The position numbers were made by a program, and so were the translations under genes. Under the pieces are notes generated by a model, which was not told the DNA's origin, did not search any database, and saw nothing but the letters and a program-made list of their open reading frames with translations. From an uncultured delta proteobacterium (GTDB taxonomy: Bacteria > Desulfobacterota > Binatia > Binatales > Binataceae), in NCBI GenBank assembly GCA_963789115.1, contig CAWBJH010000002.1, positions 174,414 to 238,413 on the forward strand: a DNA stretch of 64,000 nucleotides, in the 5' to 3' direction. This document shows positions 1 through 64,000 of the stretch, in pieces (position 1 is the stretch's first letter; every line of letters begins with the position of its first letter).

Positions 1-29
1 AGGGCCAGCAAGCCAGCGGTGACGGCAAT

Positions 30-1138
30 TATTGACCATTGCATAAATAATAGAAACTCAGGGTGAAAAAAGAGGCGGCAGGTCGGATTCCAGGACGAAG
101 CTGCGCAGGAGCTGGGAGGAGCGCCGGGCCCGGCGGGCGAGTTGGCTGAGGTCGTCGAGCAACTGATCGATGCTGAGCGGACAGCCGTTAGCGAGTTGAG
201 TCTTGAAGTGGTTCCAGACCTGCTCATCGGGGTTGAGCTCGGGCGCGTAGGCGGGAAAGCGCTCGACCATGAGGCGCGGATGGCGGGCCAGGACTTGGCT
301 GACGGCGGGCCCGCGGTGAATTGGGCCGCCGTCCCACAGCAGCATGATGGGTCCGCGCAGTTGGCGCAGCAGCAGGCGCAAAAAGGCGGCGACCTCGAAC
401 TGGGTGAGATTGACGAAGTGGAAGTGGCAGTAAAGCCCGAGGCGATGGCGCACGGGACTCACGGTCACCGCGGAGATGGCCGAAATCTTATCGCGCGCGT
501 AGCGGTGGACGAGCATCGGGGTCTGGCCGCACGGCGCCCAGGTGCGGCGCACGCTGGGAACCAAGAGGAAGCCGCTTTCGTCCAGGAACGCCAGATGCGC
601 GCTCAGGCGCCGGGCTTTTTTTTAATCCCGACCCACCGGTAACGCTTCCAATGGGTGATGGCCGCCGCATTGCGCTCCAGCGCCCGCCGTTCAGGCTTCT
701 GATAGCTCCAGCCCAGTTGCGCCAGGATGCGGCTCACCTGCGCCGGGTGATAGCCGACCCTGAACTCGCGCTCGATGAGCGCGGCGATCCGCCGCGTGGT
801 CCAGAGATCGTTGGGGTAGCCGTAACCGCGGGCGCCCAGGGCCAGCAGCCTGGGCAGGCGCTGGCGTTGCCGGGGGGTCAGTCTGGGCGGCCGTCCCGGG
901 GTCGGCCTGGCTTGAAGCCCCGCCTCTCCGCGCCGGCGCCAGGTCTCCCGCCACTGCCAGACCGCGCTCACCGCCGCGCCCACCATCCGTGCCGCCGTCG
1001 ACAGCGAATGGCCGGCTTGCAACAGCCGCACCGCACGCCGCCGACGCCGCTCCAACTCCGCCGCACTTCCCACTGGCCTCATGAAGCCAGCGTAGCACAA
1101 CTGAGTATTCCTTTCAATTATTTATGCAACGTTCAATA
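30..1138 (-). mobile_element. IS630-family insertion sequence
   Basis: Terminal IRs TATTGACCATTGCATAAATAA (30-50) and TTATTTATGCAACGTTCAATA (1118-1138), 19/21 match, TA at both ends; encloses a split transposase. Confidence 0.93.
58..1082 (-). CDS. IS630 transposase, two ORFs joined by a -1 frameshift
   Basis: ORF-A HTH (MRPVGS...WTTRRI...KKKPGA, 603-1082); A8G run at 615-623; -1 frame gives KARRLSAHLAFLDESGF, then WDGGPIH and PAYAPELNPDEQVW DDE motifs. Confidence 0.9.
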
Positions 1139-1544
1139 GTATCGGTTTCCTCATTTCGAAGTACCTCCCTGACGAGATTTTTCCCGGCACTACAGAGGTG
1201 GGTTTCCGGGATTTCCGTTTTGACTCTCCAATTCCAACTCGCTTTGTAAACCCAATGGCCTCGCTTCGCAAGGTTTCATTTTTGGTCCACGGTGTTTCCA
1301 CCGGCGCCGGGAGGAGTGGAAAAGCCGGTTTCGCATCTGGTGGGCACGCAACGCCCGGAAATGACCCTTTTTCCGAGCGCTTCCGCAGACGCTTCTGGCC
1401 CCAGCGTCATCATCGAAATCTGGCACTAGCGGCGTGCCCTGCTCGCTGCGCGCCCATTTCGCGACCGCCGCGCAGCGCGGCCGGGGGGACGGCTGCTTTC
1501 GGACGGTCGCGCCGGTATGTTAGTCGCAACCCGAAACGATCGAA

Positions 1545-3284
1545 ATGAACGCGGCCACATCCTCAAGTCCGCCCCAATTCGCAGCTCACCCGGATAGTGC
1601 GAGCGCCGGCGCCGTCGCCGCGATGGCGGGGCCGCGCATCGCGATTCCGCTCCTGCTCGTCCTGGGTTTGATCCTGTTCGTCGCCAATCTCGGCGGATAT
1701 CCGCTCTACACCAAGGGCGAGCCGCGCGAGGCCGTCACGATCTTCGATATCGTGCATGGCGGGGGATGGATTCTGCCGATGCGCGCCGGCGTCGAGATTC
1801 CCTCCAAGCCGTTGATGATGCACTGGATTGCCGCAGTGCTCTCGCTGGCCGCCGGAGGGGTCAACGAATGGACGGTGCGGCTGCCCTCCGCCCTGCTCGC
1901 GATCGCCGGCATTCTCGCATCCTATCTCTACGTGCGCCGGCTCTTCGACGAGCGCAGCGCGCTGCTCGCGGCGCTGATGCTCGCGACGTCGGTTCAATAT
2001 CTCCAGGCCGGCAGCGGCGCGCGAGTGGACATGACGCTCACATTCTTCATGGAGATCGCGTTCTTCGAGTTCATCCTGATCGCCGAAGGCCTGACCCGCC
2101 GGCGGATTCCGCTTTACCTCGCGATCGCGGCCGCAGTGCTGAGCAAGGGGCCGGTCGGCTTGATCCTGCCCGCTGCGACGGCGCTGATCTGGATCGCGAT
2201 CGAGCGGCGATGGGCGCTCTTGCGCGCGCTCAGAATCGCGCCGGGGGCGGCGATCGTCGCGATACTTGCCGGAGGATGGTATCTCGCGGCGGCGGCGGTC
2301 GGCGGCCGTCAATTCATCGACAAGCAGATCCTGGCGGAAAACGTCTTGCGCTTTTTCGGCAATCGCAACTCCCACCAGGGGCACGCGCATCCCTTCTACT
2401 ATGTCGAGCTCGCCCTGCTCGCCGGCTTCATGCCGTGGACCATCCTGCTGCCGGCGCCCGCCGTGCGCCTGATCCGGGCGCGCGACCGGCTCGGCCCGCG
2501 CCTGCGATACCTGATCGTCTGGTTCGTAACGGTGCTGGTCTTCTACAATGTCGCGCGCAGCAAGCGCGGCGTCTATCTGCTCGCGCTCTACCCGGCGCTC
2601 ACCTCGATACTCGCGGTGTCGTTGACCGGCCGGTTCTCGGAGCGCGAGGGTTCCGCTCGCTGGCCTTCGGCATTTGCAGCGCTCGGCGGGCTGGCGCTTG
2701 CCGGCGCCGGGATTGCCGGACTTGCCGGGCTCGTTTCTATCCGGGCCGACCAGGCGCTGCTGCGCGGCCTCCTCGCGCGGGCGGACATAATCGCGCCTGG
2801 ACTGGTCACGGCGATCCGCGACGCGGCGGCGAGCCATCTGATTCTTGCGATCCTTATTCCATTGGCGACCGGGGCGCTCGGCGCCTGGCTGGTTGCGATG
2901 CGGCCGGCTGTGGAGACGACGGTTTCCCTGATTGCGGCGGGTTTTGCCGGTATCACTCTGGCCGCGAATCTTTTCGTGGTGCCGGCGATCGCCAGGACCC
3001 TCACGCTCGAGCAATTCACCGGCGAAGCGATGCGAATCGTGGACGGCAGCAGCGTGGGCTACTTGAACGCGCTCAACTACGACGTCGCCTTCTACAGCCG
3101 GCGCAATATTCCGATCGTTGCGATCGGCGATCCGAATCTTCCCGAGTATCTGCTCGGCTGGCGCGCCGGCTACGAGAGCATTCCCGACGCGGAGCGCAAG
3201 CGCTTCACTGCGGTCCTGGTCAGCGGACCCACCGATCTCGACAACGGCGGCGGGATGGTGCTGCTCAGGCGCGCCCTGCGCTGA
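1545..3284 (+). CDS. ArnT/PMT-family (GT-C fold) membrane glycosyltransferase
   Basis: GEPREA, SKPLMMHW, RLPSAL, LSKGPVG, SKRGVYLLALYP motifs; many TM helices. Confidence 0.85.
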   Translation: MNAATSSSPPQFAAHPDSASAGAVAAMAGPRIAIPLLLVLGLILFVANLGGYPLYTKGEPREAVTIFDIVHGGGWILPMRAGVEIPSKPLMMHWIAAVLSLAAGGVNEWTVRLPSALLAIAGILASYLYVRRLFDERSALLAALMLATSVQYLQAGSGARVDMTLTFFMEIAFFEFILIAEGLTRRRIPLYLAIAAAVLSKGPVGLILPAATALIWIAIERRWALLRALRIAPGAAIVAILAGGWYLAAAAVGGRQFIDKQILAENVLRFFGNRNSHQGHAHPFYYVELALLAGFMPWTILLPAPAVRLIRARDRLGPRLRYLIVWFVTVLVFYNVARSKRGVYLLALYPALTSILAVSLTGRFSEREGSARWPSAFAALGGLALAGAGIAGLAGLVSIRADQALLRGLLARADIIAPGLVTAIRDAAASHLILAILIPLATGALGAWLVAMRPAVETTVSLIAAGFAGITLAANLFVVPAIARTLTLEQFTGEAMRIVDGSSVGYLNALNYDVAFYSRRNIPIVAIGDPNLPEYLLGWRAGYESIPDAERKRFTAVLVSGPTDLDNGGGMVLLRRALR

Positions 3285-3332
3285 GCTTCAGGATCCGGAC
3301 TTGCGCGGCCGGCCGTGAAAACCCGCCAACCC

Positions 3333-3794
3333 TCAGGCAGCGCGATCTCGCAGATAGTCGATGCTGCCCGGCAGATCGCGGATGAGCCTCAGCAGCATGT
3401 CCATCGCGGATGTCTGAACGTTCCTGGCCGACTCCCAACGAGACACGGTATTCGCGCCGAGCCGCAACAGGCGCCCCAGATGGGCCTGCGTCAGACCGAA
3501 CCGCCCGCGGATCGCGCGGATCTCGTCTGCCGACAAGAGCCTGTGCTTCTTGCGGTAGATCGCAATGGCATCCTCACGGAGCCGTTTAGCGTCGTGGAAC
3601 CGGAGAACGATCTCCCCGCATTTTGAGCATCTGAGATGAACAGCAGACGGGACTGAGATCTCCTGGCCATTGACCGGCAGGCGCAGTGCGCCCCGCCTCT
3701 CGACCATGTCGGTCCCGCAAGCCGGACAGGCATCGTCAGGCAGGACGCGGAAACGACGCGCTGGCGAAGCTCTTCGGCTAGGCGTCTTCTTCAT
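3333..3794 (-). CDS. MqsA-like antitoxin (Zn ribbon + HTH-XRE)
   Basis: CPAC...CSKC ribbon, then IRAIRGRFGLTQAHLGRLL...TVSRWE HTH; overlaps the toxin gene. Confidence 0.85.
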   Translation of the reverse strand: MKKTPSRRASPARRFRVLPDDACPACGTDMVERRGALRLPVNGQEISVPSAVHLRCSKCGEIVLRFHDAKRLREDAIAIYRKKHRLLSADEIRAIRGRFGLTQAHLGRLLRLGANTVSRWESARNVQTSAMDMLLRLIRDLPGSIDYLRDRAA

Positions 3795-4101
3795 GACTGC
3801 CTCCGTCATCGTCGTGAAACGAAACCAAGACGCAACTTCCCCGCAGGATCAGTTTGACGTAGAGCACCGTTGCGGAGAGCTGCGGCTTGAACACGTACAT
3901 CCATTCACCGGTCGTTGCCGACTTGAGCCGTCCCGCCGAGTCCTCGGGCGTCAGGTTGGCCAAAACGTCGCACGCGTCCTCCTCGTCCAAGCCAAGCTCC
4001 GAGCCGGCCAACTCTCTACGGGCCTTCAGAGTGAACGAGACCTTCCGGGCAGCAGCGAGCTCTCTAATCTGCTTCAGAGCTCTTGGCAGCCAGCGTGGCA
4101 C
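3778..4101 (-). CDS. MqsR-like toxin
   Basis: 107 aa, LYVKL and VLVSFH motifs, directly upstream of the MqsA-like gene. Confidence 0.75.
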   Translation of the reverse strand: MPRWLPRALKQIRELAAARKVSFTLKARRELAGSELGLDEEDACDVLANLTPEDSAGRLKSATTGEWMYVFKPQLSATVLYVKLILRGSCVLVSFHDDDGGSHEEDA

Positions 4102-4205
4102 GTCGTGCCTTGATCACTCTTTGGTTGATTATGCATATGGTGATTAGGTGATTCAAGCCGGGTCGGAATTCAACCAGCCCGCGGTCTGCACGCTTGTTCA
4201 AACCT

Positions 4206-5003
4206 TCAGGAAAGCGACGTTTTGCGGCGCTCGGAGATCGCGCGCACCAGGCGCGGCAGAACTTCGGCGGAACCCCCGCGCAGGCTAAAGTCGCAGATTC
4301 GCGTTAGCTCCGACTCGTAGAGATTCACCTCGATCATCGCGCCGCCCCGCTCCTTGACCTCGATCGCGAAGCCGGCAGCCGGATAGACCGTCGCCGAGGT
4401 GCCGGCGACAATCACCAGGTCGGCGCGCGAGGCATGCGCGGCGCATTCCCGCAGCACGTCGGACGGAATCGGCTCGCCGAACGAAACCGTGTCGCTCTTG
4501 AGCAGCCCGCCGCATCGCGGACACTTGGGCGGCAGCACTTCGAGGCTGATTTCCTCGCGCCGGTATCGCGTGACGCATTGCAGGCATCGGATCAGCTTCC
4601 AGTTGCCGTGAATCTCGGCCAGCGCCTTCTGGCCGGCCTGGCGATGAAGGTCGTCGATATTCTGCGTGATGACGAAACGCAAAATGCCGAGCGCCTCGAG
4701 TTCCGCCAGCGCGGTGTGGCCGGCATTGGGGCGTGCTTTCTGGAGCGGCGCGAACAACTCGTCGTTGCGCCGGGTCAGCCGCTCTTCCCATGCCTTTTTG
4801 GGATCGGAAAGAAAAACCTGGAACCCGTTCATCGGCGGCTCGCCGTACTTGGTCCACAGGCCGCCCGGGCCGCGAAAGGGCGGAATCCCGCTCTCGACCG
4901 ACATCCCGGCGCCGGTCAGCGCCATTGAATACTCGGCCTTCAGGATCAGATCGGCGCTCAGTCCTATTTCGCGATCGCTCGCCGGTTCCACCTTGTCGGC
5001 CAT
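4206..5003 (-). CDS. cobB: Sir2-family NAD-dependent protein deacylase
   Basis: TGAGMSVESGIPPFRG, TQNIDDLH, EIHG, CxxC...CxxC, GTSATVYPAA. Confidence 0.9.
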   Translation of the reverse strand: MADKVEPASDREIGLSADLILKAEYSMALTGAGMSVESGIPPFRGPGGLWTKYGEPPMNGFQVFLSDPKKAWEERLTRRNDELFAPLQKARPNAGHTALAELEALGILRFVITQNIDDLHRQAGQKALAEIHGNWKLIRCLQCVTRYRREEISLEVLPPKCPRCGGLLKSDTVSFGEPIPSDVLRECAAHASRADLVIVAGTSATVYPAAGFAIEVKERGGAMIEVNLYESELTRICDFSLRGGSAEVLPRLVRAISERRKTSLS

Positions 5004-5004
5004 C

Positions 5005-5982
5005 TCAATTCACCGTACACGACACGAAGGTGAACGCGTAGGCGCTGAGCCCCGGCTCAGGCGCCCTCAGCTCCAGGCTTCCCGCAACTACGGAATCGTT
5101 TGCAACCAGGTTGTACATCCGCGGGCGATCGACGGTGACAATCGCGCGTCCGTTCTCGGTCGCGACGTTGGCGCCCGCACGCTGCCCGCCATCGAGCTTG
5201 AGCTCGGCTTTGACCGCCGCCCCCGGCGGCCCCAGCACAATGTTGACGTCCTTGGCCGTGTAGCGGATGCGCAGCGCCGCATCGGGGCCCTCGGCCCGCG
5301 CGCTTTCCTCGCCCACATTCCATCGCCCGCCCAGGTACGCGATCGCCTCGGCATGGCGTCCCGGATCGCGATAGTCGTGCGGGCGGTTATGTTCGATACC
5401 CTCGGGATTTCCAAACTGGCCGCGCGCGTAGCCGAGATAAAGCTCGGGCGTGACCCGATAGCATACCGCGCCGGGCCGGTCCGCGTCGCGCACCGGCTCC
5501 ATCGGCGGCGGCAGGCTCAGCTCGGGATTGAGCTCCCGGATCAACTTCTGAATCTGGCTCTCGGTCTCCCGGTAGAGTCCTTCGCCGAAATGGTAGTAGC
5601 GGATCCGCCCCTGCGCATCGACGATGTACTTCGCCGGCCAGAAGCGATTCGAGTAGGCGTGCCAGATCGCGTATTCATTGTCGAGCACGATCGGATAGTC
5701 GAGATTGAATGCGCGCACCGCCTCTTTAACCGGGCCGTGCTCGCGCGCGAAGGTGAACTCGGGAGCGTGCACGCCGACGATCACCAGTCCGGCCGCGGCG
5801 TACCGGCGATGCCATCCCGTAACATACGGCAGCGTCCGAATGCAGTTGATGCAGGTGTAATCCCAGAAGTCGATCAGCGCCACCGCCTTGCCGCGCAGCG
5901 CGCGCATCCCCACCGGGCCGTGCTGGAGCCATTCACCGCCCTCAAGCTCGGGCGCGTATACGGTTTCGGCTATCTCGGGCAT
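5005..5982 (-). CDS. TlpA-like thioredoxin with DipZ-type C-terminal domain
   Basis: DFWDYTCINC, GVHAPEF, TPELYLGY, AYAFTF; GGGAG RBS before ATG 5982. Confidence 0.82.
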   Translation of the reverse strand: MPEIAETVYAPELEGGEWLQHGPVGMRALRGKAVALIDFWDYTCINCIRTLPYVTGWHRRYAAAGLVIVGVHAPEFTFAREHGPVKEAVRAFNLDYPIVLDNEYAIWHAYSNRFWPAKYIVDAQGRIRYYHFGEGLYRETESQIQKLIRELNPELSLPPPMEPVRDADRPGAVCYRVTPELYLGYARGQFGNPEGIEHNRPHDYRDPGRHAEAIAYLGGRWNVGEESARAEGPDAALRIRYTAKDVNIVLGPPGAAVKAELKLDGGQRAGANVATENGRAIVTVDRPRMYNLVANDSVVAGSLELRAPEPGLSAYAFTFVSCTVN

Positions 5983-6038
5983 GCGCTCCCTCGATCCTGA
6001 CGCGCGGTCTTGAGGCCATCCGCGAATTCGGAGTCTAG

Positions 6039-6289
6039 CAGGGTGCGGAAACGCCTTCGAGACCAGACCCTTCGCCGATGGCAGAAGCACCCTGGATGAA
6101 AAGTGGTTTTCATCGACACGCTCGCTTCGCTCGATCTTTCACCGCCATGCTCGCTTCGCTCGCTAGGCTGGCAAGCTCCCACCGACTCGAACGAAGTGAG
6201 CATCGCGGTGAAAAACCTTAATTTTCTCTCCCTGACCAGGGAGAGAGAAGACAGGGGGAGCAGACTGCGGAAGCTTTTTCCACAGCCTG
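6039..6289. mobile_element. MITE, CAGGNTGCGGAAA-end family, long copy
   Basis: CTAG|CAGGGTGCGGAAA...TTTTTCCACAGCCTG|CTAA; internal TTCGCCGATGGCAGAAGCACCCTG shared with the 56246-56322 copy; contains hairpin CTCTCCCTGACCAGGGAGAG (6226-6245). Confidence 0.7.
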
Positions 6290-6423
6290 CTAAATCTGAA
6301 GTGGGATGGGCGTCCCGCGCCGATGGCAACTGCCCGCCTTTGTGTATGTAACGTGAATTTATGCAAGCAAGCACTAGTGATTCGACCCATGAATTCTGAT
6401 CATAATACTATGCCGTGCTCAAA

Positions 6424-6457
6424 ATTGCAGAGAGATTGCAGAGAGATCTGCAGAGTG
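6424..6457 (+). promoter_or_regulatory. Three ~11-bp tandem direct repeats upstream of the first Kelch gene, possible operator
   Basis: ATTGCAGAGAG ATTGCAGAGAG ATCTGCAGAGTG, one-helical-turn period. Confidence 0.35.
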
Positions 6458-6504
6458 CTGGGTAATTCGTTTAGAGAAGCGGCGGATTTCCGAGAGGGGA
6501 AAAA

Positions 6505-8706
6505 ATGAAGGCTCGTATTCTGTGTATCGTCATGCTCACGCTCTTGTGCGCGTCGTGCGGCGGCAGCTCGGGTGCCCCCCCGCCAACACCGGCGCCGAAC
6601 GCGACGGTTCAAGTGCCTGGCCTGATGAAGGCGGGACGAATCGCCCCGGCTGTTACGCTCAAATCGGGGGACGTGCTGGTAGTGGGAGGATTCGGATCCC
6701 TGGCCGAAGACCTCGCTTCCGGCGAGGTATATCATCCCAAGACCGACAGCTTTACCCTGGTCGCGAATCAACTACCAATCGCCGCGGAGAGCGTCTGCCT
6801 GGCCGCGCTAAACGACGGCACGGCGTTGGAGGTGGGCGGACGCGACAGCAGCTACAACGCTCTATCGCAGGCCGAGATTTATGATCCCACGAGCAACAGC
6901 TTTGCGCCGACCGCAGGCCCGATGAATGACCCCCGTTATGGATGCACCGCGACCACGCTCCAGGATGGGACCGTACTGATCGCGGGCGGGTTCGATAACA
7001 CAAACACAACCGACACGGCCGAGATCTACGATCCCGCTTCGGGCACTTTCTCCTACACCAAAGGCGATATGATCGCCCCGCGCGAGTTCCACGCTGCGGT
7101 CCTGCTCGCTGATGGCAAGGTTTTGCTGGCCGGCGGGCTCAACGGTACAACGCTGCTGACAAGCGCCGAGCTTTACGATCCGGTGTCAGAGACCTTCAGC
7201 GCCACCGCCGGGCTGCTTAACTCGCCTCGATGGCAAGCTGCGGCACTTCTATTGGCCGACGGCCGCGTGCTTCTGGCGGGTGGCGTGGGTTCTTCCAGCG
7301 CCCTTGACAGCGCGGAACTGTACGATCCCAGCACCTCGACCTTCAGTTTCACTGCCAACGACATGAGCACCGGCAGAACGCTTCCGTCCGCCGCGCCGCT
7401 ACCGGACGGAAACGCGATCGTTGGCGCGGGAAGCAGCACTTATCCAAGCGAAGTAGAGGAGGCCAGTTGCGATCTGTTCGATGCCTCCACCAACAAGTTC
7501 TCGCCAACCGGTGCGCTTCACATTGCGCGCATGGGGGCGGCCGCCGTGGTGCTGCCTGACGGCTCTCCCCTCATTCTTGGCGGAAGAGACAATCAAGGGC
7601 AGAACGACGGAAATTACGAGCCGAGCGGTGAAATCTACAACCCCACGGCGGGGACGTTCACCGTGACCGGCGGTCTCAACGCTCTTAGGGTGGCATATGC
7701 CTCAGCGTTGCTGCCCGACGGCCGCGTCTTGATCGCGGGCGGTTACAACGAGACTTCGCTGCTTGACACGGCCGAAGTGTTCAATCCGGAGACCGGCCAT
7801 TTTGTGCCCGCCGCTAACAATCTCGATGTGCCGCGCTCGTCGTTCAACGCGGTTACTTTGAACGACGGTAAGGTGCTGATCGCAAATGGCAGTAGCGGCG
7901 TTACCGCGGAACTCTTCGATCCGAAAACGATGAGCTTTTCGCCAACTCCCGGCTCGATGGTCGCCTCGCGCTTCGTGGCGACCGCCACTCTGCTTGGCGA
8001 TGGTACAGTCCTGATCGCGGGCGGACTCGACGCGAGCGGCAACGCGCGCGACACGGCGGAGCTGTACAATCCCCAGACCGGAACCTTCACTGCGACCAAA
8101 GGGACGATGACCTCGCCCCGCGCAATCCACACCGCCATGCTGCTCGCGAACGGCGAAGTGTTGCTCGCCGGTGGAAGCACCAGTGATTCCTATTCCGACG
8201 CCCTTGATACCGCAGAAATCTACGATCCAAAAACCGCAATGTTCACCGCAGTACCGAATACGATGACCTCGCCGCGTGTGAGCGCAACCGCAAATCGGCT
8301 TGGCGACAGCCGGGTCTTAATTGCCGGCGGCGTCATTGCCGATGCCACCTCGGTTGCCACCGCCGAGTTATTCGACCCCAAAACCGGCAAGTTCACTCCA
8401 GCCGCGGGTGTGATGAGCAACGCGAGGGCTTTTCATTCTGCAGTCAACCTGCCCGACGGCCGCGTAATGATCGCGGGCGGTGCGACCGGGACCAGCCCTT
8501 ACGTCACGATGACGGCCACAGTGAACTTTTACGATCCTTCGACCGGTCAGTTCCACGCAGGGGTAGCGATGCTCTCGTTGCGCGGTTTCTTTACCGCAAC
8601 ATTGCTGCACTCGGGAAAGGTATTGATTCCGGGTGGACTCATCGAAAGCGCGACGGGCGCCCCCCCAACGGCGGCGCTGGAGACCGCCGAGGTTTACACG
8701 CCGTGA
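6505..8706 (+). CDS. Kelch-repeat lipoprotein, 14 blades, paralogue 1
   Basis: Lipobox LCASC; 14 repeats of R-x-x-H/A-x-A-x-x-L-x-D-G-x-V-L-I-A-G-G...A-E-L-Y-D-P. Confidence 0.9.
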   Translation: MKARILCIVMLTLLCASCGGSSGAPPPTPAPNATVQVPGLMKAGRIAPAVTLKSGDVLVVGGFGSLAEDLASGEVYHPKTDSFTLVANQLPIAAESVCLAALNDGTALEVGGRDSSYNALSQAEIYDPTSNSFAPTAGPMNDPRYGCTATTLQDGTVLIAGGFDNTNTTDTAEIYDPASGTFSYTKGDMIAPREFHAAVLLADGKVLLAGGLNGTTLLTSAELYDPVSETFSATAGLLNSPRWQAAALLLADGRVLLAGGVGSSSALDSAELYDPSTSTFSFTANDMSTGRTLPSAAPLPDGNAIVGAGSSTYPSEVEEASCDLFDASTNKFSPTGALHIARMGAAAVVLPDGSPLILGGRDNQGQNDGNYEPSGEIYNPTAGTFTVTGGLNALRVAYASALLPDGRVLIAGGYNETSLLDTAEVFNPETGHFVPAANNLDVPRSSFNAVTLNDGKVLIANGSSGVTAELFDPKTMSFSPTPGSMVASRFVATATLLGDGTVLIAGGLDASGNARDTAELYNPQTGTFTATKGTMTSPRAIHTAMLLANGEVLLAGGSTSDSYSDALDTAEIYDPKTAMFTAVPNTMTSPRVSATANRLGDSRVLIAGGVIADATSVATAELFDPKTGKFTPAAGVMSNARAFHSAVNLPDGRVMIAGGATGTSPYVTMTATVNFYDPSTGQFHAGVAMLSLRGFFTATLLHSGKVLIPGGLIESATGAPPTAALETAEVYTP

Positions 8707-8799
8707 AGGGAGCGACGACAGCAACGTGCCCGTGGTACCGGTGCGACCGCCAGCCCTGGTTGTCCGTGCTTGGACGTATGATTTCCGAGAGGGGAAAAG

Positions 8800-11001
8800 A
8801 TGAAAGCCCGCATTCTGTGTATCGTCATGCTCACGCTCTTTTGCGCGTCGTGCGGCGGCAGCTCGGGTGGCGCCCCCCCAACGCCGGTGCGGAACGCGAC
8901 GGTTCAAGTGCCTGGCCTGATGAAGGCGGGACGAATCGCCCCGGCTGTTACGCTCAAATCGGGGGACGTGCTGGTAGTGGGAGGATTCGGATCCCTGGCG
9001 GCCGACTGGCTCGCTTCCGGCGAGGTATATCACCCTCAGACCGACAGCTTTACGCTGGTCGCGAATCAACTGCCAATCGCCGCGCAGAATCTCTGCCTGG
9101 CCGCGCTCAGCGACGGCACGGCGTTGGAGGCGGGTGGGCTCGACAGCAGCGGCAACGCTCTATTGCAGGCCGAGATTTATGATCCCGCGCGCAACCGCTT
9201 CGCGCCCACCAAAGGCGCTATGAATGACGCCCGTTTTGGATGCAGCGCAACCACGCTCCGGGATGGAACCGTGTTGATCGCGGGCGGAGACGTTACCGGC
9301 GGACACACAACCGACACCGCCGAGATTTACGATCCTGCCTCGGGCGCCTTCTCCTACACCAAAGGCAATATGATCACCCCGCACGCGTTTCACGCTGCGG
9401 TCCTGCTCGCCGATGGCAAGGTTTTGCTGGCCGGCGGGCTCAACGGTACAACGGTGCTGGCAAGCGCCGAGCTTTACGATCCGGTGTCGGAAACCTTCAG
9501 CGCCACCGCCGGGCCGCTTAACTCGGCCAGAACGGACTTTGCGGCAATTCTGTTGGGCGACGGCCGCGCGCTTCTGGCAGGTGGCGCGGGTGTTTCCACC
9601 GCCATTGACAGCGCGGAACTGTACGATCCCAGCACCTCGACCTTCAGTTTCACTGCCAACAAGATGAGTATCGCCAGATGGGCTCCGTCCGCCGCGCCGT
9701 TAGCGGACGGAAACGCGATCGTTGGCGCGGGGGACAGTGCTTATCCATACCCGATACCGGAGGAGGCCAGTTTCGATCTGTTCGATGCCTCCACCAACAC
9801 TTTCTCTCCGACCGGCGCGCTTCACATTGCGCGCAAGTCGGCCGCCGCCGTCGTACTGCCCGACGGCTCTCCTCTTATTCTTGGCGGAATCGACGATCAA
9901 GGAGGCAACGGCGGAAATTACGAGCCGAGCGGTGAGATCTACAACCCCACGGCGGGGACGTTCACCGTGACCGGCGGCCTCAACGCTCTCAGGGTGGCAT
10001 ATGCCTCGGCGCTGCTGCCTGACGGCCGCGTCTTGATCGCTGGCGGCGGCAACGAGACTACGGCGCTTGACACGGCCGAAGTGTTCGATCCGAAGACTGG
10101 CCATTTTGCGCCCACCGCCAACAATCTTGCCGTGGAGTGCGCGCCGTGCAACGGGGTTACCCTAAAGGACGGTAAGGTACTGGTCGTAGATGGCAGCAGC
10201 GGCGTTACCGCGCAACTCTTCGATCCGAAAACGATGAGCTTTTCACCCACCTCCGGCCCGATGATCGCCTCGCGCCCCTCGGCGACCGCCACGCTGCTTG
10301 GCGATGGTACAGTGCTGATCGCGGGCGGACTCGACGCGAGCGATAACGCGCTCGACACGGCGGAGCTCTACAGTCCCAAAACAGGGACCTTCACTGCGAC
10401 CAAAGGGACGATGACCTCGCCCCGCGCAAACCACACCGCCACGCTGCTCGCCAACGGCGAAGTGTTGCTCGCCGGTGGAGGCACGAGTTCTAGCGGCGCT
10501 GTCGATACCGCAGAATTGTACGATCCAAAAACCGCAATGTTTACCGCAGTGCCGAATACGATGACCTCGCCGCGTGCGAGCGCAACCGCAAATCGGCTTG
10601 GCGACGGCCGGGTCTTAATTGCCGGCGGCTTCATTCCCAATGGCACCGCGGTTGCCACCGCCGAGTTGTTCGACCCCAAAACCGGCAAGTTCACTCCAAC
10701 CGCGGGCGTGATGAGCAGCGTGAGGGCTTGGCATTCTGCAGTCAACCTGCCCGACGGCCGCGTAATGATCGCGGGCGGTCATATCAATACACCCGTCGTC
10801 TTCGACACAACGACGGCCACAGTGGACTTTTACGATCCTTCAACCGGTCAGTTCCACGCAGGGGTAGCGATGCTCTCGCCGCGCGAGTTATTTACCGCAA
10901 CGTTGCTGCACTCGGGAAAAGTATTGATTCCGGGTGGGCTCATCGAAACCGACACGGTCGGACTGGCGGCGCTGGAGACCGCCGAGGTTTACACACCGTG
11001 A
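8800..11001 (+). CDS. Kelch-repeat lipoprotein, 14 blades, paralogue 2
   Basis: Same length (733 aa) and collinear with 6505-8706; flanking RBS region and 3' tail also duplicated. Confidence 0.9.
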   Translation: MKARILCIVMLTLFCASCGGSSGGAPPTPVRNATVQVPGLMKAGRIAPAVTLKSGDVLVVGGFGSLAADWLASGEVYHPQTDSFTLVANQLPIAAQNLCLAALSDGTALEAGGLDSSGNALLQAEIYDPARNRFAPTKGAMNDARFGCSATTLRDGTVLIAGGDVTGGHTTDTAEIYDPASGAFSYTKGNMITPHAFHAAVLLADGKVLLAGGLNGTTVLASAELYDPVSETFSATAGPLNSARTDFAAILLGDGRALLAGGAGVSTAIDSAELYDPSTSTFSFTANKMSIARWAPSAAPLADGNAIVGAGDSAYPYPIPEEASFDLFDASTNTFSPTGALHIARKSAAAVVLPDGSPLILGGIDDQGGNGGNYEPSGEIYNPTAGTFTVTGGLNALRVAYASALLPDGRVLIAGGGNETTALDTAEVFDPKTGHFAPTANNLAVECAPCNGVTLKDGKVLVVDGSSGVTAQLFDPKTMSFSPTSGPMIASRPSATATLLGDGTVLIAGGLDASDNALDTAELYSPKTGTFTATKGTMTSPRANHTATLLANGEVLLAGGGTSSSGAVDTAELYDPKTAMFTAVPNTMTSPRASATANRLGDGRVLIAGGFIPNGTAVATAELFDPKTGKFTPTAGVMSSVRAWHSAVNLPDGRVMIAGGHINTPVVFDTTTATVDFYDPSTGQFHAGVAMLSPRELFTATLLHSGKVLIPGGLIETDTVGLAALETAEVYTP

Positions 11002-11081
11002 AAGGAGCGACCACAGCAACGTGCCCGTGGCACCGAGGGAGGCCGTCCGGCCTATACGGGAGTTGCAATTGGAGAATCGAA

Positions 11082-12866
11082 ATGGAAATCCCGGCTAATG
11101 ACTGTAGTACTCCAAAGCTTGCCAACAAGTGCTCCCGGCAAAGATTTTCAGCACTCCTCCGTGGCTGCTTTTGCCTTTTGTATCTGTCTTTTGTCGGCTG
11201 CGGCGGAGGGAGCGAGGGCAGTGGGGGAAGCGAGAGCGGTGGAAGTGGCGGTTCCAATCCGCGCCTGATTTTTTCGACCTACCTGGGAGGATCGACGCGG
11301 TGTGAGTCTTGCAGCAGTGCCCGTACCTTCGCTCAGAACGCCGCCATCGACACCCGGGACAACACCTACGTGACAGGCGGCACCAAGGTCTCCGACCTTC
11401 CCGTGCTGAACGCCTGGCAACAGAAACCCTTGGCAGGCAGCACGATGTCGGCTTTCGTGGCGAAGTACGACCCCGCTGGCAACCTGCTCTGGTGCACGTA
11501 CTTGGGCGGCAACAACGAGAGTCTGGGCATAGGGGTTGCTGCCATGCCGGATGGCGGAGTTGCCGTCGCGGGCTTGACAACCTCGGATGCATCGGGACCG
11601 TTCCCTACCATGAACGCCTTCCAGGAGAGAAACAACGGACAGTCGGATTACTTCGTCACCGTATTCGATACGGGCGGCAAAATGAAGTACTCGACGTACC
11701 TAGGCGGGAGCGGCGTGGAGGGAACGCCGGGAGTAACCTTTACCGATGACAACAATAGCGGCAACAACATTGCCGTAGACGCCCGGGCCTTGGTGTATCT
11801 CACGGGGGCAACCAACTCGGGCGGCGGCGGCGAGGCGATCCCATTCCCAGTGACGCAGCATGCCATCCAGCCCAAACTTGGCGGTTCAACGGATGCCCTT
11901 CTGAGCATCATCGACCCCCGCAAGAGCGGCCCATCCTCGCTGGTCTACTCAAGCTTCCTTGGTGGGAAAAAAGAAGAAAAAGGGCACGCCGTCGCGGTGA
12001 ACGCCGACGGCCATAACATCACTGTGGTAGGTTACACCAAGTCCTCAAACTTTCCTACCACCACCAACGCTTACCGAAGTCATCCGGCGCCATCAGGCTA
12101 CATTAGTAACGGCTTTGTAACGCAGTTCACGTCAAGTCTACCCGGTGATTCATCCTCGCAATATACGACACGTTACTCCACCTACCTGGGCGCTGACGCA
12201 AAGGACGCCCGGGATGACACATACGCCGTAGCTCTGGATCCAAAGGAACTCATTGTAGCCACAGGTCGTACCATGTCGGCTGATTTTCCGATGACCGGAC
12301 CGGACCTACCCAGCATTTACAACAGCGCCCCCTATCTCAGGCCAGGCAAGTCCGGAGATGAGCCCTACGTGGTGAAGATCGATCCTTCCTTAACAGGCGA
12401 GGCATCACTCGTCTACTCTACTTTCCTGGGAGGTGGATCGCCCACCGATGGAGGTGAGACCGCCTTCTGCACCAGCGTGGCCGTCGATTCGAGCGGTAGG
12501 ACCTATGTTGGCGGGGAGACCTCTTCTTTAGGGGTAGAATACACCCCTTCCAGCGTTCCAGTTGAGGCACCATCCCTGTTTCCTTACACCAAAGACGCAC
12601 TATTCCCGGCTCTCCAGGGAGAGTTTGACGCCGTACTTATGCAAATCAGCCGAGACGGTGTCACGTTAGACTACTCCACGTTCTTCGGCGGGAAGGAAAA
12701 CGACCGCACCTATGGACTGGCCGTCAACCCCTTTGGCAATGTAGTCTTGACAGGACTTACCTACTCTTCTGATTTCCCGCTGAAGCATGCGGCACAAAGG
12801 TGGCCCCGCAACACAGGTCAGTCGAACGCCTTCGTGGCAAGATTTTCTTCTCTCGACCACCAGTAG
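11082..12866 (+). CDS. SBBP-repeat beta-propeller putative lipoprotein
   Basis: GGAG RBS and ATG 11082; FVGC lipobox then Gly/Ser linker; repeated YSTYLGG / G-x-T-x-S-x-D-F-P units. Confidence 0.8.
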   Translation: MEIPANDCSTPKLANKCSRQRFSALLRGCFCLLYLSFVGCGGGSEGSGGSESGGSGGSNPRLIFSTYLGGSTRCESCSSARTFAQNAAIDTRDNTYVTGGTKVSDLPVLNAWQQKPLAGSTMSAFVAKYDPAGNLLWCTYLGGNNESLGIGVAAMPDGGVAVAGLTTSDASGPFPTMNAFQERNNGQSDYFVTVFDTGGKMKYSTYLGGSGVEGTPGVTFTDDNNSGNNIAVDARALVYLTGATNSGGGGEAIPFPVTQHAIQPKLGGSTDALLSIIDPRKSGPSSLVYSSFLGGKKEEKGHAVAVNADGHNITVVGYTKSSNFPTTTNAYRSHPAPSGYISNGFVTQFTSSLPGDSSSQYTTRYSTYLGADAKDARDDTYAVALDPKELIVATGRTMSADFPMTGPDLPSIYNSAPYLRPGKSGDEPYVVKIDPSLTGEASLVYSTFLGGGSPTDGGETAFCTSVAVDSSGRTYVGGETSSLGVEYTPSSVPVEAPSLFPYTKDALFPALQGEFDAVLMQISRDGVTLDYSTFFGGKENDRTYGLAVNPFGNVVLTGLTYSSDFPLKHAAQRWPRNTGQSNAFVARFSSLDHQ

Positions 12867-13005
12867 CCTCACTAACTCGGGCACCGTTACCTCATCCGGT
12901 AGCGTCCAGACTTTTTCGCACTTTCGATCTAAAATGATCGACCTTTGCCTCTGCTGGCGCTGTGGGCCACTTCAGCCGGAAGACAATTGCCGGATTTTTG
13001 GAGGG

Positions 13006-13839
13006 TCAGAGCCCGCTGGCGAATTCTTCGATCAATCTTGCCAGCTCATCGGGACGCTCGAGCGGGAGATGGTGATGCGCGCCGGCGATCACTTTGAGCC
13101 GCGCGTGGGGATTCGATTCCACCGCGCGCTGCGCGCCCTCGGCGGTCATGATGCGGCTGCGCTCGCCGCGGATCAGGAGCAGCGGGACGCGCACTGAGCG
13201 GATCGCGCTCAGCACATCGAGTCCGTCGCTGCCGAAGAAACTCTCGCGATCGAACTTGAGCGTGTAACGCCCTTCCTCGGTGCGCGCAAGGCTTCGCTCG
13301 GCTATCTCGGCCAGGATCGTGTGCGGAATGTCTCCTTCGGAGGGAACCAGGCGAAACCGCTTCCTGGCGGTCTCCAGGTCCGGGTACATCACGGTCGGCA
13401 GCGCCTTGAGCCGGCGCAGGTAGCGGTCGCGTTTGTCGCTCGAGGTCACCGCCAGGTCGATCGCAACTGCGGCGCGTGCGTGCGCGGCGAAGCGCTCGGC
13501 AAAGGCGACCACGTTGATGCCGCCCATGCTGTGGCCGACCACGATCGGGCGCTCGAGTCCGCACTCCTCGATGAATCGCGCGATGTCATCGGCGTAATCC
13601 GCCGGGCTGTAGGCTGCGGGCCGTACCCATTCGCTGTCGCCGTGACCGCGCTGATCGACAGCTATCATCCTGTACCGCGACGGCATCAGCACGGCCATCC
13701 GTTTCCACCACCACGCGTTGGCGGAATTGCCGTGCACCAGGACGATCGTTTCGGCGCCCTCGGGGTTCCATTCCAGGTAGTGAAGGCGGGGCGTTCCCGC
13801 CATAAAGCGGCTGGCGGGTTGACTGCGAGAGCCGCTCAC
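13006..13839 (-). CDS. Alpha/beta hydrolase
   Basis: HGNS, DQRGHGDS, GHSMGG nucleophile elbow, C-terminal His; GTGA overlap with the upstream paralogue. Confidence 0.85.
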   Translation of the reverse strand: MSGSRSQPASRFMAGTPRLHYLEWNPEGAETIVLVHGNSANAWWWKRMAVLMPSRYRMIAVDQRGHGDSEWVRPAAYSPADYADDIARFIEECGLERPIVVGHSMGGINVVAFAERFAAHARAAVAIDLAVTSSDKRDRYLRRLKALPTVMYPDLETARKRFRLVPSEGDIPHTILAEIAERSLARTEEGRYTLKFDRESFFGSDGLDVLSAIRSVRVPLLLIRGERSRIMTAEGAQRAVESNPHARLKVIAGAHHHLPLERPDELARLIEEFASGL

Positions 13840-14666
13840 GAACGGCCCCTCCCAAGGGTTGAAATGTACTGCTTCAAGGCCGCGACAAACCCCTGCGGAT
13901 TGTCGAGCATCACGTGATGGTACGAATCGCCGACCTCGACCAGCCGGCCGTGGGGCAGCGTCTGTGCCATCCGGCGCGCGGTGTCGCGATCGAGCAGCGG
14001 GCTCTGGCTGACCTTCACGATCAGGACTGGGCATCTGATTTGCGGCAGCACCGCCCATACGTCGAGCGGCTCCCGGACCATCGTGCGGCGGTCGACCTTG
14101 TGGACCCATTTGCCGTCGCCGTCGCGTCGGAAGCTGAACCCCGCAACATGCCTCAAGACTTCAGGCGCCGCCTTGGTCTCACTCGGCAGCAGGCGGAAGT
14201 TGGCGCACGCCTCCTCGAGCGAGTCGAAACGGCGCGCCGGCCGTTCGCCGACCGCGCGCAGGAAATCCACTGCGTGCTGCGGGTAGTCGGGAGTGCTATC
14301 GACCGCCACCGCGGCACGAAGCTGCTCGCTGTGGGCGGCGGCGTAGAGCAACGCGTTGTGCCCGCCCATCGAATGGCCGACGATAATCGGCGCGCCGCGG
14401 CCCCATCCCTCGATTAGCGCCTCCAGGTCGGCGACGTAATGGCGCGAGCCATACGCCCATTCATCCGCCCACGCGCTGTCGCCGTGTCCGCGCTGGTCGA
14501 GGGCGAGCGCGTGGAACTCTCCGGCCAAGGCCGGGCCGACGAAGTCCCACCAATGAGCGTGGGCCGAGCCGCCGTGCAGAAACAGGATTGGCGGCTTACC
14601 GGTGCCGCCGTAATCCAGGCAATTCAACTCCAGGCCGGCACCCTTGAAGCGTCGTGATCCCGCCAT
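13836..14666 (-). CDS. Alpha/beta hydrolase
   Basis: HGGSAH, DQRGHGDS, GHSMGG, YHHVMLD; ATG 14666. Confidence 0.85.
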   Translation of the reverse strand: MAGSRRFKGAGLELNCLDYGGTGKPPILFLHGGSAHAHWWDFVGPALAGEFHALALDQRGHGDSAWADEWAYGSRHYVADLEALIEGWGRGAPIIVGHSMGGHNALLYAAAHSEQLRAAVAVDSTPDYPQHAVDFLRAVGERPARRFDSLEEACANFRLLPSETKAAPEVLRHVAGFSFRRDGDGKWVHKVDRRTMVREPLDVWAVLPQIRCPVLIVKVSQSPLLDRDTARRMAQTLPHGRLVEVGDSYHHVMLDNPQGFVAALKQYISTLGRGRS

Positions 14667-14781
14667 CGTCCCATTTATCGGGACGCGCCCGGCAACCTGA
14701 CGGGGCCGGCGAGTCGCGGCGGGTCGTCTTTGCAAGCCGAAGGTTCCATGCCACCATCTTAACTGATCTCGACGAACTGTT

Positions 14782-15356
14782 ATGCAGAACCGGCGCCTTT
14801 TATCAGCAGTGAAAGTGAAAACTGTGATCGCCCTGCTCGGCATCATGGCCATCAGCCTTGCCGGCGCCCGGGCCAGGATGGAGAGCGAGCCAAGGCGCGC
14901 GCCCTGGTCGACGCCGCGATCAAGATGACCGACAGTGACCAGGCGGTCAAGTTGCTCTGGCAGGCGAGCGATATCGATCCGACCCTCAACGACGCGTACG
15001 TCTATCTCGGACTGTATTACAACTCGCGCGGGGATTTCGCGAAGGTCGCGGAGGTCTACAAGAAGCTCATCAAGTACCAGCCGCGCGAGCTGAGCGCATA
15101 CCTGAACGTCGGCGAGGCCTACATGTCGTTCTCGCCGCCCAAGTACGACGACGCGCTGACCTACTATAAGAAGGCTTACGAGCTGGATCCCGGTTCGTCG
15201 TTCGCGGCGCTGAGGCTCGGCGAGATCCTCGCCCAGCAGGGCAATCGCGCCGATGCTATCCGCTACCTCAAGCAGGCCGGCGCCGACACCGCCAAGAACC
15301 CGGCCATCGCGAGCGAGGCGCAGAAAATCCTCAATCAGATCGGCGGCGCGTCCTAG
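14782..15356 (+). CDS. Secreted TPR protein with a 1-nt frameshift near 14872
   Basis: Signal-peptide frame (VIALLGIMAISLAGARA) shifts into the TPR frame (DGERAKARALVDAAIKMTDS...AYVYLG...AYLNVG). Confidence 0.65.
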
Positions 15357-15414
15357 CAGGGTGCGGAGAGCGATCCAAGACATTTCCTCGATTGGCCACG
15401 GCCGGCGGCGCAAC

Positions 15415-16095
15415 TTACGCCAGCAGCACCGCTACGATTCCGGTCAGGAAGATCCCGTCAAACGTTCCTGCGCCGCCGATTGATGCGACCGGAGCCCCGA
15501 GGTCGCGGATCTTACGCAGGTTCACCAGGTCGGCGCCGATCAACGTGCCGAGCACGCCGCTGATGTAGGCAATCGGGCCCGCGTAATGATGAATTCCGCC
15601 GGCCAGGAAGACGCCGGCCAGCGCCGCCACGATCGGCGGGATGAACATCGGGGTCGCAATCCCGAGTCCGCGCACCGGCCGGGCGAAGCGATGGACGATG
15701 AGAGCGACGATCGCGGTCGCGAGGATCGCGGGCCACACTACCCCCGGCTGACTCACCATCACGTAAACCGAGATCAGCACCGGCACGATTGCGCCACCCA
15801 CGTTAATCGCGACGGTCGTGGCCGTGCCGCCGACATGGATCGGCACCCGGTAGCGCACGCCGAAGCTGGAGACGATCTCGGCAGCGTGCGCCTAGCCGCC
15901 CTCGATCCGGCCGACCGGGATGTTGACGTAGCTCCCGAGCAGGCTCACCAGCAGGGCGAGAAACGCCAGCTCGGGAGGCAATCCGATCGCCTGGAAGGCG
16001 TAGTTGATGACGTGGATCTCGACCAGGACGAACAGAAACGCCAGCGCGACGAAGAAGACTATGACGTAGACCAGCAGGAACGGCGCGAACAGCAT
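15415..16095 (-). pseudogene. DUF1614-like membrane protein with an in-frame TAG at 15892-15894
   Basis: LLGSYVNIPV...GG*AHAAEIVSSFGVRY...AINVGGAIVP...GTLIGADL...SIGGAGTFDGIFL all in one frame. Confidence 0.75.
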
Positions 16096-16186
16096 GCGGC
16101 GATGATACCATCGCGAAACCAACCGGCACACTCGCGCGCGGGCATCTTGTGCACAGCGATGCCATCGGATTAAATCGCGCCCAGCC

Positions 16187-16747
16187 ATGAACCCGGATGA
16201 GCGCGCCGAACTGCTGAGACTGCTCGCCCGCGAGTCTTACATCGAGCGCGAATTGACCCTCGCCTCAGGCCGCTCCTCCAATTACTACGTGGACGCCAAG
16301 CGCACGCTGTTCATCCCGCGCGGCGCCTACCTGGCGGGCGAGCTGATGCTGGAGCTGGTGGAGGCCGACAACATCGAGCAGATCGGCGGGATGGCGGCCG
16401 GCGCGATTCCGATCACCGACGCGATCATCGCCGCGGCCCATCGCCGCGCCCCGAGCTTGCGGGGATTCTTCGTGCGCAAGGAGGCCAAAGCGCACGGCAC
16501 CCAGCAACGTATCGAAGGCGCGTTCGCCAAAGAGCGGCTCACCGCGGTGATCGACGATACCATCACCACCGGCGGCTCGAGCCTGGACGCGGTTGCGGCG
16601 CTGCGCGCCGCCGGAGCGCGCGTGGTCGCGGCCTTCGCGCTGGTCGATCGCGACGAGGGCGCGCGCGAAGCCTTTGCGCGCCAGCAGCTCCGCTACCGCT
16701 GGCTGTTCACCTCCGAAGAAGTGCGAGCCGCAGCGCGCGCGGGATGA
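16187..16747 (+). CDS. pyrE: Orotate phosphoribosyltransferase
   Basis: LASGRSSNYYVD, RKEAKAHG, VIDDTITTGGS PRPP loop. Confidence 0.93.
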   Translation: MNPDERAELLRLLARESYIERELTLASGRSSNYYVDAKRTLFIPRGAYLAGELMLELVEADNIEQIGGMAAGAIPITDAIIAAAHRRAPSLRGFFVRKEAKAHGTQQRIEGAFAKERLTAVIDDTITTGGSSLDAVAALRAAGARVVAAFALVDRDEGAREAFARQQLRYRWLFTSEEVRAAARAG

Positions 16748-16845
16748 GGCGACGACAAGGGTGACAGAACCTGCCTCGCGCGCGCCTCGTAACCCTGTCC
16801 CTGACCAGAGCGTGGTTAACGAGCGAGAGCCGCCTCTTTCTTCCC

Positions 16846-16865
16846 CTCTCCCTGACCAGGGAGAG
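16846..16865. repeat. REP-like palindrome
   Basis: CTCTCCCTGACCAGGGAGAG identical to 6226-6245; partial copy at 16793-16808. Confidence 0.6.
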
Positions 16866-16979
16866 GTCGGCGTGCAGTGCGAACCGGCAGGATAGGTAAC
16901 AGAATATACCGGCAGGATGGGTAACAGATTAAATGTCGCGGAGCCATCGCGCTTTGTTCAGGCCGCGCCACTGAATGAC

Positions 16980-17840
16980 ATGACACTCTCCGGCCGCACG
17001 CTCATCACCGCGATTTTCGGCGATCCGGTCGAACACACGCTCTCGCCGGCGATGCACAACGCCGCGTACGCGGCGCTTGGGATGGATCGCGCGTACCTCG
17101 CCTTCCAGGTCCAGCCCAACGGCCTCGAAGCCGCCCTACGCGCCATCCCCGCGCTCGGCATCGCCGGCGTGAACCTGACCGTCCCGCACAAGGAAGCCGC
17201 GGCCCGGATGCTCCCGCAGCTCAGCGCCGAGGCGAAGATCCTCGGGGCGGTGAATTGCGTCGTGAATCGGCGCGGCGCGCTGTCCGGCGACAACACCGAC
17301 GCGCGCGGCCTGGAACGCGACCTGCGCAAGCTCAAGGTGAGCCTCGGCGGCGATCTTGCGATCGTGATCGGCGCCGGAGGCGGCGGCGCGGCCGCGGTGC
17401 TGGCCTGCGCGCGGCTCGGCGCGGCGCGCATCGTCCTTGCCAACCGCACGATGAAGCGCGCGCTCGCGCTCGGTAGCCGGCTCTCGGCGCATCACGCGAT
17501 GCGCGGGAAGATCGAGGTGCGCGGCCTTGACGCGCTGCTCGATCGCGCGCTGCTGGCGCGCGCCGCGCTGGTGATCAACGCCACCTCGATGGGCCTCAAG
17601 TCGCGCGGCTTCGTGCCGCTCAGGTACGAAGCGACGCCCGCGGCGTGCTTCTTCTACGATCTGCTTTACGCAGCACGCCCGACTGCCTTCCTCAAGGCCG
17701 CGCTGAGAGCGCAGCGGCAGGCATCGGACGGCGCCGGGATGCTGCTTTATCAGGCGGCACTGGGCTTCAGGCTTTTCAATCGCGCCGCGCCGCCGGTCGA
17801 GGCGATGCGCCGCGTGCTGATGGAGGCGCTGGGCCGGTAA
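16980..17840 (+). CDS. aroE: Shikimate dehydrogenase
   Basis: GDPVEHTLSP, NLTVPHK, GAVNC, GDNTD, GAGG, NRT, INATSMG. Confidence 0.93.
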   Translation: MTLSGRTLITAIFGDPVEHTLSPAMHNAAYAALGMDRAYLAFQVQPNGLEAALRAIPALGIAGVNLTVPHKEAAARMLPQLSAEAKILGAVNCVVNRRGALSGDNTDARGLERDLRKLKVSLGGDLAIVIGAGGGGAAAVLACARLGAARIVLANRTMKRALALGSRLSAHHAMRGKIEVRGLDALLDRALLARAALVINATSMGLKSRGFVPLRYEATPAACFFYDLLYAARPTAFLKAALRAQRQASDGAGMLLYQAALGFRLFNRAAPPVEAMRRVLMEALGR

Positions 17841-17872
17841 GCGGACGCTGTCGAAGATAGGATCGAAGTCTA

Positions 17873-18334
17873 TTACCGCCGTCCACTCCACTCGGCTCTG
17901 CCGAACCACTCAACGCGCAGCCGGAGCGCGGCGGCGGCCGCGGCGAAGGTATCGTCCGCAGTGGCGGTCGCATCCGCACCAATGGCGGTCGCGATCGCCA
18001 GATGGAGCGCGTCGAGCGTCCTGAGCGGAACCGCGTTGAGACGGGCCAGAAGAGCACTAGCGCCTATGGCGTGCCGATCCTCCAGGGGATGCACCTCGAG
18101 AAATCCTTGCGCTACATCGTCTTCGAAGGCTGCTACCGCTCTGCGCTCCGCGCCGGCATCGATGTCTCGGTTCCGGCGGCGGCGGCCCAGAAGGCAACGC
18201 AACTCGACCATAGTGAGGCGGCTGATCGATACTGACACCATGCGTCCAAGGAAGCGGTCGAATTCGTCCGACCCGGCTTCGCGCAGATATCGCTTGGCCA
18301 AGGCGCTCGTGTCGATGTAGGTGGAGCTGCTCAG
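17873..18334 (-). CDS. vapC: VapC-like PIN-domain toxin, start uncertain (CTG overlapping the upstream TGA)
   Basis: YIDTSALAKRY, E in helix 2, LRTLDALHLA, TADD PIN acidic residues. Confidence 0.85.
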   Translation of the reverse strand: MSSSTYIDTSALAKRYLREAGSDEFDRFLGRMVSVSISRLTMVELRCLLGRRRRNRDIDAGAERRAVAAFEDDVAQGFLEVHPLEDRHAIGASALLARLNAVPLRTLDALHLAIATAIGADATATADDTFAAAAAALRLRVEWFGRAEWSGRR

Positions 18335-18750
18335 CGCAATTCTCGATCCTGGCGAATCAGTACTTCGCTCGGAACCCTTAGTCTCGGCATCGAGGCGCGC
18401 AACTCGGCTCGTGAGGGGATGCGACGATGGCGCGCAGCAGCCGCGCCCGCTCGCGGTCCGGCGTGCGGGCGAGACTCTTTTGCGCGCGGTCGGCGGTCAT
18501 GACCTTCCAAAGAAGCGTGGAGCTCATCGAGCGTATAGTAGTCGCCGCGGCGGATTTCCTCGCGGCCTTTGCGGATGCCTTCGAGCTCCGCCCTGGTAAG
18601 CGTGTAGCTCGGCAGGCTGCGCGCCGTACCGAAATACACCCTGAGCGCCTCGCGCATCAGTTCGCTTTTCGTGCGGTGCTCGCGCCGACAGGCGTCCTCG
18701 ATCTGGCGGGTCATTGCTTGGGGGAGTGAGAGCGTGATCGTGTCTCGCAT
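18331..18750 (-). CDS. RHH/CopG antitoxin apparently fused to a Phd/VapB-like C-terminal tail
   Basis: ITLSLP...TKSELMREALR RHH N-terminus; tail IPSRAELRASMPRLRVPSEVLIRQDRELR. Confidence 0.65.
   Translation of the reverse strand: MRDTITLSLPQAMTRQIEDACRREHRTKSELMREALRVYFGTARSLPSYTLTRAELEGIRKGREEIRRGDYYTLDELHASLEGHDRRPRAKESRPHAGPRAGAAAARHRRIPSRAELRASMPRLRVPSEVLIRQDRELR
18378..18527 (-). pseudogene. Truncated RelE/ParE-like toxin
   Basis: MSSTLLWKVMTADRAQKSLARTPDRERARLLRAI resembles a RelE N-terminus; resemblance ends near 18420. Confidence 0.55.
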
Positions 18751-18893
18751 TGTGGTTCATTGTAAGACAAAGAAAAGATCCGTCAAGTGCCGGGACCCGC
18801 GGCGACGCAAAGCACGTTCCATCACCTCTCCCGCGCCCGCAAGCGCTGAAAAGAACCGGCGCGGAGGCCGGCGCTACGCAAAAGAAGAATGCT

Positions 18894-18985
18894 ACGGAAG
18901 CGATGTCCGGGAATCGGCGCGGCAACGGCCAAGCTGTACGCAGCCGAAGACGCGAAAGTGATCATCGCTGATATCGACAAGCGTG
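18894..18985 (+). pseudogene. Degraded SDR N-terminal fragment
   Basis: TEAMSG/IGAATAKLYAAEDAKVIIADID, a decayed TGxxxGIG motif with a frameshift. Confidence 0.5.
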
Positions 18986-19039
18986 AAGCACTTCAACAGC
19001 GAAAACCGGCCGAACGCTGGTCACCGGATCAGAAGGGTA

Positions 19040-20173
19040 CTAGCCGAACATCTCCTTGAGCTTGTCCACGAAGCCCTTGGACATAGGATGGTTGACGTCT
19101 TCGCCGGAGAGCTTGGCGAACTCCTCGAGCAATTCGCGCTGGCGCGCGCTCAGGCGGTGCGGCGTTTCGACCACGATCTTCACCAACTGGTCGCCTCGCC
19201 CGTAGCCGTGCAGGTCGGCAATGCCCTTGCCCTTGAGCCGGAAGACCTTGCCCGACTGCGTTGCGGGAGGAACCTTGAGCTTGACCTTGCCGTCGAGCGT
19301 GGGCACGTCGATCTCGGCTCCGAGCGCCGCCTGCGGAAAGCTGACCGGGACTTCGATCACGATCTCGTTGTCCTGGCGGACGAAGAGCGGATGCTCCTTG
19401 ACGTGGATCACGACGTAGAGATCGCCCGGCGGTCCCCCGCCGAATCCGGCCTCGCCCTCTGCGCGCAGCTTGAGGCGCGAGCCGTTGTCCACACCCGGCG
19501 GGATTCGTACCGAGATCGAATGCGGCTTGCGGATGCGGCCCTGTCCCTGGCACTTGGGGCAGGGGTCCGCGATTGTCGCCCCTTCGCCCCGGCATTGGCC
19601 GCAGGTGGTCGAGATCGAGAAAAAGCCCTGCTGGGTGCGCACTTGGCCGGTGCCACGGCAGTTCGGACAAGTCTTGACGCCGGTGGCGCCGCCGCGCGCG
19701 CGGCTGCCGTTGCACGCCTCGCAAGTCGCCAGGCGCTGGAAGTTGATGACCTTCTCGATCCCTCTGGCCGCTTCCTCGAACTCGATCTCGAGGTCGTAGC
19801 GCAGGTCGTCGCCGCGCCGGGTGCGCGAGCGCGAGCGGCCGCGGCCGGTGCCAAAGAAGTCGCCAAAGATGTCGGAGAAGACTTCCTCGAAGCCCTGGGT
19901 GAAGTCGAAACCGCTGAACGGGCCGTTGCCCGCGGCGCCCTGGAACGCGGCGTGCCCGTAGCGATCGTACTGCGCGCGCCGCTCCGAGTCGGAGAGCACC
20001 TGGTAAGCCTCGTTGATTTCCTTGAAGCGCTCTTCGGCCTGCTTGTCGCCCGGGTTGCGATCGGGATGGGATTGGATCGCGAGCTTGCGGTAGGCCTTCT
20101 TCAGCTCGTCGTCGCCGGCGCCCCTGGAAACGCCAAGGACTTCATAATAGTCGCGCTTGTGGTCCGCGGGCAT
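19040..20173 (-). CDS. dnaJ: Chaperone DnaJ
   Basis: J-domain HPD, G/F region, four CxxCxGxG-type repeats. Confidence 0.97.
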
Positions 20174-20262
20174 CGCAGAGCGATTCTATTAGGAAGGCGG
20201 CCCTGAAGTAAGCAGGCCCATCACCGTGGGAGCCAAGTTCTGAGTTTCTGCCTTCTCGCTTG

Positions 20263-22200
<1,938 letters not shown>

Positions 22201-22274
22201 TGCGATCCCTCATGTTGTCCGTCCGCGCACAGTCCGCGCAGGACTAAATCTCTATTAAAAACGGTAACCACGTT

Positions 22275-22937
22275 TCAGCCTTTTTCAACGTCGCCGTCGT
22301 TCTTTTCGGCCTGATTTCCATCGCCGGCGCCGCTTTTTTTATGCACGGCCGGCGCCTTGGCGACCGACACCCGGGCGGGTCGCAGCACGCGATCTCCGAT
22401 CTGGTAGCCCCGGTTGAACTCGCTGATGACGGAATTTGGCTGGTGGTCCAGGCTCTCGACGTGAGCGACCGCCTCGTGGAATTGCGGGTTGAAGGGCTGC
22501 CCGACGGACTCCTGCGGCGTCACGCCATGGCGGCGCAGCAGGTCATGCATCGAGCGCAGGACCATCTCGATACCTTCGACGATCGGCTTGCCGTCGCCGC
22601 CGGTCTGAGCCGCCGCGACCGCCAGCTCCAGATGGTCGAGGATCGGCAACAGCTCGCGCAGAAGCGATTCGCGCTGAAAGCGTAGGGCATCCTCGTTCTG
22701 CTGGCGCAGGCGCTTGCGGGCGTTCTCATTCTCGGCAAGCGCACGCAGGTACTTGTCCTTCAGATCCGCGATTTCATAATCTTTTTGTGCGATCTGGGCC
22801 TTAAGGGCTTCGATTTGCTCCTCCAGGGTCGGCCCCGACGGCTCCGGGCTCGCGGCAGCCTGCGATCTCGACTCGGCGTTATCCGAGGTTGGCGGCTTCA
22901 CCTCGTCGCTACCGGCGTCTTTGGCACGTTTGCTCAT
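22275..22937 (-). CDS. grpE: Nucleotide exchange factor GrpE
   Basis: YLRALAENENARKR, FNPQFHEA, GYQIGDRVLRPARV. Confidence 0.95.
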   Translation of the reverse strand: MSKRAKDAGSDEVKPPTSDNAESRSQAAASPEPSGPTLEEQIEALKAQIAQKDYEIADLKDKYLRALAENENARKRLRQQNEDALRFQRESLLRELLPILDHLELAVAAAQTGGDGKPIVEGIEMVLRSMHDLLRRHGVTPQESVGQPFNPQFHEAVAHVESLDHQPNSVISEFNRGYQIGDRVLRPARVSVAKAPAVHKKSGAGDGNQAEKNDGDVEKG

Positions 22938-23106
22938 CTTGCGAAGTTGGTCCTCTATACTCCGTGAACGTAAGCACGATTGCGGGTTTCGCCACTGCCG
23001 CAGGGACAAATTCCATCACAATCGGCAGGGGGCGCCGCTTGCCCGAAGTTCCCCTTGAGAAGGGGGGTCAAACGGGCATTGGAGTGCGCGCCTGACCGGC
23101 AAGCAG

Positions 23107-24165
23107 CTACGCGCCGCTGTGCTCCAGCACGCGCGATAGCGCCCGGGCGGTGTAATCGACCAGTGGGATCACGCGCCCGTAGTCCATCCGGACGGGGCCG
23201 ACGACGGCGAGGCTGCCCAGCGGCATCGGACCGCTCGCGTAGGCGGCCGCGATCACGCTGAACGCGTTGAGACGCACATCCGCAATCTCCGACCCTATCG
23301 ATACCACCAGCTTGCCCGACTTTAGCGTCTGCTCGAGCAGATTCAGCAGTGCGGTCTTGTCGTCGAGCACCCGCAGCAGCTCGCGCAGCTTGTCCGGATC
23401 GCTGAACTCGGGTTGTGCGAGCGCCTTGGCGCCGCCCTCGACGTAGAGTTCGGCGGGCGGCGGCGCATGCTGCGCGACCTCGCCGCCGAGCGTGAGCGCC
23501 GCCCGCCCGAAGCGGTCATAACGGGCGCGCTCCTCGCGCAGTTCGTGCTCGATCCAGCGCCGCGCCTCTTCCAGCGTTCGCCCGTGGATCGATTCGTTCA
23601 GATAGCGCGCCATCCGGTTGAGCTCCTCCTGCGAGTAGCTCTGCTCGGTCTCGACGACCCGGTTGTGGACCCCGCCGGAGGCGGCCGCGAAGACCCCGAG
23701 CACCTGCCGATTGCGCAGCCACACGAAGTTGACCCGCTCGAGGGTCGCTTCCTCCAGCCGCGGCGCCATCACCGCTGCCGCCTGCCCGGTGAGCAGCGCC
23801 AGCAGGCGCGAAGTATCGCGGATGACCTCGTTAAAGTCGCGCGAGCGGGCCGAGTAGTGAAGCTCGATCTGCGCACGGTCCTCGAAATCGATCTGCGGAC
23901 GCGGCATCAGCCGATCGACGTAAAAGCGAAACGCCTTGTCGGTCGGGATCCGTCCCGCCGAGGTGTGCGGCTGATGCAGGTAGCCGGCTTCCTCGAGATC
24001 CGCCATCATGTTGCGCACCGTGGCGGCTCTCACGCCGAGCCGGTAACGCGAAACGATCTGATGAGAACCGACCGGCGCCGCGGTGTCGATAAACTCACGC
24101 ACCGCCGCCATCAGCAGCGAGTCGCGCCGCCGGGCCTGTTCGCTATTGGCTCCCTCGCTTACCAT
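23107..24165 (-). CDS. hrcA: Heat-inducible repressor HrcA
   Basis: PVGS, ATVRNMMADLE, QPHTSAGRIPT, VGPVRMDY. Confidence 0.95.
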   Translation of the reverse strand: MVSEGANSEQARRRDSLLMAAVREFIDTAAPVGSHQIVSRYRLGVRAATVRNMMADLEEAGYLHQPHTSAGRIPTDKAFRFYVDRLMPRPQIDFEDRAQIELHYSARSRDFNEVIRDTSRLLALLTGQAAAVMAPRLEEATLERVNFVWLRNRQVLGVFAAASGGVHNRVVETEQSYSQEELNRMARYLNESIHGRTLEEARRWIEHELREERARYDRFGRAALTLGGEVAQHAPPPAELYVEGGAKALAQPEFSDPDKLRELLRVLDDKTALLNLLEQTLKSGKLVVSIGSEIADVRLNAFSVIAAAYASGPMPLGSLAVVGPVRMDYGRVIPLVDYTARALSRVLEHSGA

Positions 24166-24318
24166 CGCTATCGGGCGTTCAAGCCCTCTGTTTAATCTTG
24201 GTCCCTGCCCATGGGTTCATACAAGTGCGGCGACCCTCGCACTGAGACCTCATACCCGGCATTCCTGTACGCGGGCCGGCCGGGCCTGATAGCCTACTGG
24301 GGCGGGAAGCAATCGCCC

Positions 24319-25926
24319 ATGGCGCGCAAGCCCACATCTGCCAAGTCAAGGGCGATCAAGCTCAGGCGGGTCTACATCCCGGCGCTCCCGGCCGAGGCCA
24401 CCTGGCTCGAGAGCGACAGCTACGATCGCCACGCATGGAGCGAAATCGTTCACGGCGCGCCCGCGGTCAATGAACTGGTCGAAGCGGGCGAGCGCCTGGT
24501 GCCGCACTTCGCCGCCCTCCTGCAGGACATCTTTCTCGCGCTCTTCAAGTACAACCTGGTATGGCGAAAGCCCGACGCGGTGCGGCGCAGCGCCGCTCTC
24601 AACCAGACCATCCTGCGCGATTTGATCCCTTCGCCCGCCTTCGAGGCGCTCAAAACCCGCACCTTGCTGGAGGAGGATAAGTCCGCGATCGCCGCCCTGG
24701 TGCTCGGAGAGAACGTGATCGAGCTGGTCCGCTCGGAGCGGTTGATCAACCAGCGCGAGATGCTCGACCTGTGGGACCTGAAGCATCAGGAGGAAGATCT
24801 CGCGCAGCGCGCCGAGGCGCTCAAGAACGTCGTCGAGATGGCCGAGCGCGAGGACGGCCAGCTTGAGGGCGGGGACGAAGAACTGAAGAAGAAGATCGAG
24901 CGGCTGCAGGAGGCGGCGCGCAACGCGGCGCAGGTTTCCGAGGCGCGGCTCAATCAAAAGGCCCGCCAGGTCCGCGACCAGCTCGACAACAGCAACCCGA
25001 GCGAGCTCAAGCGAATGCAGGTCGAGGGCGCGCGGATGGTCGAGGAGATCGATCGGGTCGCGCAGGACGCCCACGACTTCAGCCTCGAGTTCGGACAGGG
25101 CGGGCGACTCTCGGCCGGCGAGCGGCTCGAACTCGGGCGGCGCCTGGCGCGCAACAAGAAGCTCGGTGAGCTGGCCCGGCTGGTCGGCCGCTTCAAGAAT
25201 GACGCGCGCGCGCTGCGCCGCAAGACCCTGGAGCGCGGCGCCGCCGAAGCCTACGACATCGAGCGCGGCGCCGACATCGGCCGGCTGATTCCCGCCGAGC
25301 TGCTCGCCCTCCACCATCCGGCGCTCGCCCGCGACTTCCGCCGCCGCCTGCTCGAAGGCACTGTGCTGCAGTACCGGCTGCGCGACGACGAGCAGAAGGG
25401 ACGAGGCCCGATGGTGGTGTGCGTGGACGTGAGCTCCTCGATGGAGGGGCAAAAAGAGCTGTGGGCCAAGGCCGTCAGCCTGACCCTGGCGGATATCGCG
25501 CGCCGCCAGCGCCGCCTGGTGCGTGCCGTGATGTTCTCCTCGGGCGACAAGAGCCTCAAGGTGCTCGACCTCAATCACAAGCGCCGCTACCAGCCCGAAC
25601 TGGCCAAGGTGATGGAAATGGCGGAGTACTTTCCGGGCGGCGGCACCGACTTCGAGCAGCCGCTCGACGCCGCAATCGAGCTGATCGAGGACAAGCAGCT
25701 CAAGCGCGCGGACATCGTGATAATCACCGACGGCGAGTCGCAGGTGGGTCCCGAATTCCTGGCGCGATTGCGCGAGAGCAAGGATCGGCTGGAGTTCAAG
25801 ATTTTCGCGGTGCTCATCGACATCGGCTCGAGCGAGCTTTCCACGCTCGCCCGGTTCAGCGACAAGGTGACCTCGGTCAGCAAGCTCACCGCGCAAGGCG
25901 CACGCGATATCTTTCTGAGCGTGTAA
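24319..25926 (+). CDS. VWA-domain (ViaA-like) protein
   Basis: Coiled N-terminal region; GRLIPAEL; MIDAS DVSSSM, GGGTDF, ITDGE. Confidence 0.8.
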   Translation: MARKPTSAKSRAIKLRRVYIPALPAEATWLESDSYDRHAWSEIVHGAPAVNELVEAGERLVPHFAALLQDIFLALFKYNLVWRKPDAVRRSAALNQTILRDLIPSPAFEALKTRTLLEEDKSAIAALVLGENVIELVRSERLINQREMLDLWDLKHQEEDLAQRAEALKNVVEMAEREDGQLEGGDEELKKKIERLQEAARNAAQVSEARLNQKARQVRDQLDNSNPSELKRMQVEGARMVEEIDRVAQDAHDFSLEFGQGGRLSAGERLELGRRLARNKKLGELARLVGRFKNDARALRRKTLERGAAEAYDIERGADIGRLIPAELLALHHPALARDFRRRLLEGTVLQYRLRDDEQKGRGPMVVCVDVSSSMEGQKELWAKAVSLTLADIARRQRRLVRAVMFSSGDKSLKVLDLNHKRRYQPELAKVMEMAEYFPGGGTDFEQPLDAAIELIEDKQLKRADIVIITDGESQVGPEFLARLRESKDRLEFKIFAVLIDIGSSELSTLARFSDKVTSVSKLTAQGARDIFLSV

Positions 25927-25964
25927 GGGGAGGAGTCCTCGTTGCGATGGACTAAATTGCCTCG

Positions 25965-26447
25965 TTGAAGGTGGCGCACAGGAAAATCGACCGCTCCAAC
26001 TGGCGCGATGCGATCGAGCTGAAAGTCGCACCCGGCCAGGAGAGCTTCGTCTCTTCGCCGGTCAAGTCGCTCGCCGCAGCCTTCGTCCGCCAGCACGGGG
26101 ATCAGTTCGAGTACGTGCCGATGGGAATCTATGACGGGGAGCGGATGGTCGGCTACGTCTCGATTCTGTGCGATCCGCAGAGCAGCGACAACTATTGGAT
26201 CGACGACATCCTGATCGACGCGCGATGGCAGAGCCGGGGCTACGGGCGCGCCGCCGTCTGTGAGACCATCCGCTTCATCCTGCGCGCCTATCCGCGATGC
26301 GAGACGGTCAAGCTCGGATGCCATCGTATGAACACGCGCGCCGCAGCCCTCTACCTCAGCATCGGATTTCAGCCCACTGGGGATCTCGACGGAAACGGAC
26401 AGCCCCAGTACGCGCTGTCGGGACCTGCACTGGCGGCCTGCCGCTGA
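25965..26447 (+). CDS. GNAT acetyltransferase (polyamine N-acetyltransferase-like)
   Basis: LKVAPGQESFV, IDARWQSRGYG, N-x-x-A-x-x-L-Y-x-x-x-G-F. Confidence 0.8.
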   Translation: MKVAHRKIDRSNWRDAIELKVAPGQESFVSSPVKSLAAAFVRQHGDQFEYVPMGIYDGERMVGYVSILCDPQSSDNYWIDDILIDARWQSRGYGRAAVCETIRFILRAYPRCETVKLGCHRMNTRAAALYLSIGFQPTGDLDGNGQPQYALSGPALAACR

Positions 26448-26467
26448 GCGGACCCGGTAAGGAGGGC

Positions 26468-27097
26468 CTACGGACCGACCGACGATGTGAAATCCGCGCT
26501 GATGTTGCAGCAGAGCGCGTAGCTCTCGCCGACTCGCGGCTGTGCGTCGTAGCCAAGGATTGAGCCGTCAGAGGCGACCCTGATTGCCTGAAAGCTGGTC
26601 GAGCCCCGCGCGCGTTCCACCGTGAAGACGTAGTAGGCGCCGGTTTCGAGCGGTTCGGGCGGCCCGGAGTCCGGTATCGCCTGGGCGAAACCCTTGGGCG
26701 TCTTGCCATAGCTCACGCTGGACGGCGCGAGTTTTCTGCCGGCGCCGAGTCCGGAGAGCAACTCGCCGCCAAGACCCTGGTCGGCCTGGATTTGCCATAC
26801 CGGTACGCCGCCCGTGAAGCGCACTATCGATACCCCGGTGCGCTCTTCGCCGGGTTTGAGCGAGATAGACTCTGCCGCCGTGAACTTGGTCACCGTCAGC
26901 GAGCGCAAATGATCGCCCTTGATTGCGTAATCGATCTGGACCGTCGCGGACGGCGTCGGCGCCGATGAGTCGGACGTCGCGGCGCCCGATGCAGCCGCGG
27001 GCGCAGGCGCCCGTTTGTACGAGGCGCATCCCGCCGGCGCGATCATCACCGCCACCGCGAATCCGGCGGCCAGGGCGAATCGCGCGGCGCCGATCAC
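26468..27097 (-). CDS. Hypothetical lipoprotein
   Basis: Hydrophobic stretch plus PAGC lipobox, Ala/Pro linker; start uncertain. Confidence 0.55.
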   Translation of the reverse strand: MIGAARFALAAGFAVAVMIAPAGCASYKRAPAPAAASGAATSDSSAPTPSATVQIDYAIKGDHLRSLTVTKFTAAESISLKPGEERTGVSIVRFTGGVPVWQIQADQGLGGELLSGLGAGRKLAPSSVSYGKTPKGFAQAIPDSGPPEPLETGAYYVFTVERARGSTSFQAIRVASDGSILGYDAQPRVGESYALCCNISADFTSSVGP

Positions 27098-27103
27098 GCC
27101 TGG

Positions 27104-27132
27104 CAGGCTGCGGAAGAACTTTCCGCACCCTG
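27104..27132. mobile_element. Minimal MITE copy (ends only)
   Basis: CTGG|CAGGCTGCGGAAGAACTTTCCGCACCCTG. Confidence 0.5.
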
Positions 27133-27178
27133 CGACGCGCTTCTGTGAGGCACGCTTATCGGATAATCTCGCCGCACG

Positions 27179-28543
27179 GTGTCGTTGGGGGACAGAGAAA
27201 AGGTCGGGCTTCGGACGCTGCTGGTCTACTCGCAGGCCCAGCTCGGGCTCAACTTCTGCGCGACGATGCTCGGCTTGCATTTGTTCTATTTCTATAGCGA
27301 CCGGCTCGGACTCTCGCCAGCACTGTTCGGACTGGCGTATTTCATCGCGCTCGGCCTCGACGCGCTGACCGATCCGATCGTCGGCAACATCTCCGACCGC
27401 GCCCGGTTTCGTTCCGGACGCCGCCGTCCGTTCTTTCTGGCTGCGATTCCGATGGCGCTGTGCTACTTGATGCTGCTCGCACCGCCCGACCTGCGCAGCG
27501 GCCTGTTCGCGTGGTTCCTGGCCTTCTACTTCCTGATGCTGACGGCGCGCAAATTCTACGAGACCGCGTACAGTGCGATGATGCCCGAGATCACGCTGGA
27601 TTACGATGAACGGACGCGGCTCTCCACCTTTCGCCAGCTCCTCGGCACGGTCGGGGATGTGACCGGCGCGCTGCTGCCGTTCGCCGCGAGCTGGATGTTC
27701 GCGCGCGGCACCGACTTCCGCGTCACCGGCGCGTTCGGCGCATTAATCGTAGGCGGCGGCGCGACGCTCGCCTGGGTCGGCACGCGCGAGCGCCCCGAAT
27801 TCGCCGGGCACGAGCGCTTCGGACTGCGCGAGGCGGTCGCCTCGACCTTCAAGAATCGGCCCTTCGTGATCCTGCTGATCGCGACCACCCTCGCCATCAT
27901 GGCGGTCAACGTCACCTCGGTGCTGATCCGCTTCCTGGCCAAGTATTGGTTTCACGACGACAGCGCCGCCGCGCGATGGCTGATCGCGTACTTCATCGGC
28001 TCGATCGTCTCCTATCCGTTCTGGTTCAAGATCACGCTCCGGATCGAAAAGAAGCCCGCCTCCGTGGTCGCGCTGGCGTGCAATGCGATGTGCTCGCTCA
28101 CCGTTATGGCGCTCGGACCGCACAACGTCGCGGCAATCTACCTGGTGATGTTCTTGAGCGGTTTCTCCGCGATCGGAATCTGGGTCACCCAGATCGCCGC
28201 GTCGGCCGACGTGATCGAATGGGACGAGGAGCGCACCGGCCGGCGCCAGGAGGGCGCCTACGCGGGAATCACCTCGATGTCGATCAAGCTCGCGGTCGCG
28301 TGCTGCCTGCTGATGGTGGGCCCGGCGATGGGCTGGATCGGCTACGTGCCGGGCGGACACGAGCTGACGCCCGCGGCGGCCGAGAACCTGCACCGCCTGT
28401 TCTCGCTGGCGCCGTTCTCTATCTTCATGCTGAGCGCGATCGTTTTCTCGCGCTACCCGATCACCCGCGAGGCCCATCGCGCGATGCGTGAGCGGCTCGC
28501 CACCCGCGAAGCCCGCGCCGCCGACGAATCCGCCGCGTCCTGA
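27179..28543 (+). CDS. GPH-family (MelB-like) MFS transporter
   Basis: DALTDPIVGNISD, GRRRPF, ERTRL, ADVIEWDEERTGRRQEG, RYPIT. Confidence 0.88.
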   Translation: MSLGDREKVGLRTLLVYSQAQLGLNFCATMLGLHLFYFYSDRLGLSPALFGLAYFIALGLDALTDPIVGNISDRARFRSGRRRPFFLAAIPMALCYLMLLAPPDLRSGLFAWFLAFYFLMLTARKFYETAYSAMMPEITLDYDERTRLSTFRQLLGTVGDVTGALLPFAASWMFARGTDFRVTGAFGALIVGGGATLAWVGTRERPEFAGHERFGLREAVASTFKNRPFVILLIATTLAIMAVNVTSVLIRFLAKYWFHDDSAAARWLIAYFIGSIVSYPFWFKITLRIEKKPASVVALACNAMCSLTVMALGPHNVAAIYLVMFLSGFSAIGIWVTQIAASADVIEWDEERTGRRQEGAYAGITSMSIKLAVACCLLMVGPAMGWIGYVPGGHELTPAAAENLHRLFSLAPFSIFMLSAIVFSRYPITREAHRAMRERLATREARAADESAAS

Positions 28544-28579
28544 GTCTAAAGCCGGTGTGGTGACTTCTACATTCCTTGA

Positions 28580-29470
28580 TTAAGTAGCGAGTCCTGCGTC
28601 GGCAAGAACGCGCGAAACCAATTCTTTCTGCGCGATGGTTAATGGAGGTAGAGGGTCCTTCACCGTCGGCTCGATCGGATGCCCTAATTGCCGCATCGCC
28701 TCCTTCATGATGGCGTGCGGCGCGGGCGTCGCGGTCATGAGGGGCATGAATTTGAAGAGGAATGCCGCGATCTCGCCCGCCTTTTCGGCATTGCGGCTCT
28801 TGAGGGCGTTGTAGAATTCGATGCACTTTCCGGGCACGAGATTCGGCAGCACACAGATCGCGCCGCATCCGCCCTGTTGCATGACCGGCATAAGGTTGAG
28901 CACCGTGCCTGACAGGACCGAAAAGGGTCTCTTCGCCACCAGCTTCACGAGTTCCCCCATCTCGCCAACGTCGAGGATCGTTTCTTTCACTCCAATAATC
29001 TGGTCGATTTCGGCGAGCTCCGCGATCTGCGAGGGCGCGAGCCTCAGGTGCGTTGCTTCGGGGATATTGTAGTAGAGAATCGGGAAACCGGATTCGGTCG
29101 CAATTCGGCGGTAGTGCCGTTTCACGTCCGCGAAGCTGAGGGGATAGTATATGGGCAGCGCGATCAAGGCCGCATCGGCGCCCGCCTCGCGTGCGTATTC
29201 CGTGAGCGCCAGCGTCTGTTCGGTGCCCATGTAGCCGCTTCCCGCGATCACGGGGACGCGTCCTCTTGCTTGATCGACCGTCACGTCGATCAACTCTCGT
29301 TTCTCCGTGTCTGAAAGATACGGGAACTCTCCGTTACTCCCGAGGACCACAAGGCCGGAAACGCCCTCAGTGATGAAATGCTCCACCATGTGCCGCATGG
29401 CGGTCCGATCGACATTCCCGTCACGGAAAGCGGATAGAAGGACAACGTAAACCCCTTCTAGTTGCTCCAT
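28580..29470 (-). CDS. DapA/KDG-aldolase family lyase
   Basis: GSNGEF, LYYNIP, GVKET Schiff-base Lys. Confidence 0.85.
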   Translation of the reverse strand: MEQLEGVYVVLLSAFRDGNVDRTAMRHMVEHFITEGVSGLVVLGSNGEFPYLSDTEKRELIDVTVDQARGRVPVIAGSGYMGTEQTLALTEYAREAGADAALIALPIYYPLSFADVKRHYRRIATESGFPILYYNIPEATHLRLAPSQIAELAEIDQIIGVKETILDVGEMGELVKLVAKRPFSVLSGTVLNLMPVMQQGGCGAICVLPNLVPGKCIEFYNALKSRNAEKAGEIAAFLFKFMPLMTATPAPHAIMKEAMRQLGHPIEPTVKDPLPPLTIAQKELVSRVLADAGLAT

Positions 29471-29607
29471 GACACCCTCCCTGCGCCGGTCAAACCGGCG
29501 AGATGTTCCTTAGGGAGCAGAAACCTGCTCTCGACCTCCGGGCGCGTCGGCAGCCTCGTTCGTCGGCTTTCTCTCGACAGTCGAAACTACGGCGCGTATA
29601 ATATATA

Positions 29608-29626
29608 ACTGGCTGAGTCAGTCAAT
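29608..29626. promoter_or_regulatory. Possible TetR operator in the divergent promoter region
   Basis: Imperfect palindrome ACTGGCTGAGTCAGT next to an AT-rich TATAAT. Confidence 0.35.
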
Positions 29627-29651
29627 ATCCGCCGCGGGGAGCGTGTGGCAA

Positions 29652-29702
29652 ATGATCGTCGACGCACATGTGCATTTGAATGACTCCAAATGGAAGAAAT
29701 AG
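29652..29702 (+). pseudogene. Amidohydrolase N-terminal fragment
   Basis: GGGGAG RBS, then MIVDAHVHLNDSKWKK* with the DxHxH motif. Confidence 0.5.
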
Positions 29703-29764
29703 AGATCGTGATGGGCGCCGCCGCACACAAACTGTACAGAATCTAGGACACTGAAAAGGGGCCC

Positions 29765-30492
29765 ATGCCGAGGATAACGCCGGACAATAGGATTCCCGAT
29801 ATCGTGAACGCCGCCATCAGAGTGTTCGGCTCAAGGGATACCGGCTGACGCAAATGGACGAGATCGCCGAACGGGCCAAAGTGTCAAAGGCCACTCTCTA
29901 CTATTATTTCAAGAACAAAGCGCATCTCTTCCAATATGTGCTGGAGAACGGCAGTCTAAACGGCGGCGCGAGTCTGCCGCCGCCCGACAGCAGCTCCTCG
30001 TTGTCTGACAGGGAGTTGCTTCAACTCTTGAAGAAGAGGCTGAAGGAGGACAGCAGCCTCAATAGTATAAGGTCGTGCATGGACGCGAAATCCAAGCACA
30101 TCGATCTCTCAAAAGAGATTGCAGCGATAACGGAAGAACTCTGGGACCTCACTGCCACAAATCGTGTTCAGCTTATCATCCTGGAAAGATCATTCCTCGA
30201 GTTTCGTAAATTGGCGGAAATATACGACACCTACGCGCGAGGACGGATATTGAGCCAGCTCGAGAATTACCTCGCGCTTAGAGTGAAGCAGGGCGTGATT
30301 CGCCCTCCGAATTCTGTTCCGGCTACAGCGCGCTTCATGTTGGAATCGATTGCATGGTTCGGTTACAAGCAGTCAATGGGGAGGCATCGGCCTTTCGGCA
30401 AGATTGAAGCATTGCCCGATCTCGTTTCAGTTTTCACGCACGGACTACTCAGAGAGAACGAAGGTCAACCAGTAAGGTCGAAGGTGGACTAG
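29765..30492 (+). CDS. TetR-family regulator with a 1-nt frameshift near 29830
   Basis: MPRITPDNRIPDIVNAAIRVFG / KGYRLTQMDEIAERAKVSKATLYYYFKNK HTH. Confidence 0.8.
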
Positions 30493-30519
30493 CGGCCGCG
30501 CCGGCTTTGGAGAGAGACA

Positions 30520-32250
30520 ATGCTCGAGTCCAAGCGAAGAAAGCCTGAGGAGCTGCGGAGCCATCGATGGTTCGGCCAAGGTCCGTGGTCCTTTGGTCGC
30601 CGTTCTCGGATGCTCCAGAACGGCTGGCAGCTCGCTGAGTTCGTCGGTCGACCCGTCATCGCCATCATTAACACCTGGAGCGACCTCAACACCTGTCATC
30701 GACATCTCAGGGCGCGCGCCGACGACGTGAAGCGTGGCGTCCTCCATGCGGGGGGATTCCCCGTGGAGCTCCCCGCGATGTCGCTCAGCGAACGGAACGT
30801 CGCCCCCACAACCATGCTCTACCGCAACTTCCTGGCCATGGAGACGGAAGAGCTGATCCGCTGCCATCCCGTGGACGCCGCCGTCCTCCTGGGCGGGTGC
30901 GACAAGACGACGCCCGCGCTGCTGATGGGCGCGATCAGCGCCGATGTCCCTTCCATCTACGTGCCGGCGGGCTTCATGCTCAGCGGCTCATGGCGCGGAG
31001 AGCGCCTCGGATCATCGTCCGCAGCATGGAAGTACGGCCAGGAGCTTATGGACGGGAAGATCTCGTTCGAGGAGTTCCTCGAGGTCGAGCAGACGTGCGC
31101 TCCGACGGTGGGAACTTGCAACGACATGGGGACAGCATCGACGATGACTGCCCTCGCCGAGGTGCTCGGGTTCTCTCTGCCCGGCGCCTCTTCAGTGCCG
31201 GCCGTCGACGCGCTGGGAATGCGGCTCGCGTTCGAGGCGGGTCGGCGAATCGTCGAGATGGCTTGGTGGGATCTGAAGCCCTCCGACCTGCTCACGGAGC
31301 CCGCCTTTCGAAATGCTGCCGTGGTTTGCTTCGCGCTGGGAGGATCGACGAACGCAGCGATCCATCTGATTGCCCTTGCGGGTCGGGCAGGCGTGAAGCT
31401 CTCTCTCGACAATCTGGATGCCATCGCACGCGGCGTGCCCGTGCTGGCGAATGTGCACCCCTCTGGCGAGTACCTGATGGAGGATTTCTATTGGGCGGGC
31501 GGCATTCGGGCATTGCTGAGTCGAATCCAAGACCGCCTGGCGCTCGACTGCGCCACGGTGAATGGACGCACGCTCGGCCAGAACATCGAGGGGGCACAGG
31601 TCCACAACGCGAAAGTCATCCGGCCGATGACGGAGCCGATTGCGGAGCAGGCGCTGGCGGTGCTGCGGGGCAACCTTGCGCCGGACGGATGCGTGATGAA
31701 GCCGAGCGCGGCCACCGCGTCGCTCCTGAGGCACCAAGGCCGCGCGGTCGTCTTTGAGGATGTCGATGACCTCAACGCGCGAATCCACGACCCGGACCTC
31801 GAGGTGGATGAAGACAGCGTGCTGGTTCTGCGAAATGAAGGACCTCAAGGCGGGCCGGGCATGCCTGAGTGCGGAATGCTGCCGATTCCGCAGAAGCTTG
31901 CTCTCGAGGGGGTCCGGGACATGGTCCGCATTAGCGATGCCCGGATGAGCGGAACCAGCTTTGGAATGTGCATCCTGCATGTTTCTCCCGAGGCCTACGT
32001 AGGCGGACCCCTTGCTCTCGTGCACAACGGTGATGTTATCGAGCTCGACGTTCCCGCGCGCAGGATTGAGCTCAAGGTATCTGAGAGTGATCTCGAGGAG
32101 CGCCGGTCGAGATGGAAGCCGCCGAAGCCGCGAGCCATGCGGGGCTACCAAGCCCTGTTCTCCAAACATGTGACGCAGGCGCACCTTGGATGCGACTTCG
32201 ACTATCTCGCCGGCAGCGGCGGCGTTCCCGAGCCTAAGGTTCACCTCTGA
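30520..32250 (+). CDS. IlvD/Edd-family sugar-acid dehydratase
   Basis: TCHRHL, TTMLYRN, GCDKT, GTCNDMGTASTM, GGSTNA, SDARMSGT. Confidence 0.9.
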   Translation: MLESKRRKPEELRSHRWFGQGPWSFGRRSRMLQNGWQLAEFVGRPVIAIINTWSDLNTCHRHLRARADDVKRGVLHAGGFPVELPAMSLSERNVAPTTMLYRNFLAMETEELIRCHPVDAAVLLGGCDKTTPALLMGAISADVPSIYVPAGFMLSGSWRGERLGSSSAAWKYGQELMDGKISFEEFLEVEQTCAPTVGTCNDMGTASTMTALAEVLGFSLPGASSVPAVDALGMRLAFEAGRRIVEMAWWDLKPSDLLTEPAFRNAAVVCFALGGSTNAAIHLIALAGRAGVKLSLDNLDAIARGVPVLANVHPSGEYLMEDFYWAGGIRALLSRIQDRLALDCATVNGRTLGQNIEGAQVHNAKVIRPMTEPIAEQALAVLRGNLAPDGCVMKPSAATASLLRHQGRAVVFEDVDDLNARIHDPDLEVDEDSVLVLRNEGPQGGPGMPECGMLPIPQKLALEGVRDMVRISDARMSGTSFGMCILHVSPEAYVGGPLALVHNGDVIELDVPARRIELKVSESDLEERRSRWKPPKPRAMRGYQALFSKHVTQAHLGCDFDYLAGSGGVPEPKVHL

Positions 32251-32265
32251 GGCGAGGATCTAGCC

Positions 32266-32302
32266 GTTCGTGCCGGGCACCGGCAGCGTGTTCGGGGTGT
32301 AG
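32266..32302. repeat. 37-bp direct repeat, copy 1
   Basis: GTTCGTGCCGGGCACCGGCAGCGTGTTCGGGGTGTAG; 36/37 identical to 33974-34010. Confidence 0.9.
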
Positions 32303-32346
32303 CGACTCGGATTGACGGAATGCACCGCAAGACAGGAAGCTAATCT

Positions 32347-32625
32347 ATGAAAAGCAACGCGTTGAAAATTGCCGCCAACGATAATGTCGCAGTTGCAATG
32401 GAATCTTTGACGAAAGGGGAGCCGGTCGTCATTGACGGCCGGCGTCTGCTTGACCTTACTGAGGATGTCGCCGCCGGCCACAAGATTGCGCTCACGGCGA
32501 TCCGGTGCGGCGGCGTTGTGGTGCGATACGGCGAACCGATAGTGCAAGCCACTCGCGACATAGGCAAAGGCGAATGGGTCCACGTCCACAACACGCAGCC
32601 TATTCCGCAAGGAACGCGCGGCTAG
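32347..32625 (+). CDS. UxaA/GarD/SuyA-type SAF-domain small subunit
   Basis: DNVAVA, GHKIAL, RYGEPI, GEWVHVHN. Confidence 0.88.
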   Translation: MKSNALKIAANDNVAVAMESLTKGEPVVIDGRRLLDLTEDVAAGHKIALTAIRCGGVVVRYGEPIVQATRDIGKGEWVHVHNTQPIPQGTRG

Positions 32626-32712
32626 AGACTGTTCCGGCAATCGTCGCTGCTCGCTGTGCACGGAGCCCGGGCCGGAAAACACGGATCGTGAAGCAAGTGC
32701 GAGGGCACCAAT

Positions 32713-33864
32713 ATGGAGTTTCTCGGATACAAGCGTGAAGACGGAAAGGTTGGCGTGCGCAATCACATGCTCGTGCTGTCCTCGGTCGCGTGCGCCAACG
32801 GCGTGGTCGAAGCCATCGGCCGCACCTTGCCGGATGTTGTCGCTGTCACGCATCCTTATGGCTGTGGCTACGGACCCGAAGACATGGTGGTGAGCATTCG
32901 CGCGCTCGGGGGCCTGATCAACAACCCAAACGTCGGCGCCGTGCTGGTGATCGGGCTTGGCTGCGAACCGTTGCGCAGTAAGTTTCTCACGCAGTTGGCC
33001 CAGGCCAAACCCGCAGAATCCCTCGTCATCCAGGAATCGGGCGGAAGCGCGGCCACAACGGCAAAAGGGATTGAAATTGCGACGCGACTTTTGCAGGAAT
33101 TGAAAAAGCAAAAGCGCGTGCCCGTTGCGGTGAGCGAACTGATCGTGGGCCTCGAGTGCGGCGGCTCCGACGCGCTCTCGGGCGTCACGGCGAATCCCGC
33201 AGTCGGTGCAGCGTCCGATCTCTTTGTGCGCGAAGGCGCCACCGTGGTCCTCACGGAGACCACGGAAATGATCGGCACGGCCCACATCCTCAGGCGCCGT
33301 TGCGCGACTCCCGAAGTGGGCGAGCGGGTGGAGCGGATGGTGATCGACCACGAGAAGCACGTGCGGGCCACACTCGGCGAGCTCGCCGGCCTGGTCATTT
33401 CAACGGGCAATATCGAAGGGGGCCTTTCATCCATCGTCGAAAAATCGCTCGGCTGTATCACGAAGGGCGGCACCACGCCGATCACCGAAGTCTTCGAATA
33501 CGCGGAGCGCCCGTCCAAGCGTGGCTTTACCATCATGAACGGACCCGGCTATGACATCGATTCGATGGCGGGCGTCGCAGCCAGCGGGGCGCAGATCATG
33601 CTCTTCACGACGGGCCGGGGATCGACGGCCGGTTTCCCCGGGGTTCCGGTGGTGAAAATCTCGAGCAACTCACGGATCTACAAGAGCATGCCCGGCGACA
33701 TGGACATCAACGCGGGCACAGTCATCGATGAGGGAAAAACAGTTGAGCAGGTTGGGCGCGAGATTTTCGACTTCACCCTCACCGTCGCAAACGGTGAGCT
33801 CACCTGCGCCGAGGTGAACCGGTCCGCGCCTTTCAACTACCTGAAACAGGGACCGACGTACTGA
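32713..33864 (+). CDS. UxaA/GarD/SuyB-type dehydratase large subunit
   Basis: GYKREDGKVGVRN, HPYGC, GLGCE, ECGGSD, EKSLG, FTTGRG. Confidence 0.9.
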   Translation: MEFLGYKREDGKVGVRNHMLVLSSVACANGVVEAIGRTLPDVVAVTHPYGCGYGPEDMVVSIRALGGLINNPNVGAVLVIGLGCEPLRSKFLTQLAQAKPAESLVIQESGGSAATTAKGIEIATRLLQELKKQKRVPVAVSELIVGLECGGSDALSGVTANPAVGAASDLFVREGATVVLTETTEMIGTAHILRRRCATPEVGERVERMVIDHEKHVRATLGELAGLVISTGNIEGGLSSIVEKSLGCITKGGTTPITEVFEYAERPSKRGFTIMNGPGYDIDSMAGVAASGAQIMLFTTGRGSTAGFPGVPVVKISSNSRIYKSMPGDMDINAGTVIDEGKTVEQVGREIFDFTLTVANGELTCAEVNRSAPFNYLKQGPTY

Positions 33865-33874
33865 AGGCGGAAGC

Positions 33875-33935
33875 ATGAAGCACGATGTCGCCTCGGTGAC
33901 CAAGAGTTTCACCGCGACGTTGATCGGCGTTGTGG
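33875..33935 (+). pseudogene. Serine hydrolase (beta-lactamase fold) fragment
   Basis: MKHDVASVTKSFTATLIG contains the SxxK active-site context; no continuation. Confidence 0.5.
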
Positions 33936-33973
33936 AAGATCCGCCTCACAGCAGATCTTCGCGGGAAGTATCA

Positions 33974-34010
33974 GTTCGTGCCGGGCACCGGCAGCGTGTT
34001 CGGAGTGTAG
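33974..34010. repeat. 37-bp direct repeat, copy 2
   Basis: GTTCGTGCCGGGCACCGGCAGCGTGTTCGGAGTGTAG. Confidence 0.9.
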
Positions 34011-34171
34011 GGCGTCCCTGATCGCGCGTCGTTAGCTCTGGAAGTCTGTCCGCTGCATCGCACCCCCCGCTTGACGGGTGGAACCATGCTGGCGCAACGC
34101 GCTGGCACGGCCGGGGGTCGCGTGTTAGCGTCAACCTTGAATGACACGAAAAGGGAGAGGTCCAAATCGCC

Positions 34172-35332
34172 ATGGATGTAAAGACGCGTGCGCGGGAGGT
34201 CTGCGAGGGTGTGGGTGACAAGCTGATTGCGCTCAGCCATCGGATTCACGCCCATCCCGAGCTCGGCTTCGAGGAGCGGCAGGCGGCGCGATGGTTGTGC
34301 GAGGCGCTCGCGGATGCGGGTTTCGCGGTTGAAGCGCCGCTATGCGATTTGGAGACCGCCTTCGTTGCGCGGGCGGGCTCCGGCCCGCTGCACGTGGCGA
34401 TCTGCGCGGAGTACGACTGCCTGCCCGGCATCGGTCACGCTTGCGGCCACAACATTATCGCGGCGATGGCGCTGGGAGCGGGAATCGCAGCCGCCAGGAT
34501 CGCCGATGAGGTCGGGCTCCGGCTCAGCGTGATCGGCACGCCGGCCGAAGAGGTAGGCAACAACGGCGGTAAGATCCTATTGCTGGAGCGCGGCGCGTTT
34601 GCGGGCGTACACGCCGCGATGATGGTCCATCCCGCACCGATCGATATGCTCAAGCCCGCGATGATCGCAAATTCGACCTTCGACGTGCTTTACACCGGCA
34701 AGGAGGCGCATGCCTCGGGATTCCCCGAACTCGGGATCAACGCCGCCGACGCGCTGACCGTCGCGCAGACCGCGATCGGCTTGCTGCGCCAGCACATGCG
34801 GCCGACCGACCGCGTCCACGGCATCGTCACCAAAGGCGGCGACGCTCCCAACATCGTGCCGGCCCATACCGCCGCCAAGTTCATGGTGCGGGCCGAAACC
34901 TTGCGCGACCTCGACGACATCCGCGGCAAGGTCTTCCGATGCTTCGAGGCGGGCGCGCTCGCCACCGGCGCGAAACTTGAAATCGTCGGCGGCGACAAGC
35001 CCTACGCCGAGATGGTATACGACGGCGACATCTCGGAATTGTACCGGCGCAATGCGGAGCGGCTGGGGCGCGGGTTTATCGAGCTGCCGGGAACCCAGCG
35101 GGCCGCGGCCTCGACCGACATGGGCAACGTCTCGCTCGCGATCCCCGCGATCCATCCGCTGATCGGCATCGCTTCGCTGCCCGCGGTGAACCATCAGCCC
35201 GAGTTCACCGCGCAATGCGTGACCAGCGCGGCCGACAAGGCGGTGCTCGACGGGTCGATCGCGATGGCCTGGACGCTGATCGACATGGCACAGGACTCCC
35301 GGCTCTGCGCGCGGCTGACCAGCGGCGCCTGA
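34172..35332 (+). CDS. M20D amidohydrolase (ACY1L2/AbgB-like)
   Basis: HPELGFEE, EYDCL, GHACGHN, GTPAEE, STDMGNVS. Confidence 0.88.
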   Translation: MDVKTRAREVCEGVGDKLIALSHRIHAHPELGFEERQAARWLCEALADAGFAVEAPLCDLETAFVARAGSGPLHVAICAEYDCLPGIGHACGHNIIAAMALGAGIAAARIADEVGLRLSVIGTPAEEVGNNGGKILLLERGAFAGVHAAMMVHPAPIDMLKPAMIANSTFDVLYTGKEAHASGFPELGINAADALTVAQTAIGLLRQHMRPTDRVHGIVTKGGDAPNIVPAHTAAKFMVRAETLRDLDDIRGKVFRCFEAGALATGAKLEIVGGDKPYAEMVYDGDISELYRRNAERLGRGFIELPGTQRAAASTDMGNVSLAIPAIHPLIGIASLPAVNHQPEFTAQCVTSAADKAVLDGSIAMAWTLIDMAQDSRLCARLTSGA

Positions 35333-35349
35333 AGTCGTTTCTAAAGAGC

Positions 35350-35430
35350 CACAGGCAAGATGCCTGTGCCACAAACACAGGATCTGCAGATGGCCCAGAC
35401 TTGTAGAGTGGCACAGGCTTCCAGCCTGTG
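35350..35430. repeat. Inverted pair of REP-like hairpins, second family
   Basis: CACAGGCAAGATGCCTGTGCCAC (35350-35372) and GTGGCACAGGCTTCCAGCCTGTG (35408-35430). Confidence 0.65.
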
Positions 35431-35496
35431 AGGATTGAGTTTGACAAACCCGGCGGCTCGCGTAAGTTGTGCGGCATCTTCGCCACGAGGTGCCGC

Positions 35497-36324
35497 ATGA
35501 TGCAGCGCGTGAACGTCAACGGCGTCGAGCTCGAGTCCGAAACGCACGGCAGCGGCGAGCCTGTCGTGCTAATCCACGGCAGCGCGATCGCCGATACGTA
35601 CCTGCCGATGATGGGCGAGCCGTCGCTCTCAGCCTTCCGCCTGCTCCGGTATCGGCGCCGCGGTTTTGGCGCCAGCACGCATCCCCAACCGCCGGTGAGC
35701 ATCCCCGATCAGGCCGCCGACTGCATGGCGCTGATGCGCCGTCTGGGGGTATCGCGCGCGCACGTCGTGGGGCACTCGTACGGCGGCGCCATCGCGATAC
35801 AGCTCGCGCTCGACTTTCCGGATGCGCTGCAGTCGCTCGTTCTGCTCGAGCCCGCCCTGATGGGCGCTGTGCCCGACAACGGGGAGTTCCTGCAAGGTTT
35901 CGTGACCGGGCCGCTGGCTGAGTATCGAAAAGGCGACAAGCGCGGCGCGATGGCACTCTTCCTGGAACTGGTGGGCGGGCCGAATTGGCGCCGGATAATT
36001 GACAGCCTCGCCGGCGCTTTCGAAATGGCCGTGGCCGACGCGGACAACTTCTTCATGGTTGAATCGCCGGCCATCCAGGAGTGGAGCTTCACTCGCCAAG
36101 ACGCCGCGCGAATCCGCCAGCCGGTCCTGGCGGTGGTGGGCGCCGACACGATTCGCATCTTCCACGACGTGCACAAGCTGGTGCTCTCATGGTTCCCGCA
36201 GGCGCAGCCCTTCGAGCTTGCCAAGGCGGGGCATTTCCTTCAGATGGAAAACCCGCGTCCGCTATCGGAGGCGATCGCGAGGTTCCTGCGGGAACATCCG
36301 ATCGGGGGAGAGAAGCCGGCCTGA
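35497..36324 (+). CDS. Alpha/beta hydrolase
   Basis: LIHGS, RRGFGAS, GHSYGG, AGHFLQME. Confidence 0.85.
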   Translation: MMQRVNVNGVELESETHGSGEPVVLIHGSAIADTYLPMMGEPSLSAFRLLRYRRRGFGASTHPQPPVSIPDQAADCMALMRRLGVSRAHVVGHSYGGAIAIQLALDFPDALQSLVLLEPALMGAVPDNGEFLQGFVTGPLAEYRKGDKRGAMALFLELVGGPNWRRIIDSLAGAFEMAVADADNFFMVESPAIQEWSFTRQDAARIRQPVLAVVGADTIRIFHDVHKLVLSWFPQAQPFELAKAGHFLQMENPRPLSEAIARFLREHPIGGEKPA

Positions 36325-36340
36325 GAGCACACGCATTGGT

Positions 36341-36516
36341 GTAGGGGCCCCTCGAGAACGGCCCTCCGCGACGCTCGTTGTGGAGGGCCGCTCACGAGCG
36401 GCCCCTACTACTACGGAAAAAATGCAGAATCGTGCAGCGCGAGGTGGCGGCCAGCGCGCACCCGCCGCGAGCGGCGGTTCTTCCCTTCCGTAGGGGCCGT
36501 TCGTGAACGGCCCTCC
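36341..36516. repeat. Three GTAG-type REP elements
   Basis: GTAGGGGCC...CGGCCCTCC at 36341-36367, inverted copy at 36382-36408, third at 36490-36516; a fourth is split at 37075-37090 / 39346-39363. Confidence 0.88.
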
Positions 36517-37044
36517 ATGCCGCGCGCATGCGCCATGACGATGTGGTATCAGCGCAAGTCTCTTCGCCTGAAGCGATATGACTACTGCCAAGAGGGCGGT
36601 TATTTTGTGACGATCTGCGTTTTCAAGCGTGATTGCATTCTCGGCGGCGTGGTGGACGACGAAATGCGGCTGAATGAGCTGGGACGGAGCGTCGCGGATT
36701 GCCTTAACTGGCTGACCAGGCAGTACGCCTACGTTGACCTCGATGAGTGCGTGGTCATGCCAAACCATGTCCACGCAATCCTGGTGTTAACCGGCGGTTC
36801 CCGAAGTGCATCGGGCAAGACCAAAACGCTTAGCAGTTTGGTGGGAGCCTTCAAGAGCCGCTCTACGAGCTGCATCAATGGAATCCGCGGTACGCGGGGC
36901 GCCAAGCTATGGCAGCGGGGGTTCTACGAACACGTCATAAGAGACGAGACCGACTTCGAGAGAATCCGCAGGTACATCCGGGACAATCCGGCAGCGTGGG
37001 CAAGCGATGAAGAGAACCCGGCGACCACGCGAAGTGGCAACTGA
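36517..37044 (+). CDS. REP-associated tyrosine transposase (RAYT)
   Basis: RKSLRL..YDY, YFVTIC, MPNHVH (HUH), WQRGFYEHVIR, YIRDNP; flanked by REPs; start could be 36535 or 36541. Confidence 0.92.
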   Translation: MPRACAMTMWYQRKSLRLKRYDYCQEGGYFVTICVFKRDCILGGVVDDEMRLNELGRSVADCLNWLTRQYAYVDLDECVVMPNHVHAILVLTGGSRSASGKTKTLSSLVGAFKSRSTSCINGIRGTRGAKLWQRGFYEHVIRDETDFERIRRYIRDNPAAWASDEENPATTRSGN

Positions 37045-37142
37045 TTGACGGAGGAGCCGAAGCCGGACGTCGTCGAGGGCCGTTCACGAAGGGAATTATC
37101 GGGCACTTGACTACCGCTATCATTTGCGCTAATATTTCAACC

Positions 37143-38060
37143 ATGAAGAACGACGAACCGAAATTCGTTCCCCAGATGACGCTTTCCGAGTTCGAGGCGT
37201 TGTTCCCCAATGAGGGCGCGTGCTGGACCTACCTCCTGGAGCGCCGCTGGCCCAACGGCCCTTGCTGCCCACGCTGCGGCAATGACCACGTGTATGAGAG
37301 CAAGGCACGCCCGTGGCACTGGCAGTGCAAGAAGTGCGGAGCGGATAACCGCTCCCCCTACCGCTTCTCGCTCAAGACGGGAACCATCTTCGAGGAAACC
37401 AAGAAGCCGCTCCGCACGTGGTTCCAAGTCCTGCATCTGATGGTTACGAGCAAGAAGGGCATCAGTGCCCACCAGATCTACCGGCTCATCGGAAGCGCCA
37501 CCTACGAGACGGCTTGGTACATGTGCATGAGACTTCGCGCCGCGATGCACGATCCTGACTTTAAGAAACTGATGGGAATCGTCGAAATTGACGAGGCTTT
37601 CGTCGGCGGCAAAGAGAAGAACAAGCACTGGGACAAACGCGATCCGCACAACACGGCTGGCAAGGGCAAAGCCGTGGTCATTGGAGCCATCGCGCGCAAG
37701 GGTAACGTGGTCTGCAAAGTGATCGAAAAAGCCGACCGCGCCCGCATGATGGGCTTCGTCCGCAGAGTCGTGGACAAAGAGAAGGTCGAGCTTATCGCAA
37801 CCGACGAACACAAGGGCTACGACACCATCGGCGATTCCATGCGCCACGAGGTCATCAAGCACAGCGAAGGCGTCTATGTTCGCGGGGTCGTCCACACGAA
37901 CAATATCGAATCGTTCTGGGCGCTCCTGAAGCGCGGCGTGATCGGTACTTATCACCACGTGAGCGAAAAGTATCTGCCGCTGTATTTGGCGGAGTTTCAA
38001 TTCCGCTTTAACAACCGCAGAGAAGCCGATATTTTCGGCAAGGCGATAGCAGGATGCTGA
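37143..38060 (+). CDS. IS1595-family (ISXO2-like) transposase
   Basis: CPRC...CKKC ribbon, EIDEAFVGG, TDE, HTNNIESFW, YLAEFQFRFNNR. Confidence 0.93.
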   Translation: MKNDEPKFVPQMTLSEFEALFPNEGACWTYLLERRWPNGPCCPRCGNDHVYESKARPWHWQCKKCGADNRSPYRFSLKTGTIFEETKKPLRTWFQVLHLMVTSKKGISAHQIYRLIGSATYETAWYMCMRLRAAMHDPDFKKLMGIVEIDEAFVGGKEKNKHWDKRDPHNTAGKGKAVVIGAIARKGNVVCKVIEKADRARMMGFVRRVVDKEKVELIATDEHKGYDTIGDSMRHEVIKHSEGVYVRGVVHTNNIESFWALLKRGVIGTYHHVSEKYLPLYLAEFQFRFNNRREADIFGKAIAGC

Positions 38061-38142
38061 AGCGCACCGACTGGCGGGCGCTACAGCAGAGCGCAGACGA
38101 CGCCAGCGAGCCGAAGCAATTGGAGCTACCTTTCCCATGACC

Positions 38143-39018
38143 TTATTGCGGCCAATTGTTCCTCGTCGGGCCAAAGAAAATGTTGGGCAATATGTCGAGT
38201 AGGTTACTGCCGCCTTGCGTCAGGCAGACGGTTCGCCTTTCTGATTCGCCGGGTATTTGCACATCAATTGTTTTGGGCCGATCAACAGTTGCTAGTACGT
38301 CACCCTCGTTAACAATCCAGAGTGTAAAAGTGTCACCCGCATTGAGGGCACCAATACGAACGGGTAGCGGATGAACGTCGCTGCCGAAATGGGCCATGAA
38401 CGTTAGTGTTGCATTGATGATGGGCGTTTCACCTATATTCTTTACTTCACAACGCCATGAGAACTCAGGTAGCCAAATTGGCGCTGATGGTTCTCTTTTT
38501 GGTTGAATATCTGCCGGTGGCCAAATCAGTGGTTTATCCCCGTTGGTATTATCTACGCTGAATAGCACCGCGACACCGAACACAACTGGTGGATTGGGTG
38601 CTTTCGCGCGTAGAGGAAGTATATAGAACATCGAATGAGGCGGCACCGTAATAGGCAGTCCAGCCATTCGGTAATCGCTCACCAACACCACTGATTTAGC
38701 TGAGACAGTCGGAGTCGGATAATTGTTGATCTGGTTCCCTTGGATATATGTCCCGCCCGGTCCGCCAGGAGCACCAGCTCCGCCTCCGCCCCCGCCAGCT
38801 TGACTGCCGCCTGTTCCACCGCCTTGGGTCGCGATAGGTGACGGCGACGGCCCGGATTCGGGCCAAGCAAAGTACAGCCAACTGAAACCCGCGAGGGCGA
38901 CAGCCATGCACAAAACCCCCATAATGCGACGATTTGGCGTCAGCATGAGATTGATCGCTTCGCCAAAAAGAGCCGCGAGAGCGAGAGCAAACACCCAAAA
39001 TTTCGGTTCGTGAAGCAC
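38143..39018 (-). CDS. Passenger membrane-anchored protein of unknown function
   Basis: Two N-terminal TM helices, Gly/Pro linker, beta-rich C-terminal domain; lower GC than the host. Confidence 0.6.
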   Translation of the reverse strand: MLHEPKFWVFALALAALFGEAINLMLTPNRRIMGVLCMAVALAGFSWLYFAWPESGPSPSPIATQGGGTGGSQAGGGGGGAGAPGGPGGTYIQGNQINNYPTPTVSAKSVVLVSDYRMAGLPITVPPHSMFYILPLRAKAPNPPVVFGVAVLFSVDNTNGDKPLIWPPADIQPKREPSAPIWLPEFSWRCEVKNIGETPIINATLTFMAHFGSDVHPLPVRIGALNAGDTFTLWIVNEGDVLATVDRPKTIDVQIPGESERRTVCLTQGGSNLLDILPNIFFGPTRNNWPQ

Positions 39019-39091
39019 GCTAAGGATTCACGAGGGATTGGCGCATGGTACCGCGCTTGACGACTACCCGCCAACTGCGGAAACTTGGGGC

Positions 39092-39259
39092 ATGGGTTCT
39101 CGATACGCGCAGCCAATCCTGTTTTTCTTCTGTCGTCGATGCGGCCACTACGAAGAGAAGAAGACGAGCCCGCATTACCGCGCGCAGAAGCAACGGGCTT
39201 GTCGCCGTCGCAAGGCGAAGGAAGCCGCCCAAGGCGAGCAGGCCCAACAGCCCGCCTAA
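39092..39259 (+). CDS. Possible small basic Cys-containing protein
   Basis: FFCRRCGHYE motif and basic tail; lies inside the IS1595 element. Confidence 0.25.
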   Translation: MGSRYAQPILFFFCRRCGHYEEKKTSPHYRAQKQRACRRRKAKEAAQGEQAQQPA

Positions 39260-39359
39260 TCCAACAGGGAGGTAAGTCAGGGTCCGACTCATCGCCGGAA
39301 AGTGTAGCATTTTCGGGTAGGGTAGTCCACTGCCCGATAATTCCCTTCTCGAACGGCCC

Positions 39360-41015
39360 CTACGGTCGGAGACCGGGCACAAAATTGGACGGCATATGAG
39401 CCAATAGCGTCTGCCCATACACCAGTATCGAGAGGACTACAGTGATTCCAACCCAGTAGTGCAGGCTATCGAGCCTGAGCTCCCATCCGGCTTTTTCGGG
39501 AGCCCGGATCGTTGCCGTGAACGGGATGTCAGTGGGTGCGGTCTTTTCTCCTGCGAACACGGTCATCACCAGCTCGAGAAAGAAGAGCATCGCGCTGATG
39601 AACATTATCGTTCCGCCGACCCCGGTCATCGCTCCCGCGACGCGCCATCCGGGCAAGCTATAGGTTGCCAGCGCCAGGTCGGTGCGCCGCGGCATCCCCT
39701 CGAGCCCGCCCATCATCAGCCCGCGCGACATGATCAGCACGCCGCCGAACCAAATTACCGACTGCGCGACCGCAAGCTTCGGCGCCCAGAGTTTCCTGCG
39801 CTCCAGATAGGGCACCATCCAATACGCGATTCCCATGTAGGACAGCATGACCGCGCTGCCCACCGTCAGATGGAAATGGCCCGGAATGAAGGTGGTGTTG
39901 TGAAGCATAAGGTTCATGCCGAAGCTCGCCACCATCAGGCCCGTGATGCCGCCCACAAAGAACGTCAGCATCGCCAGCACCTGCGCGCATACCGAGGGAT
40001 CGCTCCATGGAATCTTGAAGAACCAGCCGATGAGTCCCTTCCCGCCGCGCCGGCGTCCGCCGATCTCGAGCGCGTACATCACCGCGAACGCCGTCATCAG
40101 GCTCGGGAAAAAAATCCCGAACGTCAGCACGGTCGAAGCGAACTTATAACCCTGCGTGATTCCCGGATCGACGTACTGGTGATGGAAGCCGACCGGGATT
40201 AGCACGATAAAAAGCACGAAGACCACCCGCGTGAGCTTGTCGGAGAACAGAGCACCGCCGACCTGCTTGGGAATCAGCGCGTACCAGGAAACATAAACCG
40301 GCAGCAGCCAGAAGTAGACGATCGGATGGCCGGTGAACCAGAACAGCGTCCTGCTCAGCATCGGGTCCGCTCCGGCGAGCAATCCCAGCGACCACGGCAG
40401 CAGCAGCACGACCACTTCAACCGCAAGCCCAACCGACGCAACATCCCACATCACGTAGGTGGCCGTCGAAATGAACGCGAGCAGCGGGATGCGCTCGCCC
40501 GCATGTTCCTTGCGCCATGCCGAGAGCGTGACAAGCTGATTCGCCGAGGTTGCCCAGGTGCTGGCAACCACCAGCGCCAACCCCAGATAGAACGTCCAGT
40601 GCGCTTCCAGCGGGGGATAAAACGTGTACAGCACGCTCGCCTGTCCCGTGAACATCGCGTACCCGGCGAGCAGCACGCCCACCAACAACAGCCACCACGC
40701 AGCCTGGAGCAGCGCAGTGCTCAGCGGCCGGCTGAGCCCTCGCGCCGTCATCAGGGAGATGAAGCCGTTGCCGAAGGCCGTGGTCAGCACCAGGGCGTTG
40801 ATTACGCCGTGTATGGTCAATCCCTGGTAATAGCTCTTGATGCCGGGGAGATAGGGCAAAATCTGTATGTGCGCGTGATCGAGCGCCTGCACGAGTCCAA
40901 AGAGCACGCCGACCGCGAGCAAGGCGAATCCGAAGTAGATATTCCAGCTAATCAGCCTGCGCTGCACGTCGGGCAGTTCAAATCCGGCGGGGTCGTAAAC
41001 AACCGGTGTGCTCAC
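39360..41015 (-). CDS. cbaA: B-family (ba3-type) heme-copper O2 reductase subunit I
   Basis: YYQGLTIHG, FWFTGHPIVYFW (cross-link Tyr), PVGFHHQ, PSLMTAF, GHFHLTVG, GMPRR. Confidence 0.93.
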   Translation of the reverse strand: MSTPVVYDPAGFELPDVQRRLISWNIYFGFALLAVGVLFGLVQALDHAHIQILPYLPGIKSYYQGLTIHGVINALVLTTAFGNGFISLMTARGLSRPLSTALLQAAWWLLLVGVLLAGYAMFTGQASVLYTFYPPLEAHWTFYLGLALVVASTWATSANQLVTLSAWRKEHAGERIPLLAFISTATYVMWDVASVGLAVEVVVLLLPWSLGLLAGADPMLSRTLFWFTGHPIVYFWLLPVYVSWYALIPKQVGGALFSDKLTRVVFVLFIVLIPVGFHHQYVDPGITQGYKFASTVLTFGIFFPSLMTAFAVMYALEIGGRRRGGKGLIGWFFKIPWSDPSVCAQVLAMLTFFVGGITGLMVASFGMNLMLHNTTFIPGHFHLTVGSAVMLSYMGIAYWMVPYLERRKLWAPKLAVAQSVIWFGGVLIMSRGLMMGGLEGMPRRTDLALATYSLPGWRVAGAMTGVGGTIMFISAMLFFLELVMTVFAGEKTAPTDIPFTATIRAPEKAGWELRLDSLHYWVGITVVLSILVYGQTLLAHMPSNFVPGLRP

Positions 41016-41494
41016 TTGACCACCACCTTGCCTGACATCGTATGGTGCAGCATGCCGCAGTACTCGTGACAGAGAATTAGATACTCACCGGGCCGGGTGA
41101 ACTTGTAAGTCGCGACCGAGATTTCGCCGGGGATTAGCATCATGTTGACGCGCGTGTTCGGGATGAAAAAGCCGTGGACCACGTCCGCCGAGGTCGCCCG
41201 AAAGGTGACCTCCGCCCCGACCGGCACGTCGATTTCATCGGGTGTGAACGCCCAGGTCCGTCCGATCACGACCGCCTCGTACCTGCCGGGCGCAATCTGC
41301 TTCAGCCCGGGGGCGTTGAATGGCGGCGTCTGGCGCAGCACCTTGAGCAACTTCTGATTCGACCTGCAGTAGACCCGCCCGCTTTCTGTCGGCAGGACGA
41401 CACCGAGCCCGAGCGTGCTGTATGCCAACGCGGCCAGAAAGACCACCAGCACGACAGCGGCGGCGACGAGGAAGCCCTTTTCGTAAGTCTCCAT
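41012..41494 (-). CDS. cbaB: ba3-type oxidase subunit II (CuA)
   Basis: Single TM, DVVHGF, CHEYCGMLHHTM. Confidence 0.92.
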   Translation of the reverse strand: METYEKGFLVAAAVVLVVFLAALAYSTLGLGVVLPTESGRVYCRSNQKLLKVLRQTPPFNAPGLKQIAPGRYEAVVIGRTWAFTPDEIDVPVGAEVTFRATSADVVHGFFIPNTRVNMMLIPGEISVATYKFTRPGEYLILCHEYCGMLHHTMSGKVVVK

Positions 41495-41497
41495 GCG

Positions 41498-41650
41498 TTA
41501 CCTGCTGATAAGCCCGAACAGCATCGCCACCCACATCACGACCAGTATGAGACCATAGGCCGACAGCACAAATATGGTTCCGGTCGGCGGCGGCACTCCA
41601 TCGCCGGGTACTTCCACTGGGGGCCCTTGTCCTTTCGATACTTTGCTCAT
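41498..41650 (-). CDS. cbaD: ba3-type oxidase subunit IIa-like peptide
   Basis: 50 aa, PTGTIFVL...MWVAMLFGLISR single TM, upstream of subunit II. Confidence 0.7.
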   Translation of the reverse strand: MSKVSKGQGPPVEVPGDGVPPPTGTIFVLSAYGLILVVMWVAMLFGLISR

Positions 41651-41952
41651 CGAAACCTCGCTTGGAACCGGCACCGATGATGAGAACCGAGTACCCTGAA
41701 TAGCACCCAGCCTCAGGACGTCAAGGCCTAAACTTAAATCCAAGCCCAAACGCGCTGCCCTCCCGGGCGAGCCTCTTTTCATTTTTCACACCGGTCGGGG
41801 CTTGCGTTCGCAGGGCAAAATAGTTTTAGTCTCTTCGGCAGACACCGCGGGCGATTGCCACCGGCGGGAATCTTGAGGACGAGCGGGTATCGCGCTGCCC
41901 GCCGGGGCGCGGGGACGATCCGGCATCGATGTCGGAGATGAAGGAGGTAAAG

Positions 41953-43494
41953 ATGCGTAGCCGGCGATTGCGAAATGCCGCCCTGATCGTTCTCGGCGTT
42001 CTCGGATTGATCGCTTGCGCGTTGCCACTGACCGCGCGCGCCGGAGACGACCCGCCCAACGACCCACCCAAGAGCAGCAAGGAGATCCGCGAAATCAGGC
42101 GCTCGATCGAGAAGCTCGAGGCGGACCGCGAGGCGGATCGGGTCCTGATCGATCAGCTCCGCCACCGGCTCGACCAGGTCGAAAGCGAGAACCATCAGCT
42201 CAAGGCGGCCAGCGAGCAGCTCCAGGGCCAGACCAGCGACCAGATCAAGCAGATCGAGACCAAGGTGGAGACCGGGCCCTCGCCGAGCGCGTTCTCGGAC
42301 GCGTTTGGCCGCTATCTCGGTTCTCGCACCTTCAGCGTGACCGGTGCGGCGGGTTTCGACTTCGTCTTCGACCAGCAGAGCGCGGCGCTCGACGGCTTCC
42401 CTCATGAGACCCAGAACTCCTTCTTTGCCGACTGGGAGCCGATGATTCTGTACCGCCCGGCTGACTGGATTCTATTCGAGGGCGTGTTGAGCGCCTCGGC
42501 CGGCTCAGGCGGGACTGGGACCGACTTATCAACCGCCGACTTCCAGCTTTTTCTCAACGACTACATGACGGTAGTGGGCGGTCTCTTCGACCAGCCCTTC
42601 GGCGATTGGTACGAGAACCAGAGCCCGATGTGGGTGAACCGCTTCGTGAGCGCTCCGCTGCCGTTCGCGGTCGAGCCGGTGGTTCCGCCGGGCGAAATCG
42701 GGGTCCAGTTGCGGGGCGGGCTCCAGTGGGGACAGCTCGGCCAGGATTTCGATTACACCACGTGGATCGGGAACGGTCCGAGCTTCAGCGACCCGTCACT
42801 GGGCGCCGCGATGAGCGGGCCCAACTTCAGCTCGGCCTCCCAAACCCATGGCAGGTCTTACGGGGGACGCTTGCGCCTCTACCCGATTCCGGTGGACTCC
42901 AATCTCGGGCGGCTCGAGCTGGGCGCCTCGACCTACGATGGCAAGTGGCTCGATGGTGACTGGCTCACGTCGTGGGGCGTTGACTACAACTACCTGATGG
43001 GAAACTTCGAGACGCGCGGCGAGTGGCTGGAGTCTTATCGCGAGCTGCCGGGCGGCACGATGGACAATCGTCAGGGCTGGTACGTGCAGTTGGGCTACAC
43101 GCTGGCCGAGTTGAACCTGCCGTTCCTGTCCGACGACCTCAACGCGCGGATCCATCGTCTGGAGCCGTTGATCCGCTACTCGGGAGTGAACCAGCGCCAG
43201 GTTGACATCGGTGACATCGGCCCCCTTAATACATTTACGGCCGGGCTCGTCCCGGACTTCGGGCTGAGCGGTTCGCCGGCGCTGTTCGCGCCGCACTCGC
43301 GCGAGGTGGCGATCGGATTGGACTACTACATTGCACCCTCCATCGTGTGGCAGAACGAGCTGGACATCGAATTGCCCCGTGCGGGCGGCAGCTTCTTCAC
43401 TCCCGCCACAGGCTCGACCCCTGCCACCACGACCCTTGCCGGCTCCATTCCCAGCGACAAGGCGTTCCTGAGCCAGTTCACGGTGGGGTTCTGA
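41953..43494 (+). CDS. Outer-membrane beta-barrel (porin-like) with N-terminal coiled coil
   Basis: AAGGAGGT RBS, signal peptide ending ARA, coiled coil, amphipathic strands, C-terminal QFTVGF. Confidence 0.8.
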   Translation: MRSRRLRNAALIVLGVLGLIACALPLTARAGDDPPNDPPKSSKEIREIRRSIEKLEADREADRVLIDQLRHRLDQVESENHQLKAASEQLQGQTSDQIKQIETKVETGPSPSAFSDAFGRYLGSRTFSVTGAAGFDFVFDQQSAALDGFPHETQNSFFADWEPMILYRPADWILFEGVLSASAGSGGTGTDLSTADFQLFLNDYMTVVGGLFDQPFGDWYENQSPMWVNRFVSAPLPFAVEPVVPPGEIGVQLRGGLQWGQLGQDFDYTTWIGNGPSFSDPSLGAAMSGPNFSSASQTHGRSYGGRLRLYPIPVDSNLGRLELGASTYDGKWLDGDWLTSWGVDYNYLMGNFETRGEWLESYRELPGGTMDNRQGWYVQLGYTLAELNLPFLSDDLNARIHRLEPLIRYSGVNQRQVDIGDIGPLNTFTAGLVPDFGLSGSPALFAPHSREVAIGLDYYIAPSIVWQNELDIELPRAGGSFFTPATGSTPATTTLAGSIPSDKAFLSQFTVGF

Positions 43495-43799
43495 TGAGGC
43501 GCAACATGAAGACGTTACTAGCAGCATTGCTGTTGGCGGGCGTGACGGTGGGCGCGGTCTGCGCGCCGGTGCTGGCGCAGGAACAGCAGGAGCAGATGAG
43601 TGCGGCCCAGAAGAAGGAGTTGTTCCGGGAAGGCGCCAAGCTGTGGCCGCTCTACTGCAACACCTGCCACAAGGCACGGCCGGGCGCCGAAAAGGCCTCC
43701 TATGAATGGGACCAGGTCATCATGCACATGCGGACGCTCGGAAATCTGCCTGCGCAGGACTCGCGGGCGCTGGTCGAATACCTTAAGGCAGGCAAGTAG
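43494..43799 (+). CDS. Small periplasmic monoheme cytochrome c
   Basis: Signal peptide, CNTCH, WDQVIMHMR; TGATG coupling to the porin. Confidence 0.85.
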   Translation: MRRNMKTLLAALLLAGVTVGAVCAPVLAQEQQEQMSAAQKKELFREGAKLWPLYCNTCHKARPGAEKASYEWDQVIMHMRTLGNLPAQDSRALVEYLKAGK

Positions 43800-43854
43800 G
43801 CGCGCCAACCCTTTTTCCGCAACCTGATAAAGAACCACGGCAAAGGATGGTCCG

Positions 43855-44220
43855 GTGAGCAAAATCGGGTATCTGGTCGGTGCGATAGCCATCACAACGT
43901 CTCTGTCGGCGGTCGCGGCCCCCGCGTGGGCCGCGGACCTGGCCGCGGCGAAGCAGAATTACACGACCTTCTGCATCAAGTGCCACGGTCCCTTGGGCAA
44001 GGGCGACGGCCCGTCGGCGGCGGCTCTCAAGACCAAGCCGCGCGACTTTACCGATTGCAAACGCATGGCGAGTCTGCCGGACGCCACCCTGTTCAAGGTG
44101 ATCAAGGACGGCGGAGCCGCCAACAATCTCAGCGGCGACATGCCGTCCTGGAGCCAGGGCTTCGAGGACAACGAGATTCACGACTTGGTCGCGTTCGTCC
44201 GCGGCTTTTGCAAGAAGTAG
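43855..44220 (+). CDS. Periplasmic monoheme cytochrome c (His/Met)
   Basis: Signal peptide ending AWA, CIKCHG..GKGDGP, DMPSW. Confidence 0.88.
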   Translation: MSKIGYLVGAIAITTSLSAVAAPAWAADLAAAKQNYTTFCIKCHGPLGKGDGPSAAALKTKPRDFTDCKRMASLPDATLFKVIKDGGAANNLSGDMPSWSQGFEDNEIHDLVAFVRGFCKK

Positions 44221-44290
44221 GGCGGCTGGTGCCGCTCCAACCGGTTGCCCCGACTATCAGCGTGGACTCGGGGCAAGCGACACGCCGGCA

Positions 44291-44319
44291 TTGACGGCGC
44301 TGACTTTGCCCAAGATAGT
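44291..44319 (+). promoter_or_regulatory. Putative sigma70 promoter
   Basis: TTGACG-17 nt-GATAGT. Confidence 0.4.
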
Positions 44320-44424
44320 TGCAACGGCACTGGGCGGCCGGCGTGCTCTTGCTCGGGGCGGGTCTTATCGTCGCACTGCCGGCGAGAAGGGTTGTCGGAT
44401 TGGCGCCGATCTCGGGTTGAGATA

Positions 44425-46344
44425 GTGGAACAGGGCTACAAGGTGGAGGCCAAGCCGCGCGACCTCTGGTGGTTTCGCCAGAACGTGCCGTGCTTGGTTG
44501 CTTGCCCGGTCAAGACCGACGCGGGCCGTTACGTCCAGTTGATTGCCGAGGGACGCTTCGCCGAGGCTTACCGGGTGGCGCGCTCACCCAACCCGATCGC
44601 CTCGATCTGCGGGCGCACCTGCGGTGCTCCATGCGAGGACGCCTGCCGGCGCGGCAAGATCGACGCGCCGGTCACGATTCGCGCGCTCAAGCGCTTCGTC
44701 TGCGAGCTTTATGGTCCCGAGGCGCTCTCGGCGACCAGCCTCAGGGAAATTCTCCTGGGCCCGATGGGCGGCGCCAGCATCACTCCCGGCCACGCCGAAA
44801 GGATGCTGCGTGGCACGACGACCGCTGAGCGGCGCGTTGCCGTGGTCGGGGCCGGGCCGGCCGGGCTGTCGTGCGCGCACGACCTCGCGATGATGGGTTA
44901 CTCGGTCACGGTGTTCGAGGCGATGCCGCATCCGGGCGGCATGATGCGCTACGGCATCCCGCCCTATCGCCTGCCGCGAGAGGTCATCGACTACCAGGTC
45001 GCCGAGATCGAATCGCTCGGCGTCGAATTCGTCTACGGCACCCCGCTTGGACCGGAGTTCGGGCTTCGCGACTTGAAGCGCCGCGGCTTTGACGCGATCT
45101 TCCTTGCGATCGGCGCGGGCAGAGGCCGCGCCCTGCGAGTGGAGGGCTCGGAGAGCGAGGGCGTGCTCAAGGCGATCGATTATCTGATCGGAATCAACCG
45201 CGGACGGCGGATGGTTATGGGCAAACGCGCCGTCATCGTCGGCGGCGGCCTGGTCGCGATCGATGCCGCGCGGACCGCGGTGCGCGCGATGATCCCGGGG
45301 ATCTCGATGGCGCCCGAGGAGGAGCAGGCGCTGGCCGCCGGCACGATGCGGATCGCGATCGACGCGGCCCGCGAGGCGTTCCGGCTCGGCGCGCGGGAGG
45401 TGACGCTGGTGAGCCTCGAGTCCGACGCCGAGATGCCGGCGATGCAATCGGTGCAGGGGCGCGAGGAGATGGAGATCGCCCGCGAGGAAGGCATCCGCTT
45501 CATGCCCTCGTGGGGACCCAAGCGGATCGTTTCGCAAAACGGAACGGCCGTCGGGATCGAGCTGATGCGATGCACTCGCGTGTTCGACGAGTCGCGGCGT
45601 TTCAGTCCCCAATTCAACCAAAGCGAGACCCGGACCCTGGACGCCGATACGATAATCCTCGCGATCGGCCAGGCGGCGGACCTCTCGTTCATCTCCCCCG
45701 AAGACCACCTCGACACCACCCCCGCCGGAACCATCAAGGTCAACCCGGTTACGCTGGCGACCAGCGCGCCCGGCGTGTTCGCCGGCGGCGACGGCGCCTT
45801 CCCGCCCTCGCTGCTGATCACGGTCGCGGAGCAGGGCAAAGTCGCGGCGCGCTCGATCGACGCCTACCTGGGAGGTAAGCCGCTCGAAAAAACCCTGATG
45901 CAGGTGACGGTCGAGGAGCTGCCGACCGACCGCTATCGGATGGCGCCCGGCTACGAGCTGACCGGGCGCGATATCCCGCTGACCCCGATCGAGCGCCGCA
46001 GCGGCATCACCGAAGTCGAGTCCGGCTATTCCAGCATCCAGGCCCGCGAGCAGGCCGAGCGATGCCTGTACTGCCATATCCATCCGATCTACGACGGAAC
46101 CAAATGCGTGCTCTGCAACCGTTGCGTCGATGTCTGTCCCGAGCACTGCCTGCTCTTCGTCCCGACCGAGCGCCTGGACGACCCTGCGTGGCTCAGCGAA
46201 GTGATGCCCGGCGAAGGCCCGCTGACTGCGTTCCTCTATGACGAAGCGAAGTGCATCAGGTGCGGCCTCTGCGCGATCCGATGCCCGACCGCGGCGATCA
46301 CGATGGAGCAGTTCCAGTTCGAGGAGACCCATTCCAATGCGTAG
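44425..46344 (+). CDS. GltD/SudA/NfnB-family FAD-NAD(P) oxidoreductase with C-terminal 2x[4Fe-4S] domain
   Basis: PCLVACP, CGRTCGAPCEDAC, GAGPAG, GGGLVAID, RCLYC, CVLCNRCVDVCP, CIRCGLCAIRCP. Confidence 0.9.
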   Translation: MEQGYKVEAKPRDLWWFRQNVPCLVACPVKTDAGRYVQLIAEGRFAEAYRVARSPNPIASICGRTCGAPCEDACRRGKIDAPVTIRALKRFVCELYGPEALSATSLREILLGPMGGASITPGHAERMLRGTTTAERRVAVVGAGPAGLSCAHDLAMMGYSVTVFEAMPHPGGMMRYGIPPYRLPREVIDYQVAEIESLGVEFVYGTPLGPEFGLRDLKRRGFDAIFLAIGAGRGRALRVEGSESEGVLKAIDYLIGINRGRRMVMGKRAVIVGGGLVAIDAARTAVRAMIPGISMAPEEEQALAAGTMRIAIDAAREAFRLGAREVTLVSLESDAEMPAMQSVQGREEMEIAREEGIRFMPSWGPKRIVSQNGTAVGIELMRCTRVFDESRRFSPQFNQSETRTLDADTIILAIGQAADLSFISPEDHLDTTPAGTIKVNPVTLATSAPGVFAGGDGAFPPSLLITVAEQGKVAARSIDAYLGGKPLEKTLMQVTVEELPTDRYRMAPGYELTGRDIPLTPIERRSGITEVESGYSSIQAREQAERCLYCHIHPIYDGTKCVLCNRCVDVCPEHCLLFVPTERLDDPAWLSEVMPGEGPLTAFLYDEAKCIRCGLCAIRCPTAAITMEQFQFEETHSNA

Positions 46345-47804
46345 CCTGGCAGGGTGCGGAAAAAAGGCTGGTGAGCCCGGAGCGCGCCGCTATGGTCAAA
46401 GCACCCTGCTAGTCCGCGCATGCGCCGCGATCCTGTTGATGTCGCTCTTCGCGGCCTCGGCCGCCTTCGCCTACGAAACCATCGAGGTCACCAACGGCGC
46501 AACGATCACCGGCGTCGTGAAGGTCACCGGCAAGACGACTGCGCCGGCGCCGTTCACGGTCTACAAGAACCGCGAGGTGTGCGGCGCCCGCGTCGAAAAC
46601 GAAAGCCTGGTGGTGGGACCCGGCAACGGCCTGCGCTACGCCGTGGTCACCATTGTCGATATCACCAGGGGCAAGGCCGTCGAGACGGAGGCGGTCAACA
46701 CCCTCGACAACGTGCGATGTCGATTTGTTCCGCACGTTCAGGCGGTCAGCGTCGGCCAGTTTATCGAGCTCAACAATACCGACCCGATCCTGCACAATGC
46801 CGACGCCGTCCTCGACAAGAGACAGACCCTGTTCAACGTCGCGCTCTGGCCGGGGCGCGAGCTGCGCCGGCCGATCGCCTACCCGGGCGTGATTCGCATC
46901 AACTGCGACGTTCCATCCCTGGATGAATGCCTACGCGGTCGCAACCGTACACCCCTACCACGCAGTCACCGACCTTGATGGCGCGTACGAGATCGACGAC
47001 GTGCCGCCGGGAACCTACCAGATCCGCGTATGGCACGAGACCCTCGGCACGCAGCAGAAGCAGGTGCGGGTCGGGCCGGGTGGAAAAACAGAAGTCGATT
47101 TCACGCTGAGCGCCGAGACCAAAGCCACCGCGCAAGCCTCAGCCCGGCCGCCCCGGCCGCAGCCCGCGCCGCCGCAGCCGCCTGCGACGGTGAGCCAGAG
47201 TCAACCTGCCACCGGTCAAGCTCAAGTCCCCCCTGCGCTCTCGGCCAAAGGGAGGGGCGAAATCACCGGTACCGTGACGATCCGGGGCAAGGTCGAGCCC
47301 GCAGTCAAGGATGCGGTGCTGTGGGTCGCGGGAGTCCCGCGCCAACTGATCCCGAAGGAAAGGCTGAAACCCGGCGTCGCCGCGATGGAGCAGAAAGATA
47401 TCGCGTTCGTGCCCCATGTATTGCCGGTGCTGGTCGGCACGACCGTCAATTTCCCCAACGACGACCCGGTCTTCCACAACGTCTATTCCGCCTCACCGGT
47501 GCATAAATTCGACCTGGGACTCTATCCCCAGGGCAGATCGCGCAGTACCCAATTCGACCAGCCCGGCATCGCGCACATCGGGTGCAACGTGCATGCACAG
47601 ATGAGCGGCTACGTGGTGGTCCTGGCCGAGCCCTTCTTTGCCGTGCCCAACGAACGCGGCGTCTATCAGCTTGGCGGGCTTCCGCTCGGCACCTACACCA
47701 TCAAGCTCTGGGACCCCGACTTCGCGCCGGTGAGCCAGCCCTTTACGCTCACGCGCGATGGTGAGGTCCTGAACCTCGACTTCGACCTGGGCGAGGAGAA
47801 GTGA
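46337..47804 (+). CDS. Secreted protein with two cupredoxin-motif/carboxypeptidase-regulatory-like units; 1-nt frameshift near 46912
   Basis: ILHNA...NCDV/HPWMNAY across the shift, and FHNV...GCNVHAQMSGY; Pro/Gln linker between units. Confidence 0.72.
46350..46408. mobile_element. MITE inserted in frame in the signal-peptide region
   Basis: CTGG|CAGGGTGCGGAAAAAA...AAAGCACCCTG|CTAG; 59+4=63 nt. Confidence 0.7.
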
Positions 47805-47875
47805 CAAGCGAGCATCGCGAGCTTGCCATTCCTTCGGCAACCTCAGGACGGGCCGCTTGAGCAGGGCAGGAGAAG

Positions 47876-48334
47876 ATGAACACGACGCGGCGATGGGTCC
47901 TGAGTCTGATGGGCAGGGGCGCGGTGGGGCTGGCCTTCTTGACACAGATCGGAGCGGCGGCGCGCGCTCTTTTGCCCAACGTGCTCTACGAGCCGCTCAA
48001 GCGCTTCAAGCTCAAGCGGCCCGACCAGTACGCGGAGGGCTTCACCTTCGATCCCGACCGCCGGCTGTTCGTGGTCCGCAACCAGGACAACTTTCACGTC
48101 ATCTCGGCGGTCTGCACGCATCTCGGATGCACGGTGCAGTGGCGCGCAACCGAGTTCGATTGTCCGTGCCACGGCAGCCGCTTCCGCCCCGACGGCAGCG
48201 TGATCGGTGGGCCCGCTCCGCGTCCGCTGGCGTGGTACGACGTCTCGCTCTCGCCCGACGGTTTCATCGAGGTTGACACCGAGACCCCGGTGGTGCGCGG
48301 CTTCAACTTCACCCTTCCCAAGGCCAAGGCATGA
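47876..48334 (+). CDS. Rieske Fe-S subunit
   Basis: TRR Tat-like leader, CTHLGC and [15 protein letters not shown]. Confidence 0.93.
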
Positions 48335-49638
48335 CCATGCGCGAACGACTGTCGGCGCTCTGGCGCAAGCTTGCCTGGAGCTGGGACCCGCGCGGCGAGC
48401 GCGAAGCCGGCGAGGCGATCGTCCGTAACCTCTGGCTGCACTGGTTGCCGGCCAAGGTCGCGCGGGTCAGCGCGAGCTGGAGTTACTCGGCGTGGCTGGG
48501 AGCGATCGCGGCGATCCTGTTCGTGATCCTCAACGTAACCGGCCTGCTCCTGATGTTCTTCTACGTGCCGTCGACCGAGAAAGCCTACGGCAGCATGAAG
48601 GATCTCGACTACGCGGTGACGCTCGGCTGGCTCTTGCGCAATCAGCATCGATGGGCCGCGCACGGGATGGTCGCGGTGGTGTTCCTCCACATGGCGCGGG
48701 TATTTTTCACCGGCGCTTACCGGGGACCGCGGGCGTTGAACTGGCTGGTCGGGCTGGCGCTTCTGCTCGCGACGCTGCTCTGCTCATTCACCGGCTACCT
48801 GCTCCCCTGGGACCAGCTCGCCTTGTGGGCCGTAACCGTCGGCACGAATATCGCGCGGGAGGCGCCGCTAGCCGGCGAGTTCATCCGCTACGTGCTGCTC
48901 GGCGGCACCCAGATCGGGCAGAACGCGTTGCTGCGCTTCTACGTGCTGCACGTGTTCTTCATCCCGTTGGCGATCTGGGTGTTGTTCGCCTACCACATGT
49001 GGCGGGTGCGCAAGGACGGCGGCCTGGCGGCGATCGAGCCGCTGCGGCTTAACCGCCAAATGCAGCCCAAGGAAATGCCGGCCACCAAAAGCTACTCGCT
49101 GTGGGGACTCGCGCGCGGGACCTCGGCGGCGGTGCGCAGCTCGACCGAGCTGGAGGAGAGCGACGAGGTCTTCGCCTCGCCGAACGTGACGCGGCGGCTG
49201 GTGCTGGTCTTCCTGGTGGTACTCAACGTCACGATTCTGATCAGCGTGTTCTTCAATGCGCCGCTCGAGGAAGCGGCCAATCCCGCGCTGACGCCGAATC
49301 CGGCCAAGGCGCCTTGGTATTTCCTGTGGCTCCAGGAGCTGGTGGCGTCAACCACGATTCCGATCGGCTCGATCCGGATCAGCGGCGGTCTTATCGGCGG
49401 GATTATCGTTCCGGGGGTCCTGCTCGCCGCCGCGGCTCTGTGGCCGTGGCTGGACCGCTCGTCACCCGCCAGTGAGGGGGTCTGGTTCGCGCGCGAGCGG
49501 CGCTGGCAGAATGCGACCTTCGCGGCGGTGTTGGTGCTGATCGTCGCGCTGATCATGATTGGAATTTTTGTTCGCGGACCCTACTGGCGCCTCTACTGGC
49601 CCGGCATGCCCTGGCCCCCGACGCCGCGGACGCTCTGA
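48331..49638 (+). CDS. Cytochrome b (b6 + subunit IV fused type)
   Basis: [50 protein letters not shown]. Confidence 0.93.
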
Positions 49639-49639
49639 A

Positions 49640-50842
49640 ATGGAACCACGACAAGACGAACTCGAACGCCAGGACTTTGCCTGGATGGTGCTGGCGTCGC
49701 TGGTCTTTTTCATACTTGTGGCGATCGCCGCCTGGCGCGCCTTCGACACCGAATACGGGCCGATTCAGGCCCGCTTCCGGCAGATATTGGAACAGCACAA
49801 CCAGCTCGCCGCGGCGCGACGTTTCCGCCCCGGGATCCGCCAGATCTGGAATCCCGAGATCGGCGTGGTGGACCGTTGCATCACCTGTCATCTCGGCTAC
49901 GAATGGGGCGGCCAACTCCCGGCCGATTTGCCGCAACCCTTCGCGCCGCATCCGCCGCTCCCATACCTCGACAAGCATCCGTTCCCCAGCTTCGGCTGTA
50001 CGGTCTGCCACGGCGGACAGGGATGGGCGACGACCGCTTCGATGGCGCATGTCGGCGGTGAGCATTGGCAATCGCCGATGCTGTCGAGCAAGCTCGCCCG
50101 CCGCTTGGGCCTGACCGCCGCCCAGCTTATGCAGATGCGATGCAACATCTGCCATCGCCACGACCTCTCCACCCCCGGCATGGAGGAAATCAACCAGGCC
50201 AAGGACCTCGTCAAGCGCAAGAAGTGCCTGGTTTGCCACACGATCGAGGACAAGGGAGGGCTGGTCGCTCCCGAGCTGACTTATTTCGGTGACAAGAACC
50301 CGGAACTGTTCGACTTCAAAAACGTCACCGGCGCGCACACCGAGTTCAACTGGAGCTACCAGCACCTGATGGACCCGGACAAGATCACGCCCAATACCAC
50401 GATGCCGACCTTCGGGTTCGAGCCCACGCAGGCTCGGGCGTTGACCCTGCTGCTGCTGAGCTGGCAACGCAACAACTTCCCGCCCCAGTACATCCCGACC
50501 CCGGTCGAGATCGCGCAGCCGCCGTACAAGCTGGCTTCCGCGGTGGGAGAGCCGCCGGTGGTGGCGGGCGCCGAGTCCGGACGCAACGTGTTCCGCACTC
50601 GTGGATGCGCCTACTGTCACACCGTCGGCCAAGGCCGCCTGCTCGGCCCCGACCTCAAGGGAGTCGGCTTGCGGCGCGACGAGCGATGGCTGCGGCAGTG
50701 GCTGGCCGCTCCTGCCTCCGTGATCCGCGCCTATCCGGAATTCGCGCACTGGCCGGATGAGTACGACGGAATCGTGATGCCGAATCAGAACCTCTCGCCC
50801 GAGGAGATCAACGCTCTGGTTGCGTACCTGAGCAAGCTCTGA
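49640..50842 (+). CDS. Membrane-anchored pentaheme cytochrome c
   Basis: N-terminal TM; CITCH, CTVCH, CNICH, CLVCH, CAYCH. Confidence 0.9.
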   Translation: MEPRQDELERQDFAWMVLASLVFFILVAIAAWRAFDTEYGPIQARFRQILEQHNQLAAARRFRPGIRQIWNPEIGVVDRCITCHLGYEWGGQLPADLPQPFAPHPPLPYLDKHPFPSFGCTVCHGGQGWATTASMAHVGGEHWQSPMLSSKLARRLGLTAAQLMQMRCNICHRHDLSTPGMEEINQAKDLVKRKKCLVCHTIEDKGGLVAPELTYFGDKNPELFDFKNVTGAHTEFNWSYQHLMDPDKITPNTTMPTFGFEPTQARALTLLLLSWQRNNFPPQYIPTPVEIAQPPYKLASAVGEPPVVAGAESGRNVFRTRGCAYCHTVGQGRLLGPDLKGVGLRRDERWLRQWLAAPASVIRAYPEFAHWPDEYDGIVMPNQNLSPEEINALVAYLSKL

Positions 50843-50881
50843 GGGCACGGCCGGTAACCGAACAAGTCCGGAGCAGGAATC

Positions 50882-51883
50882 GTGGCTCACTTGACCTTCA
50901 ACATTGCTGTCATGCAATTCCTGGCAGACCACAGGACTTTTTTTCTCACGAAATTCTTCCTGCTCGCCAGCTTCGTTGGTCAGGTCGAGGGCTACATCCT
51001 TATCGTGACCCTAATCTACGTGATGGTCGACAAGACGCTGGCTGTCCGGCTTTCCGTACTGGTACTGCTGACGATGTGTCTCAATCACGTCCTGAAGATA
51101 ATTATCAAGAATCCTCGGCCCTTCATCCACGAAGGCACCTATCTCCAGAAGTGGGCGGTATCGACGGAGAACGCAAAAGCACTTGCGACCGAGTATTCAA
51201 TGCCTTCCGGCCACGCGATGGCTGGTTCGACTTTCTACTCTTATCTCGCCGCGTCTTTCGAAAATCCATTCGTAAGAGTAATCGCCGTCATAGCGATTCT
51301 TCTCACCGGATTTTCGCGCCCCTACCTCGGTGTCCACTATCCCGGGGACATTCTCATCGGTTGGATGATTGGATTGCCGGTCGGCCTGGTAGCGATAAAA
51401 CGCGCTGATAAAATCAGCGACGGATGGAATAAGCTGTCATATCGGCACCAGGTGGGAATCGTTGCTGCCTCAAGCCTGATTCTCTGGCTCGCCACGATCG
51501 CAATCAACGGTTGGCGCATCGATCGTCAGCCCCGCGCATTTTTGGGCTATGCAGGATTCTTGACGGGCATCGTCTTCGCCCGCCCCATTGAGCTGAGCAC
51601 TCTGGACTTCGATCCCAGAAGTTCTAAACCGATGGCAAAAATGCTGCGATTCGCCATATCCGTTGCCATGGTGCTGGTAACGCTGCTCCTTCTCGACAAG
51701 GTCTTTAGAGTAATAGCCAACGACTTCTCGGTGCTTGGATACATGTTGCAGTACATTCGCTACGCCATTGCCGGCGTGGTAAGCATATTCGTCGCGCCTC
51801 TGCTTTTTACAAAAGTCAGATTGGCTGAAACCAACCCTGTGGCAGCAGCCGAGGGCACGCCCGGTTTGCACTTGGCCCTCTAA
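50882..51883 (+). CDS. PAP2-family membrane phosphatase
   Basis: K-x6-RP, SMPSGH, SRPYLGVHYPGD. Confidence 0.9.
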   Translation: MAHLTFNIAVMQFLADHRTFFLTKFFLLASFVGQVEGYILIVTLIYVMVDKTLAVRLSVLVLLTMCLNHVLKIIIKNPRPFIHEGTYLQKWAVSTENAKALATEYSMPSGHAMAGSTFYSYLAASFENPFVRVIAVIAILLTGFSRPYLGVHYPGDILIGWMIGLPVGLVAIKRADKISDGWNKLSYRHQVGIVAASSLILWLATIAINGWRIDRQPRAFLGYAGFLTGIVFARPIELSTLDFDPRSSKPMAKMLRFAISVAMVLVTLLLLDKVFRVIANDFSVLGYMLQYIRYAIAGVVSIFVAPLLFTKVRLAETNPVAAAEGTPGLHLAL

Positions 51884-51911
51884 GCCCTTCGCCCAGGCCG
51901 GCCCACGTTCC

Positions 51912-52240
51912 TAGGCGTTAACCTAACAGTTGACGTGAGACGGGGACGAGGCGGGTGTCCTCCCTCTCCCACATTTTTAGTGGGAGAGGGCAAGCGGCGT
52001 GGCGATTGCTCCTTCTCGCAATCGCCGTGACGCGCGGGTGAGGGTGCTGCTATCCTGCTCGAAGTGCGGCGCTTTTTTCGAATTGCTCCTGCAGAGGCGA
52101 CTGCGCTTCCCCTCTCCCGCTAAAGATGCGGGCGAGGGCAGGATATCCCGGCGCCCCGGCCTCAGTACTCGCCGACCGTTTGCGCCCGTCCAATTCACCT
52201 TCCCCCTCTGCCCAGCGCCTAGGTCTTAGGTTAACGCCTA
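51912..52240. mobile_element. MITE with TA ends, second family
   Basis: Perfect 15-bp IR TAGGCGTTAACCTAA / TTAGGTTAACGCCTA; internal CCCTCTCCC...GGGAGAGGG hairpins. Confidence 0.7.
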
Positions 52241-52279
52241 TGGGGATCCTCCCCCTCGCCGCTTCGTATGAGAACCACC

Positions 52280-52485
52280 CTGTTGATGGAGCCGGCTGGC
52301 TGTCGAGTTTGGGTTTGAGCAGACCGGCCTTGAGCTTCTCCTTGAGCCTGAAGCTTTCGCCTTTGATGTTGATGGTGATCGAATGATGGAGCAGGCGATC
52401 CAGGGTGGCGCCGGCGATCACCGCACCGCCGAACACCCGGCTCCAGGCGCCGAGACTCTGATTGCTGATGATGACGATCGCTGTG
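52280..52485 (-). pseudogene. istB: IS21 istB C-terminal remnant
   Basis: IISNQSLGAWSRVFGGAVIAGATLDRLLHHSITINIKGESFRLKEK. Confidence 0.85.
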
Positions 52486-52927
52486 CAGCGGCTTGTGGGC
52501 TCTGACTGAAACAGGCGCCGGCCGACGAGTGCGCGGATGGAGCGTTTTGCTTACCGGGCGGTCAGTGTGCCTTCCGGAGCTTCCGACGGGCTCATTGCTT
52601 CTTTTGTCGTGGCGGAAGTTTCAACTGAAAACGCTTATCGACGCCGTGGAGAAGAACGACAGAGCGGTCGTTGCCGCGATACACGACGGAGCGTCGGCGC
52701 AGCGCGATGACGATGACGACAATGTTGAGTTCACGGGGATCGCGGCGGACCGAGCTAACTGAGCGGCAACCGCCACCTAGGAACGCCGCTTGCGTGGTGC
52801 TCGCCAAAGCGCCGAAGCGGCCCGAAACGCGGCGCCGCGCGCACGCGGCTCTCAGCCATGACCATCCCGCGAGGCGAGCTGCCCTTCAGTCCTTACATTC
52901 CCCCCCGAGGTCCGGCAGAATCGTGTC

Positions 52928-54121
52928 GTGGACTTTGAGTTCTTTAATAGGGACTATGCCACCCTAATAGAGGAGCTTGAGCGGTTCCTTGGTCCGACCG
53001 AAATCGACCGCAAGCTCAAGAAGATCGATCATGCACTAAGACACCGGAACCCGTTGGTCGCAGCGTACTACGGGCCGACGCCGAAGGCGGCGCTCTGGTT
53101 GGGTCTTAGAAAGGCTCGTCAAGCTGTCAAGCAACACAGTCGCATCTCCGTTGGTGACGAGCACGTGTATCGCGCTCTCGACCTCGCAGCCACGCTGCGT
53201 GCCCTTTGGCCAAGTACGCCCGACTGGAGGCGTAAGGATCTCAAATCGCAGCTTCTTAGTGAAAGTGCTCTGGAACCGGTTCTTCTGGAGGTCAAAACTG
53301 CCTTGCACCTGGTACTTTCCGGTCACAAGATCACCTGGATCGAGCCGGCGCGAACACCAGGAGTGAGGACACCAGATCTGGTCGGTGAAAAAGACTCCTT
53401 TGCCTTCGAAGTCGAGTGCAAGGCACAAAGCGTAAACGAAGGGCGGAAAGTAGTCCGAGAGGCGATGCACGACTTCTGCTATCGACTCGCTACTGCGATT
53501 CTGGGCGACAAAGTCGCCGGGCTTTGGCGCGACGTTTCTGTTTGCGTGCCAGACCGGTTTCCAGCGGGCCACACTTGGCAACAGGACCTCGTGGAACGGA
53601 TCGCTGCGATCAAACACGGCGGTAATGTAGAGCTTGCGGACGGAACATCAGCCAAGGTCGTTCTTCGGCTCGCCACGAATCATCTGCCCGCGCTCGCGCC
53701 TGGCCAGTTTGGTCACATGTGCATTCTGACGGCACGAGCAGACGGCAGCGAACCCACGCTGACCATTCGGGTTGGGAGCACTAAACCGGACACGATGTTG
53801 GCAGCGATTGAAGAAGACCTTAACGACGCGTTGGGCCAATTTTCTGGCGCTCGGCCCGGAAAAATCGTTTGTTACGTTCCGGAGATCCCGTCCTTTCGAG
53901 GGATGAATACACTCGACAGCGGTATTGCGCAGATGACGTATCATTTTTTCCTTAGGCACCAGCGAGCCCGAATTGTCTTCGAGGTTGACTACGTTTCGGA
54001 CGTTGATTTGCAAGGGGGCGCAGGTTTGGCGAGGGGACTGCATTTCCTGCGGTTTCGGAACCCGAATCACCCTTTTCAATCGCCTTCCCCGAGGGCCCAG
54101 CAGCCGTCGTCGCCCAACTAA
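52928..54121 (+). CDS. Hypothetical protein with a PD-(D/E)xK nuclease-like motif
   Basis: E...RTPDLVGEKDSFAFEVECK; lower GC than the host. Confidence 0.6.
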   Translation: MDFEFFNRDYATLIEELERFLGPTEIDRKLKKIDHALRHRNPLVAAYYGPTPKAALWLGLRKARQAVKQHSRISVGDEHVYRALDLAATLRALWPSTPDWRRKDLKSQLLSESALEPVLLEVKTALHLVLSGHKITWIEPARTPGVRTPDLVGEKDSFAFEVECKAQSVNEGRKVVREAMHDFCYRLATAILGDKVAGLWRDVSVCVPDRFPAGHTWQQDLVERIAAIKHGGNVELADGTSAKVVLRLATNHLPALAPGQFGHMCILTARADGSEPTLTIRVGSTKPDTMLAAIEEDLNDALGQFSGARPGKIVCYVPEIPSFRGMNTLDSGIAQMTYHFFLRHQRARIVFEVDYVSDVDLQGGAGLARGLHFLRFRNPNHPFQSPSPRAQQPSSPN

Positions 54122-54123
54122 CG

Positions 54124-54552
54124 ATGCATTTAGGTGGCCATCACAGCGCTCGGTATTTCCGCGAAATATTCGTGGTCGAGACGGATCTGTTCAGAGACAG
54201 GACGTCACGCTCTCTGCCAACCGAGGAGGAGATGAGCAGCAAGGCGAAACACGCAGAGGACGAGAAAATGGCCCGCCTGGTCTCCGCGTTCCGGTATCGG
54301 GACGATGTGGACGAGTCGGAGCTCGCCGAGGCTGCATTCCAGCACGGAGTCGCAATCTACTCGAGCGTCGGTCATATCCGGCAGGGAATAATCAATCTTT
54401 TCACCGTCGGTCTTTTTCATCTCTTCGAGCAACAGCTGCTTTTATTCTATCGCCGCGGACTCCAATGGGGCCTTCGCGGCCCATTAACTGTCGCCATGGC
54501 GGTAAGATCCTTTTGGATCCAACTCGGCGAGGCGATCCGCCTACTGAACTAG
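54124..54552 (+). CDS. Hypothetical helical protein, possibly C-terminally truncated
   Basis: 142-aa ORF closely spaced between its neighbours; INLFTVGLFHLFEQQL segment. Confidence 0.45.
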   Translation: MHLGGHHSARYFREIFVVETDLFRDRTSRSLPTEEEMSSKAKHAEDEKMARLVSAFRYRDDVDESELAEAAFQHGVAIYSSVGHIRQGIINLFTVGLFHLFEQQLLLFYRRGLQWGLRGPLTVAMAVRSFWIQLGEAIRLLN

Positions 54553-54557
54553 CGATC

Positions 54558-55802
54558 ATGGCGACAAAAAAACTTCTAATGCTTCTCGGGACCGGCAGCT
54601 CAATCGCCCAAGGAATCCCATCCGTATCTCACGTCGATCGCAGGATGAAAAAGGCGGCAGCCGAATGGTCGCAGGGGTCGCATCGAACGGGACTTCCAAA
54701 TTATTTCGATTTCGCCTGGGCTGCCGCCCAACTCTATTACAGCAGCGAGAAACCTGCCCTTAGACCAGAAGTGAATTTTGAACGAGTTCTGGGGGACATG
54801 TTGGCACTTGCGAACTGGATGACGCCTGCGCCATATGGAAATTCGTTACGGCAAATCATATGGAATGAAACGCCGTTGCCTCCGTCGCCCGGGCGCTTTT
54901 TGATTTCCACCTTGATCACGTCCCAGCTGACGGAGCTTCTAGTAGACCTCGCTAGATATATGCGGAAATGCAGCCGTGACTTCGATCGCGGTTCAGACGC
55001 ATTCCGGGAGTATCGGGCCTTACTCGACGGAATTCGAAGTGAATTCGACGTGGGCATCTACAGCCTCAACTATGACAGCGTTGCCTTGACAGCATGGCCA
55101 ACCGTCTTTACTGGATTTGACGCATCGGGCCGGTTCGCTCCGGGTCAGGTCCTGAGCCGACGCGAATGGAACTTCCTGTACCATTTGCATGGTAGTGTGT
55201 ATCACACACTGGTGGGGCCGTTTGGCAATTCAGTGCGCTGGCAAAATGATCTGACCGCACGATTCGATGATGGTAACGCGGCTCGCTCTACTGACGAACG
55301 ATCAGACGGCAAACGGTTTCCTAAGACCACCCTTATCGCGGGCGCGTTTAAACTCGATCAGTTACTGATCGAACCTTTTCATACACTCTATGCAGCCTTT
55401 GTTCGCGACGCCTACGAGGCTGACGCAATTCTGCTGGGCGGTTATGGGTTTGGTGACGCGCATGTAAACCGCGCCTTAGGGAACCGTCTCGAGAACGACA
55501 CGAATAGGCCATCCATTATGATCCTCACCTACGCCGAGCCGCGAACGGATCCGATGGAATTTCGAGCGGATCGTTGGAGTTATGAATTGTGCCGCACCTT
55601 GAACGTCAGTGCTAGGTCGTTTTCTAGCCCCGCGCCGATGCACGTGGCCGATCTGGTCGCGAACGATGGCTTTGAATTCTCTGCTGAACAGCGAATTGCC
55701 ATCTGGCACGGGGGCTTCAGCGAGGCCTCGAGGCGGGTGGCCCCTATTGTGGATTGGCTCTCCGGCGCTGATAACTCAGTGCTCAGGCCCTCAGTGTCAT
55801 AG
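54558..55802 (+). CDS. SIR2-like (SIR2_2-type, defence-associated) protein
   Basis: LLGTGSS..GIP, SLNYD, HLHGS, GYGFGDAHVN; no Zn ribbon. Confidence 0.8.
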   Translation: MATKKLLMLLGTGSSIAQGIPSVSHVDRRMKKAAAEWSQGSHRTGLPNYFDFAWAAAQLYYSSEKPALRPEVNFERVLGDMLALANWMTPAPYGNSLRQIIWNETPLPPSPGRFLISTLITSQLTELLVDLARYMRKCSRDFDRGSDAFREYRALLDGIRSEFDVGIYSLNYDSVALTAWPTVFTGFDASGRFAPGQVLSRREWNFLYHLHGSVYHTLVGPFGNSVRWQNDLTARFDDGNAARSTDERSDGKRFPKTTLIAGAFKLDQLLIEPFHTLYAAFVRDAYEADAILLGGYGFGDAHVNRALGNRLENDTNRPSIMILTYAEPRTDPMEFRADRWSYELCRTLNVSARSFSSPAPMHVADLVANDGFEFSAEQRIAIWHGGFSEASRRVAPIVDWLSGADNSVLRPSVS

Positions 55803-56073
55803 CTCCGGTTCGGCCATGCTCGCGGTTCTAGCAGTATCGGGGCCGCGTGCTGGATTGATCCTTGGGCGGCTCTGGCGCACGAAATTCTTGACCTGGGGCG
55901 CGATGCGTTCGCGCTCGGCGGCGCGCCTTGGCCCTGGGATCGAAGTCGGCGATGCCTGCTGAAATCCCCCGTGTTTATGGAGCCGCCTGGCTCTCGACTT
56001 TGGGTTTGAGCAGGCCGGCTTTGGGCTTCTCCTTGAGTCTGAGGCGTTCGCCTTTGGCCTTGCCGAGCGTGGT

Positions 56074-56214
56074 GATGAGCGCGGTGGCGGTGAGCGCGCA
56101 CGCCCTGCCCTCTTGACGGCTGGCCGGTCCCGGCAATATCGAATCGATCATGGACGACGTGCTTCTCAAGCAGCGGGCGCTCGAGTTGTGGAGCAGCGGC
56201 GTTGAGTGTCACGC
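56074..56214 (+). repeat. Diverged duplicate of 58360-58506 (upstream region and first ~21 codons of the TPR gene)
   Basis: GATGAGCGCGGTGGCGGTGA...ATGGACGAC...GTTGAGTGTCACGC in both places. Confidence 0.88.
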
Positions 56215-56245
56215 TTAGGAAGACTTCCAGCCTGCCTTCGGCTAG

Positions 56246-56322
56246 CAGGCTGCGGAAAAAGCTCAGGGTGCTTCCGCCATCGGCGAAGTGCCCCGTCTCG
56301 AAAATCCTTTTTCCGCACCTTG
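56246..56322. mobile_element. MITE, CAGGNTGCGGAAAAA family, in frame in the istB remnant
   Basis: CTAG|CAGGCTGCGGAAAAAG...CTTTTTCCGCACCTTG|CCAG; 77+4=81 nt. Confidence 0.75.
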
Positions 56323-56597
56323 CCAGGGCCTTGCCGAGCGTGGTGATGAGCGCGGTGGGCGGTCTCGTACTGGTGACGGCGTTGACGGGAAGGTGACCTT
56401 GGACTTGCCGGTTCCAGTTCTCCTAAGTGGAAGCGGAAGATGTTTCACTCGAAATAGCTCTTTCACTGAACGGTGAAATCCGCTGATTTAGTGAAACATG
56501 AGCGCCGGTCTTGCCGGTCGCCTGCAAAGCGCAGCGCGCCTGACCGACATTCCTTAGGCACCGCGCGTGGTGTCAGCAACGCGAGCCCACCGTCTAA

Positions 56598-56717
56598 CAG
56601 GTTGCGGAAAAAGCCTTTTTGGGCCCTTTTCGGCCTAAGCAATCACACGCTTTGATGAGCTGATTCATGCCAACGTTACTGACTAGTCAAGTGTTTCCGG
56701 AGTTTTTCCGCAACCTG
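56598..56717. mobile_element. MITE, CAGGNTGCGGAAAAA family
   Basis: CTAA|CAGGTTGCGGAAAAA...TTTTTCCGCAACCTG|CTAA; perfect IR and target duplication. Confidence 0.85.
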
Positions 56718-56750
56718 CTAAGCCGGTAGCTGGCCCGATAGCCGCAATCT

Positions 56751-57678
56751 TCATCGCTCCACCCACTGCCGCTTCGCCGCCACCCAATTCAGATCATGGT
56801 GAGACCGGCCTGCCACGGCACGCATCGGAAGCAACAGGAACGTGCACAGCTCGGAGACCACTTCCGGCAGCGAAGGCGCGTCGCGAAGCTTCATCCTGCG
56901 GACGAAACCCAGCCACTGTGCCTGTTTTTGCCGATCACCGCCGAATCCCGCGGTTAGCGCTACCGGCACGCCGTCCGGATTTTGGTGTCCATCGTCTTTC
57001 GAACGTCCTCGCGATTGCTTCACAGAGCTTCGCCGCTTCAAAATTGAATGAGCGCGACAAAAGCCAGATGTCAAAGAAATCCTTCATCCGGCTGTTGAGT
57101 TCCCCCAACTTCACCATCGCCTCGAACTTCTCCGCCACCGCGCTCTCCTTGCTGTAGGCCAGCAGCTCGGGAGCGGGCAGATCAAGGAGGGTCGGATAAC
57201 TCGTTCGGGCCGCAGACGGGATAACTATGTCGCCGAAACCCACGTCGAGCTGCATCGGGACTCGCGCCACGCCCAAGGTCCCTCGGAAGCGAATCCTAAC
57301 ACCCTAGTACTCGGCCGCATCTGCGATGCGCTCGCCTGAAACTGTCGCCGCATCAAACAGCAGGCCGTCCTCCACATCCACCGGCGCCGAACACACCTCT
57401 TTCACAATAGCAACCATCGCTTCGACACTGTTGTCCGTGCGCCCCAGAAGATCGATGTCCATCGTTGGCCGGAGCAACGGCGCCTTCCACACCGTCAGCA
57501 TCAGCGCACCCTTAAGAACGAATTTGTCCGCGTGGCGTGACTTCGAAAGCCGATACAAGAAAAGCTCCATCGCAAAATACTGGAGCAATTCGCTGAAGGG
57601 GCGCCGCGTAGCACGCGCGTTGTTCAGCAGCCGCTGCCGCACCGAGGCCGCGAGGTTCTTCGCGCCAGCCTTCGTCAT
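56751..57678 (-). pseudogene. abiEii: AbiEii-family nucleotidyltransferase toxin with an in-frame TAG (57304-57306) and a frameshift (~56990)
   Basis: SVRQRLLN, FVLKGALML, RPTMDIDLL, AEKFEAM, NSRMKDFFDI. Confidence 0.85.
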
Positions 57679-58301
57679 AGCAGCGCTTCCAAGTATGGGC
57701 GCATGACCTTCTCCACGCGGCACACACGGGCGAATTTCATCAGCTCGTCGACCTTAGGACGTTTCCGGCTTCGATAAAGCCTGAGCGCTTCGAGCACCGT
57801 GTCCAGTCCGAGCTTGTTCCGATACTTGAAGCAGTCGGCGAGCGTCTTCTCGGGACTGTAAACACGCAGCCGGATGCCGTCCACCTTGTGAACCTCGATT
57901 CCCTCGGTAAACGCCTCTCCGGTAAACCAGAACACGCGCACCGGAGGGTGCTGGAGCTTTGGAGGCTCCGCCCCCCGGCGCAGCGCAACGTGGACTTCAT
58001 GTGGGATCTGCGTAGTAATTTCGTGATATGCCAGGGCAGAGATGAGGCAGATCACCCCGTTCGGAACCTTGGCTGCAACCGTCACCAGGTCGGGGCTGGC
58101 GAGCGCCGGCAGCCCGGACAGTCGAAACAGTCCGCGACCGAGTTGCTCCACGATGCCCTTGTCTCGCATCTTGTAGAGCGTGCGCGGATGAATTCCTGCG
58201 CGCAGAGCTGCGCTGGTCCGAAGCAGGCCGCCTTTCTGGCGAAAGAGCCGTTGCTCCCTCTCAAATGCTGTTGTCCGAGCTATGGATAAAACTACCAGCA
58301 C
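57675..58301 (-). CDS. abiEi: AbiEi-family antitoxin; start uncertain
   Basis: GIHPRTL..M, GVICLISALAYH, YSPEKTLADCFKYRNK; ATGA overlap with the toxin gene. Confidence 0.85.
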   Translation of the reverse strand: MLVVLSIARTTAFEREQRLFRQKGGLLRTSAALRAGIHPRTLYKMRDKGIVEQLGRGLFRLSGLPALASPDLVTVAAKVPNGVICLISALAYHEITTQIPHEVHVALRRGAEPPKLQHPPVRVFWFTGEAFTEGIEVHKVDGIRLRVYSPEKTLADCFKYRNKLGLDTVLEALRLYRSRKRPKVDELMKFARVCRVEKVMRPYLEALL

Positions 58302-58329
58302 TGATGAACATATGCTGGTACTTTTATCC
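58284..58329. promoter_or_regulatory. 17-bp inverted repeat, probable AbiEi autoregulatory operator
   Basis: GGATAAAACTACCAGCA-12 nt-TGCTGGTACTTTTATCC (16/17). Confidence 0.6.
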
Positions 58330-58441
58330 GCGCAATAGCCGAAATCACCCGCGGGACACGATGAGCGCGGTGGCGGTGACCAACAGAGTGCGTACGCCCT
58401 GCCCTCTTGACGGCGGCGGTCACGGCAATATCGGATCGATC

Positions 58442-58927
58442 ATGGACGACGCGCTTCTCAAGCAGCGGGCGATCGAGCTGTGGAGCAGGGGCGTTGAGTG
58501 TCACGCGCAGGGCGACTTCCAGCACGCCATCGAGCTCTACACCAGGTCGATCGACGTCTATCCGACCGCCGAGGCGTACACTTTTCGCGGATGGGCCTAC
58601 GACCACTTTGGCAGAATCGACGACGCGATCGCCGAGTGCAAGCGGGCCATCGAGGTCGATCCCACCCTGGGCAATCCGTACAACGATATCGGCGCCTACC
58701 TGATCGCGCAGGGCAAGCTCGATGAAGCCGTCGAGTGGCTTGAGCGGGCCAAGCGCGCCCCGCGCTACCAGCCCAGGCATTTTCCGTACATGAACCTGGG
58801 CCGCCTGTACGCCGCCAAGGGAATGATCCTGCAAGCGATATGCGAGTTCGAGAAGGCGGTGGAAATCGAGCCCGCGGAACAGAACTGCATCGCGGCGCTT
58901 GCCCGGCTGCGCGCGATGATCAACTGA
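58442..58927 (+). CDS. TPR protein
   Basis: AEAYTFRGWAY, GNPYNDIGAYL, PYMNLGRLY repeats. Confidence 0.85.
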   Translation: MDDALLKQRAIELWSRGVECHAQGDFQHAIELYTRSIDVYPTAEAYTFRGWAYDHFGRIDDAIAECKRAIEVDPTLGNPYNDIGAYLIAQGKLDEAVEWLERAKRAPRYQPRHFPYMNLGRLYAAKGMILQAICEFEKAVEIEPAEQNCIAALARLRAMIN

Positions 58928-59331
58928 AAGCCCGGTTTTCGCCGGCGCGGCGCACCGCCGGCAAGCACGGGTTGCGCTTTTCACTTTGCGCTTTTCACTT
59001 TGCGCTGCTCAGCGATAGTGCGCGCACGGCCGCGCTCAAGTCAGGTGTCTCGGATTGGCCGTCCCGGCGGCCACACTGTCCGCACTTGGGCCAGCGGATG
59101 TCCCGTTCGGCCCGGCAGAATTCCGCCCAGGATCGCCGAAGATATCGTGACCAGCGTCGCTTTGGGCCAAGCGTGCGGAAGGCTGCAAGTCTCCGCGCGC
59201 CGGCCCCCGGCAGGCTTCTATTTGATGTTATTTACGACAATGTGTATCTTTCGGCGCCATGGTCCGTCCTTTGCTCCGATGAGCCGGCATGTGTTGCGCA
59301 ATGGGTCTTGCCGCGGCCAAGGGAGGACCGT

Positions 59332-60528
59332 GTGGCTGAGCTCGAAGAGACTTCGCCCCAGGATGGCACGTCGGCGCCGGAATGGCTCGACCTCGACACG
59401 ATCGCCGGCGAAGCGGCGTATGTGTGCGGGATGGTGGTGCGGTCGGCGCATATGCGCGAGGTGCTGCGAACCATCTCGCGGCTGGGGCCCCATAAGGCCA
59501 CCGTCCTGATCCAGGGCGAGTCGGGCACCGGCAAGGAGCTGGTGGCGCACGCGCTGCACGTGATGGGCCCGGCGCCGAAGGGCCCGTTCGTCACCTTCAA
59601 CTGCTCCAACCTGGTCGAATCGCTGGCCGAGTCGCAGCTCTTCGGGCACGTGCGGGGAGCGTTCACCGACGCGCGGGAGGACTCGCTGGGCTATTTCCGC
59701 TCGGCCAGCGGCGGCACCCTGTTCCTGGACGAAATCGGAGACCTGCCGATCCAGCTTCAACCCAAGCTGTTGCGCGCTGTCGAGACCAAGGAGGTGCAGG
59801 CCGTCGGCTCCACCCGCAGCCATCATGTGGACGTGCGGCTGGTGGCGGCGACCAATCGCGACCTGCGGGCGATGGTCCGCAGCGGGCACTTCCGCGACGA
59901 TCTCTTCTACCGGCTCAACGCGACTACGATCACGATCGCCCCGCTGCGCCAGCGGCGCGACGCGATCCCCGCCTTGGCGGCGAATCTTATCGAGCAATGC
60001 AACCGCATGCTCGGCACCCAGATCAGGTTCCTCTCTCAGCGTACCCTGGCCGCGCTGTTGGCTTACGAATGGCCGGGTAACGTGCGCGAGTTGGCGCATG
60101 CGATCGAAAGCGCCGTGATGCTCGCCGAGCGCGACCGGATCGACGTCGGCCATCTGCCGGAGTTCGTGACCGCCGCCGCTCACGCGGCGGGAGCCGCGTT
60201 GAGTTCGGCAGAGGCCGAAGCATCGGGGAATGAAGCCCGTGAGTTCGCCGGCGAGGTCGCGCCAATCCCGACCGCGCCGGCGATCCCGGCCGCGGCGCCC
60301 TTTAGCCGCTCGCTGGATGAGGTGATAAAGCGGGCCCTGGTGCGTTCGCTCGAGGAGACCGGAGGCGATCGCCGCCGCGCGGCGGAAATGCTCAAGATCT
60401 CACGCTCGACGCTCTATCGGATGCTGGCGCGCTACGAGCTGCCCCATCTGGCGCGCCATCGCCCCGTCGTCATTGATCCGGTCGCGGCTGCACCACCCAC
60501 GACCGCATCCAAGCTGCCGACCGCCTGA
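59332..60528 (+). CDS. Sigma54-interacting AAA+ activator with Fis HTH and no sensory domain
   Basis: GESGTGKE, ESQLFGHVRGAFTDA, LFLDEIG, WPGNVREL, ISRSTLYR. Confidence 0.9.
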   Translation: MAELEETSPQDGTSAPEWLDLDTIAGEAAYVCGMVVRSAHMREVLRTISRLGPHKATVLIQGESGTGKELVAHALHVMGPAPKGPFVTFNCSNLVESLAESQLFGHVRGAFTDAREDSLGYFRSASGGTLFLDEIGDLPIQLQPKLLRAVETKEVQAVGSTRSHHVDVRLVAATNRDLRAMVRSGHFRDDLFYRLNATTITIAPLRQRRDAIPALAANLIEQCNRMLGTQIRFLSQRTLAALLAYEWPGNVRELAHAIESAVMLAERDRIDVGHLPEFVTAAAHAAGAALSSAEAEASGNEAREFAGEVAPIPTAPAIPAAAPFSRSLDEVIKRALVRSLEETGGDRRRAAEMLKISRSTLYRMLARYELPHLARHRPVVIDPVAAAPPTTASKLPTA

Positions 60529-60607
60529 TGGTCGCGACGCCCCAGCAAATTGCGCCGTTCGCGCCGGGTATGGAAAGCCCCGCGGTTTTGGATCAGAATT
60601 TTCCCCG

Positions 60608-60904
60608 ATGAAGCACCTATCGCGCGTGCTCGCCGCCTTCGCGATTGGGGCAGCGTTCGCCCTAATCGGCGCGGGAGAGGGCGAGCAGCCGCCTGCCGAC
60701 CTGGTCCGGCTCGAACGCGCGGTGGGACTCAAGGCCGCGCATGCCCGCGATGTCGGCCCCGTCGATCCGGAAAAGCGCAAGCTGCTCTCCGAGGCCGAGC
60801 AATCGGACCTCAAGGGCGAAGACGCTCTCAAGGCCGGAGACTATTCGGGTGCTCGCGACTACTTCACGCGTGCGATGGAGCTGCTGAGCAAGCTCGACGA
60901 GTGA
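60608..60904 (+). CDS. Small secreted helical protein
   Basis: Signal-like N-terminus and a TPR-like helix pair. Confidence 0.5.
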   Translation: MKHLSRVLAAFAIGAAFALIGAGEGEQPPADLVRLERAVGLKAAHARDVGPVDPEKRKLLSEAEQSDLKGEDALKAGDYSGARDYFTRAMELLSKLDE

Positions 60905-60968
60905 GCGATTCCTGCGTTTGTCGGCGACCGGGGTTTTGATAACTTCAAGTCGGGGAAAAAACTTCGAG

Positions 60969-62120
60969 ATGCCGGGTCCCGAACAGATCTGGGCGGAGGC
61001 GGCGCGCACGCTGGAGCGCGGCAAGCCTTTCGCGCTCGCGACCGTGATCAACGTGCGCGGCTCCACCCCGCGCGAAGTCGGGGCGAAGATGATCGTGCGC
61101 GAGGACGGGCAGTTCGGCACGATCGGCGGCGGATGCGGCGAGGCCGAGGCTTTCCGCAAAGCTAAACTATTACTTGAAGGCCAGGATCAGCCGCGCCTGA
61201 CCGAAGTCGACCTGACCGGCGACTTCGACCAGCAGGACAAGGCCACCTGCGGCGGTATCATGGACGTCTTTATCGACCTGTGGTCGCCTGAGCGGGACCT
61301 GCCGATGGCCAAGAGCCTGGCGCTGGCCGCGGCCGGCAGCGCCCCTGCCGCATTGCTGACCCTGGTCGTCCCCGGTGAGCCGGCGCGCGGCCCGGCCGGC
61401 GCGCGGCTGCTGATCGAGCCCGATCGCGACGAGCAGCCCGCCAGTCCAATCGAGCTTGCCCCTCGCGCCCTGGCTCAGCTTGCCGAACGCACGCGTGCCG
61501 CGGCGCCGGGCTTGTTGCAGCTCGACGACGCCGGCGCGCTCAAGGCCGTCACGCACGTCGAACGCACCGGCGCGCCGCGGCTGTTTCTCGATCCGGTTGT
61601 CGGCGCACTGAGAATGATAATCGTGGGCGCCGGCCATATTGGGCAACCGCTGGCCAGTCTCGGCACGATGTTGGGCTTTCACGTCACGGTGATCGACGAT
61701 CGCGCCTCGTTCGCCAATCGCGATCGCTTTCCGACCGCGGACCGGATAATCGTCAAACCTTTCGCCGCCGCGATCGATTCGCTCAAGCTCGACCGCTACT
61801 GCTGCCTGGTCGCGGTAACGCGCGGCCATTCCTTCGACGAGGAGGTGGTGCGCACCGCGCTCAAGCAGGCGTGCGGATTTATCGGGATGATCGGCTCGCG
61901 CCGGCGCGTCAAGGCGACCCTCGAGAGAATCCAGGCCGACGGTGTGGATCCCGCACTGCTCGACCAGGTCCACGCGCCGCTCGGGCTGGATATTGGCGCC
62001 GAGACGCCCGAGGAAATCGCGATTTCGATCATCGCCGAGATAATCCGCGAGCGCAGGCTCAAGGTGCGCGACCATCTCTCGCTGGGCGTCAAGCTCGGGC
62101 GCCTCAAGCCGTCCGCCTGA
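60969..62120 (+). CDS. xdhC: XdhC/CoxI-family Moco chaperone
   Basis: GSTPREVGAKM, GTIGGGCGE, CGG, GAGHI, TRGH, GMIGSRRR, GLDIGAETPEEIA. Confidence 0.9.
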   Translation: MPGPEQIWAEAARTLERGKPFALATVINVRGSTPREVGAKMIVREDGQFGTIGGGCGEAEAFRKAKLLLEGQDQPRLTEVDLTGDFDQQDKATCGGIMDVFIDLWSPERDLPMAKSLALAAAGSAPAALLTLVVPGEPARGPAGARLLIEPDRDEQPASPIELAPRALAQLAERTRAAAPGLLQLDDAGALKAVTHVERTGAPRLFLDPVVGALRMIIVGAGHIGQPLASLGTMLGFHVTVIDDRASFANRDRFPTADRIIVKPFAAAIDSLKLDRYCCLVAVTRGHSFDEEVVRTALKQACGFIGMIGSRRRVKATLERIQADGVDPALLDQVHAPLGLDIGAETPEEIAISIIAEIIRERRLKVRDHLSLGVKLGRLKPSA

Positions 62121-62125
62121 CGGTC

Positions 62126-62719
62126 ATGGAGATAGAAGCCATCCTGCTCGCCGCCGGCGAATCGAGCCGGATGGGGTATCCCAAGCCGCTGCTCAAGATC
62201 GGCGAGCAGACTTTTGTCGCCCGGCTGTGCGACCTGATGCTCTCGGCGGCTCGGCGGTTGGTGATCGTGCTCGGGGCCCATGCCGAGCGCGTGCGCGCCG
62301 CGATCGGGAATGACGGGAGGATAACCGTCGTCGAGAATCCCGATTACGCACGCGGACAGCTCTCCTCGCTCAAGACCGGGCTGCGCCAGCTCGGTCCCGA
62401 CTGCCGCGCGGTATTAGTTCACCTGGTTGACCATCCCACGGTCCGCCCGTCGACGTTCTGGGCGATGCTCGAGGCGTACTACCGGTCCGGCAAGCCGATC
62501 GTGATCGCGCGCTACCGGGGCCGCCGCGGCCACCCCGTGATTTTCGATCGCGCGGCATTTGCGGAACTCGAACGCGCGCCGGAAGGCGAAGGCGCCCGCA
62601 CGGTGGTCAACGCCGACCCTTCAAGGATCGAGTACCTGGACGTCGACGACCCGGGAGTGACGCTGGATCTCGACACGCCCGAAGACCTGACTCGGGCCGG
62701 CCTGCCGCCGCCACCCTGA
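62126..62719 (+). CDS. mocA: Molybdenum cofactor cytidylyltransferase-like protein
   Basis: ILLAAGESSRMG.PK, GQLSSL, GHPVIF, DLDTPED. Confidence 0.85.
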   Translation: MEIEAILLAAGESSRMGYPKPLLKIGEQTFVARLCDLMLSAARRLVIVLGAHAERVRAAIGNDGRITVVENPDYARGQLSSLKTGLRQLGPDCRAVLVHLVDHPTVRPSTFWAMLEAYYRSGKPIVIARYRGRRGHPVIFDRAAFAELERAPEGEGARTVVNADPSRIEYLDVDDPGVTLDLDTPEDLTRAGLPPPP

Positions 62720-62720
62720 A

Positions 62721-62814
62721 ATCCGCCCCGGTGTGGGTTCCTTCCGCGCCAACACTCTCGACCGTGTTGCCACTTTTGCCAGGCAACTCCACTTACACCC
62801 GGAAGCGGGCGGAT
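62721..62814 (+). other. Structured intergenic element
   Basis: Outer stem ATCCGCCC/GGGCGGAT, second stem with G-U pairs, two overlapping inner hairpins. Confidence 0.35.
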
Positions 62815-62858
62815 CGCAGAGCCATCGGCAGCGCCCGCGCGATGGCACGTCAGGCGCG

Positions 62859-64000
62859 TCAGGGATTGACGGCGGAAGCGTCGCTCTTCGCCAGTTGCGT
62901 CTTGAAGCTGTCCCAGTGCTTCAGGATGTCGACAGCCTTCTCGAGCTGAACATCCTTGGGCTCTTTGGCCTTGGCGCCCTCTACGCCTGGCTTGGCGTCT
63001 GCCGCTCCCGATGGCGGTGCGACTGCGGTGCCTGTTGGAGGGCTGACGCCGGATTTCTTGCCAAGCTGGCCGTTCTGGAAGTGATGCGGCAGGTCGCTTT
63101 CGTGGATCTCGGCATGCTCTTCGACCGCGCCGCCGGGAATCTCCAGCGCGGCCATCTGCTGCTTGGGAGGCTCGACTTCAACGTCGGGACCGACTCCGAC
63201 GGCCTGGATCGAGCGCCCATTAGGGGTGAAGTAGCGCGCCGTCGTCAGGCGCAGCGCCGACTTATCGTCAAGCGGCAGGATAGTTTGCACGGAGCCCTTG
63301 CCGAAGGTCTGGGTGCCGACGAGCATGGCCCGGCGATGGTCCTGAAGGGCGCCGGCGACAATCTCGCTGGCGCTGGCGGTCCCGCCATTGATCAGCACCA
63401 CCATCGGGTACTCGACATAGCTGTTCTTCTTGTGGGCAAAGTACTTCTGCCGCTGATTCTCGAGCCGGCCCTCGGTATAGACGATCATCCCGCCGTTGAG
63501 GAATTCATCGGCCACTTTGACGGCCTGGTTGAGCAGTCCGCCCGGATCGTCGCGCAGGTCGAGCACCAGCCCCTTGATCCTGCCCTTGTCATCCTTGGTG
63601 ATCTTGTCGAGCGCCTTCTCAAGGTCGTCGCCGGTGTCCTCCTGGAAGGTCGTGACCCGAACGTAGCCGATCCCGTCCTGGAGCTCGTTGGACTTGACCG
63701 ACTTGATCTTGATCACGTCGCGGGTCACGGCGACCGAGAACAGGTCGGGGACATCCTCGCGATGGATAGTGAGGGTGCACTTGCTGCCCCTGGGCCCGCG
63801 CATCCGCTTGACCGCCTCGGTCAGGGTCATGTCCTTGGTGAAGTCGTTGTCGATCTTGACGATCTGATCGTTGGCCTTGAGTCCGGCCTTGTAGGCCGGA
63901 GTGTCCTCGATCGGCGCGACCACGGTCAGCATCCCGTTCTTGATCGTGATTTCGATTCCGAGGCCGCCGAAGCTGCCGCGGGTTTCGACCTGCAGGTCGC
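62859..64000 (-). CDS. ctpA: S41 carboxyl-terminal protease, 5' end outside the window
   Basis: FGGLGIEI PDZ, LDLRDDPGGLL, TASASEI, TFGKGSVQ. Confidence 0.93.
   Translation of the reverse strand, partial: DLQVETRGSFGGLGIEITIKNGMLTVVAPIEDTPAYKAGLKANDQIVKIDNDFTKDMTLTEAVKRMRGPRGSKCTLTIHREDVPDLFSVAVTRDVIKIKSVKSNELQDGIGYVRVTTFQEDTGDDLEKALDKITKDDKGRIKGLVLDLRDDPGGLLNQAVKVADEFLNGGMIVYTEGRLENQRQKYFAHKKNSYVEYPMVVLINGGTASASEIVAGALQDHRRAMLVGTQTFGKGSVQTILPLDDKSALRLTTARYFTPNGRSIQAVGVGPDVEVEPPKQQMAALEIPGGAVEEHAEIHESDLPHHFQNGQLGKKSGVSPPTGTAVAPPSGAADAKPGVEGAKAKEPKDVQLEKAVDILKHWDSFKTQLAKSDASAVNP

Follow-up and report, generated by a model that had tools for sequence, protein, structure and literature searches.

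The window analysed here is a stretch of 64,000 nucleotides of contig CAWBJH010000002.1, and the locus at 39360-50842 within it belongs to a Binataceae genome, i.e. to an aerobic soil bacterium. A ba3-type oxidase operon on one strand and a longer run of genes on the other diverge from a common intergenic region (Table 1). All the components that an earlier note had listed for this locus are indeed present, as judged by profile and structure matches, and the gene set looks like an electron route that connects the cell surface with oxygen and NAD(P). The plus-strand genes, from the porin to the multihaem cytochrome c, overlap or are closely spaced. In the divergent intergenic region promoter-like sites were not above chance; a contig from the public run X1 covers positions 41003-42436, i.e. 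it runs across this region. IS1595 and IS200-like transposase genes are found about 1.3-2.8 kb past the distal end of the ba3 operon.

Table 1. Features of the locus, in window coordinates, with the basis of each assignment.
Feature	Position	Strand	Basis
cbaA, ba3-type (B-family) haem-copper oxidase subunit I	39360..41015	-	PF00115 (E 8.9e-80), 1ehk_A
cbaB, ba3 oxidase subunit II, CuA domain	41012..41494	-	PF00116, 1ehk_B
Subunit IIa candidate, 50-aa ORF, single hydrophobic helix	41498..41650	-	position and size
Divergent intergenic region, ba3 operon / porin operon	41651..41952	none	sequence
Outer-membrane porin (signal peptide, coiled coil, barrel)	41953..43494	+	AF2 model, Foldseek, Porin_O_P in relatives
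Cyt c1, secreted monohaem cytochrome c, predicted porin plug	43494..43799	+	synteny, complex prediction
Cyt c2, secreted class-I monohaem cytochrome c	43855..44220	+	PF13442 (E 1.1e-10), PF00034
GltD/NfnB-like NAD(P)-binding Fe-S flavoprotein	ORF 44245..46344	+	PF07992, PF14691, PF12838
Double blue-copper protein	46337..47804	+	PF13620, PF00127, AF2 model
Rieske [2Fe-2S] protein	47876..48334	+	PF00355, motifs in translation
Cytochrome b6-like protein with fused subunit-IV-like part	48331..49638	+	PF00033, PF13631, PF00032
Membrane-anchored pentahaem cytochrome c	49559..50842	+	5 CXXCH, PF00034, PF13442

The start of the porin was set by an AAGGAGG ribosome-binding site. The signal peptide is followed by an N-terminal coiled coil of about 80 residues and then by a barrel of about 16 strands, the AF2 model of which is of moderate confidence only (pLDDT 67). 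A Foldseek search returned OmpM1 (E 4e-12), with OprP and OprO among the matches listed, and the fold alignment gave Z values of 21.2 to Omp-Pst1 and 19.6 to OprP; the top fold matches include OprP (2o4v) and the anion-selective porin 1e54. The window porin itself has no match in Pfam and none among the NCBIfam models at E <= 0.001, and Porin_O_P is matched by 18 of its 33 relatives. As modelled, the barrel is a 16-strand, trimeric-type porin that resembles OprO/OprP. Its neighbour cyt c1 is small (about 73 aa when mature), with a CNTCH haem motif and a conserved Met79 that is probably the second axial ligand, i.e. the haem probably has His/Met ligation. Such ligation usually means a high potential, which fits accepting electrons better than giving them to low-potential acceptors.

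Porin and first monohaem cytochrome are the tightest unit of the operon. The c1 gene lies directly 3' of the porin gene, on the same strand, in all 41 distinct loci (gaps of 0-182 nt), and this adjacency is also seen in three loci of other families of the class, where barrel identity is 32-35%. Prediction of the porin-c1 complex gave a score of 0.90, the best of three controls reaching 0.01. The mark used is reached by 58 of 80 solved complexes and by 2 of 110 mismatched pairs, counts that are only a rough guide for this pair because our own alignments were used and the haem was included. At least 93% of the contacts agree between runs, with a partner pLDDT of at least 87. On the barrel side the predicted interface is formed by periplasmic turns and an inward loop (221-228), on the c1 side it includes the CXXCH motif and Met77-79, and the predicted contact residues of c1 are highly conserved in the alignment. 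In other words, c1 is predicted to dock at the periplasmic mouth of the barrel. To our knowledge no monohaem cytochrome-porin complex has been solved so far, so it is unlikely that the score merely reproduces a known structure.

The earlier note had seen in this split pair an analogue of Cyc2 of Acidithiobacillus, in whose gene neighbourhood a cytochrome oxidase and a bc complex are also encoded. Cyc2, Cyc2PV-1 and Cyt572, the Fe(II) oxidases of Acidithiobacillus, Mariprofundus and Leptospirillum, are fused cytochrome-porins. According to the published description, Cyc2 has a 16-strand barrel like that of OprO/OprP, the periplasmic opening of which holds a monohaem plug (PMC8406198, PMC13741234), and in barrel type, single c-type haem and predicted plug position the analogy holds, supported by the constant adjacency and the predicted docking. 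It does not extend to the signature motifs: c1 lacks the Cyc2-defining motif AXPXFAR[Q/K][T/Y], and of the PXL motif only the Pro is present in an alignment against the motifs as given in PMC8406198. Fe(II) oxidase activity can therefore not be inferred by homology. There are further differences, i.e. two genes in every locus here as against one polypeptide there, the conserved Met of c1, and the long N-terminal coiled coil of the porin. The design predicted here, a separately encoded cytochrome inserted into an outer-membrane barrel, is shared with MtrAB, MtoAB and PioAB, which are described as 26-strand barrels with a membrane-spanning decahaem wire (PMC8406198).

Porin, c1, c2, flavoprotein, Rieske protein, cytochrome b6/subunit IV and multihaem c are encoded in a conserved operon, which is in support of the earlier note. 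It recurs from porin to multihaem c in 25 of the 41 loci, where the barrel genes continue straight into the flavoprotein gene; this and the other proportions of loci given here are biased, because loci were picked through barrel, flavoprotein or ba3 hits. In 15 loci the porin-c1(-c2) cassette is by itself, and the sequence fetched on either side, about 10 kb each, contains no Rieske/b genes. Five genes immediately downstream were scanned; they encode a methyltransferase, MntP, an alcohol dehydrogenase and two proteins without a Pfam match. The genes flanking the unit are not conserved. In the Binataceae sample the barrel is present in 103 of 151 genomes, usually as a single copy, and an ortholog of the flavoprotein occurs in 51 of these 103 and in 2 of the 48 others (i.e. 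51 of the 53 flavoprotein-positive genomes have the barrel), although such statistics overstate the link because related genomes are not independent. Since 52 of the 103 barrel genomes have no flavoprotein ortholog and lone cassettes exist, the port is independent of the Rieske/b complex.

These distributions bear on the view that the locus is an ordinary respiratory neighbourhood, in which the barrel is a general or anion porin without a redox role, c1 and c2 are soluble carriers of the Rieske/b complex, the docking is a model artefact and the proximity of ba3 reflects the clustering of respiratory genes. We consider this view unlikely. The fold is that of a general diffusion porin, the model of the porin alone is of moderate confidence only, the barrel is widespread and usually single-copy, as a housekeeping porin would be, and the variable flanks of the unit and the transposase genes beyond the ba3 operon are in accordance with it. 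On the other hand, absence from about a third of the genomes is unexpected for a housekeeping porin, the porin-c1 adjacency persists down to 32% barrel identity and in loci that have no other respiratory gene, and the gap between the complex score and its controls and the conservation of c1 at the predicted contacts also speak against this view.

Cyt c2 (haem motif CIKCH) follows c1 in 36 of the 41 loci and is likely a periplasmic shuttle. The flavoprotein has N-terminal and C-terminal Fe-S domains, the latter being a 2x[4Fe-4S] ferredoxin; it matches NF009410 (E 6.7e-127) as well as NfnA/NfnB and GltD structures. Its relatives align only from about residue 55-66 on, and GTG 44425 is the probable start. 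The Rieske protein has a twin-arginine N-terminus and the motifs CTHLGC and CPCHGS, and its best NCBIfam matches are b6f-type PetC models. Cytochrome b aligns with cytochrome b6 (2zt9_A, E 8.6e-40); its best NCBIfam matches, ExtP with 246 bits and ExtQ with 75 bits, stay under the curated cut-offs of 290 and 150. The pentahaem cytochrome combines four haems with an extra C-terminal class-I domain. Among 24 homologues of at least 35% identity, 21 have four haems and three have five, and three more distant matches have 7-10.

In its make-up the flavoprotein-Rieske/b part agrees with the still unexplained complexes of the anammox type. An NAD(P) flavoprotein does lie next to bc genes, as the earlier note had it, although the arrangement is not an undescribed one: the complexes of Kuenenia stuttgartiensis (Kuste4569-4574, Kustd1480-1485) are described as containing a Rieske protein, a b6-like cytochrome b, a subunit-IV-like part, multihaem c and a putative NAD(P) oxidoreductase with four Fe-S clusters and FAD (PMC12954380), a likeness that we judge by description. 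By the same account the c subunit carries six or eight haems there and five or four here. Moreover, a single gene here encodes cytochrome b together with subunit IV, an HAO-like octahaem partner is missing, the organism is an aerobe from soil, and a porin-cytochrome cassette lies upstream in the operon.

It is conceivable, though in our opinion quite improbable, that this complex by itself is the functional core and the porin cassette an independent neighbour. Quinol oxidation would be bifurcated, one electron passing via the c-haems to ba3 or NirK, the other via b-haems and Fe-S clusters to FAD, reducing NAD(P)+. Such a mechanism has been put forward in the literature for the complexes of Kuenenia (PMC12954380), and it is unproven in anammox bacteria themselves. 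Outside the family, Melioribacter and other genomes (L021, L019, L030-L033) have the four-gene core (flavoprotein, Rieske, cytochrome b, multihaem c) without the porin, and in L024, L025 and L015 no porin is adjacent to it. Within the Binataceae, the near-constant presence of the barrel in flavoprotein-positive genomes and the direct continuation of most barrel loci into the flavoprotein gene argue against it.

The two main ba3 subunits are clear homologues of those of Thermus thermophilus CbaABD (subunit I, 1ehk_A, E 2.4e-127 over residues 23-549; subunit II, 1ehk_B, E 1.2e-32). The small one-helix ORF lies where IIa is expected and is conserved upstream of cbaB in five other loci (L054-L058; tblastn, 43-53% identity), but it has no detectable sequence similarity to Thermus IIa, and no match among PDB sequences or NCBIfam models. 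The donor in Thermus is cytochrome c552; here c2 or a cupredoxin may serve instead. The link of ba3 to the unit, also put forward in the earlier note, is supported. The distance between ba3 and the operon is less than 10 kb in six loci of four genera including this one, in two arrangements, the five further genomes having it in divergent or convergent orientation. It occurs in 28 of 53 flavoprotein-positive as against 16 of 98 flavoprotein-negative genomes of the sample, and is adjacent to the operon in only 6 of those 28. In its place NirK is found inside the operon of L017, and aa3-type oxidase genes flank a porin-c1 paralog in L050. The terminal enzymes beside the operon are interchangeable.

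NirK is also relevant to the direction of flow. Electrons might run outward, i.e. the Rieske/b complex would oxidise quinol, c2 or a cupredoxin would pass electrons to ba3, NirK or aa3 oxidase, and porin-c1 would be a further exit reducing a pore-sized oxidant (chelated metal, or an oxyanion such as selenite, tellurite or nitrite). This would resemble the proposal for the Geobacter sulfurreducens extHIJKLMNOPQS cluster, in which, as described, the porin ExtI (weakly like phosphate porins) is grouped with c-type cytochromes, the Rieske protein ExtO, the b6-like cytochrome b ExtP and the subunit-IV-like ExtQ (PMC5877670). The best matches of our cytochrome b, the anion-channel nature of OprP-type barrels and the NirK of L017 point in this direction. 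So does the failure to find RuBisCO in the 97%-complete genome, which fits an electron-disposing heterotroph; it also argues against CBB lithoautotrophy, and there is no evident 'uphill' need of NAD(P)H for a CBB cycle. Nevertheless we regard outward flow as a rather doubtful reading. Both Ext scores stay under the equivalog cut-offs, the barrel matches no NCBIfam model, and the probable His/Met ligation of c1 would place its haem among the usually high-potential ones. The Ext cytochromes are described as having 4 to 12 haems as against the single haem of the conduit here, and that cluster, in its published description, has a rhodanese-like protein and a selenoprotein, and neither flavoprotein nor oxidase.

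The reading we prefer, and to which we give a little less than an even chance, is that of a modular electron-transfer system reaching the outer membrane. It builds on the gene content, synteny, folds and co-occurrence observed above and on the predicted porin-c1 complex. The porin with c1 docked in its periplasmic mouth would be a two-gene, Cyc2-like port; c2 and, in this genome, the double blue-copper protein would be the periplasmic carriers; and the high-affinity ba3 oxidase would be the downhill exit to O2. In a second branch of anammox-type architecture, the b6-type Rieske/cytochrome b complex with its pentahaem c subunit, to which we infer the cytoplasmic flavoprotein to be attached, would connect NAD(P) with the quinone pool and with the carriers of the periplasm. 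As for substrate and direction, both of which we infer, a small dissolved reductant, with Fe(II) as the leading candidate, would most likely enter the pore and be oxidised at the haem of c1. From there c2 or the cupredoxin would receive the electrons and deliver them to ba3 or, via the Rieske/b-flavoprotein complex, toward quinone or NAD(P). The overall interpretation of the earlier note is thus partly supported. The genome holds three further haem-copper oxidase subunit I genes and three further cytochrome b genes, so the branch encoded here may be an ordinary one among several.

The double blue-copper protein is accessory to the operon: its gene is present in only 3 of the 41 loci. The protein itself had been recognised correctly, except that its ORF is split and that each of the two cupredoxin domains behind the signal peptide is followed by a CarboxypepD_reg domain. 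The AF2 model (pLDDT 95.7) has an amicyanin/plastocyanin/pseudoazurin fold, and the copper ligands H86/C122/H125/M128 are conserved in the cupredoxin alignment. The ATG at 46337 overlaps the stop codon of gltD. One extra base at 46911 splits the gene into two ORFs in the window; this base is missing from contigs assembled from the public runs X1 and X3, and the gene is therefore intact, the frameshift being an assembly error.

Every gene named in the earlier note is present according to the ORF listing and the family scans. The source genome, 4.4 Mb in two contigs, is 97% complete, and the window is part of its contig 2 (174414-238413). The plus strand carries, in this order, a barrel protein, two monohaem cytochromes c (c1 and c2), a GltD/NfnB-like flavoprotein, a two-module cupredoxin, a Rieske protein, a b6-like cytochrome b/subunit IV and a cytochrome c with five CXXCH motifs. 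Since the gene boundaries overlap or are tens of bases apart, these genes likely form a single operon, 41953-50842. A pattern scan of 38900-52000 for promoters and terminators returned nothing above chance, and a palindrome search in the divergent region between the ba3 and porin genes gave nothing useful. We note that the PAP2-family phosphatase gene, which starts 39 nt after the pentahaem cytochrome gene, has a third-position GC of 0.65 as compared to about 0.85, and that it is not kept beside the operon in other loci. The two transposase genes lie about 1.3-2.8 kb off the 3' end of the ba3 operon.

Features of the window and of three further loci collected for synteny
Feature	Sequence	Positions	Strand	Remark
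IS200/Y1-type transposase fragment	window	36517-37044		
IS1595-family transposase	window	37107-38060		
Gly-rich ORF	window	38143-39018		291 aa, no family match; between transposase genes and ba3
ba3 subunit I (cbaA)	window	39360-41015	-	
ba3 subunit II (cbaB)	window	41012-41494	-	
candidate subunit IIa	window	41498-41650	-	50 aa, one helix
Porin (barrel)	window	41953-43494	+	513 aa
c1	window	43494-43799	+	
c2	window	43855-44220	+	
Flavoprotein	window		+	
Cupredoxin	window	46337 (ATG)	+	ATG overlaps flavoprotein stop codon
Extra base in cupredoxin gene	window	46911		
Rieske protein	window		+	
Cytochrome b	window		+	
Pentahaem cytochrome c	window		+	
PAP2-family phosphatase	window	50882-51883		
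SIR2_2-domain region	window	52928-55802		
Operon with NirK	L017	6634-9574		Binataceae MAG
Porin-c1 paralog in aa3 operon	L050 (G092:C1)	4877-15342		
Rieske, cytochrome b-dihaem c fusion, porin-c1	L069 (G435)	8217-12384		other family of the class

The barrel protein of the window matched no Pfam or NCBIfam model. Porin_O_P (PF07396) gave no match to it at E <= 0.1; the same model matches 18 of the 33 aligned relatives (best E 9.5e-6) and 14-35% of the members of the ESM Atlas clusters of the family. In the AF2 model (pLDDT 67) a signal peptide is followed by a coiled coil of about 80 residues and then by 16-18 strand segments; the barrel part comprises about 390 residues. Foldseek placed it among 16-strand trimeric porins (OmpM1, E 4e-12; OprP 2o4v and OprO 4rjw were also listed), and the VIA alignments pointed the same way (Omp-Pst1, Z 21.2; OprP, Z 19.6, rmsd 6.8 over 306 aligned residues). 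The earlier note had held that a grouping of the porin with solute porins would speak against its reading. A grouping with solute and anion porins was indeed found, but it does not discriminate, since the Cyc2 barrel is itself so described in the part of PMC8406198 available. The family is large: it gave 577 search matches, and every named one among the 120 listed belongs to Binataceae or Candidatus Binatus. The barrel was found in 103 of 151 sampled Binataceae genomes. In the class sample 11 of 14 Binataceae members and 3 of 106 other genomes have it, and in the phylum sample none of the 199 genomes searched outside Binataceae does.

The barrel and c1 are consistently found together. Loci were collected through the flavoprotein, the barrel and ba3, which left 41 distinct barrel loci after removal of duplicates, so that all locus proportions are biased by this choice. 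In all 41 the c1 gene is directly downstream of the barrel gene on the same strand, with a gap of 0-182 nt, and this also holds for three loci that belong to other families in the class, where barrel identity is just 32-35%. The c1 protein has a single CXXCH. Its mature form is about 73 residues long, and CXXCH, Trp72 and Met79 are invariant in the alignment; the haem is probably ligated by His and Met.

A complex of the two proteins was predicted from barrel residues 118-513, c1 residues 29-101 and haem. The three runs scored 0.90, 0.89 and 0.90 as compared to 0.01 for the best control. Among solved complexes this mark is attained by 58 of 80, among mismatched pairs by 2 of 110, counts that are a rough guide here given our own alignments and the included ligand. 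At least 93% of the contacts agree between the runs, and the pLDDT of the partner is at least 87. The contacting barrel residues (126-130, 166-176, 198-208, 254-269, 308-322, 346-353 and 459-463) lie in the AF2 model where successive strands end or begin on the N-terminal side, i.e. at the periplasmic rim. An inward segment of the barrel, 221-228, is also in contact and touches His59 of the c1 haem motif. In other words, c1 is predicted to plug the barrel at its periplasmic mouth.

This geometry is the one proposed for Cyc2, which the available text of PMC8406198 and PMC13741234 describes as a 16-strand OprO/OprP-like porin with its periplasmic opening plugged by the monohaem domain, so that Fe2+ in solution has to enter the pore. 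The window protein likewise appears to be a 16-strand OprO/OprP-like barrel, as judged from Foldseek, VIA, the Porin_O_P matches of relatives and AF2. There are also clear differences. Cyc2 is one polypeptide, whereas porin and c1 are separate genes in 41 of 41 loci; no fused form of c1 turned up in a search among longer proteins, a result that carries little weight. The motif AXPXFAR[Q/K][T/Y], which as quoted in PMC8406198 stands 5 residues upstream of the single CXXCH of Cyc2, is absent from c1, where the consensus of 28 sequences reads RRLFRxGAKLWPVY-CNTCH. Four residues downstream of CXXCH Cyc2 has PXL, of which c1 keeps the Pro alone: the sequence is CNTCH-NAR-P-G-S/A, with a nearly invariant Pro and Ser, Ala or Gly in the position of the Leu. 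By its sequence c1 is thus not a Cyc2 cytochrome. The idea of a split porin and cytochrome in place of Cyc2 gains support from the Cyc2-like barrel and the predicted plug, but not from the sequence of the cytochrome, which lacks the motif that defines Cyc2.

Porins of the MtrB/MtoB/PioB type have a barrel of about 26 strands that houses a multihaem cytochrome, whereas the window barrel has 16-18 strand segments and a partner with a single CXXCH; its best fold matches are 16-strand porins, and it does not belong to that type. In the Ext cluster of Geobacter, according to the part of PMC5877670 available, a phosphate-porin-like protein is combined with cytochromes and a Rieske/b core, and the same three elements stand together here. 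The best NCBIfam models for cytochrome b are Geobacter ExtP (246 bits, cut-off 290) and ExtQ (75 bits, cut-off 150), both below their cut-offs. In the literature searched we found no description of a split or unfused Cyc2, nor of Binatota with iron oxidation. The novelty of the locus would then be a split, Cyc2-like monohaem porin-cytochrome, for which that literature held no description.

The genes around the porin-c1 pair are less constant. The second monohaem cytochrome, c2, follows c1 in 36 of 41 loci. Its weak NCBIfam match to Leptospirillum cytochrome 579 (28.8 bits, cut-off 280) was discounted as probably a generic haem-domain similarity. The earlier note had proposed a synteny search for the whole gene set, and the run from porin to multihaem cytochrome does recur, flavoprotein, Rieske, cytochrome b and multihaem c following in 25 of 41 barrel loci. 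Three genomes (G001, G046, G012) have porin-c1 apart from c2-flavoprotein-Rieske/b, and in some loci the porin-c1(-c2) cassette is alone, adjoining unrelated genes. Conversely, three loci (L015, L024, L025) have the same Rieske/b gene order with no adjacent porin, and the four-gene flavoprotein-Rieske/b core is found without the porin outside Binataceae, e.g. in a Melioribacter MAG.

Other oxidoreductases can take a place in these operons. In L017 an extra cytochrome c, the copper nitrite reductase NirK (match 3x1f, E 1.7e-44) and two single-module cupredoxin genes stand between c1 and c2, inside the operon. In L050 a diverged porin-c1 paralog (38% barrel identity) is part of an aa3-type oxidase operon that also includes haem O synthase, ribulose-phosphate epimerase, a cupredoxin-CarboxypepD_reg gene and a COX2-cytochrome c fusion.

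Two genomes, G166 (L055/L060) and G160 (L056/L059), have two complete porin-to-multihaem operons each, one copy of which is beside ba3. Both barrels of G160 are diverged from that of the window (40% and 42% identity), and the flavoproteins still share 68-70%. In L069 a Rieske gene and a cytochrome b-dihaem c fusion precede porin-c1, and there is no flavoprotein gene.

The flavoprotein has a GltD/NfnB core, N-terminal Cys clusters (PF14691) and a C-terminal two-cluster ferredoxin domain. Cytochrome b is b6-like (best PDB match cytochrome b6, E 8.6e-40) and fused to a subunit-IV-like part, and the His spacing read from its translation is of the b6 type (H-x13-H in helix B, H-x14-H in helix D). 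No Cys was seen at the position which we take to be the haem ci site of b6. The multihaem cytochrome has 5 haems in the window, in L013 and L024 and in the distant L021, and 4 in 21 other loci, the fifth being an added C-terminal class-I domain. With Rieske, b6-like cytochrome b, subunit IV, multihaem c and a GltD-like Fe-S flavoprotein, the operon has the gene set of the anammox-type Rieske/b complexes, for which quinol-driven bifurcating NAD(P)+ reduction is a proposal and not a demonstration in the part of PMC12954380 available. The literature searched held nothing relevant on other lineages with flavoprotein-Rieske/b operons, and the main text of the Binatota genome paper has no occurrence of 'Rieske' or 'ba3' and names alternative complex III only.

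A flavoprotein ortholog was found in 53 of the 151 Binataceae genomes: 51 of 103 barrel-positive genomes have it as compared to 2 of 48 barrel-negative ones, and these two are incomplete (83% and 69%). The tallies include unpublished genomes (G016, G087, G102, G157), at most 4 of the 103 and at most 1 of the 53; no locus-level statement uses them.

Subunits I and II of the oxidase are both closest to ba3 enzymes, i.e. this is a B-family haem-copper oxidase. Subunit I matches Thermus ba3 (1ehk_A) at E 2.4e-127, with aa3-type entries at 1e-13 or weaker, and subunit II at E 1.2e-32. The small ORF at the place expected for IIa has no PDB match and is a candidate by its position and its conservation in five other loci (L054-L058) only. 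Enzymes of the ba3 type are suited to low O2. The ba3 operon is within 10 kb of the barrel operon in 6 of 41 loci, from 4 genera: it is divergent in the window, L054, L055 and L056, divergent with a 5.7-kb gap in L057, and convergent, downstream of the operon, in L058. The first synteny sets, with no other case within 10 kb, had suggested that this adjacency is peculiar to the window, which was overturned by the five further cases of a family-wide ba3 search. Subunit I at 61% identity or more occurs in 44 of the 151 genomes (G111, with a 35% identical match, was left out). It is present in 28 of 53 flavoprotein-positive as compared to 16 of 98 flavoprotein-negative genomes, an odds ratio of 5.7 among related genomes that are not independent.

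One extra base interrupts the cupredoxin gene of the window between Cys and His of its first copper site. This base is missing from the contigs of X1, a public run possibly from the source sample, at a depth of 15.5 of 15.5, and from the contig of X3, a run from another study, at a low 4.39 of 4.39. Over 39000-51000 the X1 contigs show no other differences, and the divergent ba3/porin junction lies within one of them. Removal of the base restores C-D-V-H-P-W-M and a single ORF of 488 aa. The extra base is an assembly error; a pseudogene or a programmed shift was ruled out by its absence from the contigs of both runs. The site has the residues of type-1 copper: H86, C122 and M128 do not vary among 33 sequences, of which at least 90% have H125. 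The AF2 model of the module (pLDDT 95.7) matches amicyanin, plastocyanin and pseudoazurin (TM 0.7-0.8 on the target). PF00127 matches 24 of the 33 relatives, the window copy scoring 19.2 bits against a cut-off of 21.2. The module belongs to a very large family, with 11,578 representative clusters at E <= 0.001, and cupredoxin genes occur in 3 of 41 barrel loci (window, L017, L050).

Taken together, the evidence partly supports the earlier interpretation as an electron-transfer system from the outer membrane to O2 and NAD(P). It supports a modular arrangement of a porin-haem port, periplasmic carriers, and interchangeable terminal enzymes, joined in about half of the genomes with the barrel by an NAD(P)-linked Rieske/b complex. 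The carriers would be c2 and, in the window genome, the cupredoxin; the terminal enzyme would be ba3 in the window and NirK or aa3 elsewhere. Electrons may flow inward from a pore-sized reductant such as Fe(II), the direction that we favour on account of the Cyc2-like geometry and the probable His/Met haem. Three findings count against it: no RuBisCO was found in the 97%-complete source genome, this genome has in total 4 genes for haem-copper oxidases and 4 for cytochrome b, and the porin-c1 cassette often occurs without the Rieske/b complex. These keep alive both an outward flow through the same port and the view that the genes are an ordinary respiratory neighbourhood.

If the flow is inward, a bolder reading can be put forward, which we regard as rather improbable. 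The two-gene monohaem porin-cytochrome of Binataceae would be an unrecognised outer-membrane oxidase of Fe(II) or another metal, a convergent or very distant counterpart of Cyc2. In about half of its carriers it would be firmly coupled to a Rieske/b complex whose own flavoprotein delivers the electrons to NAD(P), a direct 'uphill' route without reverse complex I, and ba3, aa3 or NirK would be the downhill exit.

Binataceae are abundant uncultured bacteria of soil and peat. Should porin-c1 act as a redox port, this large lineage, widespread in soil (103/151 sampled genomes), would exchange electrons with its surroundings in an unrecognised way. Genes for Fe(II) oxidation are today found mainly by Cyc2, Mto or Pio models. 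The Cyc2 filter of FeGenie drops matches that have no haem motif or fewer than 365 residues (PMC8406198, in the part available), and these requirements would make a split porin-cytochrome invisible to it. The operon also places anammox-type NAD(P)-linked Rieske/b complexes in an aerobic genomic setting in which their periplasmic partners are defined. Expression and structural work should be feasible with proteins this small (513 aa for the porin, 73 aa for the mature cytochrome).

Another part of the window encodes a 609-aa SIR2_2-domain protein with weak PADLOC matches to Aga_SIR2/SIR2 (best E 6.9e-11), the only ones that a scan of the genes nearby returned. Its gene adjoins a 397-aa ORF without any family, and the region may be a defence locus.
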